In this document: positions 1 to 39,398 of the stretch, piece by piece
Numbering within the stretch: position 1 is the stretch's first letter
Layout of the letters: the number at the start of each line of letters is the position of its first letter
Source of the DNA: a virus
UHGV virus genome: UHGV-0204463
Length of the DNA: 39,398 bases
Direction: 5' to 3' (one strand)
Position numbers and translations under genes: made by a program
Notes under the pieces: generated by a model
Seen by the model: only the letters and a program-made list of their open reading frames with translations
The model's database searches: none
What the model was told of the DNA's origin: nothing

Positions 1-682
1 CTGATTTCTCAGTTTCTCTGCAAAGCGCTTGGTTTGAGTTTTCTAAGGTCTGCCAAGCTTCTCACACTTCCACCTAACTTAGATTATTCTCCACTGGAGC
101 GTCTATTGTCACACTCGAAAGTTTCGTACCTTACACCTGCACAAATTCCACGTAGTACTTTGCGATTAATAGCTTTTACTATTAGTCCTTTTTACATTGC
201 TGTAAAATCCACCACTAAAATCAATCAGTATCCCAATTCATTTTAGTTATCGACTTATCCCATACTACCCTAGCACATTGTTCAAATGCTCTTCACTAGG
301 TTTAAATCTATTGATTTTTCAATTTTTAATAGTAATCACTCACAAACCTGTAGAAAAAAGAGAGAGGAATTACACCCCATTTCTTTTAGTTTGAGAACGT
401 CTGATTTGTGAGTGATCATTGCAACTTAAACTTACATAGCGCTATCTTGACAAGTGCTTTCAGCGTACGTCTACGTGTAAGCTTAATGCCAAGTTTATTG
501 CAATATTTGCTACCTAGACTAAACGAGACAGAAAGAACTGGACTTTCCACATCCTTATTCTTTATTTTTTTGTAGGTAGCCTCCAAAGATAAGCGAAACG
601 GAGCTAAGATAGGTAATGCATGCCTTACCTCGTTTCCTTATCTTTCGACACTACCATAGTAACATCTAAATATTGATAAAAA

Positions 683-711
683 CCGCCAACTTTCCGCCAA
701 AAAACCGCCAA
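683..711. promoter_or_regulatory. three direct CCGCCAA repeats (TTGGCGG on gene strand) at exactly 11-bp phasing, immediately 3' of the arpU stop
   Basis: copies at 683-689, 694-700 and 705-711; one-helical-turn spacing is typical of protein binding arrays. Confidence 0.3.
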
Positions 712-716
712 AAATT

Positions 717-1133
717 TTATTTATATGCAATTATTTTTCCATTTCGATACGCTTCGGCAAATTCAATTAAAGCCTCTGATTTCATTCGTTGAATACTTCT
801 TTCGGAATATCCAACTTCCCTAGCTATCTTGTAATTAGAGTAATGATCCTGCACACAGAAACTATAATGCAAAATTTGTCTGCTAGTTAGGCTCAATGCC
901 ATAAGCGCAGATAAAATTGCGTCTCTTTCTGCTTCTGCATCTGCTAATTGTACTAGCGCATCTTCTGCTTTATTCCCGTGACTTTGGCTTTTAGGCATAT
1001 CTGTAATAATTGGTGATTTTAAATCTATCAAAGAGCGACCAGCTATTCGCTCTAAACGTCTAAAGTTCTTCAACACATTTCTGGCATTCGCTTTTGTTTG
1101 TCGAAAATCTACTTCTCTTAGCAATTTAATCAA
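717..1133 (-). CDS. ArpU-family phage late-gene transcriptional activator
   Basis: 138-aa ORF; KNFRRLERIAGRSLIDLKSPIITDMP and C-terminal ALIEFAEAYRNGK resemble ArpU-type regulators; lies at distal end of early operon. Confidence 0.7.
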   Translation of the reverse strand: MIKLLREVDFRQTKANARNVLKNFRRLERIAGRSLIDLKSPIITDMPKSQSHGNKAEDALVQLADAEAERDAILSALMALSLTSRQILHYSFCVQDHYSNYKIAREVGYSERSIQRMKSEALIEFAEAYRNGKIIAYK

Positions 1134-1149
1134 GTGAAATCGCTCCTTT

Positions 1150-1160
1150 TGTGGTATAAT
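1150..1160 (+). promoter_or_regulatory. extended -10 promoter-like TGTGGTATAAT on plus strand
   Basis: TGn-TATAAT match; a hairpin plus T-run terminator follows about 45 nt downstream. Confidence 0.25.
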
Positions 1161-1193
1161 AATTTATAATAAACATATCATCATTTAAGAGTT

Positions 1194-1221
1194 GCTTAGC
1201 GGAAACTAAGTAGCTTTTTTT
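1194..1221 (+). terminator. intrinsic terminator-like hairpin CTTAG-CGGAAA-CTAAG followed by T7
   Basis: stem-loop and T-run read directly; first of four hairpins sharing a CGGAAA loop. Confidence 0.4.
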
Positions 1222-1324
1222 ATTTATCCAAATATATATAAGTAATGCTTATCCTTTGCTCATCAGCGACTCTATATGATATAAATTATACTAAGAATAC
1301 TATTCCAATAGCTATTCACTTCTC

Positions 1325-1360
1325 AGCCAGTCGGCGGAAACCGACTGGCTATTTATTTAT
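1325..1360 (+). terminator. hairpin AGCCAGTCGG-CGGAAA-CCGACTGGCT (10-bp perfect stem) followed by ATTTATTTAT
   Basis: read directly. Confidence 0.4.
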
Positions 1361-1500
1361 CAAAATATTCATCACTCATACATGTTTGTAGTCAACAAAT
1401 TATTGGTTGACTATAAAGAAAACAATAATAATTCTACAGTATTTTACAATCTTCCATTCGTCATCTTTCACATCATCTTTATTCATTTGATATTTTCCAT

Positions 1501-1761
1501 CTAATAAATATTTTTGGCATAGAAAGTATTTTCAAATCTATTTTTCAATGGTATAATCACTTTAACTTTCTTGGGGATTTTATTTATGAAATAAATTTCC
1601 TCCTTTTCTACATTAACTTCTGGTAAACAGTTAATAGTAGTACACGTCTCTACAAGAGATTTATTGTCGATTTTTAATCGGCTATTTAATAGCACTTTAT
1701 TTGGGGAAAGTGCTAACTCACACCTAAAGAACAACTGGCGGAAAACAGTTGTTTCTACCAC
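1501..1761 (-). CDS. hypothetical protein (doubtful; GTG start, overlaps conserved hairpin)
   Basis: ORF track only; no recognisable motif. Confidence 0.2.
   Translation of the reverse strand: MVETTVFRQLFFRCELALSPNKVLLNSRLKIDNKSLVETCTTINCLPEVNVEKEEIYFINKIPKKVKVIIPLKNRFENTFYAKNIY
1549..1557 (+). promoter_or_regulatory. promoter-like TTTTCA-N17-TGGTATAAT on plus strand
   Basis: good -35/-10 match read in sequence. Confidence 0.25.
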
Positions 1762-1795
1762 ATAAGTCAGCTAGTGGTCAGCTGGCTTTTTTTGT
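1733..1795 (+). terminator. two hairpins (CAACTG-GCGGAAAA-CAGTTG, then CAGCT-AGTGGT-AGCTG) followed by T7
   Basis: read directly. Confidence 0.4.
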
Positions 1796-1857
1796 TGCCT
1801 TAAATTTCATAGTAATGTATTATTAATTGTCTCTATCTGAGATGAAAATGTATCTAT

Positions 1858-1888
1858 AACTAGCTAGCGGAAACTAGTTAGTTTTTTT
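1858..1888 (+). terminator. hairpin CTAG-CGGAAA-CTAG followed by T7
   Basis: read directly. Confidence 0.4.
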
Positions 1889-2039
1889 ATACTATTTTTG
1901 TTGGTTTTAAAACTACTTAGCCTTTTTATATAAATGTGAACGTCGAATAATTGAATATTAAATTCTTTAAATTTAATCATCTTCTTTACTCGCTTTCTAA
2001 CCGAATAATTCTCTTTGATCTGTTTACCCGTTTTACCCA

Positions 2040-2474
2040 CTACACTTGTTCCTCCAAACTTGTAATTTCTAGTTCTGTTCGTGGTCGCATACTGTACAAC
2101 TTTTGGCAAACCATCACAGCAATTTGACCATCGTTTTTATATAAAATACCTTCGGCAGCATCAGTGACTGCTTTGAAATAGTTGTCCAAGTCAGGTTTCT
2201 TATCGCAATATTTTCGCTCTAATTCCACTTCTAAGCGTTTCTGTTTATTACTTAAGGCAGATTTAGGCGGATGGATGTAAAACGTCACATGTGCGGAAAT
2301 TGGCCCTTTTTCAATCAACTTTGCTCTTGATTTACGAAAATAATTCTTTACTTGATTTTTGTATTCTTTCATCGCTCGATCTTCGTAAGTTTTAACATAA
2401 TTTCCACGCCTTGCAAATCTCGGGCGACTTTGTGGCTTGGGCTCAATCGGTAGAATAATTCGCATCTCTTCCAC
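2040..2474 (-). CDS. rusA: RusA-family Holliday junction resolvase
   Basis: 144 aa; KPDLDNYFKAVTDAAEG matches the RusA catalytic Asp-rich motif. Confidence 0.75.
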   Translation of the reverse strand: MEEMRIILPIEPKPQSRPRFARRGNYVKTYEDRAMKEYKNQVKNYFRKSRAKLIEKGPISAHVTFYIHPPKSALSNKQKRLEVELERKYCDKKPDLDNYFKAVTDAAEGILYKNDGQIAVMVCQKLYSMRPRTELEITSLEEQV

Positions 2475-2482
2475 CTCGAACC

Positions 2483-2782
2483 TTACAAATCGGCTTCTTT
2501 GACGAATACTCCGTTTACCATTTTTCCTTGGCGGTTTTTAATTTCGCTATATGCTTGATTTAAGCATTCGTATAAATCCATGTTATTTTGCATAGCGAGA
2601 ATAATTAACGTCACAACCATATCCCCGATACCATCTCTTAAGTCGTTTTCGTTGTTTCTTGCCAATGCAGCGCCAACTTCTCCGACTTCCTCAATCACTT
2701 TTAGCATTTGCTTTTCAGGTTCCGCTTTATCTAAACGCTTTTCTTTCGCCCATTCTTCCACTAATTTAACTAATTCATTCAT
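2483..2782 (-). CDS. MazG-like nucleotide pyrophosphohydrolase
   Basis: 99 aa; EEVGEVGAAL...DGIGDMVVTLIILA acidic helix pattern of MazG/NTP-PPase domain. Confidence 0.6.
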   Translation of the reverse strand: MNELVKLVEEWAKEKRLDKAEPEKQMLKVIEEVGEVGAALARNNENDLRDGIGDMVVTLIILAMQNNMDLYECLNQAYSEIKNRQGKMVNGVFVKEADL

Positions 2783-3085
2783 CTAAAATTCCTCCCCGAA
2801 ATCTAATTCACGTTTTAGCTTGCTGTGAATCGATTCTAGCTCTTTTTTGTATTCTTTGACTGTTTGTATTGTTTTACCACTAGAAAGCACATAATCGCGT
2901 TCTATTGCGACGAGAGCCTTACTTAAATTGCCATAATAACCAATCAAAGCGAGTGATTCTTTTTGTGTACCGTCTTTATCAGTCAAAATGGTTAACTCTC
3001 CGTGTTCGTTTCGTCTCGCTTTATTTACGATTACTTGCTTATCATCACTAGTAATTCGATAATCAAGTACTCTCATTTCAATCAT
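2783..3085 (-). CDS. hypothetical phage protein
   Basis: 100-aa ORF tightly packed in operon. Confidence 0.45.
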   Translation of the reverse strand: MIEMRVLDYRITSDDKQVIVNKARRNEHGELTILTDKDGTQKESLALIGYYGNLSKALVAIERDYVLSSGKTIQTVKEYKKELESIHSKLKRELDFGEEF

Positions 3086-3088
3086 GAT

Positions 3089-4051
3089 TTACTCTCCTCC
3101 CAACAATTCTTGCATTTGTCTTTCAAATTCAGCTTGCTCTTCTGGTGATAGCTTTTCTTCTTCACCGTTCGCTTGATTCATCCATTCAGGCACCTTTTCT
3201 TGCCGAACAGGTTTATTTTGATATTGCTTATTTTGTGTTTTTTTATCTGCTCGTTCTCTCTCGTTATTTAGATAATCAGCATATGTTTTTACACCATTTG
3301 CTCGCCAATTTTTCAAAATACCAGCAAAATAGCTATATCTTCGTTCATTATTTCTAGCACAGATATTAACAGCCTCTTTCAATAACTCGAGGTCTCCGTC
3401 AAAATCAGCAAGATCATATTGTAAATCAGTGATATTAACAGGAGTAGCAGGACTTACATTCTGTGAATAATAGCGGATTAACTCCGTTAGTTTTTCTTCA
3501 CCTAACGGCTCTTCAAAGAATGCTTTCTCAACCGACGTTTCAGGTGACAACGGATTGATGCAACTTTCTGTTTCTTTTTTGTTTACTTTACTTTTATTTA
3601 CTTTACTTTCCTTTACTTTACTTTGTGTATTAATGTCAGCATTAACTGTTTCATTTTGAGAGTTACTGTTGACATTAACTATATATTTAGTTGGTTTTGG
3701 TGTTTTCCGTCTTTTTGTCGCTTCGAAAAATGTCGCTTGGATATTCTCACTCGTAAGCACCTTGACCGAGTCAAACAGTTCTTTATCAAAAAATCCCCAT
3801 AAGACTAAGCGGTTCACTATTTGATTGAGCATTTCCTTACTTACTCCAGGCAGGCGTTTTAAAAGAGTTGCTTGCGATAAATCATCCCACAAAATGAAAT
3901 ATCCTTTTTTGTATATCGCACAAAGCAGTTTGATTACCGCAAGTTCTCCTTTAATACCAAATTCCCCAGCAATAGCTTCTATTTTTTCGTCTTCAAAAAT
4001 TCCAACATCAAGAGGAAAATAATCCAAACCTTCTTTTGCAGGTCTTGCCAT
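3089..4051 (-). CDS. phage replisome organizer / replication initiation protein (N-terminal DUF4373-like, C-terminal DnaD domain)
   Basis: N-terminal YFPLDVGIFEDEKIEAI motif; C-terminal YFAGILKNWRANGVKT DnaD-domain motif. Confidence 0.7.
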   Translation of the reverse strand: MARPAKEGLDYFPLDVGIFEDEKIEAIAGEFGIKGELAVIKLLCAIYKKGYFILWDDLSQATLLKRLPGVSKEMLNQIVNRLVLWGFFDKELFDSVKVLTSENIQATFFEATKRRKTPKPTKYIVNVNSNSQNETVNADINTQSKVKESKVNKSKVNKKETESCINPLSPETSVEKAFFEEPLGEEKLTELIRYYSQNVSPATPVNITDLQYDLADFDGDLELLKEAVNICARNNERRYSYFAGILKNWRANGVKTYADYLNNERERADKKTQNKQYQNKPVRQEKVPEWMNQANGEEEKLSPEEQAEFERQMQELLGGE

Positions 4052-4064
4052 TACATCTCCTTCT

Positions 4065-4955
4065 TTACTCTAATGGTGGATTTTTAGTATCAAATAAATC
4101 TGTTTGATTCAATGAATCTGAATCAGCTTCATTAATTACTTCTGCTGTTTTCATCGTAGTATTTTCTTCTACTTCCGTTTCGGAAATAATATTTCCATCT
4201 TCTTGCATTTGTTGAACTTTTTCATCTGAAGTTGTCGCTTCTTGCATTTCGATGGACAAAATCCCCCATTTTGATAACATATTTCTTAATACTGTTTTAC
4301 GAGCCATCGCATTATAATCTGTAGCCCAGACACCGCTCAATTTTGTTTTTTCTTTGTCTTTGCTATTTGCAATTCGATGAGCTTCAATTTCTTGTTTGGT
4401 CCAATAAACAGTTTTCTTGAATCCATTTAATAGTTCAAAATATCCAACATATCCGATTACATCGTCTGATTGTCTACCATTTGGATCAAATTCAAATTCT
4501 TCCGTTAACCTGTTCCAACTCAGTAACTCTCCTTCGTAGACTTCAATAACATTTAATGCTTTATATTTACCTGACCGTTGAGCCAATTGAATATACCCTT
4601 TATATCCTAAAATAAATTGGGCTTTCCTCTCCCATTTGCCAGTCTGCTTATTTTTAGTATTAAATGGTACGAGATAGGCATAACCTAGATTTTTATCTAA
4701 TCCTAAATTTAATGTAGCAGCTGTTAAAGCCCCGCTTAAAATAGACATTGGCTCGCTTTCTGCCAAGTAGCTATCATTAGAAACTAAGGTCATGACATTT
4801 GACATAAAAGCATTAGCATTTTCATGAAGAACTTCCTCAAATTTCCGCTTCATAGTAGGAGTATTCATTAATCCTTTTAAACCTAATTGATTCGCAGGAA
4901 CTTGTTTTTGATTTTGTTGTGATAATTGATTTTTTAAGGTCTCGTTTGTTGCCAT
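4065..4955 (-). CDS. recT: RecT-family single-strand annealing recombinase
   Basis: 296 aa; LSGALTAATLNLGLD...GYAYLVPF...FILGYKGYIQLAQRSG typical of RecT. Confidence 0.8.
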   Translation of the reverse strand: MATNETLKNQLSQQNQKQVPANQLGLKGLMNTPTMKRKFEEVLHENANAFMSNVMTLVSNDSYLAESEPMSILSGALTAATLNLGLDKNLGYAYLVPFNTKNKQTGKWERKAQFILGYKGYIQLAQRSGKYKALNVIEVYEGELLSWNRLTEEFEFDPNGRQSDDVIGYVGYFELLNGFKKTVYWTKQEIEAHRIANSKDKEKTKLSGVWATDYNAMARKTVLRNMLSKWGILSIEMQEATTSDEKVQQMQEDGNIISETEVEENTTMKTAEVINEADSDSLNQTDLFDTKNPPLE

Positions 4956-4957
4956 TA

Positions 4958-5899
4958 TTACTTAATCTCCTTTTCTATTAATCTTCGTGGCGTAGTAACC
5001 ATATATATTTCTTCATCTTCTGCAATTTGAGGATATTTTTCAGCAAACTTTTTACTGTTCAATCTTTTAGTAGGTATTTCCTTCCACTCAACAATATGTT
5101 TTTTAGTAATACCAATGCTTGCATTTCTTTTTCCCAATTCGCTTTTTATTTCATTTTCAATTTTTCTAATAGCTACATCCAACTCTTTTTTGGTTTTCTT
5201 CATTTCATTTTTTTGGTCTAACAATTCATCAAACGAAGCAGGTAAAGTAGTTTGCGTTTCTTCTATGTCGCTATACTTATCCTTTAAAAAGTCAGCTGTT
5301 GCCTTACTTCCGTCAATAATAGGTTCAACGCCTTTGATTACGTTATTTTCCCAAAAATCAACTAATTGCTCGGTCAGTACATCGATTAATTCCTGATCAC
5401 GTTCTACCCGTTTCCAAATAAATTTCTGACCACCAATTAAAACTGCAATATAACAATAGTCTTTATTCAAAACATTCATATAATGCTGAACTTGGCAAAG
5501 ATAACTCAATGGCACTTCGTCTCCTGCCCATTCTTTCGCTAAAAATTGATTTGCAGTTTTGCATTCTAGAATGGCATTTTCTCTAACCACTTCTCTATCA
5601 ATATTTGCTCTTAAAAAAGGATGGAGCGAATGTTCGAAGACTTGATTTCTACGACGAACTTTTTTTCCTGTTCTTTCTTGGAACTCTTTCGCAACAACTT
5701 CTTCTAAAACATTTCCCCAATAGGCTGGCTCGCTTTCTGTATCTTTCAGCTCAACTTGACCTGTTTTCTCTAGCCATAATTGATAAGCTGATTTATATTG
5801 ATTCAAGCCTAAAATTGTTGCAACGTCTGATCCTCCAATTCCTTTACGCCTATCCTCAAGCCATTCTTGATGGCTCATGGATAAAGTAGATTGAATCAT
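4958..5899 (-). CDS. YqaJ-like phage recombination exonuclease (lambda-Exo fold)
   Basis: 313 aa; N-terminal GIGGSDVATILGLNQYKS motif; paired with RecT. Confidence 0.8.
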   Translation of the reverse strand: MIQSTLSMSHQEWLEDRRKGIGGSDVATILGLNQYKSAYQLWLEKTGQVELKDTESEPAYWGNVLEEVVAKEFQERTGKKVRRRNQVFEHSLHPFLRANIDREVVRENAILECKTANQFLAKEWAGDEVPLSYLCQVQHYMNVLNKDYCYIAVLIGGQKFIWKRVERDQELIDVLTEQLVDFWENNVIKGVEPIIDGSKATADFLKDKYSDIEETQTTLPASFDELLDQKNEMKKTKKELDVAIRKIENEIKSELGKRNASIGITKKHIVEWKEIPTKRLNSKKFAEKYPQIAEDEEIYMVTTPRRLIEKEIK

Positions 5900-5996
5900 C
5901 TTTCGTCTTCCTCCTCATCGTATTCCCACGTTAGCTCTAACACTTCTTTTTCTTCAGGTGGCTCTTGTCTTGCCCCTAGCGAATCAAATTCAGGCA

Positions 5997-6224
5997 TTAC
6001 AATCCCTCCCAAAATAGTTTTATTTTTTCATCTTCCAATTCGATATAATCGACACCTTGCATTTGTAATTGATCTAAAAATGGTTTTGTAGCTCCTTTAC
6101 TGCTTACCACACAACTTGTATTGCCATAAGATGCAGATGTCCGAACAGATTGAATAATGTTATTCTGTGCGTTTGCTAGCATTAATTCGTAAATGTCGTT
6201 ACCTAAACCTCTTACTTCAATCAT
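5997..6224 (-). CDS. hypothetical phage protein
   Basis: 75-aa ORF in operon. Confidence 0.35.
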   Translation of the reverse strand: MIEVRGLGNDIYELMLANAQNNIIQSVRTSASYGNTSCVVSSKGATKPFLDQLQMQGVDYIELEDEKIKLFWEGL

Positions 6225-6547
6225 TACAACTCACCTCGTAAAAAATCTTTTAACAATATATCTAGTTTTTCCTCATTATTTTGTTTAGTTGAAGATGATT
6301 CTGCACCAATAAATGATTCTTTTATTTGTTTACATTGCGGACAATCACAATCATGAGCAAGTGCTTCCTCTTTAAATTTTTCAAATAATTCACTAAATGC
6401 AATTGCTTGTTCAGGCAAAGAACCTGCAAGTAAAACACTGGATGCTTCCATCATTTCTGAATCAACAGTTGACAAAACAATCGTAACTTTTCCTTTCCGA
6501 CATTCTTTAACAAGTTCCATTAATAAATTTTGAATTTTATCGTTCAT
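6224..6547 (-). CDS. hypothetical phage protein (CDCPQC cysteine pair)
   Basis: 107-aa ORF; stop/start abutting neighbours. Confidence 0.4.
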   Translation of the reverse strand: MNDKIQNLLMELVKECRKGKVTIVLSTVDSEMMEASSVLLAGSLPEQAIAFSELFEKFKEEALAHDCDCPQCKQIKESFIGAESSSTKQNNEEKLDILLKDFLRGEL

Positions 6548-6590
6548 TTTGATATACTCTCCTTAGTTAATAAATTTTGAATTTTTTTGT

Positions 6591-6776
6591 TCAATATTTG
6601 CCCTGTTCGTTTGCAGACGTTCGGGGCTCTTTTTGTACTATGCTTAATCTCTCTGGATAAACGTTTTTATCAGCTGAAACATACGGATATTCTTCAAACA
6701 ACTTTCGCATGACTTCCGCTTGTGTTTCTCCAATCACATATGTTTCTCTACTAGCTTCGCCTATAGCTACATACAT
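6591..6776 (-). CDS. hypothetical phage protein
   Basis: 61-aa ORF. Confidence 0.3.
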   Translation of the reverse strand: MYVAIGEASRETYVIGETQAEVMRKLFEEYPYVSADKNVYPERLSIVQKEPRTSANEQGKY

Positions 6777-6961
6777 TTTTTATCGCCTCCTTTTTTAGAG
6801 TATTGATACTTTGCTTCATCCCAGTTAAAAAACCAATGGATAAAGAAAGGTGCACTTAGTGTTGCTAGTATTGGCATTGAAAAGTGGCTTTTCAGCAATA
6901 CTCCTAGTACAATCATCAATAAAAATGCGCCTACTAATCGTGTTTCTCGGATTGCTTTCAT
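6767..6961 (-). CDS. small membrane protein
   Basis: 64 aa with hydrophobic helix LVGAFLLMIVLGVLL. Confidence 0.35.
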   Translation of the reverse strand: MKAIRETRLVGAFLLMIVLGVLLKSHFSMPILATLSAPFFIHWFFNWDEAKYQYSKKGGDKKCM

Positions 6962-7013
6962 GTTGTTAACCTCCTATATTTTGATATAATTCAATTGAAA
7001 GTGAGGTGCAAAA

Positions 7014-7196
7014 ATGTTTTTTGTGATTAAACGAGCTTCTGATAAAAAATACTATTTTTTGATTAAAACTGAAGAAAATGAAATAATCGCATCAAGCAAA
7101 ACTTACTACTACAAATCTTCTGTTTTAGAAATCATTGAATCCATTAAGAATGATATGAATCCAAAAGCAATCATTGTTGATACTACTTTTAACTGA
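7014..7196 (+). CDS. DUF1508 (YegP-like) domain protein, own promoter and terminator
   Basis: 60 aa; ...EIIASSKTYYYKSSVLEIIESIKN resembles YegP repeat; RBS GAGGTG; upstream TTGTTA-N16-TATAAT; terminator follows. Confidence 0.55.
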   Translation: MFFVIKRASDKKYYFLIKTEENEIIASSKTYYYKSSVLEIIESIKNDMNPKAIIVDTTFN

Positions 7197-7232
7197 GGAT
7201 AAGTTAGGCTTATCCTTTTATTTTTATTTACT
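7197..7232 (+). terminator. hairpin AGGATAAG-TTAGGC-TTATCCT followed by T-run
   Basis: read directly. Confidence 0.45.
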
Positions 7233-7235
7233 GAT

Positions 7236-8006
7236 CTAGCTCACTTCTTTAAACATATCTCCGTTTCCATTAGCCATATCAATTCTTGCTTGTAATTCCA
7301 AGTCAGGCTTCCATTTAGGAATTAGAGTTAATGCTTCTTCATATCGAACTTTTGGAATATCTATATAAGAGGCTACATCGAATAATGCTTTCAATTGTTT
7401 ATAGCAATTACTAAATGCTGATTGCTTAATACTTGAATCCTTATAAGCCGATGTTTTTTTGCCACCTAATACTTTGATAACAGTTGATGAAACTAGGCCT
7501 TGTATCTTTCGTTGTTGGCTTCTATTAATTGTTGTTTCTGTTTCTAGCTTATCTAAACGTTGATTTACAAGAGTCAATCCACGTTCATGTTTTAACGCAG
7601 CTTCTAATAACAATTCTGTGTTATTCATCGGTAAGTTTGATTGAGTTTTGAGCAGTTCCTCCATTTGGTTGAAAGCTTCAATGTATTTCAGTTTAAACTT
7701 AAGAGCTTTTTGACCAGTGAATCCCATTGCTAGCAGTGTGAATCCGTCACGGTTCATAATGATTTGTCTATATTTTTGTTTGTTTTGTGGATGAATATAA
7801 CTATCTTCGTAAAATAGGTCTGCGTAATTTTCCGCAACCCCCTCTTTTAGATCATCAATCGCTGCTAAAACATCACGATGATTTTTATTAAACGTTTCAG
7901 CAACTTGTAAACTAGTTGTTACTGCTTGTTGGTTTTTCATAATTACTAAGTTGTCCATTTTTTCCTCCTTAAATTGTTTCTGTATTGCTCTTTCCTTTAA
8001 TCCCAA
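7236..8006 (-). CDS. phage antirepressor (Rha N-terminal domain plus ORF6C C-terminal domain)
   Basis: AVTTSLQVAETFNKNHRDVLAAIDDL...RDGFTLLAMGFTGQKALKFKLKYIEAFNQME fits Rha family; C-terminal QQRKIQGLVSS fits ORF6C. Confidence 0.8.
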   Translation of the reverse strand: MGLKERAIQKQFKEEKMDNLVIMKNQQAVTTSLQVAETFNKNHRDVLAAIDDLKEGVAENYADLFYEDSYIHPQNKQKYRQIIMNRDGFTLLAMGFTGQKALKFKLKYIEAFNQMEELLKTQSNLPMNNTELLLEAALKHERGLTLVNQRLDKLETETTINRSQQRKIQGLVSSTVIKVLGGKKTSAYKDSSIKQSAFSNCYKQLKALFDVASYIDIPKVRYEEALTLIPKWKPDLELQARIDMANGNGDMFKEVS

Positions 8007-8314
8007 TGATTCATGATGTCATTACAAATTTTTATAGCTTCTTTAGCAGGCCAATATCTTTTTCCCTTGCTAGTACCAGGCTTTCTTTTTTCGATTATTT
8101 GCATACGTTTGTCTTTTACAAAATTTTGTTCAACTTCAGGAACAGACATTGAATATCTAGACGATAATTGTTTGATGTCTAAATACTCAGCACGTTCATT
8201 TAATCCTTGACTAGCTTCATTTATGACTTGTTCAAACATTTTTCTCAGGATTTTTTCAATAATGTTGTATAGAAAGTTTTTTGAAGATGTATCTAAGAAA
8301 TTTTCCATTTTCAT
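7997..8314 (-). CDS. hypothetical phage protein, possible HTH
   Basis: 105-aa ORF immediately downstream of cro-like gene. Confidence 0.4.
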   Translation of the reverse strand: MKMENFLDTSSKNFLYNIIEKILRKMFEQVINEASQGLNERAEYLDIKQLSSRYSMSVPEVEQNFVKDKRMQIIEKRKPGTSKGKRYWPAKEAIKICNDIMNHWD

Positions 8315-8319
8315 TCCTC

Positions 8320-8511
8320 CTATCTGATTTTGTAAAAGTCGATAATTGCCAAAAGTGTTTCGTGTGCTTTTTTACTTTTATTTTTTCCGTTCAGATAATC
8401 GATCAAATCTTGTCTTGGAATATCAAAATAGGTAGCAACACTAACCAACGAAATTCCCTTACTTTCAAAGTAATCACGAATTTTTTGACGACTTACTGAT
8501 GTGTCTGGCAT
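8320..8511 (-). CDS. Cro-like XRE helix-turn-helix regulator
   Basis: 63 aa; ISLVSVATYFDIPRQDLIDYLNG HTH; divergent from cI-like gene. Confidence 0.65.
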   Translation of the reverse strand: MPDTSVSRQKIRDYFESKGISLVSVATYFDIPRQDLIDYLNGKNKSKKAHETLLAIIDFYKIR

Positions 8512-8559
8512 TTTTGATGCTCCTTTCTTTAGTATTAAATAAGTTAATTTGATAGAAAT

Positions 8560-8745
8560 AAAAAAATATTGTTGACATTTTTACGCTATAGAGTAAAATG
8601 GATACATAAAGAAATAAACCTATAACAAAGCCTTTCATATGCACTTGGTCGCCAAACTCAATGCTAATAAGGTGTGTTTTAGTTTGTTTCTTTTCTATCA
8701 AATTAACTTACGAATCAATAATAACTCTATAGAGTAATTTTGTAA
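8560..8745. promoter_or_regulatory. divergent early promoter/operator region with repeated CTCTATAGAG-type palindromes
   Basis: TTGACA-N16-TAAAAT at about 8572-8600 overlaps CGCTATAGAGTAA; perfect 10-bp palindrome CTCTATAGAG at about 8724-8733. Confidence 0.45.
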
Positions 8746-8800
8746 AGACTTTTTACTCTTTTTAGTAAATTATTTTTTCGTGTTGGAAAGGAATACTGAT

Positions 8801-9145
8801 ATGACAACATTTGAAAGGATAAAAAATTTAGCAAAACAAAAAGACAAAAGCCTTCAACAAGTTGCTAGAGAGTTAAAATACGGTGAAAATTATTTTTATA
8901 GTTTAAATGCAGGAAAACAACCAACCGCAGAAAAACTACAAGAAATTGCCAATTATTTTAATGTTTCTGTAGATTATTTGCTTGGACGAACTGATAATCC
9001 AAATTCTGATAACTTAGAAGAAGATGAAATTGCAACTTTCTTCCGTGTAAATACAGAAGATTTAACCGAATCCGAAAAAGATCAGCTCAGAGAAGAGTTA
9101 AAAGAGTACTTAGAATTCATGAAATCAAGACTTAAAAACAAATGA
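8801..9145 (+). CDS. cI-like XRE-family repressor (ORF track 8780-9145; likely start at MTTFERIK)
   Basis: HTH SLQQVARELKYGENYFYSLNAG; RBS before 8801; upstream of ImmA-like gene. Confidence 0.7.
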   Translation: MTTFERIKNLAKQKDKSLQQVARELKYGENYFYSLNAGKQPTAEKLQEIANYFNVSVDYLLGRTDNPNSDNLEEDEIATFFRVNTEDLTESEKDQLREELKEYLEFMKSRLKNK

Positions 9146-9149
9146 TTGG

Positions 9150-9797
9150 ATGACCCCTATGTATTTAGACTACGATACTTATTTTGAATATCATGACCAG
9201 ACATATATTATTATTGAAAAAGTTGCTAATTACTATGGAATTGAATTAAAAGAGTTAAGATGGAAACACTACAAAGATTATATGATTGACGTAGAAAATG
9301 TTGACATAATTCCCTATAGTTTCGGTGATGTTTCAAGAAAAATATTTTCAGGAAATATAATAAGATTTCACGATAAATGCGGAATTTCCTATAATTCAAC
9401 AATGGTTAAAGGAAGGCAAAATTTCTCAATACTTCATGAATCTGCACATTATTTTTTTGATATGAATAAGGAATGCAAGTCTCAAAGTTTTTCAGATTTA
9501 ATTACTGGAAAAGGATACACTAGCGAAGATGAACCAAAAGAAATAAGAGCTAATATATTTGCATCCCTTGCTTTAATAAACAATGAAGCATTGAAAGAAT
9601 GTTTACAAAAACAAATGTCTTTCCGTCAAATTTGCGAAGAATTTGAAATGAGTGCTGCAGCACTATACGTAAGGTTATATGATTTTTTAACAAAAATATT
9701 CTTATTAAATCCATGCTTAGCTAGATCAGCTATTAATCAATATAGATATAACTATGATTCAACAAAATTAATTAGTTATGTGAAGATGGTTTTATAG
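9150..9797 (+). CDS. ImmA/IrrE-family zinc metallopeptidase (anti-repressor protease type)
   Basis: 215 aa with HExxH motif ILHESAHYF; classic pairing with upstream XRE repressor. Confidence 0.7.
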   Translation: MTPMYLDYDTYFEYHDQTYIIIEKVANYYGIELKELRWKHYKDYMIDVENVDIIPYSFGDVSRKIFSGNIIRFHDKCGISYNSTMVKGRQNFSILHESAHYFFDMNKECKSQSFSDLITGKGYTSEDEPKEIRANIFASLALINNEALKECLQKQMSFRQICEEFEMSAAALYVRLYDFLTKIFLLNPCLARSAINQYRYNYDSTKLISYVKMVL

Positions 9798-9914
9798 ATT
9801 TTTAGCAATGGTAAAATTAAAACAAAAAAAGTCCGTGCTGGGCACACGGACTTAAACCTCATTTTGAGATTTACTGACAAGTATATTATAACAGAAATGA
9901 GGATTAATTTAAAA

Positions 9915-10679
9915 ATGAAAAAAATTGTTACTTTAAGTTTATCATTATTACTGCTGACTGCTTGTTCTAACGAAACTAAACAGGTTTCAAAGCAAAACTC
10001 AAGCTCTACCACAATTACATCCGAAAAGAAAGATATTTCTGATTCTAAAAAAATTAATAGCTCAAGTAGTGAGTCATCAACTATACATTATTCAAGTACA
10101 CAAACAGATGAAACAACTCAAATGGAATTAGGTGGGTCTACCTATTCCCAAATTTTAGAGACTTATACTCAAAAGTTGACTACAACTACACCTATATTGA
10201 TTGAAGAACTGCGAAATGAAGGAGAACCTATAAAAGGCAATGTTTCAGCATTAGCTGAGGTTTTAAACTCTAAAATAGGAAAATTAGCAGATATTTCAAA
10301 TGCTGGAATTTCGGAAATGGCAAGCATACAACTTTCTAATAAAGACGACTATTCATTATATGAATCATGGGCAAATAAACTAACAGATGTTTATACTGCT
10401 GAAGCAAATAAGTTAACAGACTTGTATACCGAATTAGCTGCTGTTAACACGGAAATTTCTACATCACAACAACCATTGCCATCTACTCAATCATCTTCAG
10501 CAATTGAACAACCTCAAAGCTCTGAAGTTGAACAACCCGTATATGACAAAGTACGAAGCGGCGAAGGAGCTCGACAAGTAGCTGAGAGGAATGGATTAAC
10601 CTTAGAACAACTATTTGCACTAAATCCAGGCATTGACACCTCTGTTTTTTATCCTGGTCAACCACTAAGAATTAAATAA
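9915..10679 (+). CDS. lipoprotein with C-terminal LysM domain (ORF track 9864-10679; likely start MKKIVTL)
   Basis: signal peptide with lipobox LLTAC; Ser/Thr-rich linker; C-terminal LysM-like YDKVRSGEGARQVAERNGLTLEQLFALNPGI...YPGQPLRI. Confidence 0.65.
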   Translation: MKKIVTLSLSLLLLTACSNETKQVSKQNSSSTTITSEKKDISDSKKINSSSSESSTIHYSSTQTDETTQMELGGSTYSQILETYTQKLTTTTPILIEELRNEGEPIKGNVSALAEVLNSKIGKLADISNAGISEMASIQLSNKDDYSLYESWANKLTDVYTAEANKLTDLYTELAAVNTEISTSQQPLPSTQSSSAIEQPQSSEVEQPVYDKVRSGEGARQVAERNGLTLEQLFALNPGIDTSVFYPGQPLRIK

Positions 10680-10693
10680 AGGAGAGAACTTTT

Positions 10694-11023
10694 ATGAAAA
10701 AGATTAAATATTTTATTTATACACTACTATTGCTTATTGTATTTACTGCATGCGGAACTAAAGAAGTTAAGCCTGATTATACTAGTAAAGAAGCTGAAAC
10801 AGCACTAAATAACGGCGAAGATTTAACAGGTAAAACTGTGCAATTTACAGTTGATAAATATGTTCCTGATGGCTCATTAGGATATACAATTCAAACTGGA
10901 GATCATTTAAACTTTGTTTCAAGCAAAAATCCAGATGTAAGAACAGGGGATAAAGTAATTGCAAAAATAAAGAAAGTTGAAAACCTTATGGGGTCTTGGA
11001 TAATTACTTTCGATAAAAAATAA
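10694..11023 (+). CDS. small lipoprotein
   Basis: 109 aa; signal peptide and lipobox FTAC; RBS GGAGAG. Confidence 0.6.
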   Translation: MKKIKYFIYTLLLLIVFTACGTKEVKPDYTSKEAETALNNGEDLTGKTVQFTVDKYVPDGSLGYTIQTGDHLNFVSSKNPDVRTGDKVIAKIKKVENLMGSWIITFDKK

Positions 11024-11076
11024 TTCTCCCCTCTCTGGTGAGTTCTAGCATGTTCGATTCATGTTAGGGGCTTTAA

Positions 11077-12246
11077 ATGAATATTGAAGGTGAAACTATG
11101 GCGAAACTAAATTGGTCCAAAAAATACAAATATGTTTTTTCGTACTCAAACAAAAAAGGAACTTTTTGGGGATATCGCTATCCTTATTACAACTCTCTAA
11201 AACACCGAAAAGAAGCTAGCAAACGTGGATTTGAAAGTGAAAGAGCGGCGAATAAAGCATTGCTAAAAATCCAATATGATTTAGAAACACAAAATACTTC
11301 CTTCATCGAAAATAAACAACTCACCATAGATGAATGGATCAAAGTCTGGATACCTTACGCCCAAGACAATTGGAGTGTTTCAACAAAACAAAATATTGAA
11401 TCTGCTATCAAATTTCACATATCACCATTAATTGGAAATCAGAAACTATCTTCTTTAAATAAGATTACCTATAAGCGAGAATTTATTGACAAATTAAGAC
11501 AAGAAAACAAATATACAGAATCCACGATTCAAACGTGGCATAAAATTGTAATGAGGATGATTAACGCTGCGGTACACAATCAAATCATCCCTAGCAACAC
11601 GCTAACAGGCTTTAAATTTGATTTAAGTAATAATGTTCGTTCATTCTCTAAAAAGGAATTACAGCGATTTATAGCGGTTTTAGAAAACGAAGATATTCAA
11701 ACGCAAGTTATATTTTTGACTCTGCTAAAATCTGGAATGAGAAAAGGTGAATTGATGGGGCTGCGTTGGAGTGATATTGATTTAAACGAAAAATATTTCG
11801 ATATCAATTCTACACGTGGCGATTATGGTGAAAATAAGCCGAAAACAAAAACTAGTATTCGTAAAGTTTATTTTGACAACTCATTACTCACTTTAATAAA
11901 AAAATACAAAAATCATGAGAAAGAACGGCTTTTTAGAGAAGGGATAATTTTAAGCGATAAGGACTATTTTATTTTAAGTTCTCGAAATTTACCTATCAAA
12001 CAATCAAGAATTACGTATATGTTTCGCCTGTTATGTGAAAAAGCAGAAGTTCAAAACATAACCGTACACGGCCTAAGACATACCCATGCAACGTTTTTAA
12101 TTGAAGCAGGAGCAAACATTAAGTACGTTTCAACTCGGTTAGGACACAAGAATATTAATATAACTTTGGATGTTTATAGCGATGTGCTAAAAGAAGAAGA
12201 AAAAGAAACAGCTGATATGATGGATAAACTTATTGAGAACTTGTGA
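11077..12246 (+). CDS. int: tyrosine-type site-specific integrase
   Basis: 389 aa; C-terminal HGLRHTHATFLIEAGANIKYVSTRLGHKNINITLDVYSDV (R..HxxR..Y catalytic pattern). Confidence 0.85.
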   Translation: MNIEGETMAKLNWSKKYKYVFSYSNKKGTFWGYRYPYYNSLKHRKEASKRGFESERAANKALLKIQYDLETQNTSFIENKQLTIDEWIKVWIPYAQDNWSVSTKQNIESAIKFHISPLIGNQKLSSLNKITYKREFIDKLRQENKYTESTIQTWHKIVMRMINAAVHNQIIPSNTLTGFKFDLSNNVRSFSKKELQRFIAVLENEDIQTQVIFLTLLKSGMRKGELMGLRWSDIDLNEKYFDINSTRGDYGENKPKTKTSIRKVYFDNSLLTLIKKYKNHEKERLFREGIILSDKDYFILSSRNLPIKQSRITYMFRLLCEKAEVQNITVHGLRHTHATFLIEAGANIKYVSTRLGHKNINITLDVYSDVLKEEEKETADMMDKLIENL

Positions 12247-12447
12247 TTTGTGGTAAATCTGTGGCAAAAACACTCAAAACCATTGATATATAAACGCTCT
12301 ACCACTCCCCATCTGAAATTCCATAACAATTTAAGGAACAAAAAAATCATACAATACGCATTAAATAGCTGTTTTGTCATTTTTAATAATCTAAGATATG
12401 TAAATAATACCGCAAATCTGTGGTAAATTTTGTGGTAAAAATACACC
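12247..12447. repeat. TGTGGTAAA-type direct repeats just 3' of int (candidate arm-type integrase sites / att region)
   Basis: TTTGTGGTAAATCTGTGGCAAAAA at 12247-12275 and AATCTGTGGTAAATTTTGTGGTAAAAA at about 12412-12445. Confidence 0.35.
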
Positions 12448-12515
12448 TATGAGTATTTGACATTTTATTGAGTTTAGAATACGGCTAACTGAATTAGTTT
12501 GCCTAGAAGGCGACT

Positions 12516-12560
12516 ACGAAAAAAAAGACCTTATTCTTAAAAGAATGGAGGTCTTTTTTG
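12516..12560. terminator. bidirectional terminator hairpin (A8-stem-T6)
   Basis: AAAAAAAAGACCTTATTCTTAAAAGAATGGAGGTCTTTTTT read directly. Confidence 0.45.
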
Positions 12561-12683
12561 TATTATAATAATAATCACACCAACTGACTTTTAGACTTTT
12601 ATTTCAATTTTGTAAGTCAATCGTTAGATATATCAATGGATAAGTAGAATATTTCATTCTATTCTCTTTTTGAGGTGAATACA

Positions 12684-12809
12684 ATGAAAAAAATAATTAA
12701 ACATTTTATGAAACCTGTTGAAGTTTTTGAAACATTAGATGATGATATTGGGATGTTTTTAATCATTTCTATTTGCACAGCTCTGATCTTTACTTTCTTT
12801 AGTAAATAA
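12684..12809 (+). CDS. 41-aa hydrophobic small peptide (below ORF-track cutoff)
   Basis: RBS GAGGTG 7 nt before ATG; MKKIIKHFMKPVEVFETLDDDIGMFLIISICTALIFTFFSK has one TM helix. Confidence 0.3.
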   Translation: MKKIIKHFMKPVEVFETLDDDIGMFLIISICTALIFTFFSK

Positions 12810-12904
12810 AAAATGTGTTAAATAAATTCTCAGATACTTTCCGCAGTATATCAAATTGGGAAGTCAAAAATATCTAAAAAGAATTGACTTTTCATACAAC
12901 GTAT

Positions 12905-12938
12905 TTTTATGGACCATACAGGACTCGAACTGCAGTGC
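12905..12938 (-). other. partial tRNA 3' end (T-loop GTTCGAGTCC plus acceptor ATGGTCC-A) - putative att core copy
   Basis: minus-strand GCACTGCAGTTCGAGTCCTGTATGGTCCA; its acceptor strand is a perfect complement of the 5' strand GGACCAT of the tRNA-like gene at 14078-14150. Confidence 0.4.
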
Positions 12939-12949
12939 AAAAAAATCAA

Positions 12950-12997
12950 GCTTTTTTAAGCGGCTTATTTCCTAAACTGAACTGGAGATAAGCCGTT
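12950..12997 (-). terminator. terminator hairpin downstream of hemH
   Basis: AAGCGGCTTAT...ATAAGCCGTTT stem with flanking T/A runs. Confidence 0.35.
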
Positions 12998-13105
12998 TAA
13001 TTTTTGCTTAATTCTACTATATGCTATACCAGTAAATATATTCGTGCAAACCCTGAATAAATTGTTTAACAAATTCAAACTAAAATAAAAAACTAAAACA
13101 AATTA

Positions 13106-14047
13106 CTACAAAGAAATAATGTCCTTTACTAATTTTGCAAATTCAATATCTCCATTAAATGGATGAACATATTTGTAGACTTCCCCGCCATTTTCTAAAA
13201 AATAGTTTCTGTTTTCGTGTTCCAATTCTTCTATTGTTTCTAGACAGTCTACAACAAAACCTGGTGCAACAATTAATATATTTTTAATACCTTTTGATGG
13301 TAATTTTTTCAAGGTATCATCAGTTGCTGGTTTTAACCATTCAGATGGCCCAAATTTCGATTGATAGGTTTGATAATAACGAATATCTCCTAATTTATCC
13401 ATTATTAATTTTGTTGTTTTAGTACATTCCTTCGGGTAGTTATCCCCATCTTTTACATAAGACATAGGAATTCCGTGGTATGAAAAAACGATAGCATCTA
13501 TTGGACTTTCATTCAAAGCTTCATTTATTTTTTTTGAAAAGTAATCTATATACTGTGGATTATTGTAAAATGATCGAATAAATTTAATATCCACTATCCT
13601 ATCACTTTTTATAAAATAATTCATAACGGAATCAAACACTGATCCTACCGTTGTCCCAGAGTATTGCGGATACATTGGTATGACATTGAGTTCTTCAATC
13701 TCTTTTGATAATAATGTATCTAGAGCAGTTTCTATACTCGGTTCACTATATGACATTCCGATTGTAACTTCCACTTCTGGACATATATTTTTCAAATTTT
13801 CCATTTGTTTCTCAGTATATTCCAAAAGAGGAAATCCATTTTCAGTACAAATTTTTTGATAGAGTTTTGCTGATTTTTTTGGACGTATATTCAAGATAAT
13901 ACCGTTCAAAATCGGTTTCCAAATTATAGGATGTATTTTTATTACTCTTCTATCTGATAAAAAAGTTTTTAAATACTTCCTTACTTCCGTCTTGGAAGAA
14001 TCTTTTGGTGTTCCTAAATTCACTAAGAGAATTCCTGTTCTTTTCAA
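13106..14047 (-). CDS. hemH: ferrochelatase (protoheme ferro-lyase)
   Basis: 313 aa; N-terminal LLVNLGTP, SYHGIP and other ferrochelatase signatures. Confidence 0.9.
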   Translation of the reverse strand: MKRTGILLVNLGTPKDSSKTEVRKYLKTFLSDRRVIKIHPIIWKPILNGIILNIRPKKSAKLYQKICTENGFPLLEYTEKQMENLKNICPEVEVTIGMSYSEPSIETALDTLLSKEIEELNVIPMYPQYSGTTVGSVFDSVMNYFIKSDRIVDIKFIRSFYNNPQYIDYFSKKINEALNESPIDAIVFSYHGIPMSYVKDGDNYPKECTKTTKLIMDKLGDIRYYQTYQSKFGPSEWLKPATDDTLKKLPSKGIKNILIVAPGFVVDCLETIEELEHENRNYFLENGGEVYKYVHPFNGDIEFAKLVKDIISL

Positions 14048-14077
14048 AATAATTCACTACCTGTCTAATTCTATTAT

Positions 14078-14150
14078 CGACCATGATGAATTCGAACCAT
14101 CGACCGAATAGTCATGAGCCATTTGCTCTAACCAGCTGAGCTAATGGTCC
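14078..14150 (-). tRNA. tRNA-Met(CAT)-like gene with G1-G72 acceptor mismatch (possibly pseudo or chimeric 3' end)
   Basis: minus strand GGACCAT-TA-GCTC-AGCTGGTTA-GAGC-A-AATGG-CTCATGA-CTATT-CGGTC-GATGG-TTCGAAT-TCATC-ATGGTCG-A folds as cloverleaf, anticodon CAT; no encoded CCA. Confidence 0.5.
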
Positions 14151-14512
14151 AAGTAATAACTAGCTTATTGGGGATAAAATAGTTCTTACTAGTTATAGCT
14201 TAATATATAACAATTTTACTTTACTGATTTTCAATTTTCAACAAAAAAACGACCACCTTATTGAGAAAAGGCGGTCTGCGTGAAAAAATAAGAGTTTAAA
14301 TATGTATAGATATTTTACAATATCTATTTTTTGAGTTCAATATTTTTATGTAAAAAAAGCCGCCTCATTGGGGTAAGGCGACAAGAGGTAGTAATAAAAT
14401 GAAAAATAAAATTGTTTGGTAAAGATATTTTACCTCTTTCTTTTTTTAATTTCAAGTTTTCATTTTACAAAACAATTGTATTTTATTTATAATTCAAATA
14501 TACAACTGTATT

Positions 14513-14575
14513 AAAAACACCTACTAAACATACACAACTTGGGGAAGTATTGTGCGTCTTAAGTAGGTGTTTTCT
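14513..14575. terminator. bidirectional terminator hairpin with conserved inner loop CTTGGGGAAGTA (copy A)
   Basis: A5-ACACCTAC...GTAGGTGT-T4; homolog of 15910-15973. Confidence 0.45.
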
Positions 14576-14599
14576 ATATACACAAGATAATTTCGTTTT

Positions 14600-14670
14600 A
14601 ACTACTATGATAAATTCGAACCATCAACCTAATGGTCATGAGCCGTATGCTCTAACTAGCTAAGCTAACA
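14600..14670 (-). pseudogene. degenerate second copy of the same tRNA-Met-like sequence
   Basis: shares GGCTCATGAC anticodon loop and GATGGTTCGAATTTATC T-arm with 14078-14150, but acceptor and D stems do not pair. Confidence 0.35.
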
Positions 14671-14744
14671 ATTTTTAAATAAAAAATAACAGATCCTTTA
14701 ACATGTAAAGAATCTGTTTAGAAAAAAGAGTATGCCATAAATCC

Positions 14745-14790
14745 TTGTCTTAAGTTTAACACAAAGACCCTAATCTAAACTAGGGTCTTT
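14745..14790. terminator. bidirectional terminator AAGACCCTA-loop-TAGGGTCTT
   Basis: read directly. Confidence 0.45.
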
Positions 14791-15015
14791 TTATTGGTAC
14801 ATCGATAATAGTTTCTCATAACTAATTACTGTTTTTTCTTTTTTGTTTTTTGGCTTAGAACTGTCTATAATATTAATTACTGCTGAATTAATTAATAAAA
14901 CAGCTATTATACCACTTCTAATTTCTTTTCTGTAAATAAATGATACTTTCTGTCCTTCTTCAAACTGTTTACTTTTATCTGATGGTATAACTTCTTTCCA
15001 TGTTCCAAATCCCAT
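14791..15015 (-). CDS. small membrane protein (ORF track 14791-15042; likely start MGFGTW with RBS AAAGGAGA)
   Basis: one TM helix IIAVLLINSAVINII; bracketed by two terminators. Confidence 0.35.
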   Translation of the reverse strand: MGFGTWKEVIPSDKSKQFEEGQKVSFIYRKEIRSGIIAVLLINSAVINIIDSSKPKNKKEKTVISYEKLLSMYQ

Positions 15016-15074
15016 ATGATGATCTCCTTTCGTTTTCAACATTCAGAGCCTATCAATTTAATCTTATAAAAAAA

Positions 15075-15103
15075 ACGTTCCAATTAAATTGGAACGTTTT
15101 ACC
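15075..15103. terminator. perfect palindrome AAAACGTTCCAATT-TAAA-TTGGAACGTTTT
   Basis: read directly; downstream of csp. Confidence 0.5.
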
Positions 15104-15113
15104 AAAACCTTTA

Positions 15114-15314
15114 TTATGCTTTAAAAATATTAACAGCTTGCATACCGCGCTGTCCTTCTTCAATATCAAAAGTTACTGCTTGTCCTTCTTCTAATGACTT
15201 AAAACCATCCGCTTGAATTGCTGAAAAATGAGCAAATACATCATTGCCATCTTCACCTGTAATAAATCCAAAACCTTTGTCTGAGTTAAACCACTTTACT
15301 GTACCGTTGTTCAT
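15114..15314 (-). CDS. csp: cold-shock protein, CspA family (ORF track to 15335; start [10 protein letters not shown])
   Basis: [15 protein letters not shown] and [12 protein letters not shown] motifs; RBS AAGGAGG. Confidence 0.9.
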
Positions 15315-15909
15315 ATATGTTTCCTCCTTGTGCATACCCTGTATGCGATTTGTTGCAAAAAATGTTTGATAAGCAAAAGGAGAATTATAGTCTTATGTAT
15401 AGCGCTCTCGTTACATGTCAAAATTGATTACTTATTTATAATACCATACTATTTCCTATAAAGCAAATGAGTGTATTAAAACATGATGGACCAATACTAT
15501 AAAAAGGTTATAATCCATCTACTCTAGACATGAAATATAAATATACGATACAAAAACCCCCTTGCACAATTATGATACAAGGGGCCTGTAGTCTTTTACT
15601 ACAAGTAATTGCTTTATTATTCTAGCAAATTAGTTTTGTTAATTCAACCAATAAAATCATTCACGACTTATTAACAAAATTGTGTTTGGCTTTAAATTAG
15701 AACTGGGATATTAAGGAATATCGCTAAAGTAGCTATACTACACTTTTCCACTTATTTAAAAGGAAACTGTTCTCAAGTAATAGTAGCTTAGAAATAGTCT
15801 AATTCTATTTTTATTAGGATAAATTCCGTACACATTATCCTTTTCATAAATTCAAGCTTAACCTTGTTATAAAAAAAGAAAATCGGTTATGATTAACAAG
15901 TAAAATCTA

Positions 15910-15973
15910 AAAAAAACACCTACCGCACAGTCAACTGCTTGGGGAAGTACGTGCATCTGTGGTAGGTGTTTTC
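15910..15973. terminator. bidirectional terminator hairpin with conserved inner loop CTTGGGGAAGTA (copy B)
   Basis: A7-ACACCTACC...GGTAGGTGT-T4; homolog of 14513-14575. Confidence 0.45.
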
Positions 15974-16019
15974 TTATGTAATACAATAGCTTTAAACTAA
16001 GCTACTTATTAGTAAAATT

Positions 16020-16085
16020 AAAATGCTCCTACCTAAGAACTTGTCATAAGATAGGAGCACCTCTTTTCTAAATCGAAAAGAGTCA
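16020..16085 (-). terminator. terminators of the lysis operon (two hairpins then T-run)
   Basis: CTCTTTTC-GATTTA-GAAAAGAG and TGCTCCTATCTT...AGGTAGGAGCA read on minus strand after lysin stop. Confidence 0.4.
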
Positions 16086-16150
16086 TAATATGAAAAGGTA
16101 ACTCTATTGTAAATGAGCTACCTCTAAATTTCAACTGATTTTGCAAAAAA

Positions 16151-17392
16151 TCAATGGCTCAATGTTTGACCAGGATAAATCAAGTTAGGATTTGCTAATC
16201 CGTTTAATGCAGCTAAGGTTTGATAAGTCGTACCAAGCTTAGCTGCAATACTTGATAAATTATCACCGTATTGAACTGTGTAAATGTTGCTTACTACTGA
16301 TCCATTTACTTTCAAAATTTGGCCAGGGTAAATAAGATTTGGATTTGTCAATCCATTTAATGCAGCCAATGTTTGATAGTTTGTTCCGTATTGATAAGCA
16401 ATGCTTGATAATGTTTCGCCATATTGTACCACATGAGTCGCTTCTGGTTGTTTATCAGGAACAGTTGCCGCATCTGGCAATAATTCAATATCGCCTTTGC
16501 TAATCCATGACAAGATACCTTCTAGCAATACTCTGCTTCCAGTTACTTCTTGCACTTTATAGCTGTTTCCTTTTACCCAATCTGGAATAGCTTCGCCAGT
16601 TGCCCAAGCATCTACATTAAATTTTACTTTGACGGTATCACCAACTTTTACTGCAGAAGTAGGTGTTTTTTCAACTTCTTTACCTTCTTCAATAGCTGGT
16701 GTGTTTGTTTCTGGTTGGTTATTTTTTGTATAACCATTATCGGTAATACCTGTTAAATCAACGTTACCATCTAGCCCTCCTGCAACGTAGGTTGACGTGA
16801 ACTGAAAAATACCGATATTTTCAAATGAAGGAAAATAATTGTAATTTGGATAAGGTGTCACTTCATAATCTGGATATTCTGCCATCCATAATTGATACTT
16901 CTTTGCAATTCGTGATAGATCATAAGCTGAAGTAAGATACCCTTTGTATCCGTAAAGCATCGGTGTATATCCAGCCTCTTTGATGTAGTCTAACGCCCAT
17001 AGCGTTACATCCGTCGATTGAACGCCGTCTTCCGCATCTAAGGCGACAATTGATCCCTTTGGTGTTTGAACTTTAGGTAAAAAGTAATCTAATACTTGCT
17101 TTGCATTTTCATAGGTAAGAACATTTTGCCACCATACATACGTATGCGCTCGTTTACCTTGAGCAATCGTACTAGCTACTTGACTAGAATAAGTAACTTG
17201 ATCATAAATCCCATAGTTGTTTTGCCCACCAATTTGTGAAATTGAGAATTTATCATGTGCATAACCAAATGTTGCTTGATACCCATTCCAAATAGACAAA
17301 TCAACGCCTTGGTCTCCTTTTGCAGCAAATGTGCTAACTGGTGATACAAAAAATAAGACTACCAGTAATGTTGCCAATAGTTTCTTTTTCAT
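16151..17392 (-). CDS. endolysin: N-terminal signal peptide, GH25 muramidase domain, two C-terminal LysM repeats
   Basis: [26 protein letters not shown] signal; [12 protein letters not shown]25-like motif; two near-identical LysM repeats; directly after holins. Confidence 0.8.
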
Positions 17393-17626
17393 TTATTTAT
17401 CTCCTTTCCTATCTGATAATCCAGGTGTTGTGGGATCTGTCACAATACCTAGAATAGTTAGCACAACAAATAATGCATTAACAACATCTAGCAGTTGCTT
17501 ATTAATCATTTCAATTTGAAATTTATATCCAAAAGGAACGGCTACTACTTGAATTAATAATAGAACTGCTGGAATAATCGAAAGCCAAAATTGTTTGTTC
17601 TTTATTCTTGATTTCCAATTAATCAT
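17393..17626 (-). CDS. holin, phi-LC3 family (ORF track 17393-17695; start MINWKSRIKNKQFW overlapping upstream stop as ATGATTAA)
   Basis: two TM helices; C-terminal GIVTDPTTPGLSD motif. Confidence 0.65.
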   Translation of the reverse strand: MINWKSRIKNKQFWLSIIPAVLLLIQVVAVPFGYKFQIEMINKQLLDVVNALFVVLTILGIVTDPTTPGLSDRKGDK

Positions 17627-17840
17627 TTTTATTTCCTCCAATCCCTCTAAAGAGGGTTTTATTTTGCTCTTCCAATCGGCTAATGCGTATTTCATGGTTA
17701 TTTAAACGTTCAACAGCTTCCTTTAGTTCTTTCATGCTATCTTCTAATTGAGAAAAGACATGATAAAATTTCATTAATGCGAAAATAATTCCGCCTAAGA
17801 ATGTAATCACTGCTAACCATTGTTCTACTGTTAAGTTCAT
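17619..17840 (-). CDS. holin-like small membrane protein (N-terminal TM plus coiled coil)
   Basis: 73 aa; LAVITFLGGIIFALM helix; translationally coupled to holin. Confidence 0.45.
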   Translation of the reverse strand: MNLTVEQWLAVITFLGGIIFALMKFYHVFSQLEDSMKELKEAVERLNNHEIRISRLEEQNKTLFRGIGGNKND

Positions 17841-18031
17841 CCTGCACCTACTTTCTACTTACAAGAAAAACCGCTTAGCTTTCGCTAAACGGTTCCCCAC
17901 AAATTTTTGTATATTCTTCTTTTGTTAAGCAATTCATAGTCACGTAATCTACTAAATCTTGTTTTGTATAACAATTCCAATCATACAACTGTTTAATATT
18001 ATCGAAACCTGGAAAAGCATTCGTTTTCATC

Positions 18032-18352
18032 TTATTCCGCTCCTTTCGTAAGTTCAGCGACTTGTTTCATCAATTCGCCAGTCATTCTTTGTGTTTGTTG
18101 AATAACTTGATTCTGCAGAGAAACTTGCTTCATTAATTCCGCATTTTGCTTTTGTAAAAGTTCCAATTTCGTTGGTGGTGCTGGCTCTGGGTGTGGTGCA
18201 TTTTCTGGATCATGAATCAATTGTGCGCCATCATAACGCCAATTCATAAAATCAAACGGTTCTTTTTTCACTTCAAGCTTAACATTATCAGGTTGTTCCA
18301 TTGTAGAATAACCTTCTAAATAGCCAATTTTATTTTCAATCCAAATTTTCAT
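18032..18352 (-). CDS. hypothetical phage protein with C-terminal coiled coil
   Basis: 106 aa; sits between fibre genes and lysis cassette. Confidence 0.4.
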   Translation of the reverse strand: MKIWIENKIGYLEGYSTMEQPDNVKLEVKKEPFDFMNWRYDGAQLIHDPENAPHPEPAPPTKLELLQKQNAELMKQVSLQNQVIQQTQRMTGELMKQVAELTKGAE

Positions 18353-18370
18353 AGCTAACTTTCTCCTTTC

Positions 18371-18913
18371 TTAAATTGCATACACCCGTGTCAATACATA
18401 AGGTTTTGCGGTTGTGTTATTATTTTTGTGTCCTAAAATTTGAGTATTGCTTATATAAACATACTTATTGTATGCTGTTCCGTTTAAGGTTTCTAAATGA
18501 TGAACAACAGCACGGCCTCCAAATTCCACTATATGCGTTTTTGGAACAAATACATAGTTCATATCCCAAGGACTTCCTTGACTTGTAGAACTGTCATATG
18601 GTTGATATAAAAATAACCAACCTGAAAGGCATTGATCTAATGGTAAACTTGGATTAATTGATTGATTTTCACCTGCGTACCATGCACCTGACCAAATTTT
18701 TTTACCTACATTTAGTAGTCGATCCATTAAACTTGCATCTAATGATTTATTTCCTACTTTTATCCCATCTTGAAAATTTTTAATTCCGCGCACAGTCTCA
18801 TCACTACCGTCTGCTCTAACGAGTAATCCTGCTACGCCATCAATAGCTGCAGCGTGTGTTTTAAGATAGACTGGTTTTCCTTTTTCTTTTAATTGAACAA
18901 TATCTGTTGTCAT
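18371..18913 (-). CDS. tail fibre / receptor-binding protein (distal module)
   Basis: 180 aa; N-terminal MTTDIVQLKEKG...THAAAIDGVAG shared with next gene. Confidence 0.5.
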   Translation of the reverse strand: MTTDIVQLKEKGKPVYLKTHAAAIDGVAGLLVRADGSDETVRGIKNFQDGIKVGNKSLDASLMDRLLNVGKKIWSGAWYAGENQSINPSLPLDQCLSGWLFLYQPYDSSTSQGSPWDMNYVFVPKTHIVEFGGRAVVHHLETLNGTAYNKYVYISNTQILGHKNNNTTAKPYVLTRVYAI

Positions 18914-19200
18914 TACACTTCCCCTACCTTTTCAAACGTAATTGCTGGCAATCCATCTAGTTTTGTTTTATCTTCTTTAGACATCAAGCCATTTTTTATT
19001 GAGGTTGCAACGTCTGTCGTTGTTGCATTTTGCCCTGCTGGACCTTGCGGACCAACGTCTACTTTATCTCCTTTTGAACCTTGTGGCCCTGGGTCTCCCT
19101 TTTCACCTTTTAATACTTCTGGTTTCCCTTCCACGGCATTCCAATGTGTTTGAGGAAATACCTGTGTTCCTCCTTGTTTTACTTTAACAATGTCTGTCAT
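18913..19200 (-). CDS. collagen-like (Gly-X-Y) repeat tail fibre protein
   Basis: GEKGDPGPQGSKGDKVDVGPQGPAGQ repeats; ends PAITFEKVGEV. Confidence 0.55.
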   Translation of the reverse strand: MTDIVKVKQGGTQVFPQTHWNAVEGKPEVLKGEKGDPGPQGSKGDKVDVGPQGPAGQNATTTDVATSIKNGLMSKEDKTKLDGLPAITFEKVGEV

Positions 19201-19793
19201 TGCACTTCGCCTACTTTCTCAAACGTAATATCAGGTATTCTGTCAATGGCTTCTTGGACTTTTTGGTCGACATATTGTTGATTCACTCCGCCACCATCGC
19301 CACCACCAGTTGCTGAAATCACACCATCTTCTGAAATAGAAATATTCGCTCCAGCAGTATAACCTTTCAACTCTTCCAGTTTCGATTTTAGTTCAGTGGT
19401 AAAATTTTGATCTGTTTGTTTTACCGCAGACAACGTGCCGTCTTCTGCAATTTCTAACAGTTGGCCAACCTTTATTCCGCCCAATTCGTCTGTAGTAGCG
19501 ATTGGAAGAATATACACGCCTCCCTCGCCATTTGACAATCGTTGAAACATTTCAGAAGTGATAATACCGTCTGTTTCTTCTGTTGCGTAAGGAAGTTCTG
19601 TCAGTGCATTTTCTAAGCCTAGATCTGCTTTAGTGATAATTACTGCCCCAGTGTATCCATTAACAGATAATACTTTTGATTGACCCGCAATAATTTTTTC
19701 TAATCCTCGAACAGCAGATACATGTGTTATAGGATAAAACTGACGTTCCACACCATTTTCTTCGGTTTCCATCATGCGTTTTGCTTTAACCAC
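19197..19793 (-). CDS. baseplate / tail fibre protein
   Basis: 198 aa; ends ITFEKVGEVQ; position after BppU-like gene. Confidence 0.45.
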   Translation of the reverse strand: MVKAKRMMETEENGVERQFYPITHVSAVRGLEKIIAGQSKVLSVNGYTGAVIITKADLGLENALTELPYATEETDGIITSEMFQRLSNGEGGVYILPIATTDELGGIKVGQLLEIAEDGTLSAVKQTDQNFTTELKSKLEELKGYTAGANISISEDGVISATGGGDGGGVNQQYVDQKVQEAIDRIPDITFEKVGEVQ

Positions 19794-20667
19794 TTATTTC
19801 ACCCACTTTTTCAAACACATAAGCGTTCTGTTTTGTATCATCAACTGTTGCGATAACCAATGCCCCATCGGTCACAGGATAATCAATTTTTCCAACAATT
19901 TCTGTTTCATGATTCAGCGAAAAAGCATCATCTTGTAAAATAATTAAGTCACTTATTTCGCCATATTCTAACGTATATAAGCGTTTCTCTAATTTCTGAT
20001 ACAAATATTCCATATCTGCCAATAAACGTTCAGAAATTGAATTGTGGCGCACTCCTTGAATGTCTACACGAGCATCCATTAGCTCGGCTAACATCGTACC
20101 GCCAGGATCAATCGTTTTTAAAATATCTTTGATTGATTCGAACCATGAAGTGAAATCTGTTTTTTGCGCATCTCGCCATGCTTCGAACTCTTCTTTTCTG
20201 GCATTCATCCAATCAGTAAAATCGCCCTTATTTTCGTTGATAAAAGCGGTCATGTCTTCGATTAAATCTTCGATGGACTGCCAATAAGAACCCATTTCGC
20301 CCTCTGTTTTAGAAGCAGCATTCACTACAAAGTAAGAAAAGTTTTGCGTTGCACCAATCAGGTTATCACCTTTATGAATACTGAAATATGCTTCTTGTCT
20401 GTGTAACGACTGCATAGAATATTCATCAAAGGTATACTGAATAATCCCTTTTTTGGCATTCACAATTTTTGCTGAACGTTGAATCGGATATTTATTATCA
20501 ATAACCGATTCAAAAAAAACTTCGCAACCTGTTAAATCAAGTGGCCAAGCATTTTCAACTAGTATGGCTTCTAAGACTTCTGTGTTTCGATTTCCTTGTC
20601 GTACATTCTGAATCCCAATGTAATTGTAAGGTTCAGTTGTACTTAGCGTTGCTTGCCATTTAACCAT
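19786..20667 (-). CDS. BppU-like upper baseplate protein
   Basis: N-terminal ATLSTTEPYNYIGIQNVRQGNRNTEVLEAILVENAWP resembles lactococcal TP901-1 BppU N-domain (from memory). Confidence 0.65.
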   Translation of the reverse strand: MVKWQATLSTTEPYNYIGIQNVRQGNRNTEVLEAILVENAWPLDLTGCEVFFESVIDNKYPIQRSAKIVNAKKGIIQYTFDEYSMQSLHRQEAYFSIHKGDNLIGATQNFSYFVVNAASKTEGEMGSYWQSIEDLIEDMTAFINENKGDFTDWMNARKEEFEAWRDAQKTDFTSWFESIKDILKTIDPGGTMLAELMDARVDIQGVRHNSISERLLADMEYLYQKLEKRLYTLEYGEISDLIILQDDAFSLNHETEIVGKIDYPVTDGALVIATVDDTKQNAYVFEKVGEISG

Positions 20668-20685
20668 TGAAAAATCCTCCTTTCG

Positions 20686-23493
20686 TTATTTTGGTGGAAT
20701 AACAATCGATTGAATAGAATTAGCAAAATATAATCGGTCATATTTTGCGACAATTTGCCCTTGCTCGGCGTTCTGTTCTATGGTTTGGATACGTCCGTTA
20801 TTTAAGCCGTAAATCACGCCCGTGTGACCATATGTTGGGTCTACTGTCCAACCTGTTCCCCATTGGCCACCTCGTCTAATATTGACGATTGCTCCTACCA
20901 CTAAATCTTGATACGTTGGATTTTGGATTACTCGCCAACCTACCGCATTCCAATCATATGCTTCACCAATATCTGCAGCAGATGATGTATCACCAATTAC
21001 ATGTGAAAAGCCATAAATTGTTCCTGCACCTAAACCACAGCCGCCCATAAAACCAGAATATTCGGCTGGAACGGCATAACATTGCCCATTACCAAGCCAT
21101 TTGCCCATTAAGGTCTCCAAATGTTCTATGCCAGCTTTTCCTGTTGCAGTAGAAGCTTTCAAATCTTTGAATTTGTCATACCATACTTGTGCATAGGTTT
21201 GTCTTTCTGGATGTGCTGCAGCTGGACGTTCAAAGTTTAATTCAAACGCATAAGCAGCTGTTTTAGGCGAGCTGACAACTTTAAATTCATCAACTGTTAA
21301 TGGACTTACTTGTCCTAACCATTGCCCATTGAACATACACCAATTAATTAATTGAGCTTGGGCTAATGACGTCCTATAGTCTTGTTTGATACCTGCAGCT
21401 GCGATTAAGCGTTGTACATATTCTCGGCCATTCCAAGTTGGTGCACCTACCAATGGATATGCTGAACCGTCCCATTGAACCCATCCGTAAGCTGGACCGC
21501 CTATTTGTTCGGCATCTGGGTTCATACTTGGACCAACTTCTCCTTGTACATTTCCAAGGATACCTGCAGCAGCTGCTTTGCTGTATCCGTTAGCTAATAG
21601 GTAACTCCATAAGTCCCAAGCAAATTTATCTGCATCGCTTGTAACTTCTGATGGATAACCACCTGTTCCAGCTCCAGAACCGCCACCACCATTTTGACCA
21701 GGTATAACTTCTTTGCCGCCCACAATCAATCGATCAACTGTCAGAATTGCTTTACTTCCATTTGGACCAAAAAAGTTAAAATTATTTCCAACAAAAAACT
21801 GTGTAGGACCAGTAATTAAATGTCCTGTGCCTGATTGGTTAGACAAACCAATAATTTTTTGGGGATTATCTGCGACTAATAGTAATGAATTCCCATCAGA
21901 AACTACAGGATTTCCATTTTTATCTGCTAACCCTGGAAAAGGATTTCCCTTTGTTCCCATCGTGCCAACGTGACTATTACCATTCCAAAACTCCATCCCT
22001 TTTTTAGTTAATTCCATGATTTTTTTCTTATTATTCCAAGCTTGTAAAGTACCGTTTACCATACGTAAAATATCTCCACAGCTATTAAATGATGTTTCAA
22101 AAATATTAGATTTTATTTTGCCAGCTCCTATAAAGTCCGCATTCAATACTCCATTAATTCCCCACGCATTTTTAAATGGACCTTTCCAGCCAGTTCTTGA
22201 GAATCCAATTCCTTTGTTATTAATTGCAATCACATCTTTTGCAGTATCCGTGGATTCCGTATCTAAGTAATAATGGGTATTAGGTCGATTTTTAGGATAT
22301 TGAAGTATACTTCCACCTTCAACACCGTTAATCAAATTAGTAATATAATCTACAAAATCACTCATATACTCTTTTTTTGTCAATGTTTTTATAGCTTCTT
22401 GAAAGTCTTGGCTTTGCTGTTTATAAAAAGCAACTTGGATATCTCCCGCAGTGATTTTTATTGTTTTTTCTGCTAAAGCATCATAGACAATTCCTGTAAC
22501 TTTCGTTTGAATGTCAATATCATAAAGCTTGTGGTATACAGTGAATGTATCGAATAAATTATAGTTACGCATCTTAGCAAATTCTTTTGCTTCTTCTGAA
22601 TCTGTAAGTTTCTCAATTTCTAATTCAATAGAAACTTTAGGCTTATCACTTCCTGGATATAATGTAGTGAAGTATTTACTTGCCACTTTATTTAAGCTAG
22701 CTATATCTTTTACTCCTTGATCTTCAGTAAACTGAATGTATTGAGCGTAAACATCAGGATACTTACTGATATATTCGCTTTTAACTGCATTTCCATAAAT
22801 CCGTTGAGAAGTTCCGTCTGCTCCACTTTGAAGCTCTGCAAATGGCAAAACTTTAGTAACAATTGATTGCCAATCAAATTTAATGGTTAATCCTTTTAAA
22901 TCTTTACCATAACGAACAGTTCCAACGTTATCTCGTCCTCTACGCCTTAGCAAAGATAATTTAAAAGGCTCTCGTTTTATTTCTCCGCCCCAGTATTGAA
23001 GTAGAGAACCTTGTTCCCCTGCAATACAATTCAATACATTTCTAGCTTCAAATGTAGTGCTAGAAGCTGTATTTATATCAGAATATAGTTTGATATCACA
23101 AGGTTCGTCCATGTTCTGTTCGATTAATTTCATTGCTTCTGCACCATTACGATTATCAACTGTTACTAGCCTCACTTGTCTGTTTCCTAGCTTATAAGTA
23201 CGAGATTGGGCATAAATAACAATGCTATTAGTAAAAGTATCTTTAAACGTTTGTTTGATCTCAAAAATGTGGTATTCTTCTAAGTCATTTGGCTTTGCTT
23301 TAATTTGATAGCCATTTTCGAAATAATCACTAAATCTGCTAATCGCTGGATAGTCCATTTCTAGTTCATATTTTCCGTTTGCTTCTTCAGTGATTTCGCA
23401 ACGTGTCGCATCAACAAGACGTCCTAATCCATTTGTTGAAAAATCTTTTTCTCCAGGTTTAAAAATAACTGGAATCAAACCTTTCGCCTCCAA
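20686..23493 (-). CDS. tail-associated lysin: tail endopeptidase N-region plus tail-tip lysozyme-like and CHAP domains
   Basis: 935 aa; AAAAGILGNVQGEVGPSMNP lysozyme-like segment; C-terminal NGQCYAVPAEY...GHTGVI (Cys/His) CHAP-like. Confidence 0.75.
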   Translation of the reverse strand: MEAKGLIPVIFKPGEKDFSTNGLGRLVDATRCEITEEANGKYELEMDYPAISRFSDYFENGYQIKAKPNDLEEYHIFEIKQTFKDTFTNSIVIYAQSRTYKLGNRQVRLVTVDNRNGAEAMKLIEQNMDEPCDIKLYSDINTASSTTFEARNVLNCIAGEQGSLLQYWGGEIKREPFKLSLLRRRGRDNVGTVRYGKDLKGLTIKFDWQSIVTKVLPFAELQSGADGTSQRIYGNAVKSEYISKYPDVYAQYIQFTEDQGVKDIASLNKVASKYFTTLYPGSDKPKVSIELEIEKLTDSEEAKEFAKMRNYNLFDTFTVYHKLYDIDIQTKVTGIVYDALAEKTIKITAGDIQVAFYKQQSQDFQEAIKTLTKKEYMSDFVDYITNLINGVEGGSILQYPKNRPNTHYYLDTESTDTAKDVIAINNKGIGFSRTGWKGPFKNAWGINGVLNADFIGAGKIKSNIFETSFNSCGDILRMVNGTLQAWNNKKKIMELTKKGMEFWNGNSHVGTMGTKGNPFPGLADKNGNPVVSDGNSLLLVADNPQKIIGLSNQSGTGHLITGPTQFFVGNNFNFFGPNGSKAILTVDRLIVGGKEVIPGQNGGGGSGAGTGGYPSEVTSDADKFAWDLWSYLLANGYSKAAAAGILGNVQGEVGPSMNPDAEQIGGPAYGWVQWDGSAYPLVGAPTWNGREYVQRLIAAAGIKQDYRTSLAQAQLINWCMFNGQWLGQVSPLTVDEFKVVSSPKTAAYAFELNFERPAAAHPERQTYAQVWYDKFKDLKASTATGKAGIEHLETLMGKWLGNGQCYAVPAEYSGFMGGCGLGAGTIYGFSHVIGDTSSAADIGEAYDWNAVGWRVIQNPTYQDLVVGAIVNIRRGGQWGTGWTVDPTYGHTGVIYGLNNGRIQTIEQNAEQGQIVAKYDRLYFANSIQSIVIPPK

Positions 23494-24251
23494 TTCGGCT
23501 GAACCTTAAACTCTGTTACTTTACCAGTCCAGCGAAAATTATTCTCTCCACATTTTAAAATCGGATAATCTTTAAAAAGTGTTTTATGATCCAAGATTTC
23601 AAATGCTCCACCTGATTTTCTATAAGCTTCTTGTTTTTCTGAATCTATAATGATGTCACCGTTAATTGCTTTTAATGAATATGATTGATTATTGATAAAA
23701 AAAGAAATATCCCCAGACCCCAAAATATGAATAATGGGTTCTGAAGGATATTTTTCTGTATTGATTAACTGATTAGGATTACTTATCCAATATTGGCCAA
23801 TACGATTTTTCTTAAAAGGTCGGATACTTACAGTAAATTCAAAAGGAATTAAAACCCCGCTTTTTCTTGTTCCTGTAAATTTTGGTGGACTCGTTACAAT
23901 CGCCTGATAAATATAATGCTCATCAAAATAGACAATAAAATCAGAATAGTTTCCCATATCGAGCCAAAAGGAAATTTCATCTTCTAAAAAAGAAACTTCT
24001 TGTAAAGTATTTGCTTTCGCATAGCATGTAATGGTACGTTCTACATTTTTATAATATGCAAAATCAACGGCTATTGAATCATTACCCATTCGCTCCCTAA
24101 GCTCTACCACACGTCCTGCAGAAAGTCGTTCAGGTCTTTCTCTCATAAATACATTGAATTCAGAACTATGTTTTCCATTAAGAAAAAACTGTCCTCTTTT
24201 AAATTCCACCAAAAGCACCCCCCGTTGCATCACTATCTCTATTTTTAACAA
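23475..24251 (-). CDS. distal tail protein (Dit)
   Basis: 258 aa between tape-measure and tail lysin genes. Confidence 0.65.
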   Translation of the reverse strand: MLKIEIVMQRGVLLVEFKRGQFFLNGKHSSEFNVFMRERPERLSAGRVVELRERMGNDSIAVDFAYYKNVERTITCYAKANTLQEVSFLEDEISFWLDMGNYSDFIVYFDEHYIYQAIVTSPPKFTGTRKSGVLIPFEFTVSIRPFKKNRIGQYWISNPNQLINTEKYPSEPIIHILGSGDISFFINNQSYSLKAINGDIIIDSEKQEAYRKSGGAFEILDHKTLFKDYPILKCGENNFRWTGKVTEFKVQPNWRRKV

Positions 24252-27123
24252 TTTGAATATACTTAACGAGGTCTTTAGCCATATCCATTAATTGTTTTTC
24301 ATTTAATTTTCCCATAGCTTGTATATTGATATTGAAAGTATCACCGCCAATATTAGTCGTAGCATTACCTTTATTTTTAGCTAAGCTTTCTGTTTGAGCT
24401 CCTTGTTGGTTGATATATCTGCCAGTAGTAGAAAAATTTGGTAACTCTGTTGGTAAATCAGTCATTTTTTTCACTGATTTGTCAAGCGTTCCTTTTTCTT
24501 GGTCAATACCAGCTACAACACCTAATACAATATTTTTACCAATCATATCCCGCATCCATCTTGAAGGTGAATGAATGCCTAAAGCACCTTTGATTTTTTC
24601 TTTAATATTACCAGCAACTTCTTTAATTTTTTTATTCACAGCACCAATCATTGAACCAATACCGTTAACTAATCCTTGGATAATATTTTTACCAATTTCA
24701 AATAAATCGATATGGCGCATATCATTAAAGGTTTGCTTCACATTTTCAACTGTATCACTAACGCTTCTTTTAAGATTATTCCACGCATTTTTAGCACCTT
24801 GTACCAAATTGTTGAAAATATTAACTGTTCCCTGTTTTAAGTTTTCCCAACCGTTAATGATGCCGTCTTTTATACCTGTCACAAGATCAACAATCCACTG
24901 TTTAAAATTATTCCAGGTATCTTTTGACCATTGAACAGTTGCGTTAAATGTATCAACTGTGCCTTGTTTTAAGCTATTCCAACCATCAATTACACCATTT
25001 TTAATGTTTTCTACTGTTTCAAAGAACCAAGTTTTCAAACTTTCCCATATTCTAATTGCTTCAAATTTAATATTTATCCACGTTTCGATGATAGAATATT
25101 TAATTTCAATCCAAACGTTGATTGCTCCATATTTAATGTCAATCCAGAGTAAGGTGAAAAATAACTTCACATCAATCCAAATCTTTTTAATTGTCAACAT
25201 CAATCCATTGAAAATAGAAGTGACTGAATAGGAAATAGCTGTAACAGTGTTATAAAAGATATTTTTAATCCCGAACCAAATAGTCTGAGCAGCTTCAGCA
25301 ATATTATCCCAAACGGCAATCATGTTTTCTTTTGCCTCTTCCCATCCACCTGTGATCATTGATGTAATGAAAAGAATTGGAGCTAATAGAACATTTTTTA
25401 GAATGGTGACGACATTTTCAGCGATCATTTTGACATTTTCAATGTTCGCTTTCATAGCGTTAACAACCATTTTAAACGCATTTTTGATTCCTGTTACATA
25501 TGGACCAATATATTTCCAAACAAAATCAAATGCTGTTGTGAAAACATCTGATATTGATTTTCCAACACCCTTAAACCAATCTTTCACATTATCAAAGCCA
25601 TTTTTAAAACTTTCTCCAACACTTTTAGCACTGTCAGCAGCACTTTGTTTAATATTTTCCCATGTATTTTTTGAGCCTTCTTTTGTTGAATTCCAAAGTC
25701 CACTGAAAAATTCCTTGGTACCGTTCCACTTATTTTTAACCCAGTCGGCTGCATTTCCAGGTGCTTCTTTCATCCATGTGCCAGCATTCGAAAAAGCCTC
25801 TTTTGTGCCATCCCACATGTTGCTGAAAAATTCCATTGTGGAATTCCAGGCTTTTACAACTACATCAGCAGCGCTTGAGATGACCTCCTGTATATTTTTC
25901 CAAATGTTTTTGACAGCATCTCTAAAGCCTTCATTAGTTTTCCATAGATAAATAAACGCTGTGACTAACCCTACTACAGCAGTTAAGATTGCGACAAAAG
26001 GATTTGATAGCATTGTCTTATTTAAAATTGCTTGAGCTATCGAAAGTGCTTCTGTACCTTCCCTCCAAGCTTTAAATGCTGCATTCACTTTATTCACAAG
26101 CATCAACGTTCCAATGCTGCCAGCTAAACCTGCAAGCAATGGTGCATAAGGTTTTAACGTATCATACAATGTTTTGGCTGTTTTTATCATTGGCGGAATC
26201 ATCTCGGCAAATTTAGATAAAGCTGCTTCCATTTTTGCCCCTTTGTCAGCAATGATTTCACTTATACTTCCAAAACCCGCACTTTTTAAACCTTCGTCAA
26301 TTTTAGTTACAACGTTGGCCACACCACGGACGATTGCAGTCTTCATGTTAGCTAAACCTGTTTTAATACCAGCGGTAGAATCTTTAGCAATCTGTTCTAA
26401 TGATTTAAGACCGCCACCGCCTTCTTTATTTAATTTGATTAAAGCATCTTGGAATTCTTCAACTGAAATTGAGCCATCGGAAAGACCTTCTTTCATCTGA
26501 CCAGCTGTTAATCCCATTTGTTTCGCCAAAGCATTCAACGCTGGACCCAAACCACTGTTAATCATTGAGTTCCAAGTTTGCGCATCTACTTTACCATTAG
26601 AAAATGACTGTGAAAGCTGAATAATAGCATTTTCTACCATTTCAGCAGAACCACCAAAACCGAGGATACCGTTATTTAAAGCTGCGAAAATCTGTTCTGA
26701 CTTCCCTAAATCATTTGTTGATGAAGCGATTAATTGAACACCTTTAATAGCGCTATCTAACGGCGTAGGCAGCCCTTGGATACTTTTCTTTAAGCTATCC
26801 ATTGTTTTAGATGTTTCACCAGCTGAAAAGCCCATATTTTCAAACACACGATTTGCGTTATTTAACGTATCTACACGATTAATGGCCCCGTCGATGTTGC
26901 TGGTAATCAATCCAATACCTTTAGAGATAATTTTAGTTGCTCCGCTAGCTAAAAAGTTACCAACAAAAGACGTCCATATGCTCCCAAGAGATCGGCCGCC
27001 TTTTTGTCCTGTTCTATCAACTTCAACATCAAAGCCTTGTAACTTTTTTACTGCTGAATTTAATCCTTGTGAAAAGCCAGATTCATCCAGTATCATTTTT
27101 AAGACTAAGTCTTCATTGTTCAA
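24199..27123 (-). CDS. tape measure protein (TTG start)
   Basis: 974 aa; hydrophobic central segments; tandem Trp-containing repeats (GWNSLKQGTVDTFN / GWENLKQGTVNIFN); RBS GAGGGAGGGG. Confidence 0.85.
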   Translation of the reverse strand: MNNEDLVLKMILDESGFSQGLNSAVKKLQGFDVEVDRTGQKGGRSLGSIWTSFVGNFLASGATKIISKGIGLITSNIDGAINRVDTLNNANRVFENMGFSAGETSKTMDSLKKSIQGLPTPLDSAIKGVQLIASSTNDLGKSEQIFAALNNGILGFGGSAEMVENAIIQLSQSFSNGKVDAQTWNSMINSGLGPALNALAKQMGLTAGQMKEGLSDGSISVEEFQDALIKLNKEGGGGLKSLEQIAKDSTAGIKTGLANMKTAIVRGVANVVTKIDEGLKSAGFGSISEIIADKGAKMEAALSKFAEMIPPMIKTAKTLYDTLKPYAPLLAGLAGSIGTLMLVNKVNAAFKAWREGTEALSIAQAILNKTMLSNPFVAILTAVVGLVTAFIYLWKTNEGFRDAVKNIWKNIQEVISSAADVVVKAWNSTMEFFSNMWDGTKEAFSNAGTWMKEAPGNAADWVKNKWNGTKEFFSGLWNSTKEGSKNTWENIKQSAADSAKSVGESFKNGFDNVKDWFKGVGKSISDVFTTAFDFVWKYIGPYVTGIKNAFKMVVNAMKANIENVKMIAENVVTILKNVLLAPILFITSMITGGWEEAKENMIAVWDNIAEAAQTIWFGIKNIFYNTVTAISYSVTSIFNGLMLTIKKIWIDVKLFFTLLWIDIKYGAINVWIEIKYSIIETWINIKFEAIRIWESLKTWFFETVENIKNGVIDGWNSLKQGTVDTFNATVQWSKDTWNNFKQWIVDLVTGIKDGIINGWENLKQGTVNIFNNLVQGAKNAWNNLKRSVSDTVENVKQTFNDMRHIDLFEIGKNIIQGLVNGIGSMIGAVNKKIKEVAGNIKEKIKGALGIHSPSRWMRDMIGKNIVLGVVAGIDQEKGTLDKSVKKMTDLPTELPNFSTTGRYINQQGAQTESLAKNKGNATTNIGGDTFNINIQAMGKLNEKQLMDMAKDLVKYIQIVKNRDSDATGGAFGGI

Positions 27124-27140
27124 AAAGTACCCCCTCCCTC

Positions 27141-27694
27141 TTAGAACATAGTATTTTCATCAAGATATTTGATATTTTCAAATTCGTCTACAGCATCTTT
27201 AAATGCATAAATTTTCAAAAGCTCGTTTAAATCTGTGTTTTCGATCTCATTTAAAGTCCACCCATTCTCAAGAAGCGAACTTTTTAGTTCTGCTTCTCGA
27301 TATTGTGGCGTGTACTTAAAATGAGGATGATATAAAAGTTCCGTTACTTTTTTTTCTGTTCAGAATAAATTGCATCATAACCAGAAGTAACAGAACCTAA
27401 CAATTGAGCTGTAATTTTCAATAATTCACGAGCATCCATACCGTCAATATATTCTTGTCCAGTAAACTGTTTTTCAAAAATAACGTCAGCAATAAAGTCA
27501 TAGCATTCTCTTAAAATAGGACGAATTGCTTCCATATCATTTGTTTTTGTTGCTTCTTCTAACCTGATTTGTAAATCCGTACCTGTATCCATGACTGAAC
27601 CTGGTAAAAATTCTGCCGACGTGAATTGTTTTGTAGTATATTTGCTTCCATCTTTAATCATTAATTTAATTTTTTGTTGAAATTTACTTGCCAT
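27141..27694 (-). CDS. tail assembly chaperone pair (G-like ORF 27344-27694; -1 frameshift product extends to 27141)
   Basis: slippery A_AAA_AAG at 27348-27354 just before TAA stop; -1 frame stays open for about 70 codons, ending just before the TMP start. Confidence 0.65.
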
Positions 27695-27746
27695 TTTAAT
27701 TCCTCCATATAAAATAGGACGACAAGGTCGTCCTAAACTGTTATTT

Positions 27747-28595
27747 TTAATCTGCTGTTGTTACATTTAATGTACATTTTGCGGTAAAGTTACCATCTTC
27801 TGTTGTGACTACGATTTCCGTTGTCCCTTCTCCTACAGCAGTAACCTTCCCTTGAATTGGTGTTACAGTTCCAATAGCCTCACTTTCTGAACGGAACTGA
27901 TATTTTTTATTTGAGGCGTTATCTGGTGTAATTGTCGGTGTTAAGGTTGCTGTTTGGCCAACTTTTAAATTTAACTCTGTTTGGTCTAAAGTTACACCAG
28001 TAACAGCAGTAGTATTTTCTTTACGTGGATCCATTACCTCAGTAAACCAGTTTTTAATCATCTCTAAGTCAACACCTTCATCGTCTTCATCCACGGAATA
28101 CATATAACCCAACCCTGGAACATCAACGAAAGACCCCGTCCATTCTGGATGGGTATAAGATACTGAACTTCCTTCTAATGTAGATGTTTCATCAGATGTT
28201 AAAGCAAATTTTCCTTTATAGAAAATCGTATAGCGATATTTACCGTTCGATTTTCGGCGACGATAAGCAAATGCGCCATCTGATGCAATATCATCTGCAG
28301 ACCGCAATACGCCACCCTTTAATTTTTTTCCCCCTGTAATTTCAGCTAAAACTTCATTTTGGTAGCCGTTTGTTTCTAAAGTAACTTCTGCACCACCAAA
28401 TGCAACATACTGATCTTGAACTACACTATCGCCATAGTCAGGCGTTGTTTCTGTTGTAACATCTGGTTTGATACTTACAGCAGTACCGATTGTAATTGGC
28501 GCTCCGTAAACTGGAAAAGCGCCCGTTTCGTCTGTTAGTGGGAACCACGTTGGCTTCTCTACAGAAATGACACTTACATTTTTCTTTTTTGCCAT
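27747..28595 (-). CDS. major tail protein with C-terminal Ig-like (Big_2) domain
   Basis: 282 aa; C-terminal TGVTLDQTELNLKVGQTATLTPTITPDNASN...VTAVGEGTTEIVVTTEDGNFTAKCTLNV. Confidence 0.7.
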   Translation of the reverse strand: MAKKKNVSVISVEKPTWFPLTDETGAFPVYGAPITIGTAVSIKPDVTTETTPDYGDSVVQDQYVAFGGAEVTLETNGYQNEVLAEITGGKKLKGGVLRSADDIASDGAFAYRRRKSNGKYRYTIFYKGKFALTSDETSTLEGSSVSYTHPEWTGSFVDVPGLGYMYSVDEDDEGVDLEMIKNWFTEVMDPRKENTTAVTGVTLDQTELNLKVGQTATLTPTITPDNASNKKYQFRSESEAIGTVTPIQGKVTAVGEGTTEIVVTTEDGNFTAKCTLNVTTAD

Positions 28596-28970
28596 CTATT
28601 TTTCACTCCATTCAATTAATTGAGGGAACGCAACATTAAAATTGATATGTTGAATTCCGTCTGTTTTAAACGTTTGATAATCTTCTGGAAACAATTCGTT
28701 TCCGTCCAAATTCAACACATTAAAAAAAGCCCCACAGCTTTCTGTTAGGCTTTTTACTAATTGTTTATCTTTCTTACTATCAACCAGTGCAATATCAACA
28801 TTGTATGCTTTATTTTGAACGTTTTGACCTACATTATCAGTCAGACTCTCTTCAAGACTTAGCACAAAATAAAACGGTTCTGACGATTGCATTACATCAT
28901 CAAGATAGATAGGCGCATTCGAGAACTGTTTTATTGTGTCAGTAAGCATTTTTAAAATTTTATCGTACAT
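28596..28970 (-). CDS. tail completion / head-tail joining protein
   Basis: 124 aa; position. Confidence 0.45.
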   Translation of the reverse strand: MYDKILKMLTDTIKQFSNAPIYLDDVMQSSEPFYFVLSLEESLTDNVGQNVQNKAYNVDIALVDSKKDKQLVKSLTESCGAFFNVLNLDGNELFPEDYQTFKTDGIQHINFNVAFPQLIEWSEK

Positions 28971-28972
28971 AT

Positions 28973-29380
28973 CTATCCTTTCTTAACAATGATAATCGCC
29001 ATTTGTTTAAATCGTTTCGGAATATATGTTGCATTAGCTAATTTATTAGATTTTTGCAACATAAATCTGCCTTTAACAAATCCGCCATTTTTTGTTCGGT
29101 GGCCATCGTTTACATATCTAAAATATTTTTCATTATTAATCAATGCTCCCACGATACGACCACTAGACAACTTTCTAGCTTTAATGATTCGATAGCCTCG
29201 TCTTAAATCACCAGATTTAATTGGTGTCATAGGTACAATTAACTGATAAATTTTAGCTAACGAATCATTCACCATTGCAGCACCTTCTTTTTCAGCAATG
29301 GGTGTCATTTTCTTTAAATTTGCAATAACTTTATCAGCATTTGATTTCATTCTAAGATCGCTTTTACTCATCAATTGCAC
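28973..29380 (-). CDS. HK97 gp10-like tail component
   Basis: 135 aa; position and size. Confidence 0.5.
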   Translation of the reverse strand: MQLMSKSDLRMKSNADKVIANLKKMTPIAEKEGAAMVNDSLAKIYQLIVPMTPIKSGDLRRGYRIIKARKLSSGRIVGALINNEKYFRYVNDGHRTKNGGFVKGRFMLQKSNKLANATYIPKRFKQMAIIIVKKG

Positions 29381-29732
29381 TTCCTGATAGCACTACTTCT
29401 ATATGGCTTTGATAATAAAAAGGTTTTTTTGAAAATAACACATGTTTTTGACCTGTACCTTGAGTAATAGTTATTCTATCTCCTTTTTTAACTTTTATAT
29501 TAGGTTCTAAAAAAAGTTTTTGTTCTTCATAAGAGATATTAAACGCTTCTTTGTTTTCTATTACAGGTAAGTTTCCCATACTTCTTTGAGAGAAAGCACA
29601 GGGTAACTTGCCATCATGAATTGGAAAATAAACTTGTTCAGTAATCCCATTTTCCGTATTTTCAATATCGTTCATTCTCTCAATAACACAGGTATCAAAA
29701 TAAGTAGCTGCTAAAACTTCTGCTTCATTCAA
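29364..29732 (-). CDS. head closure / head-tail adaptor protein
   Basis: 122 aa; position. Confidence 0.5.
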   Translation of the reverse strand: MNEAEVLAATYFDTCVIERMNDIENTENGITEQVYFPIHDGKLPCAFSQRSMGNLPVIENKEAFNISYEEQKLFLEPNIKVKKGDRITITQGTGQKHVLFSKKPFYYQSHIEVVLSGSAIDE

Positions 29733-30073
29733 TAGAAAAACACCCCGCTATCACAGCCTAAAATACGTTTAATGGCACTGCTATAGTTCTTCATGAGTGA
29801 TTGTATGTCTTTTGATTCAACTACATAACTAATTGATGTATCACCACGTTTTACACTAGCTACAGACTTATCTATTTCGTTTTTTAAAGCTTTGTAGATA
29901 ACCTCAATTATAAGTTGTTCAAACTCGTCCCAAGCAATATCAATTTTGCAAGTATTGTAAGAATTGATTTCAAAGATAACAAGGTTTAAAACAGACAAAA
30001 TCCTATCTTCAGAAGCGTTAGGTAGCATCAATTGAATTTTCTCAACGATTTCTTCTTTTTTTTCATCAACCAT
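29729..30073 (-). CDS. head-tail connector (gp6/gp15-like)
   Basis: 114 aa; position. Confidence 0.5.
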   Translation of the reverse strand: MVDEKKEEIVEKIQLMLPNASEDRILSVLNLVIFEINSYNTCKIDIAWDEFEQLIIEVIYKALKNEIDKSVASVKRGDTSISYVVESKDIQSLMKNYSSAIKRILGCDSGVFFY

Positions 30074-30086
30074 AAAGCATCATTAC

Positions 30087-30269
30087 CTAAACTTTAAAAG
30101 TATCTGCAGCACGTTCTAATATCTCAATAGCTTCTTTGTCATCTTCTGAAACTACAAATTCATTATTTTCGTTTGCTGTGATAAATTTTTTTGTTTTAGG
30201 ATGCATAAAGCCCACAAAGTTTTTCTTGTCAAGCACACGATAGGTTACTTCTTTTTTTGCTGTTGCCAT
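30087..30269 (-). CDS. small head-associated protein
   Basis: 60-aa ORF directly after capsid gene. Confidence 0.35.
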   Translation of the reverse strand: MATAKKEVTYRVLDKKNFVGFMHPKTKKFITANENNEFVVSEDDKEAIEILERAADTFKV

Positions 30270-30297
30270 TTTTAATTTCCTCCTTCGTTATTATATT

Positions 30298-31185
30298 TTA
30301 GGCTTTCAAGTTCAAGATTGCTCCAGAATTAGAAGCTTTGTATTCAATTGAATACTCACCAACTAATCCAATCCGTCTTGAATCTGTTGTTTTTGCTAAT
30401 TCTTCCGCACGCCATTCACGTAGTGGACGTAATTTTACATAATTAGTATCAATAGCTGCGATTGTTCCATTAGGTAAATTAGGTTCAATTAACGCAATTC
30501 CTGAGCCGTAATTTGAGACAATATTTCCAAGTTGCAATCCAAAAGTAAGTTTATCGCCAAATTGCACAATTTTTGTTGATTTTTCATCCAACTGATCAGT
30601 CATTAATTCTTGCATATCAGGTGCTACTAAACATAATTTTTCGCCCATGTATCCTTTTTGGAACATTGTTTTAAATAAGGCATCAATATCTTTTCTTGTT
30701 ACTGCCCCCGCAGCTGCTGTTTCGACTTTATTCGTTGAGCTAATCAAATTTAAAATTCCGTTCATCTGACGACCTTTAGAACCAGATTCATCAGCCTTTA
30801 CACCAACAATCAATTTACGATTTAAGTCAATTTTCATTTCTGTAGCACGAAGAGCTACTTGGCTATTCAATTCATTTCCTACACCATCTACATTAATAGC
30901 ATCTAATGTGCCAGATACAGAAGTTGATTTTCTGAAAATTTCAGTATAGTTGTTAAACCATGTACGATCAGATTCCGCATCTGCGTATTCTCCGCCTTCT
31001 AATTGAGCAGATGAATCATCATTATTCATGCCGTATTCTCGCCATTTAATCTCAGTTGACTTGGCAGCTTCAACTTTGCCTGCGCCTAACAAATAGCTTA
31101 AAAATGGTGTATTTGGAACTTGTAATGCATTAACTTCCTGTGAAATATCTAAATACTCAAGATTATTTAATGAACTTTTTTTCAT
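30298..31185 (-). CDS. major capsid protein
   Basis: 295 aa; follows scaffold gene. Confidence 0.7.
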   Translation of the reverse strand: MKKSSLNNLEYLDISQEVNALQVPNTPFLSYLLGAGKVEAAKSTEIKWREYGMNNDDSSAQLEGGEYADAESDRTWFNNYTEIFRKSTSVSGTLDAINVDGVGNELNSQVALRATEMKIDLNRKLIVGVKADESGSKGRQMNGILNLISSTNKVETAAAGAVTRKDIDALFKTMFQKGYMGEKLCLVAPDMQELMTDQLDEKSTKIVQFGDKLTFGLQLGNIVSNYGSGIALIEPNLPNGTIAAIDTNYVKLRPLREWRAEELAKTTDSRRIGLVGEYSIEYKASNSGAILNLKA

Positions 31186-31198
31186 TTGTAGTTTCCTC

Positions 31199-31822
31199 CT
31201 AATCGATAAATGCTTGTAATTTTTGTCCTAATGCTGCCTCTGGATTTTCAAACGATTTTGTTTGATTACCAGTTACCATGTTGGTTTGTTGCGATTTATT
31301 ACCAAAAGCTTTAGTCATTTCTACATTTTTAATAGCTTCTGCATGCTTATCATTTATTGCTTCTAAAAGCTCTGTAAAGCCTTCTACAGCCTTCTTAGTA
31401 AATTCAGTATCTGAACTAACAAGATTATTTAACATAAATTGAGAAATAGAATCTTTCAAATCCCCGTCCCAATCTAAGCCAGCAATTTTTTCTGCAACAA
31501 AAGCCTTATTATCACTAGTCACACGTAATGCCTTTTCAGCTTCAAATTCAGCCTGTAATTCTTCTAATTTAATTTGTTCAGGAGTTTTATTTTTCTTAGA
31601 TTCTTCATACTCCTTGATTGTTGTTTCCTTGATTTTTTCAAGATTATTTTGTTTCCAAGCTTCTAATTGTTTATCTGCAGCTGATTGTGACTGTGATTGT
31701 ACAAATTTTTGTGCTTCCTCATTTGATTCTACAAATGCCTTAAAATCATCGAAAGTGAAGTTTGTACCACCGTCTTCTTCAGCAAACATTTGTAAATTCA
31801 TTGGTAATAGGTTTGGTTTCAT
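31199..31822 (-). CDS. scaffolding protein
   Basis: 207 aa; acidic, alpha-helical/coiled-coil. Confidence 0.6.
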   Translation of the reverse strand: MKPNLLPMNLQMFAEEDGGTNFTFDDFKAFVESNEEAQKFVQSQSQSAADKQLEAWKQNNLEKIKETTIKEYEESKKNKTPEQIKLEELQAEFEAEKALRVTSDNKAFVAEKIAGLDWDGDLKDSISQFMLNNLVSSDTEFTKKAVEGFTELLEAINDKHAEAIKNVEMTKAFGNKSQQTNMVTGNQTKSFENPEAALGQKLQAFID

Positions 31823-31854
31823 TTTGTTTCTCCTTTCGCTCCACGATTCGACTA

Positions 31855-31918
31855 ATCGCCCCGCATTGCTTTAGATTTATTTATTGCGCCCCACCATTCA
31901 ATTAAGCCCAGCATTGCG
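31855..31918. repeat. GC-rich repeat island (CGCCCCGCATTGC / GCGCCCC / GCCCAGCATTGCGC) in AT-rich intergenic
   Basis: read directly; local GC far above surroundings. Confidence 0.4.
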
Positions 31919-32040
31919 CTAGTTTAACGTCATTTCGGACAAAATAAAAAGCCTAACTTTCGTCAGACTTTAATTGCTTTTCTTCTCTTAGTAAATGCTC
32001 TTCATAATCTGCATCTAAGTAATCATAGGGATCCATCTAA

Positions 32041-32361
32041 TCACTTCCAATTCTTATGGACCAGTTCAGCACCTAACATTTGATAATCAGTGACAGCATC
32101 TTTTACGTTTTGCAGAGTCCTAGACACAATCGAAATAGTTAATTTACTTTTTTTACCTGGTAATGAATACAAAATATCGACGTGACAATAATTACCGCCC
32201 CAAACTAATTCAAGCTCATCTTTGACGATATTACCGTTGCCGTCTCTCAAAGTGTGTTTGGTTAAGTATCGTTCGTTTTCTTGTTCAAAAGCTTTTTTAT
32301 AGGCTTTTTCTGTACCATTCGTAACTTCTAGATTTAATACTGCTTCGAATAATCCTTTCAT
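32041..32361 (-). CDS. hypothetical protein in head module
   Basis: 106 aa; no recognisable motif. Confidence 0.4.
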   Translation of the reverse strand: MKGLFEAVLNLEVTNGTEKAYKKAFEQENERYLTKHTLRDGNGNIVKDELELVWGGNYCHVDILYSLPGKKSKLTISIVSRTLQNVKDAVTDYQMLGAELVHKNWK

Positions 32362-32363
32362 TG

Positions 32364-33419
32364 CTATCCTCCTCTCCTATTTAATTTTATTCCCCAATTA
32401 TTATTAGCGAATTCATTCAATAAATCACCGAACATTTCTTCATACAATTTATCTATATCATCACTAATTTCAGGGATAATTGGTATTTCAGTACAACGAC
32501 AACGTCCATGATACGGTGGATGCCAATCGTCTTTAATCTCTTTTCCGTGACGTCCACCACAAATAGAGCAAACACGCTCATCTTCTGCTGACCAGCTTTG
32601 TGTTTGCTTAACACCTACATCCTTTAGCGATTTTCTTACACCCTCTACAGCAAAATGGGAATATTCCGTTCTAACAAGATTTTCAATCGATCGATTAAAC
32701 TTTCCCTGCTCTAACTTAAACATGCCGCTAATAACACCATCGTTTTTCATCGTTCTAAGAGCTTCTAAAACACCTTCGCCACTTGCTAAAGAATTAATAA
32801 TAGAATTACTTAGACGTTGCTCTAGAGTTGATATATTGCCCCACAAGCGAGATGAAAATGTTTTTCCGCTCCACGGATAGTTCATGATGCTTTCTAGTTC
32901 ATTCTTAGTTAATCCAGGTGCTGAACCGCCTAATAATTGTATTAACGCATTATAATTAGAATTGTAGATTCGTTTTGTAATGTTTTCTAAGTCGTTATTA
33001 AATTTACCATTGACATCACTGGATATCGCTTCACCTGCAAGAGTAGAAAAAATGTCTGCTCGTAATTGCAATAGACGATTGACCTTGGCATAGTCGTAAG
33101 ATGGAAAATACTCATCTATGAATTGCTTATAAGCTTCGTCAGACTCCATCAACTTTTCATAGTTTTTCTCAATGTACTTGCGGTACTTTTCTTGGTCTCG
33201 TTTGCTAAAATCTTCTAGCATTTCGCTTTGTGTGATGTCGTGTAAATCCGCTTGTGACAATAGCTGTCGTTGAATTTTAACTAAAGCACGTTCAAAAACA
33301 GATTCTAGCTCACTAAGAGTTTTCTTTTCTAGTTTCAAACGTGCTTTGTCTTCTAATTCTCGACGTTTTTCCCAATACTTTAAACTGCTACTCGTCTGTT
33401 TCTTTGGCATTGTCCACAC
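32364..33419 (-). CDS. minor head protein (SPP1 gp7 / Mu F-like) with C-terminal Cys/His cluster
   Basis: 351 aa; C-terminal CSICGGRHGKEIKDDWHPPYHGRCRC. Confidence 0.65.
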   Translation of the reverse strand: MWTMPKKQTSSSLKYWEKRRELEDKARLKLEKKTLSELESVFERALVKIQRQLLSQADLHDITQSEMLEDFSKRDQEKYRKYIEKNYEKLMESDEAYKQFIDEYFPSYDYAKVNRLLQLRADIFSTLAGEAISSDVNGKFNNDLENITKRIYNSNYNALIQLLGGSAPGLTKNELESIMNYPWSGKTFSSRLWGNISTLEQRLSNSIINSLASGEGVLEALRTMKNDGVISGMFKLEQGKFNRSIENLVRTEYSHFAVEGVRKSLKDVGVKQTQSWSAEDERVCSICGGRHGKEIKDDWHPPYHGRCRCTEIPIIPEISDDIDKLYEEMFGDLLNEFANNNWGIKLNRRGG

Positions 33420-34857
33420 CGCCTAAATTATAGTCGCTGCTTGGATAGTTCTGAGATTGCTCTAAATTCATCATGTCCGCCTCGTAATCTGTATCTTTAA
33501 CGAATGGAATTTGATTAATGATAGTACGTTTTGATACATAAGGTGCTAATTTAGGTAACGCCTCAGCAAGATATCCAATATCGGTTGGTAAACTACGACT
33601 AAATGTAAACACAATTTTAGAAACATCAACTTCTAATTTATCGTTAAATTTTATAAAAGCTGCCATGGTCTCTGCAACTTCTTTTAATCCTTCTTTGAAG
33701 TATTGTTCTTTCGTATTTGTTTTGGCTTCTAGTGCAATTATTTGCCACTTGCGAGCTTCACCAGAGCTATTAGATTTAAATACTTCATCGTTGAAGTCGA
33801 TTGACTTAGTGACTGTGTAGTAAAGCTTTTTCAACTGATTAAGATGATACTCGTTGAAATCTTTGTTAATATCTTTCGTTACGTAGCCAACCTTAGCTTG
33901 TGGATCTGGCAAGTTAATAATACCTAATTGCTCCATCATTCTTCGTGCTTCTTTTTCATCCAATCGCGAGCCACTAATGGCCATGTAAGCAAGTTTAAAC
34001 TGTTCAACTTCGTTTTGTTGGTCAGACAGGCTTCTGTCAAATGCATCAGAAAGTTCCTCTGCTACTTCAAAATCGCAATAACGATTCGTGTTGTTTTTAA
34101 ATTCTGATAGGTAGAATGTTTCTAGTGGATTATCAGTTTCTGATGTCAATTTAAATGTTTCAGCCGCATTCATTAAATTAGTTTCCACGTATCTGTTATA
34201 CGTTAAGATTTTTTTCTTAGTAACAACTTTCATTTCTTCGAAAAATTTCTTTTGGTGTGTGTCATATTTCTCTCGAATGAAAATATCTGCATTCTCATAT
34301 TTTTCGGCTCTCCATGGCTCAACATTACATGCCCACAATTGCCACTCTCCCGCAGTTTCAACGGGTTCTAACAAACGAAAAGCAACCCCACAAGCGCCTT
34401 GATATCGTGCCGTGTCTGAATCCAACATTGCGAATCGCATTTCTTTAACTAATTCTGCTAGTCTATCGAATTCTTTAGGTGTTTTTATCTTCGCGCTGAC
34501 GTTGCCTAAAAATAAATCCTTTGTTTTTTGAATTAAGGACTTCCGTTGTTCAGTAATATCATAATCCCATTTAACTGGGATACCTGTGAAATGATCAGCT
34601 GCTTGATCAACAATGGTGTTGTATAAGCCAGCGTGAAGTTTATTATTCACTTTTATAATTTTTGTGTTTGGTTTAGGTCTGCTATCAATCTCATTTTCTT
34701 CACTTGTATAAGCTTTGTATTTACGCTCTCTGTCATCAAAGAATGGCTTCATCTCTGTTATAAAGTCATTTGGATCAAAAAGCTCTTCGTTTATTTGCGT
34801 AGAATATTTCGTTCGTAATCTTTTATATCGACTCAATGTTAAATCACTTTGAAACAA
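33388..34857 (-). CDS. portal protein
   Basis: 489 aa between terminase and minor head protein. Confidence 0.8.
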   Translation of the reverse strand: MFQSDLTLSRYKRLRTKYSTQINEELFDPNDFITEMKPFFDDRERKYKAYTSEENEIDSRPKPNTKIIKVNNKLHAGLYNTIVDQAADHFTGIPVKWDYDITEQRKSLIQKTKDLFLGNVSAKIKTPKEFDRLAELVKEMRFAMLDSDTARYQGACGVAFRLLEPVETAGEWQLWACNVEPWRAEKYENADIFIREKYDTHQKKFFEEMKVVTKKKILTYNRYVETNLMNAAETFKLTSETDNPLETFYLSEFKNNTNRYCDFEVAEELSDAFDRSLSDQQNEVEQFKLAYMAISGSRLDEKEARRMMEQLGIINLPDPQAKVGYVTKDINKDFNEYHLNQLKKLYYTVTKSIDFNDEVFKSNSSGEARKWQIIALEAKTNTKEQYFKEGLKEVAETMAAFIKFNDKLEVDVSKIVFTFSRSLPTDIGYLAEALPKLAPYVSKRTIINQIPFVKDTDYEADMMNLEQSQNYPSSDYNLGGVDNAKETDE

Positions 34858-34869
34858 TCATTCCACCTC

Positions 34870-36138
34870 CTAAAATTTAATGAAACTTACGTTATTTTTC
34901 TCCATGTCTTCGCTAAAAGCGTATCTTGTTGCATCGATTGTGTGGTTATCTTTATCTTCAAGCCTTGGCTTAGGATTGCCATCTTTATCCGTCTGATAAT
35001 CAATGTTTTCAAACTCTTTGGCTATATTTGGAGTTCTTAGTGGGTCGATACAAATAAAATCCAAATCATCCAACCATTCCTCGCCATACTGCACAGAGTC
35101 GGGGCCTTTTTTAACCCCAAATACGTGGCTCATTCCGTGTTCATTGTTCAATTCTGCTATGGATTTAGGTTCTGCTGAATCCGATGCAATACGATCAGAC
35201 TGATAACCTTTTGCTTTCGCCTTTTGGGCAAACTCACGATTACTGATTTTCACTCCATAGATTTCATCAACAGCATAGATGCCATTCTTTTTCTTATCGT
35301 AGTGCCATCTAACAAATGCTAATGGATCAGTAGCATAACCGAAGTCAAGACCGTTTCTGATATTATCAAAGTTAGCTACTATCTCATCTGTAATACAACC
35401 TTTTATTACTCGTAAATTATCAAACGGAACAACTCCTGAACCAATAGCTTTGCCGTCATACTCCCACTCAGCACGTTTCGGATTCTTAGCTCTCGTGGCA
35501 TTAACTTCTTCAATAAATGCTTGAGCTATGAATGGATTATCCTTATATGTTGAATGATGAACGAAAGTATTCTCAGGTTGGAAGCTAGATTCATATTTCT
35601 TATTAACCCATGATTGTCGTCGCTTAGGAGGATTGTATGAATAAAAGAATTTATAAAAAAGACCATCTGCTAATTCACCACGTAGTAATGAGTTAGTTAT
35701 GGTTTTTACATCATCTTCAGTTTTAAACTCGGCTAATTCCTCAATCCAAGCTATAGCAAATGGAAATCTTGAATCCTTTAATGACTTAATTCTTTCTGGA
35801 TTCTGTGCGCCACGAAAAACAATATAATTCCCCCTAGGCTTATAGGTGATTTTCATAGGACTTTTATTTACTTTAAAATACTTAGACACACCTTGTTCTT
35901 CAATTGCCCACTTAATCTGTTCAAAAATAGATAGCTCAATCGTATTATCAACGTATCTAATGGCCACAGCATTTACAGGATATCTCATAATCAATTGAAC
36001 GATTATGTGCGCTATGCCAGATGATTTACCTGACCCACGGCCACCTTTTTCAACAACATGTAATATATTTGAGTTTAATGCTACCTTCCAAGTAGTATGA
36101 AATGCTTTAGGAAGAAATTCAGATAGTTTTTTACTCAT
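34870..36138 (-). CDS. terL: terminase large subunit (ORF track to 36198; likely start MSKKLSEF)
   Basis: Walker A GGRGSGKS; C-terminal nuclease acidic residues. Confidence 0.85.
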   Translation of the reverse strand: MSKKLSEFLPKAFHTTWKVALNSNILHVVEKGGRGSGKSSGIAHIIVQLIMRYPVNAVAIRYVDNTIELSIFEQIKWAIEEQGVSKYFKVNKSPMKITYKPRGNYIVFRGAQNPERIKSLKDSRFPFAIAWIEELAEFKTEDDVKTITNSLLRGELADGLFYKFFYSYNPPKRRQSWVNKKYESSFQPENTFVHHSTYKDNPFIAQAFIEEVNATRAKNPKRAEWEYDGKAIGSGVVPFDNLRVIKGCITDEIVANFDNIRNGLDFGYATDPLAFVRWHYDKKKNGIYAVDEIYGVKISNREFAQKAKAKGYQSDRIASDSAEPKSIAELNNEHGMSHVFGVKKGPDSVQYGEEWLDDLDFICIDPLRTPNIAKEFENIDYQTDKDGNPKPRLEDKDNHTIDATRYAFSEDMEKNNVSFIKF

Positions 36139-36934
36139 ATCCATCACCTGATATATCATCAATAAAAACTGGCATATCCATGTCTCCACTTGTAGCACCT
36201 AAACTAGCTTTAGCTTTTTCAGTTTGAACTTTCAACAATTGTAATTTGGCATCATTTGCTAGCAAGGCATTCTGTTGCTTAACAGCCTTTGTTAACTGAT
36301 TGCTAATTCTAGTCAACGCATCTTCAATAGCTAAGATGTCATCTAACTTTCTAAATGTTTTACGAGTTACTTGAACGTCTTGCATAACTTCACGTTTTAT
36401 TTCTAGCTTTCTACCGTCTTTTTCAATCGGTGTTTTAATTTTCCTTAGCTGTTGTAACCGTTCAACTTCTTCATCATTTAGTCCTTTTTCAGCTTCTTTG
36501 ATACGTTTCATCATTCTAAACTGCCGTACCTTTAATAAGCGAATCTCATCATTCAAAATAAAAAAAGGATCATCATTCAGATTAGAATAGATGTCCTTTT
36601 CTTCATCAGATAACATATCGGCAAATATTATTTCGTATTCGCCAGTTTTAATAGCGTTCTTATTACCAAGTGGTGGCGAGGCTCGGCTATTACCTTTGTT
36701 GCCTACTGCGTTCTGATTACCAAAAGGAGCGCCTCCTCGATTAGTAACGTTACCTTTTGCATTGGTAACATTACCTTTCAATTCAGCACTCCATTTATCA
36801 ATCGATTTCCATTTTCTAATTTGAGAATCTGAAACATTTAACTCAGAAGCAATTTCCTTTAATTGCTTCTCTCCGTTGGATTCTAGCCAAATCTTTTTAG
36901 CTTTGTCACGTCTAGGATCACGTTTCCTTGCCAT
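36131..36934 (-). CDS. terS: terminase small subunit with N-terminal HTH
   Basis: LKEIASELNVSDSQIRKWKSIDKWS HTH; Gly/Asn-rich repeats; immediately upstream of terL. Confidence 0.65.
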   Translation of the reverse strand: MARKRDPRRDKAKKIWLESNGEKQLKEIASELNVSDSQIRKWKSIDKWSAELKGNVTNAKGNVTNRGGAPFGNQNAVGNKGNSRASPPLGNKNAIKTGEYEIIFADMLSDEEKDIYSNLNDDPFFILNDEIRLLKVRQFRMMKRIKEAEKGLNDEEVERLQQLRKIKTPIEKDGRKLEIKREVMQDVQVTRKTFRKLDDILAIEDALTRISNQLTKAVKQQNALLANDAKLQLLKVQTEKAKASLGATSGDMDMPVFIDDISGDGYE

Positions 36935-36980
36935 TCAATACACACCACCTCGCATTCTTTTTAAGTTAAGTTTTGTTTTG

Positions 36981-37697
36981 TTAAATTAGTCTTTTCAGAC
37001 AATTGAACACAGTTTTTATATAGTATCCATACTCCTTTTCATTGTCGTAAAAATGTTCTATCAATTCAATAAAAACTAAGCTAATTCCCTCCAGTAATAG
37101 AATAATAATAAATAATATACAAAATGCTACATATAATGGGTTAAAATCAGCCTTGCTAAGTTCCGATAAAAATTCTTTCTTAACTTCAGCATCAATAAAC
37201 ATATTAATTACTGAAGTTACTGATACTAGAATGCTAAGTAATCCCAATGGAAACATAGTAGCTTTTATAAATTTTTTATGTGCTTTAGTCGTCTTTTTAA
37301 TTTCTTTTTTCTTATTTTCAAAAGAAAAAACCAAATAGACACTTCCCCAAAATATAGCTAACACAATTACACACTCCACAAACATTCGTAAACTTGAACC
37401 TCCCCCATAATTATGTTTAAAAAAATACGTAGTTATTATTTCTTCCAAAATTGCACCTGTCATTGGTAAACTAAAATAAAAAATTAACGGTGTTCGAAAT
37501 AAACTATAATATCTTTCCAAAACTATTTTTGGAGGGGTCCACTCTTCACTAACTAATTTTTTGATAATTTTACAAAACAAACGAATGTAATAATAAGTCA
37601 TTATTATTACAAAATAAATTGGCCAACACACAATAAACAAAAGACTACACAATAAAAACATTAATGGTAAAAGTAGAATTAGAGTAAGAATATCCAT
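36981..37697 (-). CDS. multi-pass membrane protein of unknown function
   Basis: 238 aa, about 6 hydrophobic helices; upstream of terS. Confidence 0.5.
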   Translation of the reverse strand: MDILTLILLLPLMFLLCSLLFIVCWPIYFVIIMTYYYIRLFCKIIKKLVSEEWTPPKIVLERYYSLFRTPLIFYFSLPMTGAILEEIITTYFFKHNYGGGSSLRMFVECVIVLAIFWGSVYLVFSFENKKKEIKKTTKAHKKFIKATMFPLGLLSILVSVTSVINMFIDAEVKKEFLSELSKADFNPLYVAFCILFIIILLLEGISLVFIELIEHFYDNEKEYGYYIKTVFNCLKRLI

Positions 37698-37789
37698 TAT
37701 AATACTCCCCTTTTTTAGAAAAAGAATATCTTACTTTGAAATATATTTCAATATTAAATCAGTAACATCTTACAACGTTTATTTGTAAT

Positions 37790-38074
37790 TTAAATATACC
37801 TCTCTACATTCTCTTGTATATGCTTATCTTTCCAACTACCATGCCCACAATAAACAAGCTTGCACGCATCAATTTCCTTTGGTGTGGCTTCTCTCGTCAT
37901 TTCGACAATAGATACATTCTTTTTTATCTGCACAGACATTACAACACGCATTGAACCAGTTGAGCGGTTCGGCTGTGGATATTTATGTGTTAACGATACA
38001 TACCAATAACTTTTCATGTTCTCTCTCCTAATTGTTTTTATGTATATTTGTTTATTGTAAGACAAACGCTTCAA
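37790..38074 (-). CDS. hypothetical protein (CxxxxCGHG motif)
   Basis: 94-aa ORF; possible start at internal MKSYWY. Confidence 0.35.
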   Translation of the reverse strand: MKRLSYNKQIYIKTIRRENMKSYWYVSLTHKYPQPNRSTGSMRVVMSVQIKKNVSIVEMTREATPKEIDACKLVYCGHGSWKDKHIQENVERYI

Positions 38075-38084
38075 TTCCTGTTAT

Positions 38085-38512
38085 ACTCACTGCAAGACAG
38101 CAACTCCTTTTTGCTTCATGTAACACTTCCAGTTATTTCAAAACATAATCTGCTGTCTGGCCACTAGATATTTTATCTGGTGGTTTTTCATGCGAAAACA
38201 ATCCAAATATCCGACAAAACTTGACAGCTGTGTTACACTTGTTTTAGGTAGCACTCTTTCATAATAGCTAAAGTTCATAAACTACAAATGACACGAGATT
38301 TTCACTAACGCTACCTAGCCACTAGATCCCATTTCTAGTGGTTTTTTATATAAAAATAAGTTTTGGTGTGAATAAGCACTCTTTTATTCTCTATTCTTAT
38401 TTGATATAATTCTTTTAGGTAGCAACTCCTTTTTGTAAATAGCAACCAACTAATTTTTCACGAATGCTACCTAGCCACTAGAACCCATAGTCTAGTGGTT
38501 TTTTTATGTACG
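38085..38512 (+). ncRNA. three tandem sRNA-like cassettes, each a long-range stem enclosing about 55 nt followed by CCACTAGA...TCTAGTGG hairpin and U-run
   Basis: terminator hairpins at about 38160-38190, 38308-38340 and 38475-38505; enclosing stems AGACAGCA/TGCTGTCT, AGGTAGC/GCTACCT, AGGTAGC/GCTACCT show compensatory change; unit 3 preceded by TTTGATATAAT extended -10. Confidence 0.4.
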
Positions 38513-38525
38513 AAAAAAAGACCAC

Positions 38526-38618
38526 TCATTTACGTTGAGTAGCCTGCTTTAATTCTTTTTTCAAACGATTTAGTTTTTTTGCATCTTCTTGCTTAATGAT
38601 TTCAAATAACTTAAACAT
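38526..38618 (-). CDS. 30-aa charged small ORF with RBS GGAGGT and terminator
   Basis: MFKLFEIIKQEDAKKLNRLKKELKQATQRK; below ORF-track cutoff. Confidence 0.25.
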   Translation of the reverse strand: MFKLFEIIKQEDAKKLNRLKKELKQATQRK

Positions 38619-38723
38619 AACAATACCTCCAAACAAAAAGAGGCACTTTTAAGCTAGTGCCTCACGTGAATGTAGCAGAAACATCTATTGACGATTCTTT
38701 TATTTAAGTAGCAAAGCTACCTA

Positions 38724-38794
38724 TTGGCGTGGCAGGAATCGAACCTGCCTCTTATCTCACAATATGCTCGTTGCATCCCAGATGCTACACGCCA
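38724..38794 (-). other. tRNA-like element: perfect 7-bp acceptor stem and GCAGG-TTCGATT-CCTGC T-arm, but no foldable anticodon arm
   Basis: minus strand TGGCGTG...GCAGGTTCGATTCCTGCCACGCCA-A; could be att core or remnant. Confidence 0.35.
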
Positions 38795-39398
38795 ACCGAA
38801 AGGATTTTCCCACTATGCCATTTTTGAGATTGTCTACCGTAATCTCAATATCGCTGGCAAGGATTTGCACCTTGCATGAATAATCTTTACCGTTTATCTC
38901 CCTTTAGATTTACATCGGATATCACCGAATAATGTTTAAAGCCTCCGCACCAAATGATCACAAGATTATATATTTTATGGAGTATAGGAGGTTCTCTCAA
39001 ACCGCATTACTCAGCTGTTTACAGGCTCTTGTGATTGTCCTCTTATACTCTTACAGACTAACGCCTATATAAACACCGAACACCAAAGCCGATTATTCTA
39101 CGTAGTAACGTCTACCTATTCCGCCACAGCAATGATTAAAAACTCAAAAATCAACAGATTTAGGCTTTTCTTCCTGCTTCCTTTGTTTACAGTGTTATTC
39201 AGTCACATACCCAAAGAGGCTGAACTATCGGGCGCTACCCAATAGCTTCTCTTTGCTTTTTCTGTATGATCTAGCTCTACTGGCTAATAACTTTCACTTG
39301 AACATTCAGCATTTACATAAGAGTCCCATTTTTATTATTTGTCATCTGTAAATAAATTGCTGCATTAAGCTACTCGTACCGACTTCTTTCGTTAAACA

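Follow-up and report, generated by a model that had tools for sequence, protein, structure and literature searches.

What is encoded in the gene-poor 900 bp between rusA and arpU of the virus genome UHGV-0204463, where several hairpins on the plus strand carry the same loop? The window, meaning the whole stretch of DNA that was analysed, is 39,398 nucleotides long. Its arpU gene (717..1133, minus strand) encodes a late-gene transcriptional activator (PHROG 248, E 3e-46). Production of phage phiFL2A requires arpU; ArpU is indispensable for the late genes, whose premature expression is described as harmful (PMC3753634). The original prediction described four hairpins with a CGGAAA loop on unrelated stems, each followed by a T-run, and proposed two promoters and a possible family of antisense sRNAs.

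Results

The hairpins with the CGGAAA loop are real and are confined to one part of the window. All four are found on the plus strand, slightly longer than first given. H1 (1187-1218) has a 13-bp stem that includes three G·U pairs, a CGGAAA loop and a T7 run, and it is the terminator of a transcription unit, A. H2 (1325-1350) has a perfect 10-bp stem with a CGGAAA loop and is the counterpart of the middle hairpin of the sRNA Ref1C. H3 (1729-1754) has a 9-bp stem and the loop GCGGAAAA; it lies inside unit C and is no terminator. H4 (1858-1883) has a 10-bp stem with one G·U pair, a CGGAAA loop and a T7 run, and terminates unit D. CGGAAA occurs 23 times in the window against 16.4 expected, and only four of the copies are flanked by a stem of more than 4 bp. 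These are H1 to H4, all on the plus strand between 1187 and 1883, which is more than chance. A terminator scan of 600-2600 gave seven sites against 0.8 expected, all seven on the plus strand. The remainder of the window has approximately 30 terminator-like sites, none of them with this loop. Among 176 terminator-like hairpins in about 488 kb of E. faecalis chromosomal contigs one carries it, and that one is located at the Ref1C locus. A general preference of E. faecalis terminators for this loop, which would have undermined the prediction, was rejected on this count.

The loop is conserved as predicted, while other parts of the description need revision. The stems were compared in 15 variants, taken from the chromosome, from plasmids and from phages. 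The exact invariant motif in these variants is the 8-nt G-CGGAAA-(C/A) rather than (G)CGGAAA(A). The stems are variable, although not wholly unrelated, since H1 and H4 have TAG...CTA in common. Only these two, and not every hairpin, are directly followed by a clean T-run (T7). The 3' flank of H2 is ATTTATTTAT, which is weak as a U-run, and efficient termination there is improbable; that of H3 is TTTCTACC, which is not the U-run of an intrinsic terminator. A fifth hairpin (1764-1788), with a T7 run, closes unit C.

Covariation and folding place the structure on the plus-strand RNA. In the stem alignment of the 15 variants 94.7% of the cells are paired, and double changes are seen in eight of ten pairs. 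The loop is kept at all eight positions, while hardly any stem position has stayed the same. There are 14 G·U cells and one A·C cell, showing that the structure belongs to RNA of the plus strand. The plus-strand units fold at z values of -2.8 to -6.4 (-3.8 for unit A and -6.4 for unit B), whereas the minus-strand arpU leader has z = 0.0, the same as shuffled sequence. In the Ref1C family alignment 14 of 19 pairs covary, and the stem of the middle hairpin comprises nine pairs, mostly with compensatory changes. A lambda-type boxB or nut site, which would be a hairpin with a GNRA-like loop in the sense transcript of the operon it regulates, was rejected; the evidence puts the structure on the other strand from the early operon, and the minus-strand fold has z = 0.

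The interval between rusA and arpU holds four separate plus-strand transcription units, A to D, each with an extended -10 promoter. The two promoters proposed originally, TGTGGTATAAT and TTTTCA-N17-TGGTATAAT, belong to units A and C; mapped starts in the V583 prophage lie directly downstream of both, and two further promoters had been missed. The unit A promoter (1131..1159) has the extended -10 box TGgTATAAT at 1151-1159, and the same 50 nt precede a V583 start. It overlaps the ribosome-binding site and start region of arpU on the opposite strand, and a TG-N-TATAAT promoter likewise abuts the arpU start in three relatives (L004, L006 and L209). Unit A (~1168-1222) is a ~54-nt sRNA composed of a 5' single-stranded tail (AACAUAUCAUCAUUU), H1 and a U-run, and it lies entirely within the arpU 5'UTR in antisense orientation. 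Its tail and loop are conserved, with an altered stem, in L006, L051 and L060. The promoter of unit B (1256..1285) is TTGCTC-18-TGaTATAAA. Its -10 box (1280-1285) abuts and overlaps the minus-strand -10 box of arpU (1285-1290), the two being in opposite orientations. Unit B (~1293-1420, with an approximate 3' end) is an sRNA resembling Ref1C, in which a 5' hairpin is followed by H2, the linker AUUUAUUUAUC and a terminator hairpin that has decayed. This last hairpin (1385-1417) has the loop AAAUUAU in place of the family loop and no U-run; an intact version of unit B is carried by L006.

Unit C is the longest of the four and shows loss and regain of the shared hairpin. Its promoter (1529..1557) is TTTTCA-17-TGgTATAAT, and its RNA (~1564-1796) is a ~230-nt homologue of the V583 sRNA Ref94, with a Ref1C-like 3' half (1690-1796). 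A transcript of this length had been predicted, but it ends at the fifth hairpin and not at H3. The terminator (1764..1795) is a hairpin with the second conserved loop of the family, AGUGGUC, followed by T7. A decayed copy of the signature hairpin is found at 1612..1635 (ATTAACT tctggtaaac AGTTAAT), and at this position phages of the phiFL1 type have the intact GATAACTG gcggaaaa CAGTTATC. In the alignment with phiFL1A, H3 sits in a 38-nt insertion. The original hairpin has decayed and a fresh copy has been gained in the insertion, suggesting that there is selection on the hairpin. Unit D (~1829-1890) is a ~62-nt sRNA in which a small hairpin at the 5' end precedes H4 and a U-run; its promoter (1795..1823) is TTGCCT-17-TATTAT, and a V583 start has the same upstream 50 nt. 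Any transcription that runs on from the early operon would meet units C and D head-on.

Published dRNA-seq of the collinear prophage of V583, a close relative, shows plus-strand transcription from this region; the starts were transferred to the window by homology. Primary plus-strand starts, with upstream sequences identical to those in the window, were mapped at all four promoters, at 1952877 (A), 1953002 (B), 1953273 (C) and 1953538 (D), and arpU starts were mapped at 1952986(-) and 1953135(-) (PMC7724050). The homologous promoters are active in a V583 lysogen during normal growth, and the prediction of plus-strand transcription holds for this relative. The primary start 1952986(-) corresponds to an arpU 5'UTR of 144 nt (1134..1277, minus strand). 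A secondary start corresponds by homology to ~1426 and gives a 293-nt UTR, within which unit B lies on the opposite strand. The step height at the unit B start, 1953002(+), is 1602.8 compared with 23 for the arpU start 1952986(-), 16 nt away (PMC7724050). The unit C start, 1953273(+), has a step height of 92,897 and was classed as antisense to EF2025 (PMC7724050). Innocenti (2015, PMC4408782) likewise describes Ref94 as lying antisense to ef2025.

Two of the units, B and C, belong to the Enterococcus Ref1C sRNA family (RF02845; sRNA_103 in V583) as divergent members, and unit C is a homologue of the named sRNA Ref94. The Rfam model of Ref1C matches unit C at 1690-1796 (40.6 bits, E 2e-4) and unit B at 1289-1386 (39.1 bits, E 4e-4), both below the gathering score of 90 bits. 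At the gathering threshold the Rfam scan found ROOL alone in the window, and Ref1C surfaced at an E-value threshold. Weak matches to the Fst antitoxin, a CRISPR repeat, a snoRNA and others (E 2-10) were regarded as chance. The same Ref1C model scores 149.8 bits for the chromosomal copy, 93.7 for a copy adjoining arpU in an E. faecium phage, 81.6 and 70.4 for plasmid copies and 55 for the L006 copy. Like the window units, Ref1C has its own extended -10 promoter. Further features in common are the middle hairpin loop GGCGGAAAAC, the linker AUUUAUCUGG and, in unit C, the terminator with the AGUGGUC loop, and the chromosomal Ref1C locus is also tandem, with two units and two mapped starts. H2 and H3 align with its middle hairpin, and H1 and H4 are forms with a 6-nt loop. 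The window units differ from Ref1C in their 5' parts, and they are found in a prophage as an array of four antisense to arpU. The AGUGGUC terminator is present in unit C, decayed in unit B and absent from units A and D, which have the signature hairpin alone.

The other two units, A and D, look like shortened forms whose terminator is the signature hairpin together with its U-run. R1, a model built in this analysis from family members, matches all four units of the window, and in the 488 kb of chromosome it matches only the two tandem Ref1C units. Its scores for unit A (25 bits, E 0.009) and unit D (21.6 bits, E 0.06) are weak, and so is the assignment of these two units to the family; the L006 and L010 variant of unit D scores 28-31 bits. 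Overall the proposal of an antisense sRNA family with a conserved loop on variable stems is supported, since the units are related to Ref1C, whose consensus hairpin has the same loop. Full-text literature searches by the names Ref1C and Ref94 found only the papers that first named them and no published function, and broader searches on enterococcal prophage and antisense sRNAs likewise brought up no functional study.

Family members are placed antisense to late activator genes in many phages. All 131 R1 matches are antisense to arpU and lie at most ~800 nt upstream of it, in 75 of 80 arpU loci. A second survey scanned viral contigs with a DNA pattern and made no use of arpU. In 28 of its 37 loci an ArpU homologue on the opposite strand starts 149-692 nt away. 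These homologues are of two types, mutually only 23% identical; two further loci have a gene for a Sigma70_r4-type regulator as the neighbour. Three types of late activator gene therefore have family members antisense and upstream. A loose scan of contigs with the pattern GGCGGAAAACN{20,50}AGTGGTC gave almost only chance matches and one useful locus, L109. Other copies of the Ref1C family are located away from late activators, between unrelated genes on the chromosome and between fic and relB on plasmids, suggesting that the basic activity of the family is not specific for arpU.

Discussion

The region is best explained as a tandem array of four Ref1C-related plus-strand sRNA genes that probably restrains or times the late activator ArpU (probability about 0.6). 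The likely means of control is antisense action combined with promoter interference. RNA polymerase may compete between the unit B and arpU promoters, and transcription of the plus-strand units could collide with converging transcription. Antisense pairing of the plus-strand RNAs with the leader of arpU may also contribute. The first contact may be made through the exposed GCGGAAA loop, acting either as a kissing loop or as a determinant for binding a factor. The stems may be free to drift, or differences between them may be selected for, which would keep tandem copies from recombining.

This arrangement resembles known antisense systems in part. Phage cis-antisense RNAs that restrain a regulator include lambda OOP/cII, lambda paQ/Q and P22 sar/ant. 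In each a short constitutive RNA lies opposite the leader or coding region of the regulator, and the promoters converge or overlap. Unlike these, the window has four tandem units, an invariant loop and relatives in the host core genome and on plasmids, and the effect on its target is only inferred. Plasmid copy control by CopA/CopT and RNAI/RNAII uses kissing-loop antisense RNAs in which the loop sequence determines specificity. The likeness is a loop of 6-8 nt held on a stable stem, which probably makes the first contact; in contrast, the window loop and its complement have no YUNR U-turn, and the loop is identical in many unrelated replicons. Gram-positive multicopy sRNAs with conserved loop seeds, such as LhrC1-5 of Listeria and RNAIII and Rsa of S. 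aureus, are likewise paralogues, often in tandem, with conserved loops on variable stems, in hosts that lack Hfq or do not require it. Ribosome-binding sites are the pairing partners of their C-rich loops, while GCGGAAA has no obvious complement of this kind. A purely cis-antisense role does not require an invariant loop, and this counts against the best explanation.

Action of the RNAs away from arpU is possible but rather unlikely. The units could be trans-acting mimics of the host Ref1C, with the loops GCGGAAAA and AGUGGUC pairing with host mRNAs or titrating a host factor, so that the lysogen would be reprogrammed and the position next to arpU would be incidental or secondary. Ref1C is present in all E. 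faecalis isolates and expressed (PMC3074167), 161 Enterococcus plasmids carry members of the family, and the loops are invariant across chromosomal, plasmid and phage copies; the very strong expression of unit C in the lysogen (step height 92,897) would also fit. However, paired complements of the two loops at most 150 nt apart were found only on the antisense strands of the elements themselves, in the 488 kb of chromosome (about one sixth of the genome) and the window. Nor does trans action explain the strict antisense, upstream placement at three types of activator gene. That the hairpins are plain terminators or insulators, with a loop retained by common descent or as a stable GNRA-like preference and no sequence-specific role, seems quite unlikely. 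H1 and H4 are canonical terminators, and C-GGAA-A could be read as a GGAA tetraloop. The loop next to arpU is not always CGGAAA: phiFL1A and the E. faecium phage have a GCAA or GGAA tetraloop in the unit closest to that gene, suggesting that the loop may be a stability element and not a sequence address. Against this, eight loop positions stay constant in 15 variants with changed stems, H3 and the middle hairpin of Ref1C are internal, the hairpin of unit C was regained after decay, and the loop is rare among the other terminators of the species (1 of 176).

Two other explanations are very improbable. If the minus strand encoded proteins, in ORF 1501-1761 (EF2025-like, 86 aa) and ORF 1864-2109 (81 aa), the hairpins would be incidental. 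The two are annotated in relatives, and the longer one has a match in phrog_35744. Compared with phiFL1A, however, this ORF has a 1-nt indel and the 38-nt insertion and its frame is lost, and coding was rejected because of this disruption. The 81-aa ORF overlaps rusA and retains no more than about 16 N-terminal codons of phiFL1A gp31, with divergence at unit D, and the dominant transcription here in V583 is from the plus strand. It is just as hard to see the hairpins as signals in DNA, extruded from single strands during replication, packaging or recombination, or as a sponge for a CsrA-like protein that binds GGA loops. GGA is present in all four loops and the array comes just after the replication module, but G·U, a mismatch in DNA, is frequent and confined to one strand, and each hairpin has its own promoter and mapped start. 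E. faecalis is not known to encode CsrA.

Conclusions

Control of ArpU by the array would bear on a poorly understood step in the life of temperate phages. It is also conceivable, if unlikely, that the GCGGAAA loop is a shared kissing "address" that docks on UUUCCGC, a complement that every phage with such a unit would present in the leader of its late activator or in early read-through RNA. If so, any family member, whether from a prophage, a plasmid or the core-genome Ref1C, would dock regardless of its stem, creating an RNA-based network of cross-immunity or late-gene exclusion among Enterococcus mobile elements and their host. Activators of the ArpU type turn on the genes for packaging and lysis in many temperate phages of Gram-positive bacteria, and how their timing is controlled is poorly understood. 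The array is a testable candidate for this control, being strongly expressed, conserved in position and situated directly over the promoter and leader of arpU, and its counterparts in other phages adjoin unrelated activator genes. The analysis also joins Ref1C and Ref94, two catalogued Enterococcus sRNAs, into one family, which occurs on plasmids and phages as well as the chromosome and has two invariant loops as its defining feature; these loops must have a partner of some kind.

Genomic setting and the four hairpins

The hairpin array lies in a phiFL1-type temperate phage of Enterococcus faecalis, and the window looks like its complete genome. All of the protein genes around the array are on the minus strand, including rusA (2040-2474) and arpU (717-1133). 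ArpU switches on the late operon, which serves packaging and lysis, and phiFL2A needs it to produce phage (PMC3753634). Directly downstream of arpU is a ROOL RNA (RF03087; minus strand, 1-324, 144.7 bits, model positions 1-318 of 574) that continues past the window start. The boundary truncates it; were the record circularly permuted, the remainder would be expected at the other end of the window.

The four plus-strand hairpins with a shared loop exist, and they are somewhat longer than in the original prediction. H1 (1187-1218; 13-bp stem, three G·U pairs), H2 (1325-1350; perfect 10-bp stem) and H4 (1858-1883; 10-bp stem, one G·U) have the loop CGGAAA, while H3 (1729-1754) has a 9-bp stem and the loop GCGGAAAA. 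The T-run predicted after each hairpin is clean for H1 and H4 but not for H2 and H3. H3 is not a terminator; its transcript ends at a fifth hairpin (1764-1788) followed by T7.

The loop is rare in ordinary terminators. The window has 23 copies of CGGAAA, of which those in H1-H4 alone are flanked by a stem longer than 4 bp. A terminator scan of 600-2600 found seven sites versus 0.8 expected, all on the plus strand, and the loop is absent from about 30 terminator-like sites in the rest of the window. In 488 kb of E. faecalis chromosomal contigs, used as background, only 1 of 176 terminator-like hairpins has it, at the locus of Ref1C, a catalogued Enterococcus sRNA; the loop is therefore not similarly frequent in ordinary terminators. 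The background contigs are filed in the phage collection as 'Enterococcus phage Efs 1-1-1' (OR846587-OR846590; L207, L211-L220; 138-162 kb each, UNVERIFIED_ORG), but they are clearly host DNA and not phage: their genes are those of a normal E. faecalis chromosome, and the core Ref1C locus is among them.

Two minus-strand ORFs in the gap were rejected as genes. The frame of an annotated 86-aa ORF is broken by the 38-nt insertion that carries H3 and by a 1-nt indel, which argues against a gene. An 81-aa ORF (1864-2109) overlaps rusA and resembles phiFL1A gp31 only over its first ~16 codons, after which comes unit D, the small-RNA gene of H4. The stretch 1864-1980 (minus strand) is a gp31-like remnant (MIKFKEFN.Q..DVHI...) whose similarity stops exactly at the unit D start, suggesting that the array took the place of part of a small early gene.

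Transcription of the array

Plus-strand transcription, as originally proposed, is established for a near-identical relative, the collinear prophage of E. faecalis V583. The window has four plus-strand units, A to D, which contain H1 to H4 in that order. Unit A has the promoter TGgTATAAT (1151-1159; RNA ~1168-1222), unit B TTGCTC-18-TGaTATAAA (1256-1285; RNA from ~1293), unit C TTTTCA-17-TGgTATAAT (1529-1557; RNA ~1564-1796) and unit D TTGCCT-17-TATTAT (1795-1823; RNA ~1829-1890). The V583 dRNA-seq start table of Michaux et al. 2020 spans this prophage around EF2024 (arpU) and lists primary plus-strand starts, in the order A to D, at 1952877, 1953002, 1953273 and 1953538, with step heights of 178, 1603, 92,897 and 229 (PMC7724050 supplement). 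The 50 nt upstream of these starts are the window promoters, save for single-base differences. For arpU, that table has a primary start at 1952986(-), giving a 5'UTR of 144 nt, and a secondary one at 1953135(-), giving a UTR of 293 nt (PMC7724050 supplement). In addition, an sRNA antisense to ef2025 was earlier named Ref94 by Innocenti et al. 2015 (PMC4408782); ef2025 is the 261-nt ORF at 1501-1761, and thus Ref94 corresponds to unit C.

Conservation of structure

The stems covary across the family. In an alignment of eight long-form members, 14 of 19 pairs have compensatory changes. Among fifteen distinct signature hairpins from phages, plasmids, the chromosome and E. faecium, G-CGGAAA is always kept, the next base is C or A, and the stem is altered at nearly every position. 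Double changes occur in 8 of the 10 pairs, and 94.7% of cells are paired, a count that is partly circular because the sequences were picked for forming hairpins. Units identified by their flanks avoid this circularity. In unit A of the window, L006, L051 and L060, the promoter, 5' tail CAUAUCAUCAUUU and loop are kept and the stem is replaced; between H4 and its L006 counterpart, G·U becomes C-G. G·U pairs outnumber A·C pairs 14 to 1, showing that the structure belongs to the plus-strand RNA. Fold z-scores are -2.8 to -6.4 for the plus-strand units versus 0 for the minus-strand arpU leader.

The unit C of phiFL1-type phages has GATAACTG-gcggaaaa-CAGTTATC roughly 55 nt into its length. The window counterpart (1612-1635) has decayed, with the loop tctggtaaac, and the intact H3 is carried by a 38-nt insertion further downstream. 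This combination points to selection acting on the hairpin.

Relationship to Ref1C

Units B and C appear in Rfam comparisons as relatives of Ref1C (RF02845, 'Enterococcus sRNA 1C'), which was detected by 5'tagRACE and northern blot and is in all sequenced E. faecalis isolates (PMC3074167). At a permissive threshold the window has two plus-strand matches, 1690-1796 (40.6 bits) and 1289-1386 (39.1 bits). The middle hairpin of the consensus, gaGccagccGGCGGAAAACggcuggCuc, corresponds to H2/H3, and its terminator loop, AGUGGUC, to the fifth hairpin. The genuine chromosomal copy (L207:3001-3130) reaches 149.8 bits. Ahead of it lies another, shorter unit, which has a TGgTATAAA promoter to itself and uses the signature hairpin GATCAGCTGG-CGGAAA-CCAGCTGATC-T7 as terminator; this locus is sRNA_103, with two listed starts, 2405737 and 2405869 (PMC7724050 supplement). 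A BsrC-family match (RF01410, 65.6 bits; L207:3173-3260, minus strand, OR846590.1) converges on it ~40 nt past the Ref1C terminator. Related copies are found on 161 Enterococcus plasmids, usually between fic and relB, and an E. faecium phage-plasmid has one directly upstream of arpU (93.7 bits, over the Rfam threshold). R1, our covariance model trained on long forms, matched units A (25 bits, E 0.009) and D (21.6 bits, E 0.06), both outside the training set; over the 488 kb chromosome it matched just the two tandem Ref1C units and one site at E 0.84.

Linkage to late activators

The phage units are found beside late-activator genes. In 80 viral contigs retrieved by ArpU, all 131 R1 matches are opposite the arpU strand and at most ~800 nt upstream. 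At least one match is present at 75 of the 80 loci, and two of the other five are without upstream sequence. Because these phages are closely related, an arpU-independent DNA-pattern scan (GGCGGAAAACN{20,50}CAGTGGTCGG) was also run. It picked up 37 loci. At 28 of them the opposite strand encodes an ArpU homologue that begins 149-692 nt away from the motif, and these ArpUs split into an E. faecalis type and an E. faecium type sharing only 23% identity. At two others the neighbour is instead a Sigma70_r4/DUF1492-like regulator, the other late-activator family in PMC3753634; four have no relevant flank, and one, in G+C-rich DNA, matched by chance.

Homology with the V583 starts gives the local geometry. 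Unit A is wholly inside the arpU 5'UTR, ending ~20 nt short of the ribosome-binding site, and is transcribed from a promoter that overlaps the start region of arpU. In the unit B promoter, the -10 box (1280-1285) abuts that of the opposite-strand arpU promoter (1285-1290); their starts are 16 nt apart and divergent, and the unit B promoter is ~70-fold stronger in the V583 lysogen. Units C and D are oriented against possible early-operon read-through, and the terminator scan found no minus-strand terminator between rusA and arpU. In phiFL1A (L004:1518-1577, plus strand) and an E. faecium phage (L209:2883-2945, plus strand), the arpU-proximal unit has the same TG-N-TATAAT promoter and a different short RNA, ending AGCCGGA-GCAA-TCTGGCT-T7 or AGGTCGGA-GGAA-TCCGGCTT-T5, with GNRA tetraloops in place of CGGAAA.

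Other RNA elements

Two tandem plus-strand repeats (38240-38350 and 38410-38505) each begin TTTTAGGTAGCA... and end with the hairpin AGCCACTAGA-(CCCAT...)-TCTAGTGGTT and a T-run, with a TGaTATAAT-like box ahead of the second. They have no Rfam match, and look like a second antisense small-RNA gene pair, placed in the non-coding DNA that separates ROOL from the terminase genes. A tRNA-like T-arm, GGCAGGTTCGATTCCTGCC, lies at 38715-38790 (minus strand), with no ARAGORN call; relatives have an annotated or detected tRNA between arpU and terS (tRNA-Asn in SEsuP-1; Rfam tRNA matches in L004 and L006). ARAGORN called a tRNA-Met at 14076-14151 (minus strand), and the whole-window Rfam gathering-threshold scan reported no tRNA.

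Novelty and possible function

The transcripts (in the start table), the Ref94 name and Ref1C as an Rfam family are already on record. In the literature searched there was no mention of Ref94 and its neighbours grouped with Ref1C as one family, of its definition by two invariant loops on covarying stems, of one- to four-copy phage arrays interleaved with the arpU promoter and leader, or of the same element beside unrelated late-activator genes. No functional studies were found in the literature searched on Ref1C, Ref94 or enterococcal prophage sRNAs.

A simple role in cis needs caution. Some family members lie nowhere near an activator gene, antisense action in cis does not call for a conserved loop, and phiFL1A and the E. 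faecium phage have a GCAA or GGAA tetraloop in the unit closest to arpU. The main rival is a role in trans common to the phage units and host Ref1C; a small search of the 488 kb chromosome and the window for sites with complements of both loops found no trans targets. We infer that the array most likely restrains or times ArpU. It would do so by three routes: the unit B and arpU promoters, which overlap, would compete for RNA polymerase, converging transcription would collide, and the RNAs would pair as antisense with the arpU leader.

Follow-up and report, generated by a model that had tools for sequence, protein, structure and literature searches.

The catalase and cytochrome bd of Enterococcus faecalis use heme, which the bacterium cannot synthesize, and a lone hemH is present in about 62% of its strains according to a review that does not mention prophages (PMC11282960). 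The DNA analyzed here, the virus genome UHGV-0204463 (39,398 nucleotides, hereafter the window), carries a ferrochelatase gene and a cold-shock gene between an endolysin and an integrase, which raises the question of whether these genes are cargo of a phage or a piece of the host chromosome, and of what such cargo might do.

That ferrochelatase and csp are phage cargo in E. faecalis is already published. The ferrochelatase of the V583 prophage pp4 was named a fitness factor by Matos 2013 (PMC3675006), hemH was placed together with the csp gene EF1991 in phage04 and found to be enriched in urinary isolates by Sharon 2023 (PMC10746210), and phage SEsuP-1 was treated in Viruses in 2023 (PMC9865981). 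In a pangenome scan, a XerC-type recombinase was reported to show long-range linkage to the intergenic region between the tRNA and hemH (PMC11368177), and the phage-cargo status of hemH explains both this linkage and the higher frequency of cargo genes than of structural genes (PMC10746210). Added here are the apparent enzyme type, the probable placement of hemH on a tRNA promoter, and a view of the slot as cassettes within a cargo-attP-int block found across different tail modules. The lone hemH of E. faecalis is thus tied, as phage cargo, to a specific integrase and a comGD attachment site.

The window is an excised, circular phage genome

The window is the excised, circular (attP) form of a temperate E. 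faecalis siphophage of the V583 prophage-4 (phage04)/SEsuP-1 type; its features are collected in Table 1. The attachment core was mapped with 10 attR-side and 7 attL-side lysogen loci, whose homology to the window ends at 12302 on the hemH (attR) side and at 12320 on the int (attL) side. The overlap, CCACTCCCCATCTGAAATT, is a letter-for-letter match to the att core of V583 pp4 given in Table 2 of Matos 2013, where its position within a comGD-like (cglD-like) gene was confirmed by PCR and sequencing and the comG ORF was restored upon pp4 excision (PMC3675006). The window and pp4 therefore share an identical 19-bp core and the same target, and the attB reconstructed here gives an intact 148-aa comGD.

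Phage DNA flanks the core on both sides in the window, forming an intact attP junction. The ends of the window are collinear with neighbouring positions on the SEsuP-1 map and, because they abut there, the window spans one full turn of a circular genome. In the SEsuP-1 record, an exact terminal repeat of 77 bp begins at the core boundary, and an independent metagenomic contig (L030) contains the identical lysin-csp-hemH-attP-int junction. The integrase, 99.7% identical to that of SEsuP-1, adjoins comGD'-comGC-comGB-comGA in all seven lysogens and recombines the core with an identical sequence close to the 3′ end of the comGD-like gene in the host.

Table 1 Features of the right arm of the phage and its neighbours (positions in the window)
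Feature	Position	Strand	Basis
Tyrosine integrase, 389 aa, targets comGD-like gene	11077-12246	+	PF00589, E = 1.3e-29
attP core	12302-12320	.	Overlap of attR-side and attL-side homology ends
Bidirectional terminator-like hairpin GACCT...AGGTC with A/T-run flanks, inner edge of right arm	12519-12560	.	Read from sequence
Small ORF, 44 aa (41 aa in other annotation), hydrophobic C-terminus	12675-12809	+	ORF list
hemH, ferrochelatase, apparently classical (protoporphyrin) type, 313 aa, TTG start	13106-14047	-	PF00762, TIGR00109
tRNA, anticodon CAT	14076-14151	-	ARAGORN; Rfam tRNA, 53.6 bits
Promoter-like site TTGAAA-17-TAAAAT, upstream of tRNA-hemH	14213-14241	-	Consensus match only, 10/12
Two intrinsic-terminator-like hairpins (14276-14251 and 14382-14359)	14251-14382	-	Terminator scan
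Long hairpin copy 1, inner boundary of csp cassette	14509-14578	.	Inverted repeat I1, direct repeats D2 and D8
Degenerate second tRNA copy	14598-14672	-	Direct repeat D1; Rfam tRNA, 28.2 bits (gathering score 29)
orf83 terminator-like site	14718-14688	-	Terminator scan
orf83, 83 aa	14791-15042	-	ORF list; called in all lysogen contexts read
csp terminator, 13-bp stem	15100-15072	-	Terminator scan
csp, CspA-family cold-shock protein, 66 aa (most likely extent), EF1991/cspC type	15114-15314	-	PF00313; phrog_729
Long hairpin copy 2, outer boundary of csp cassette	15910-15975	.	Inverted repeat I2
Endolysin, GH25 and 2 LysM, last late-operon gene	16151-17392	-	PF01183, PF01476

The closest phage in our comparisons, SEsuP-1 (MZ333458.1, proposed genus 'Vespunovirus', PMC9865981), is 98.6% identical to the window across the cargo, which it annotates as ferrochelatase, tRNA-Met, and cold-shock protein, and about 97-99% identical in the lysogeny module and most late genes. 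The two differ in the replication/recombination module, where the window matches phiFL1/2/3-type phages at about 95%, and in the terminase-portal region, where they are only 87% identical; the SEsuP-1 record has two annotated tRNAs, including a tRNA-Asn, while the window has one. In V583, known here from published descriptions, pp4 (ef1988-ef2043) likewise has ferrochelatase and an EF1991-type csp at its lysin-proximal end. Its morphogenesis module contains pseudogenes, whereas the window has uninterrupted large structural ORFs in an excised circular configuration. Prophage pp4 excises and replicates and yields no infectious particles (PMC3675006); for the window genome, the intact morphogenesis ORFs and the SEsuP-1 record lead us to infer that it can be packaged.

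The cargo lies inside the att-bounded element

The preliminary description placed hemH and csp in the lysin-to-integrase accessory slot of a temperate phage and offered a second reading, in which two prophage parts enclose trapped genes of the chromosome. The first of these is borne out by the attP junction, and we hold with high confidence that the interval as a whole is best explained as an accessory ('moron') region of a temperate phage, situated in its right arm; no result here speaks against the location or the cargo status. Bounded by the attP core, the cargo interval runs from 12321 to 16150, with hemH, the tRNA(CAT), and csp positioned between endolysin and integrase. These genes are inside the att-bounded element because lysogen homology stops at the two edges of the core. 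All 15 chromosomal hemH contexts run from phage lysis genes through csp, orf83, and hemH to attR and then the comG genes, which again puts hemH within that element. The full order in lysogens is comGA-B-C-D' / int ... late genes - lysin - csp - orf83 - tRNA - hemH / comGE-F-G, so the cargo moves with the phage. The GC content of the cargo is 29.3%, compared to 35.3% in the late region.

Tandem prophages would also produce a layout of lysin, host-like genes, and integrase, and the genes look bacterial, the closest relatives of hemH being chromosomal, so that hemH, tRNA, and csp could in principle have been caught between two prophages or swallowed by an over-extended prophage prediction. However, in every lysogen the DNA next to the core on the hemH side belongs to the phage side, host comG DNA beginning only beyond 12302, and comGD is intact in the reconstructed empty site, which leaves no space for hemH, tRNA, or csp. 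The window also closes into one genome length on the SEsuP-1 map, no hemH match was obtained in the species-representative genome of E. faecalis, and hemH is reported in only 62% of strains (PMC11282960). Among the 15 chromosomal contexts, none has the hemH-tRNA-csp interval in phage-free flanks, the outcome set beforehand as a refutation of phage cargo; each is flanked by phage lysis genes and, on the opposite side, by the split comG operon. Trapped chromosomal genes were rejected on these grounds, and we regard this origin as extremely improbable.

HemH appears to be an intact ferrochelatase of the protoporphyrin type

As described from the sequence at the outset, complete ferrochelatase and CspA genes are present. 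HemH matches Pfam PF00762 over positions 1-313 of the 317-position model (E = 2.1e-107, 359 bits against a cut-off of 27) and passes NCBIfam TIGR00109 (321 bits against 124.6); the gene has a GC content of 30%. Human ferrochelatase aligns with HemH over its full length (E = 8e-34), and the catalytic histidine and glutamate, human H263 and E343, are kept as H191 (in SYHGIP) and E270 (in DCLET), with Cys268 at the position of human H341. By comparison, CpfC structures align only partially (E about 1e-16), and HemH fails the Bacillus/Listeria-type models NF009095 (79 bits against 455) and NF000689 (78 against 408). The UniRef name, which implies the coproporphyrin ferrochelatase (CpfC) of Bacillota, is not borne out by these failures and the partial CpfC alignment. 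From its sequence, HemH thus appears to be intact and to belong with the classical protoporphyrin ferrochelatases, not with the Bacillus coproporphyrin type, against the automatic annotation 'coproporphyrin III ferrochelatase'.

Lactobacillaceae and Clostridia supply the closest relatives of HemH, products of chromosomal hemH genes at up to 64% identity; Gammaproteobacteria come next. The hemH of Lapidilactobacillus wuchangensis, at 64% identity and with the same subtype and length, also stands alone without heme genes nearby, and it adjoins an endonuclease IV-like gene with neither phage genes nor a tRNA beside it. The preliminary description was correct that a lone hemH occurs in enterococci, and in E. 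faecalis that gene is the one in this prophage (PMC3675006, PMC10746210, PMC11282960). Ferrochelatase was also called very unusual in phages. This holds for cultured phages, since tblastn of HemH against 50,697 phage records returned one close match (SEsuP-1) and eight weak ones. Among marine pelagiphage-related contigs, ferrochelatase-annotated genes (PHROG phrog2954) have been reported as candidates for auxiliary metabolic genes (PMC11561400).

csp, small ORFs, and transcription signals

The csp ORF at 15114-15335 (minus strand) matches PF00313 (E = 4.3e-29, 100.6 bits against 27), and its translation is a single cold-shock domain with RNP1 KGFGFI and RNP2 VFAHF. The true gene is most likely the shorter form in Table 1, which starts from an ATG preceded by AAGGAGG and is annotated likewise in other records. 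A match to the cspA mRNA thermoregulator RF01766 was below the gathering threshold (38.1 bits against 78) and fell mostly over the coding region. Csp may act as an RNA chaperone or antiterminator that aids the lysogen under stress, and EF1991 is up-regulated in blood in V583 (PMC2766626). The neighbouring orf83 always accompanies csp and had no family match in Pfam, NCBIfam, or PHROG; the same searches gave no match for the small ORF near the attP core, which is annotated as a CDS in SEsuP-1 and also called in lysogens.

Terminator-like sites are enriched in the region (9 against 1.5 expected), while promoter-like sites in a consensus scan are not above chance (27 against 21.8 ± 4.4). Each cargo gene had been credited with its own terminators; this is true of csp, and orf83 has a terminator-like site too, but the sole candidate for hemH, about 110-150 nt past its stop, is a weak hairpin with a long loop (z = -1.7). 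The hairpin at the inner edge of the right arm is below the GC threshold of the terminator scan. Copy 2 of the long hairpin, 176 nt past the lysin stop, is probably the late-operon terminator, and a hairpin next to the lysin gene is conserved in Enterococcus phage IME197.

Because hemH starts 28 nt past the 3′ end of the tRNA(CAT), the two are probably co-transcribed, with hemH using the tRNA promoter and having none of its own. The two hairpins upstream would insulate tRNA-hemH from upstream transcription, such that csp-orf83 and tRNA-hemH may form separate, terminator-insulated units transcribed in the lysogen from sigma-70-like promoters. In the intact tRNA, positions 1 and 72 are mismatched. 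Its degenerate copy, at a spacing of 524 nt, is 85% identical over 71 nt with a broken acceptor stem and has its Rfam match at 14604-14672, and prophages of the L038 type have a single hybrid copy.

The slot is built of cassettes

Comparison of homologous neighbours indicates that the lysin-attP slot is built of cassettes whose presence varies. Two loci (L032 and L033) are without the csp cassette and have a single long hairpin, and the 524-bp tRNA unit is absent from L038. In IME197 the slot has the same position, with a tRNA and a post-lysin hairpin homologous to those of the window, and it holds TIR, DUF4231, and Abi genes in place of hemH and csp; the window cargo is metabolic and stress-related (HemH, Csp) where that of IME197 is anti-phage defence. 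Morons of the lysin-attP slot, such as those of IME197, are terminator-bounded units with a base composition unlike the rest of the genome, as in the window. The same cargo was found behind a different structural module. Since cargo, attP, and int are one contiguous block in the circular genome, the cargo is common to mosaic phages with differing tail and lysis modules.

Possible roles of HemH

In a host without the rest of the heme pathway but with heme-dependent catalase and cytochrome bd, HemH would most likely insert Fe2+ into scavenged protoporphyrin IX, forming protoheme in a single step. We give this forward reaction slightly less than an even chance. A broader proposal is that phage HemH, as a one-step protoporphyrin IX ferrochelatase, lets heme-auxotrophic lysogens finish heme from scavenged porphyrin, and so activate catalase and cytochrome bd respiration, without host heme, the trait spreading as the cargo-attP-int block recombines onto unrelated phage bodies. 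We put this forward tentatively; if true, it would explain the 62% frequency of hemH, its urinary and hospital enrichment, and the long-range int-hemH linkage. A search of the literature found no experiments on E. faecalis HemH, including metal-insertion assays.

A 2024 review, drawing a parallel with P. gingivalis IhtB, favours the reverse reaction of enterococcal HemH, in which iron is removed from imported heme (PMC11282960). Such a reaction would serve iron acquisition or heme detoxification, would suit a host with no other heme-synthesis genes, and would fit enrichment in urinary isolates, an iron-poor niche (PMC10746210). Against it, HemH scores above the cut-off of the hemH equivalog model and has retained the catalytic His and Glu of forward ferrochelatases, and its sequence shows no evident signal peptide or sign of surface exposure. 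The lone HemH of other heme auxotrophs, such as Haemophilus influenzae and Lactococcus lactis, converts protoporphyrin IX to heme. We consider the reverse direction unlikely.

It is less likely still that the cargo is a hitch-hiking relic, kept by its closeness to attP and int and useless to phage and host. The region does contain debris, namely the degenerate tRNA copy, the mismatched pair in the intact one, and the duplicated hairpins around the csp cassette, and int linkage alone could account for the co-occurrence statistics (PMC11368177). Yet 1476 index blocks contain exactly this HemH sequence, variants at 97-100% identity are all full length, and the cargo persists behind different structural modules as well as in a degraded prophage (L012). 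Cargo genes are also commoner than phage structural genes (Sharon et al., PMC10746210), and csp EF1991 is transcriptionally responsive (PMC2766626).

The cargo lies inside the att-bounded element

Chromosomes encoding exactly the window's HemH, and those encoding exactly its integrase, were fetched and compared. Across these lysogens, the hemH/csp flanks consist of phage genes on one side and comG genes on the other in 10 of 10 HemH contexts, with phage tail, holin, and lysin genes leading into csp, orf83, and hemH, and with ComGF, ComGG, an N6-methyltransferase, and acetate kinase lying beyond hemH. All seven integrase contexts run from the early genes through int into a truncated comGD, followed by comGC, comGB, and comGA. 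On the hemH side, the lysogens remain homologous to the window as far as 12302, and on the int side as far as 12320; the 19-bp overlap of these two limits, CCACTCCCCATCTGAAATT, is the att core. When the empty attB was reconstructed in silico from the host flanks of attL and attR, the joined flanks gave an intact 148-amino-acid comGD, with the start of comGE overlapping the core, and this site matches the published experimental attB. V583 pp4 (ef1988-ef2043, "within cglD-like gene") has the same string, CCACTCCCCATCTGAAATT, as its att core; this was confirmed through sequenced attP and attB PCR products, and excision of pp4 restores an ORF in a competence-like operon (Matos 2013, PMC3675006).

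The att mapping and the lysogen contexts therefore place hemH, the tRNA, and csp inside the att-bounded element, on its right arm, where they move with the phage, and the window shows the attP configuration. The preliminary description had put hemH and csp between endolysin and integrase, which the domain matches bear out (Table); its alternative, in which chromosomal genes became caught between two parts of prophages, is ruled out by the att mapping, as is a tandem arrangement. The attP junction was found independently in the SEsuP-1 record, as an exact 77-bp terminal overlap beginning at the core boundary, and in a metagenomic viral contig (L030), where lysin, csp, hemH, attP, int, and early genes follow without interruption. 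The SEsuP-1 repeat itself (exact and direct, positions 1-77 and 39243-39319 of that record, equivalent to window 12302-12378) was considered as the att core and rejected, the true core being 19 bp. It adds 77 bp to the record length and has the appearance of a k-mer overlap left by the assembler where the attP and attR paths branch in the graph, not of a biological terminal repeat.

Integration also alters the host operon. The comGD/comGE junction was read at window 12274-12446 (minus strand) and in two comparison loci, L015 (9198-9641) and L003 (11668-12069). The last ~16 host codons of comGD are exchanged for phage-encoded ones, giving 138-147 amino acids versus 148, comGE-F-G is split from the rest of the operon, and an ORF beginning in the phage arm reads across the core into comGE. 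Read by eye, a stretch at about 12907-12945, TGGACCATACAGGACTCGAACTGCAG, looks like the acceptor and T-arm of a tRNA 3' end in reverse complement; the Rfam search reported no tRNA there, and the stretch may be left over from an earlier attachment site linked to a tRNA.

Genome layout and relatives

The window covers nearly one whole genome length of a temperate Enterococcus siphophage. SEsuP-1 (MZ333458.1) is the closest deposited genome, with 98.6% identity over window 12400-16200, where its annotation lists a ferrochelatase, tRNA-Met, a cold-shock protein, and a lysin. The first and last bases of the window fall at adjacent SEsuP-1 positions and are collinear over the join, indicating that the window represents a complete, circularly permuted genome whose break point lies upstream of the small terminase gene. 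The replication/recombination module at 1-8700 (RecT, YqaJ, and a DnaB-like loader) is instead ~95% identical to phiFL1/2/3-type phages. With a phiFL-like early region and SEsuP-1-like late, cargo, and lysogeny parts, the window is thus a mosaic. The LysM-domain and lipoprotein-like ORFs between the ImmA peptidase and the integrase form a second accessory slot, within the lysogeny module, and in one lysogen (L014) an IS with an rve transposase is inserted there.

Table. Features of the window and the evidence for them
Feature	Position	Strand	Evidence or remark
Early genes	8701 down to 1	-	ORF/domain reading
ImmA-type peptidase, Xre repressor	ahead of integrase		ORF/domain reading
Two lipoprotein-like ORFs: LysM-domain protein (271 aa, lipoprotein-like signal sequence) and 109-aa ORF	9864-11023	+	
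Tyrosine integrase	11077-12246	+	domain search
Small ORF, 44 aa (41 aa as annotated elsewhere)	12675-12809	+	hydrophobic tail
hemH, 313 aa	13106-14047	-	Pfam Ferrochelatase end to end, E=2e-107
tRNA, anticodon CAT	14076-14151	-	tRNA searches
Long hairpins bracketing csp and orf83	14509-14578 and 15910-15975		
Degenerate tRNA copy	14598-14672		524 bp from intact tRNA
csp, 66 aa from likely start	15114-15314	-	cold-shock domain, E=4e-29; RNP1 and RNP2 motifs
Terminator-like hairpin	15584-15558		in 815-nt lysin-csp gap
Promoter-like sites	16134-16085		in 815-nt lysin-csp gap
Endolysin, GH25 and two LysM domains	16151-17392	-	domain search
Late genes	from about 38,000 down to endolysin	-	ORF/domain reading

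The slot is built from cassettes

The GC content of the cargo is 29.3%, versus 35.3% for the late region, and the slot is built from cassettes that vary among related elements. In two related prophages, L032 and L033, a single long hairpin is present and csp is missing. The intact and degenerate tRNAs (14074-14151 and 14598-14672) flank a 524-bp unit, and L038-type prophages carry a single hybrid tRNA (L038 9904-9974), its 5' half derived from the broken copy, with the intervening segment absent. The intact tRNA(CAT) has a mismatched 1:72 pair and is, we presume, closer in sequence to a lysidine-type tRNA-Ile2 than to an elongator tRNA-Met. Phage IME197 shares with the window a homologous tRNA and a post-lysin hairpin, but carries TIR, DUF4231, and Abi genes in place of hemH and csp. 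A HemH variant of 97% identity lies behind a quite different structural module (a 1484-amino-acid tape measure and another holin and lysin) in the same csp-orf83-hemH-attR arrangement. A degraded prophage (L012, GCA_014853495.1, 4189-7903) has lost most structural genes, and its small terminase gene almost adjoins those for XkdX, holin, and lysin; its csp, orf83, and hemH are intact.

HemH type and possible function

HemH passes the NCBIfam hemH equivalog model and carries the UniRef name "coproporphyrin III ferrochelatase". Among solved structures, it is closest to the human and yeast protoporphyrin ferrochelatases; the alignment with the human enzyme covers the full length (E=8e-34) and pairs the catalytic His and Glu, so these motifs are intact, whereas the Bacillus/Listeria coproporphyrin enzymes align only in part (E about 1e-16), and Bacillus-type NCBIfam models scored far under their cut-offs. 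This comparison points to a protoporphyrin, not a coproporphyrin III, ferrochelatase type. The nearest HemH outside E. faecalis, at 64% identity, is encoded by a lone chromosomal gene of Lapidilactobacillus wuchangensis; next come cluster representatives (Defluviitaleaceae, Lactobacillus corticis, and Limosilactobacillus; 45-53%) and then Gammaproteobacteria; read from their names, the 50%-cluster representatives are a mixture of Clostridia, Lactobacillaceae, and Gammaproteobacteria. A single-protein scan of species-representative genomes, which detects close relatives only, yielded hits in Lapidilactobacillus (64%) and in two flavobacterial genomes (33-34%), none of them convincing as a donor. 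HemH had no match in the E. faecalis species representative, which fits the hemH prevalence of 62% in a 2024 review (PMC11282960).

HemH may insert Fe2+ into scavenged protoporphyrin IX, yielding protoheme that would supply catalase and cytochrome bd, a role that we favor tentatively, at just short of an even chance. The same review (PMC11282960) proposed the reverse, iron-releasing reaction, a live rival that we consider unlikely. Weaker again is the explanation that the cargo is a hitch-hiking relic, which seems improbable. For the second cargo gene, up-regulation of the EF1991-type csp in blood has been reported (PMC2766626).

Phage-borne hemH is rare but already described

SEsuP-1 alone, of 50,697 deposited phage records, has a close HemH homologue, and PHROG families searched with HemH at E<=0.001 gave no match, so at that threshold HemH is not detectably a member of the marine phage "ferrochelatase" PHROG. 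The gene is therefore rare in cultured phages. The phage-borne cargo is already known and not a new finding: "a ferrochelatase (pp4)" was listed among predicted fitness factors (Matos 2013, PMC3675006), hemH and csp were placed in phage04 and discussed (Sharon 2023, PMC10746210), and ferrochelatase and CspA were listed as potential adaptation factors of SEsuP-1 (PMC9865981). Because cargo, attP, and int are contiguous in the circular genome, they form one recombination block. This explains both the higher frequency of int, csp, and hemH compared to phage04 structural genes (Sharon 2023, PMC10746210) and the result of a pangenome linkage scan in which a XerC-type recombinase was strongly linked, at long range, to the tRNA-hemH intergenic region (PMC11368177).

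Candidate expression signals of the cargo

Terminator-like hairpins number 9 in the region versus 1.5 expected, and stand after csp, after the 83-amino-acid ORF, and upstream of the tRNA. Of the terminators of their own that the preliminary description had assigned to both genes, that of csp is present as the hairpin after the gene, while hemH is followed by just a weak hairpin and, in the region scans, by no clear intrinsic terminator. The tRNA lies 28 nt upstream of the hemH start, and a promoter-like site at 14241-14213 is probably common to both; the cargo may be expressed in the lysogen from signals of its own. Rfam matches to the cspA thermoregulator and to the Enterococcus sRNA Ref84 were below threshold. 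The "Enterococcus sRNA 84" match, at 14351-14421 (minus strand), scored 31 bits against a gathering score of 52 and ends in a terminator hairpin. The 815 nt separating the lysin stop from the csp start (15336-16150) contain no convincing ORF. This stretch includes the long hairpin at 15910-15975 as well as the promoter-like sites and the terminator-like hairpin listed in the Table, and it might serve as an extended csp leader or encode a small RNA. The small ORF at 12675-12809 is kept in SEsuP-1 and the lysogens, is transcribed towards hemH, and may encode a small membrane peptide or be a toxin-like gene.

Follow-up and report, generated by a model that had tools for sequence, protein, structure and literature searches.

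Organisation of the accessory region

The window (the whole stretch of 39,398 nucleotides that was analysed) is the excised form of a temperate phage resembling prophage pp4 of Enterococcus faecalis V583, which comprises ef1988-ef2043 in that strain (Matos et al. 2013, PMC3675006). Across window positions 12302-24000 it has ~98% DNA identity to SEsuP-1 (MZ333458), from which it differs in its replication module, which is phiFL-like rather than SEsuP-1-like. It shares with pp4 and SEsuP-1 the integrase, the att core and the insertion site within a comGD-like gene, as well as the ferrochelatase cargo and the gene order lysin, csp, tRNA, hemH. The endolysin gene stands where the late operon ends and the accessory region begins (Table 1), and the phage also encodes RecT and a YqaJ-family exonuclease. 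Of the accessory features described here, the papers and records for pp4 and SEsuP-1 annotate solely 'tRNA-Met' and 'ferrochelatase', and the pseudo-copy, the tRNA stump and the IS remnant are absent from them.

Table 1. Coordinates of the features in and around the accessory region of the window
Feature	Position	Strand	Basis
Tyrosine integrase, pp4-type	11077..12246	+	Pfam Phage_integrase, E 1.3e-29
Functional attP core CCACTCCCCATCTGAAATT	12302..12320	+	Single exact match to the V583 pp4 att core
Native flank behind the 3' end of the truncated tRNA	12861..12909	-	Homologous to TATGAAAAGTCAATTCTTTT... downstream of intact tRNA(CAU) in L053 and L031
3' stump (G53-A73) of a 'type A' phage tRNA(CAU)	12910..12930	-	Exact 21-mer GTTCGAGTCCTGTATGGTCCA, unique
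One-ended IS3-family remnant	12931..~13080 (left limit approximate)	-	Terminal inverted repeat and frameshifted transposase C-terminus
Ferrochelatase (hemH)	13106..14047	-	Pfam Ferrochelatase, E 2e-107
Degenerate tRNA(CAU) (middle tRNA)	14077..14150	-	ARAGORN 14076-14151; Rfam tRNA 53.6 bits
Terminator-like hairpin, then promoter-like site	14276-14251, then 14241-14213	-	Consensus scan; upstream of the tRNA-hemH unit
Full-length pseudo-tRNA (psi)	14604..14672	-	Acceptor and D-arm decayed; Rfam 28.2 bits
orf83 and cold-shock protein gene (csp)	14791..15335	-	Pfam CSD, E 4e-29
Endolysin	16151..17392	-	GH25 and LysM domains on its homologue in L010-L018; 'lysin' in the SEsuP-1 annotation

An earlier note, made from the letters of this stretch, had described three tRNA-derived sequences in series, and all three are present on the minus strand, well beyond chance. 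A search of the 39 kb with an nhmmer profile of 18 intact relatives from phages gave three significant matches: the middle tRNA (14150-14079, E 4e-19), psi (14668-14614, E 8e-11) and the stump (12931-12910, E 6e-4, profile positions 53-74), with five further matches at chance level (E >=1.3). ARAGORN left psi and the stump uncalled, and the Rfam score of psi lies just below the tRNA gathering score of 29. The 21-mer that defines the stump occurs once in the window, with 0 occurrences expected by chance.

The attachment site and integrase

The att core of pp4 was determined by a sequencing experiment (PMC3675006, Table 2). In addition to the identity of its core, the attP of the window has a left arm identical to attL (L004) and a right arm identical to attR (L009), the integrated copies lying in the comG operon, and the identical integrase protein is encoded 28 bp from comG operon genes (7 contigs shown of 24 read). 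The only integrase gene of the window belongs to this comGD attP, which lies 590 bp from the tRNA stump, and no tRNA piece is located at any of the prophage junctions checked. The possibility that the stump is itself the attP core, copying a host tRNA 3' end, was considered and is ruled out by the published core and by the prophage junctions at 12302-12320. A tRNA fragment close to the end of a prophage need not be an att site, and here the true site is known experimentally.

The tRNA(CAU) family in Enterococcus phages

The tRNA(CAU) family to which the three sequences belong is intact in IME197, phiFL1A and EFC-1 and in at least 69 other loci, nearly all of them Enterococcus-phage-like IMG/VR viral contigs. 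Intact members score 67-73 bits with the Rfam tRNA model, all begin with GGACCAT, and show covariation in the anticodon stem (AACGG/CCGTT versus AACCG/CGGTT). The family is probably of the tRNA-Ile2 type, and AUA usage in phage ORFs is ~2-2.5x that of sampled host genes. In these respects the intact members look functional, as do phage tRNAs that offset host codon usage, whereas the copy in the window is damaged and is dispensable in a sister lineage. A specific service to AUA-rich cargo was considered and rejected, as AUA usage is 17.8 per 1000 codons in ORFs no more than 2.5 kb from an intact tRNA and 19.7 in those at least 4 kb away.

The tRNA typically lies downstream of lysin amid highly variable cargo, which includes Abi, TIR and DUF4231-TIR defence genes. 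Its flanks reassort freely, with 19 upstream and 18 downstream types occurring in 42 combinations across 66 loci. Crossovers are also visible within the gene: L105, L117 and L122 carry inter-allele recombinant tRNAs in which the 30:40 pair is broken, with the breakpoint in the anticodon loop, as in the middle tRNA of the window. It is conceivable, if rather doubtful, that the phage tRNA(CAU) is a dedicated site at which accessory cargo such as defence genes and hemH docks, and that the triple in pp4 is a fossil record of successive dockings. Such a site could be an attB for integrase-less mini-cassettes mobilised in trans, or a hotspot for RecT/YqaJ-type recombinases.

The middle tRNA and the promoter-like region

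The middle tRNA is 95-97% identical to the hemH-less phages L093 and L075 over ~310 nt upstream and positions 1-36, after which homology to these two loci collapses, placing a breakpoint at 36/37. Positions 1-36 are those of intact phage tRNAs, while the lineage-specific substitutions all lie 3' of the anticodon, the 3' half having G37, U40, A41, U61 and G72. The acceptor mismatch G1-G72 pointed out in the earlier note is borne out by Rfam, which flags the 1:72 pair as non-canonical. A composition from a type-A 5' half and a psi 3' half, joined by an integrase, was considered for this copy and was revised, as L031, L053 and L065 carry intact 'type B' alleles whose T-arm is the same. Since such alleles exist, the 3' half looks like that of a mutated or converted family member.

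The upstream region that contains the hairpin and the promoter-like site is 95-97% conserved upstream of the intact tRNAs in L093 and L075. Judging from consensus patterns, these elements could function as a terminator and a promoter, and the same scan predicted no terminator in the interval between the tRNA and hemH. The middle copy is a damaged tRNA that may still form the leader of the hemH transcript.

It has also to be considered that the middle tRNA is still working and is selected as part of a tRNA-hemH operon, its odd bases being adaptations rather than decay, with a role either in decoding AUA for hemH as a lysidine-modified tRNA-Ile2 or as a processed 5' leader. This agrees with its being called by both ARAGORN and Rfam, with the promoter-like site upstream and the lack of a predicted terminator ahead of hemH, with the frequency of AUA in hemH, which is 47.8 per 1000 codons compared with 7.4 for genes of the host flanks, and with the C29U change in the window, which restores pairing with A41. 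The pairs C4:G69 and C5:G68, which we take to match published TilS determinants, may be counted on the same side. However, G1.G72, G37 and G53.U61 stand in place of the near-universal paired 1:72 of elongators, A37 of ANN-reading tRNAs and G53:C61, the Rfam score is ~18 bits below that of intact relatives, and the acceptor and T stems are lost from the predicted minimum-energy fold. Three alleles occur at position 29, of which one does not pair, and cargo beside intact tRNAs is no richer in AUA than distant genes. In addition, a sub-lineage (L142-L149) has destroyed the tRNA and the promoter while keeping hemH intact, so that a selected function of the middle tRNA appears improbable.

The stump, its flank and the IS3 remnant

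The stump is the 3' end of a 'type A' family member. Together with its flank it is identical at 27/27 positions to the tRNA 3' end of phiFL1A and at 24/24 to that of IME197, and the flank beyond it matches the one behind the intact tRNAs of L053 and L031. On this comparison of flanks, the stump would be an in-situ relic of a tRNA gene that once stood at this position. The earlier note had drawn a tRNA 3' fragment at 12905-12938, of which only 12910-12930 derives from a tRNA, corresponding to positions G53-A73, while 12931-12938 belongs to the terminal repeat of an IS3-family element. It had also observed that the acceptor strand of this fragment would pair perfectly with the 5' strand of the middle tRNA. 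The pairing is indeed perfect, and it extends to the whole family, since the first seven nucleotides are the same in all intact relatives.

IS3-family elements encode a DDE transposase with an rve/rve_2 C-terminus and are bounded by two terminal inverted repeats, 5'-TG...CA-3', and a target-site duplication. In the window, the terminal ...CACTGCA directly abuts G53 of the stump, at tRNA position 52/53, and the minus-strand frames beside it read FEFVKQFIQGLHEYIYWY.. and ..RIKQKLNGLSPVQFRK*, with the transposase stop codon at 12966-12968. Once the frameshift is repaired, the resulting 37-mer is recognised as Pfam rve_2 (E 4.8e-13) and matches the C-termini of IS3/ISEfa10 transposases in 2879 plasmid records, with identities of at most 62%. 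The terminal sequence ...GCACTGCA is similar to ...GTCACTACA, the right end of the E. faecium IS3-family element ISEfa10, and the two have in common a C-terminal rve_2 motif and a repeat that ends in ...CACTNCA. The remnant differs from ISEfa10 in that only ~150 bp of the right end is left in the window, the coding part is frameshifted and protein identity does not exceed 62%. No second copy of the IS end (12931-12951) occurs in the window, and with this single end the sequence is what remains of an element and not an element itself. Against plasmids, blastn found no intact copy of this IS, and a scan of viral sequences gave pp4-like phages only.

The ferrochelatase segment

Between the stump and the middle tRNA lie only hemH and the IS3 remnant, and no integrase, excisionase or other element gene is present in this segment. 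As the middle tRNA breaks at position 36 and a matching 3' end lies 1.15 kb downstream, the hemH segment splits a tRNA gene. The claim that this segment is bounded by tRNA pieces is thus correct in the sense that it lies inside one former tRNA gene, whereas the att-like junctions attributed to it are not there: its ends, with GGTTCGAATTCATCATGGTCGA at the tRNA 3' end and AGTTCGAGTCCTGTATGGTCCA in the stump, differ in their T-arms and have no common run above 6 nt, and therefore contain no att-like core. In a comparison with empty sites, the upstream region and positions 1-36 match L093 and L075 and the downstream flank resembles that of L053 and L031, and no genome combines both.

Wherever hemH was found it stood in one and the same pp4 setting, and the arrangement around it is fixed in every pp4-like prophage locus examined, with the identical protein in 1476 index blocks. 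Copies in E. faecalis at >=97% identity dominate the listed protein matches, and SEsuP-1 is the only carrier in the phage database. The closest other ferrochelatases are that of Lapidilactobacillus at 64% identity, the sole match in species-representative genomes, and a relative from metagenomes at 59%; both are chromosomal, and neither has a tRNA(CAU) beside it. Searches of genomes and metagenomes found no donor of hemH together with the mutant tRNA half. The unit may be a moron, an autonomous accessory gene unit of a temperate phage with a promoter and terminator of its own. It lies between the lysis cassette and att and deviates in composition; its promoter and upstream terminator are pattern matches only, and no terminator was found after hemH.

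The foreign composition of hemH (29% G+C) and its nearest relatives, which are chromosomal genes of other Lactobacillales, are also what would be seen if an ancestral phage beside a host tRNA(CAU) and hemH had captured both by aberrant excision, in a manner resembling specialised transduction. This origin is very unlikely, as the present att lies in comGD with comG genes as host flanks, the chromosomal hemH relatives have no adjoining tRNA(CAU), the upstream region and 5' half of the tRNA are phage sequence common to many phages, and the distal junction is an IS end.

The pseudo-tRNA and its cassette

The third copy, psi, forms a cassette with orf83 and csp that is separate from the tRNA-hemH unit. 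The cassette occurs without tRNA-hemH in L068, only psi and the adjoining spacer are present in L069, and the cassette is absent from L153, which carries hemH. Nested integration, as the earlier note would have it, does not account for a copy that is full-length, lies upstream and travels with its own cassette. Among relatives psi has three allele types, of which that in the window shares CATGACCATT with the middle tRNA and the others do not. Both psi and the stump are inert today.

Origin of the split tRNA gene

The three pieces are probably paralogous remains of one phage tRNA(CAU) family that were shuffled by recombination and by IS insertion and deletion, and homologous recombination combined with IS insertion and deletion is the best-supported explanation for the splitting of the tRNA gene by hemH. 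The arrangement is ordinary phage mosaicism. The starting point would have been a family tRNA downstream of the lysin, where the variable accessory region begins next to the attachment site, as in temperate siphophages of Enterococcus, where the ~74-nt tRNA is the only sequence shared by unrelated neighbouring modules and so serves as a crossover point. An ancestral 'type A' tRNA would then have been struck by an IS3-family element in its T-arm at position 52/53. Recombination in the 5' half or anticodon loop of the tRNA, combined with a deletion that had one end within the IS, would have put three pieces between the old positions 36 and 53, namely a tRNA 3' half of foreign origin, hemH and the tail of the IS, and psi would have arrived with the csp-orf83 cassette. 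This history requires at least three events, for which the order given is the one we infer and for which RecA or phage recombinases may have been the agents. Among the relatives there is no intermediate with an intact type-A tRNA followed by the flank of the window, or with a full-length IS at 52/53. Viral scans for empty sites with the stump and flank, the IS end or the flank alone returned only pp4-like phages and L031/L053, and a metagenome scan for an intact T-arm followed by the flank of the window gave 0 matches.

An integrative origin would place the same pieces in another order of events. A small hemH-carrying element whose attP copied the 3' half of a tRNA(CAU) would have inserted at the anticodon loop of the phage tRNA, replacing its 3' half and displacing the original; an IS3-family element would later have landed in the displaced half, and an IS-adjacent deletion would have removed the integrase of the element along with positions 37-52 of that half. 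The anticodon-loop breakpoint is also expected from a tRNA-targeting integrase, the derived substitutions all lie in the 3' half, the old 3' end is distal to the cargo, and an IS-associated deletion could have erased an integrase. Against this origin, which we consider unlikely, are a segment with no gene of such an element and ends with no common core, and a displaced fragment that begins at G53 against the IS3 terminal repeat and not at the crossover site. Other loci bearing the family tRNA have no displaced 3' fragment beside it within the DNA examined, chimeras with the same breakpoint and no insert occur in L105, L117, L122 and L142-L149, and scans of viral, genome and metagenome sequences found no intact element of this kind. 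The exchange of tRNA 3' ends by integrases, as first suggested for this locus, finds no support for similar reasons: the true attP is elsewhere, the edge of the stump is an IS end and the segment is without an integrase. Every pp4-like prophage locus examined shares the arrangement with no integrase-associated junction, an outcome that the earlier note itself had named as a refutation.

Comparison with known systems

Campbell in 1992 and Williams in 2002 are said to have described how tyrosine integrases insert phages and genomic islands in tRNA genes, with a duplicated tRNA 3' end as attL and attR. The window resembles these systems in that the 3' part of a tRNA is replaced, the old 3' end lies beyond the cargo and the breakpoint is in the anticodon loop. 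It differs in having no integrase in the segment and no identical core repeat, in a fragment that is cut by an IS, in an att that lies 590 bp off in a protein-coding gene, and in a target that is a phage-borne and not a chromosomal tRNA. The 'tRNA-Ile plus transposase' of Latilactobacillus phage P1 was considered as a parallel and set aside, as its architecture differs.

Another likeness is found in modular phage evolution, in which, according to Susskind and Botstein and the boundary-sequence work on lambdoid phages, mosaics reportedly arise by homologous recombination at short conserved linkers. Here too a short conserved sequence lies between reassorting flanks, with crossovers visible inside it, although in this case a tRNA gene, whose conservation presumably reflects a function of its own, acts as the linker, and unequal exchange left extra copies in the window. 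The locus offers a clear case from nature in which a 74-nt tRNA gene is the crossover point for cargo swaps among Enterococcus phages, which is useful for mapping prophage cargo hotspots, while representing no new kind of biology. Three features that flank the ferrochelatase gene, namely a tRNA stump, an IS3 relic and a pseudo-tRNA, are new to the annotation of this E. faecalis prophage, which is a very common one.

The copies would matter today mainly as direct repeats that still recombine. In L142-L149 a single hybrid of psi 5' and tRNA 3' sequence remains, the intervening 524 bp is deleted and hemH is intact, which is an ongoing, repeat-mediated deletion in this sub-lineage of pp4.

Phage identity and attachment site

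The window is a well-resolved case of ordinary phage mosaicism in a prophage type already described. It is a temperate Enterococcus siphophage of the pp4 type of E. faecalis V583, in excised and circularly permuted form (39.4 kb), with a phiFL-like replication module and ~98% identity to Enterococcus phage SEsuP-1 across 12302-24000. Prophage pp4 carries a ferrochelatase and is integrated inside a comGD-like gene, and its att core was determined by sequencing as CCACTCCCCATCTGAAATT (Matos et al. 2013, PMC3675006). This 19-mer occurs once in the window, 56 bp past the integrase stop, with identity to the integrase-side junction of integrated copies on its left and to their hemH-side junction on its right. 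Hundreds of E. faecalis assemblies encode proteins identical to the integrase and HemH of the window, in each case adjoining the comG operon.

Features of the accessory region in minus-strand order, with the ROOL RNA match
Feature	Coordinates	Strand	Remark
lysin	17392-16151	-	
csp		-	
orf83		-	
psi (pseudo-tRNA)	14604-14672	-	
small unit	14455->14359	-	weak match to Enterococcus sRNA 84 (31 bits, under the cutoff of 52)
small unit	14340->14251	-	
promoter-like site	14241-14213	-	
middle tRNA(CAU)	14077-14150	-	
hemH	13106-14047	-	
IS remnant		-	
tRNA stump	12910-12930	-	590 bp before attP
attP core	12302-12320		
integrase		opposite	next after attP
ROOL RNA (Rfam RF03087)	1-324	-	144.7 bits against a gathering score of 99.1; model positions 1-318 of 574, remainder cut off by the window start

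SEsuP-1 also has a tRNA-Asn close to its ArpU regulator gene (11761-11833), which the window lacks because its early region is phiFL-like. The metagenome contig VOFL01000095.1 (3.2 Mb) carries two pp4-like hemH regions ~40 kb apart, with 100% and 94% identity to the hemH of the window, and could represent tandem or double lysogeny at the same site or nearby.

The tRNA(CAU) family and its cargo

An intact tRNA(CAU) lies directly downstream of the lysin in IME197, phiFL1A and EFC-1, all with the type A allele (GGACCATTAGCTCAGYTGGTTAGAGCAAACGGCTCATAACCGTTCGGTCACAGGTTCGAGTCCTGTATGGTCCA), whose T-arm and acceptor were found in 67 viral contigs, almost all full-length, in IMG/VR scans. The sister allele, type B, present in three comparison loci (L031, L053 and L065), is the same except for its T-arm (GATGG/CCATC). 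Several features make the intact genes look functional: Rfam tRNA model scores of 67-73 bits, predicted folds that keep the acceptor and T stems, a compensatory double substitution in the anticodon stem, and phage ORFs in which AUA is about twice as frequent as in the host genes sampled. The pairs C4:G69 and C5:G68 presumably agree with the TilS determinants of tRNA-Ile2, and in one GenBank record a homologue is annotated as tRNA-Ile. In one contig, L101 (IMG/VR 3300045988_112863), a type A tRNA is missing its anticodon loop and its 5' half is scrambled, with the T-arm and acceptor 3' strand intact, so decay of this gene is not unique to pp4.

The phage tRNA(CAU) marks a cargo hotspot in the lysin-tRNA-att region of Enterococcus phages, because the same region carries varied cargo in five comparison loci: annotated Abi, TIR and DUF4231-TIR genes in L019 and L021, and further unrelated, unannotated ORFs, taken to be putative DUF4065/SocA-like pairs, in L053, L065 and L068. 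Around the 74-nt tRNA gene, the flanks of 66 loci fall into 19 types upstream and 18 downstream, which occur in 42 combinations.

The hemH cargo uses AUA at 47.8 per 1000 codons (15/33 Ile codons), as against 14.2 in other phage ORFs and 7.4 in host genes flanking the prophage, and its region has 29% G+C, which suggests a low-GC donor. No donor was found in phage, species-representative genome and metagenome searches, the nearest relatives being chromosomal (64% and 59% identity) with no tRNA(CAU) beside them. Cargo adjoining intact tRNAs is not generally AUA-rich, and a cargo-specific role of the tRNA is therefore not claimed.

Three tRNA-derived sequences beside hemH

All three tRNA-derived sequences described in the earlier note are real. 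ARAGORN calls a single tRNA(CAU) (14076-14151, minus strand), and the Rfam tRNA model scores the middle copy at 53.6 bits, flagging the 1:72 pair and so bearing out the reported G1.G72 acceptor mismatch, and psi at 28.2 bits, slightly under the cutoff of 29. A profile built from 18 intact phage relatives gave three significant matches in the window, the rest being at chance level; the third (12931-12910) aligns to profile positions 53-74 and contains the 21-mer GTTCGAGTCCTGTATGGTCCA, unique in the window (chance expectation 0). Of the 3' fragment proposed at 12905-12938, only the stump is tRNA-derived, 12931-12938 being an insertion sequence end.

The full-length decayed copy, psi, is linked to csp and orf83. 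One locus (L068) has the complete csp-orf83-psi cassette without tRNA-hemH, another (L069) shares psi and the adjoining spacer and nothing further of the cassette, and a third (L153) has tRNA-hemH without the cassette.

Edges of the hemH segment

The middle copy equals intact relatives at positions 1-36, except for a polymorphic C29U, and carries G37, U40, A41, U61 and G72 beyond, of which A41, U61 and G72 are common to the psi family. Identity to two loci, L093 and L075, is 95-97% from ~310 nt upstream to tRNA position 36, collapses past it and is gone beyond the tRNA, which puts the left-hand boundary of the segment carrying hemH in the anticodon loop. Position 29 (14122) has three alleles (C, U and A) in pp4-like copies otherwise 97-100% identical, and U29 in the window restores pairing with the mutant A41.

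On the right, the stump is the exact 3' end of type A tRNA (G53-A73), and its downstream flank is homologous to that behind the intact tRNAs of L053 and L031; it is therefore what is left of a complete gene formerly in place. An IS remnant abuts G53 (...TTTTTTTGCACTGCA; the ISEfa10 right end is ...GGGGGTCACTACA), preceded by a frameshifted reading frame (FEFVKQFIQGLHEYIYWY.. and ..RIKQKLNGLSPVQFRK, up to a stop) whose repaired peptide matches Pfam rve_2 (E 4.8e-13) and IS3/ISEfa10 transposase C-termini in 2879 plasmid records. The window has only one IS end of this kind, and plasmid and viral searches found no intact copy of the element. With the IS end against G53, the right edge is a transposition junction with a subsequent internal deletion, not a recombinase core.

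Recombination at the tRNA

Judged by comparison of alleles, the repeats demonstrably recombine by homology. In a pp4 sub-lineage (L142-L149, hemH ~97% identical), a single hybrid copy (positions 4880-4975) joins the psi 5' half to the tRNA 3' half, and the intervening 524 bp, including the putative hemH promoter, are missing, with hemH still intact. In three further loci (L105, L117 and L122) different alleles have recombined, crossing over in the anticodon loop, and the 30:40 pair is broken. The window psi has acquired from the tRNA CATGACCATT, which is absent from other psi alleles.

Because the repeats recombine and an integrase signature is missing, we favour, with moderate confidence, homologous recombination at the phage tRNA, together with IS3 insertion and deletion, as the process that would have shaped the hemH segment. 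Insertion by an integrase, with erosion by the IS afterwards, is unlikely: it would also give a breakpoint at the anticodon loop and the 3'-half bias of substitutions, but the segment contains no integrase, its ends share no run >6 nt, no displaced 3' fragment was seen beside other tRNA-bearing loci, and the arrangement is invariant across the pp4-like loci examined. Viral and metagenome scans found no empty site. The earlier note had proposed nested or aberrant integration, with tRNA 3' ends swapped by integrases and att-like bounds around hemH. A tRNA gene is indeed split by the segment, with the left edge in the anticodon loop and the type A stump on the right, but the integrase and att reading finds no support given the missing integrase and core and the IS end at the junction, and the true attP core lies elsewhere (Table).

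State of the tRNA copies and neighbouring transcription units

With G37, G53.U61 and G1.G72, an Rfam score ~18 bits under intact relatives, and acceptor and T stems lost in the predicted fold, the middle copy is, on its sequence, a damaged tRNA. It is dispensable, since L142-L149 destroyed the tRNA and kept hemH. Pattern matches gave a promoter-like site upstream and no terminators between tRNA and hemH, and the two may be co-transcribed. In all likelihood the stump and psi have no function today.

Between psi and the tRNA lie two small promoter-to-terminator units, both 95-97% conserved upstream of the intact tRNAs in L093 and L075, which may be small RNAs. Terminator-like hairpins number 9 in 12250-16200, against 1.1 expected, the majority on the minus strand, which gives the accessory region the look of a series of short independent transcription units.
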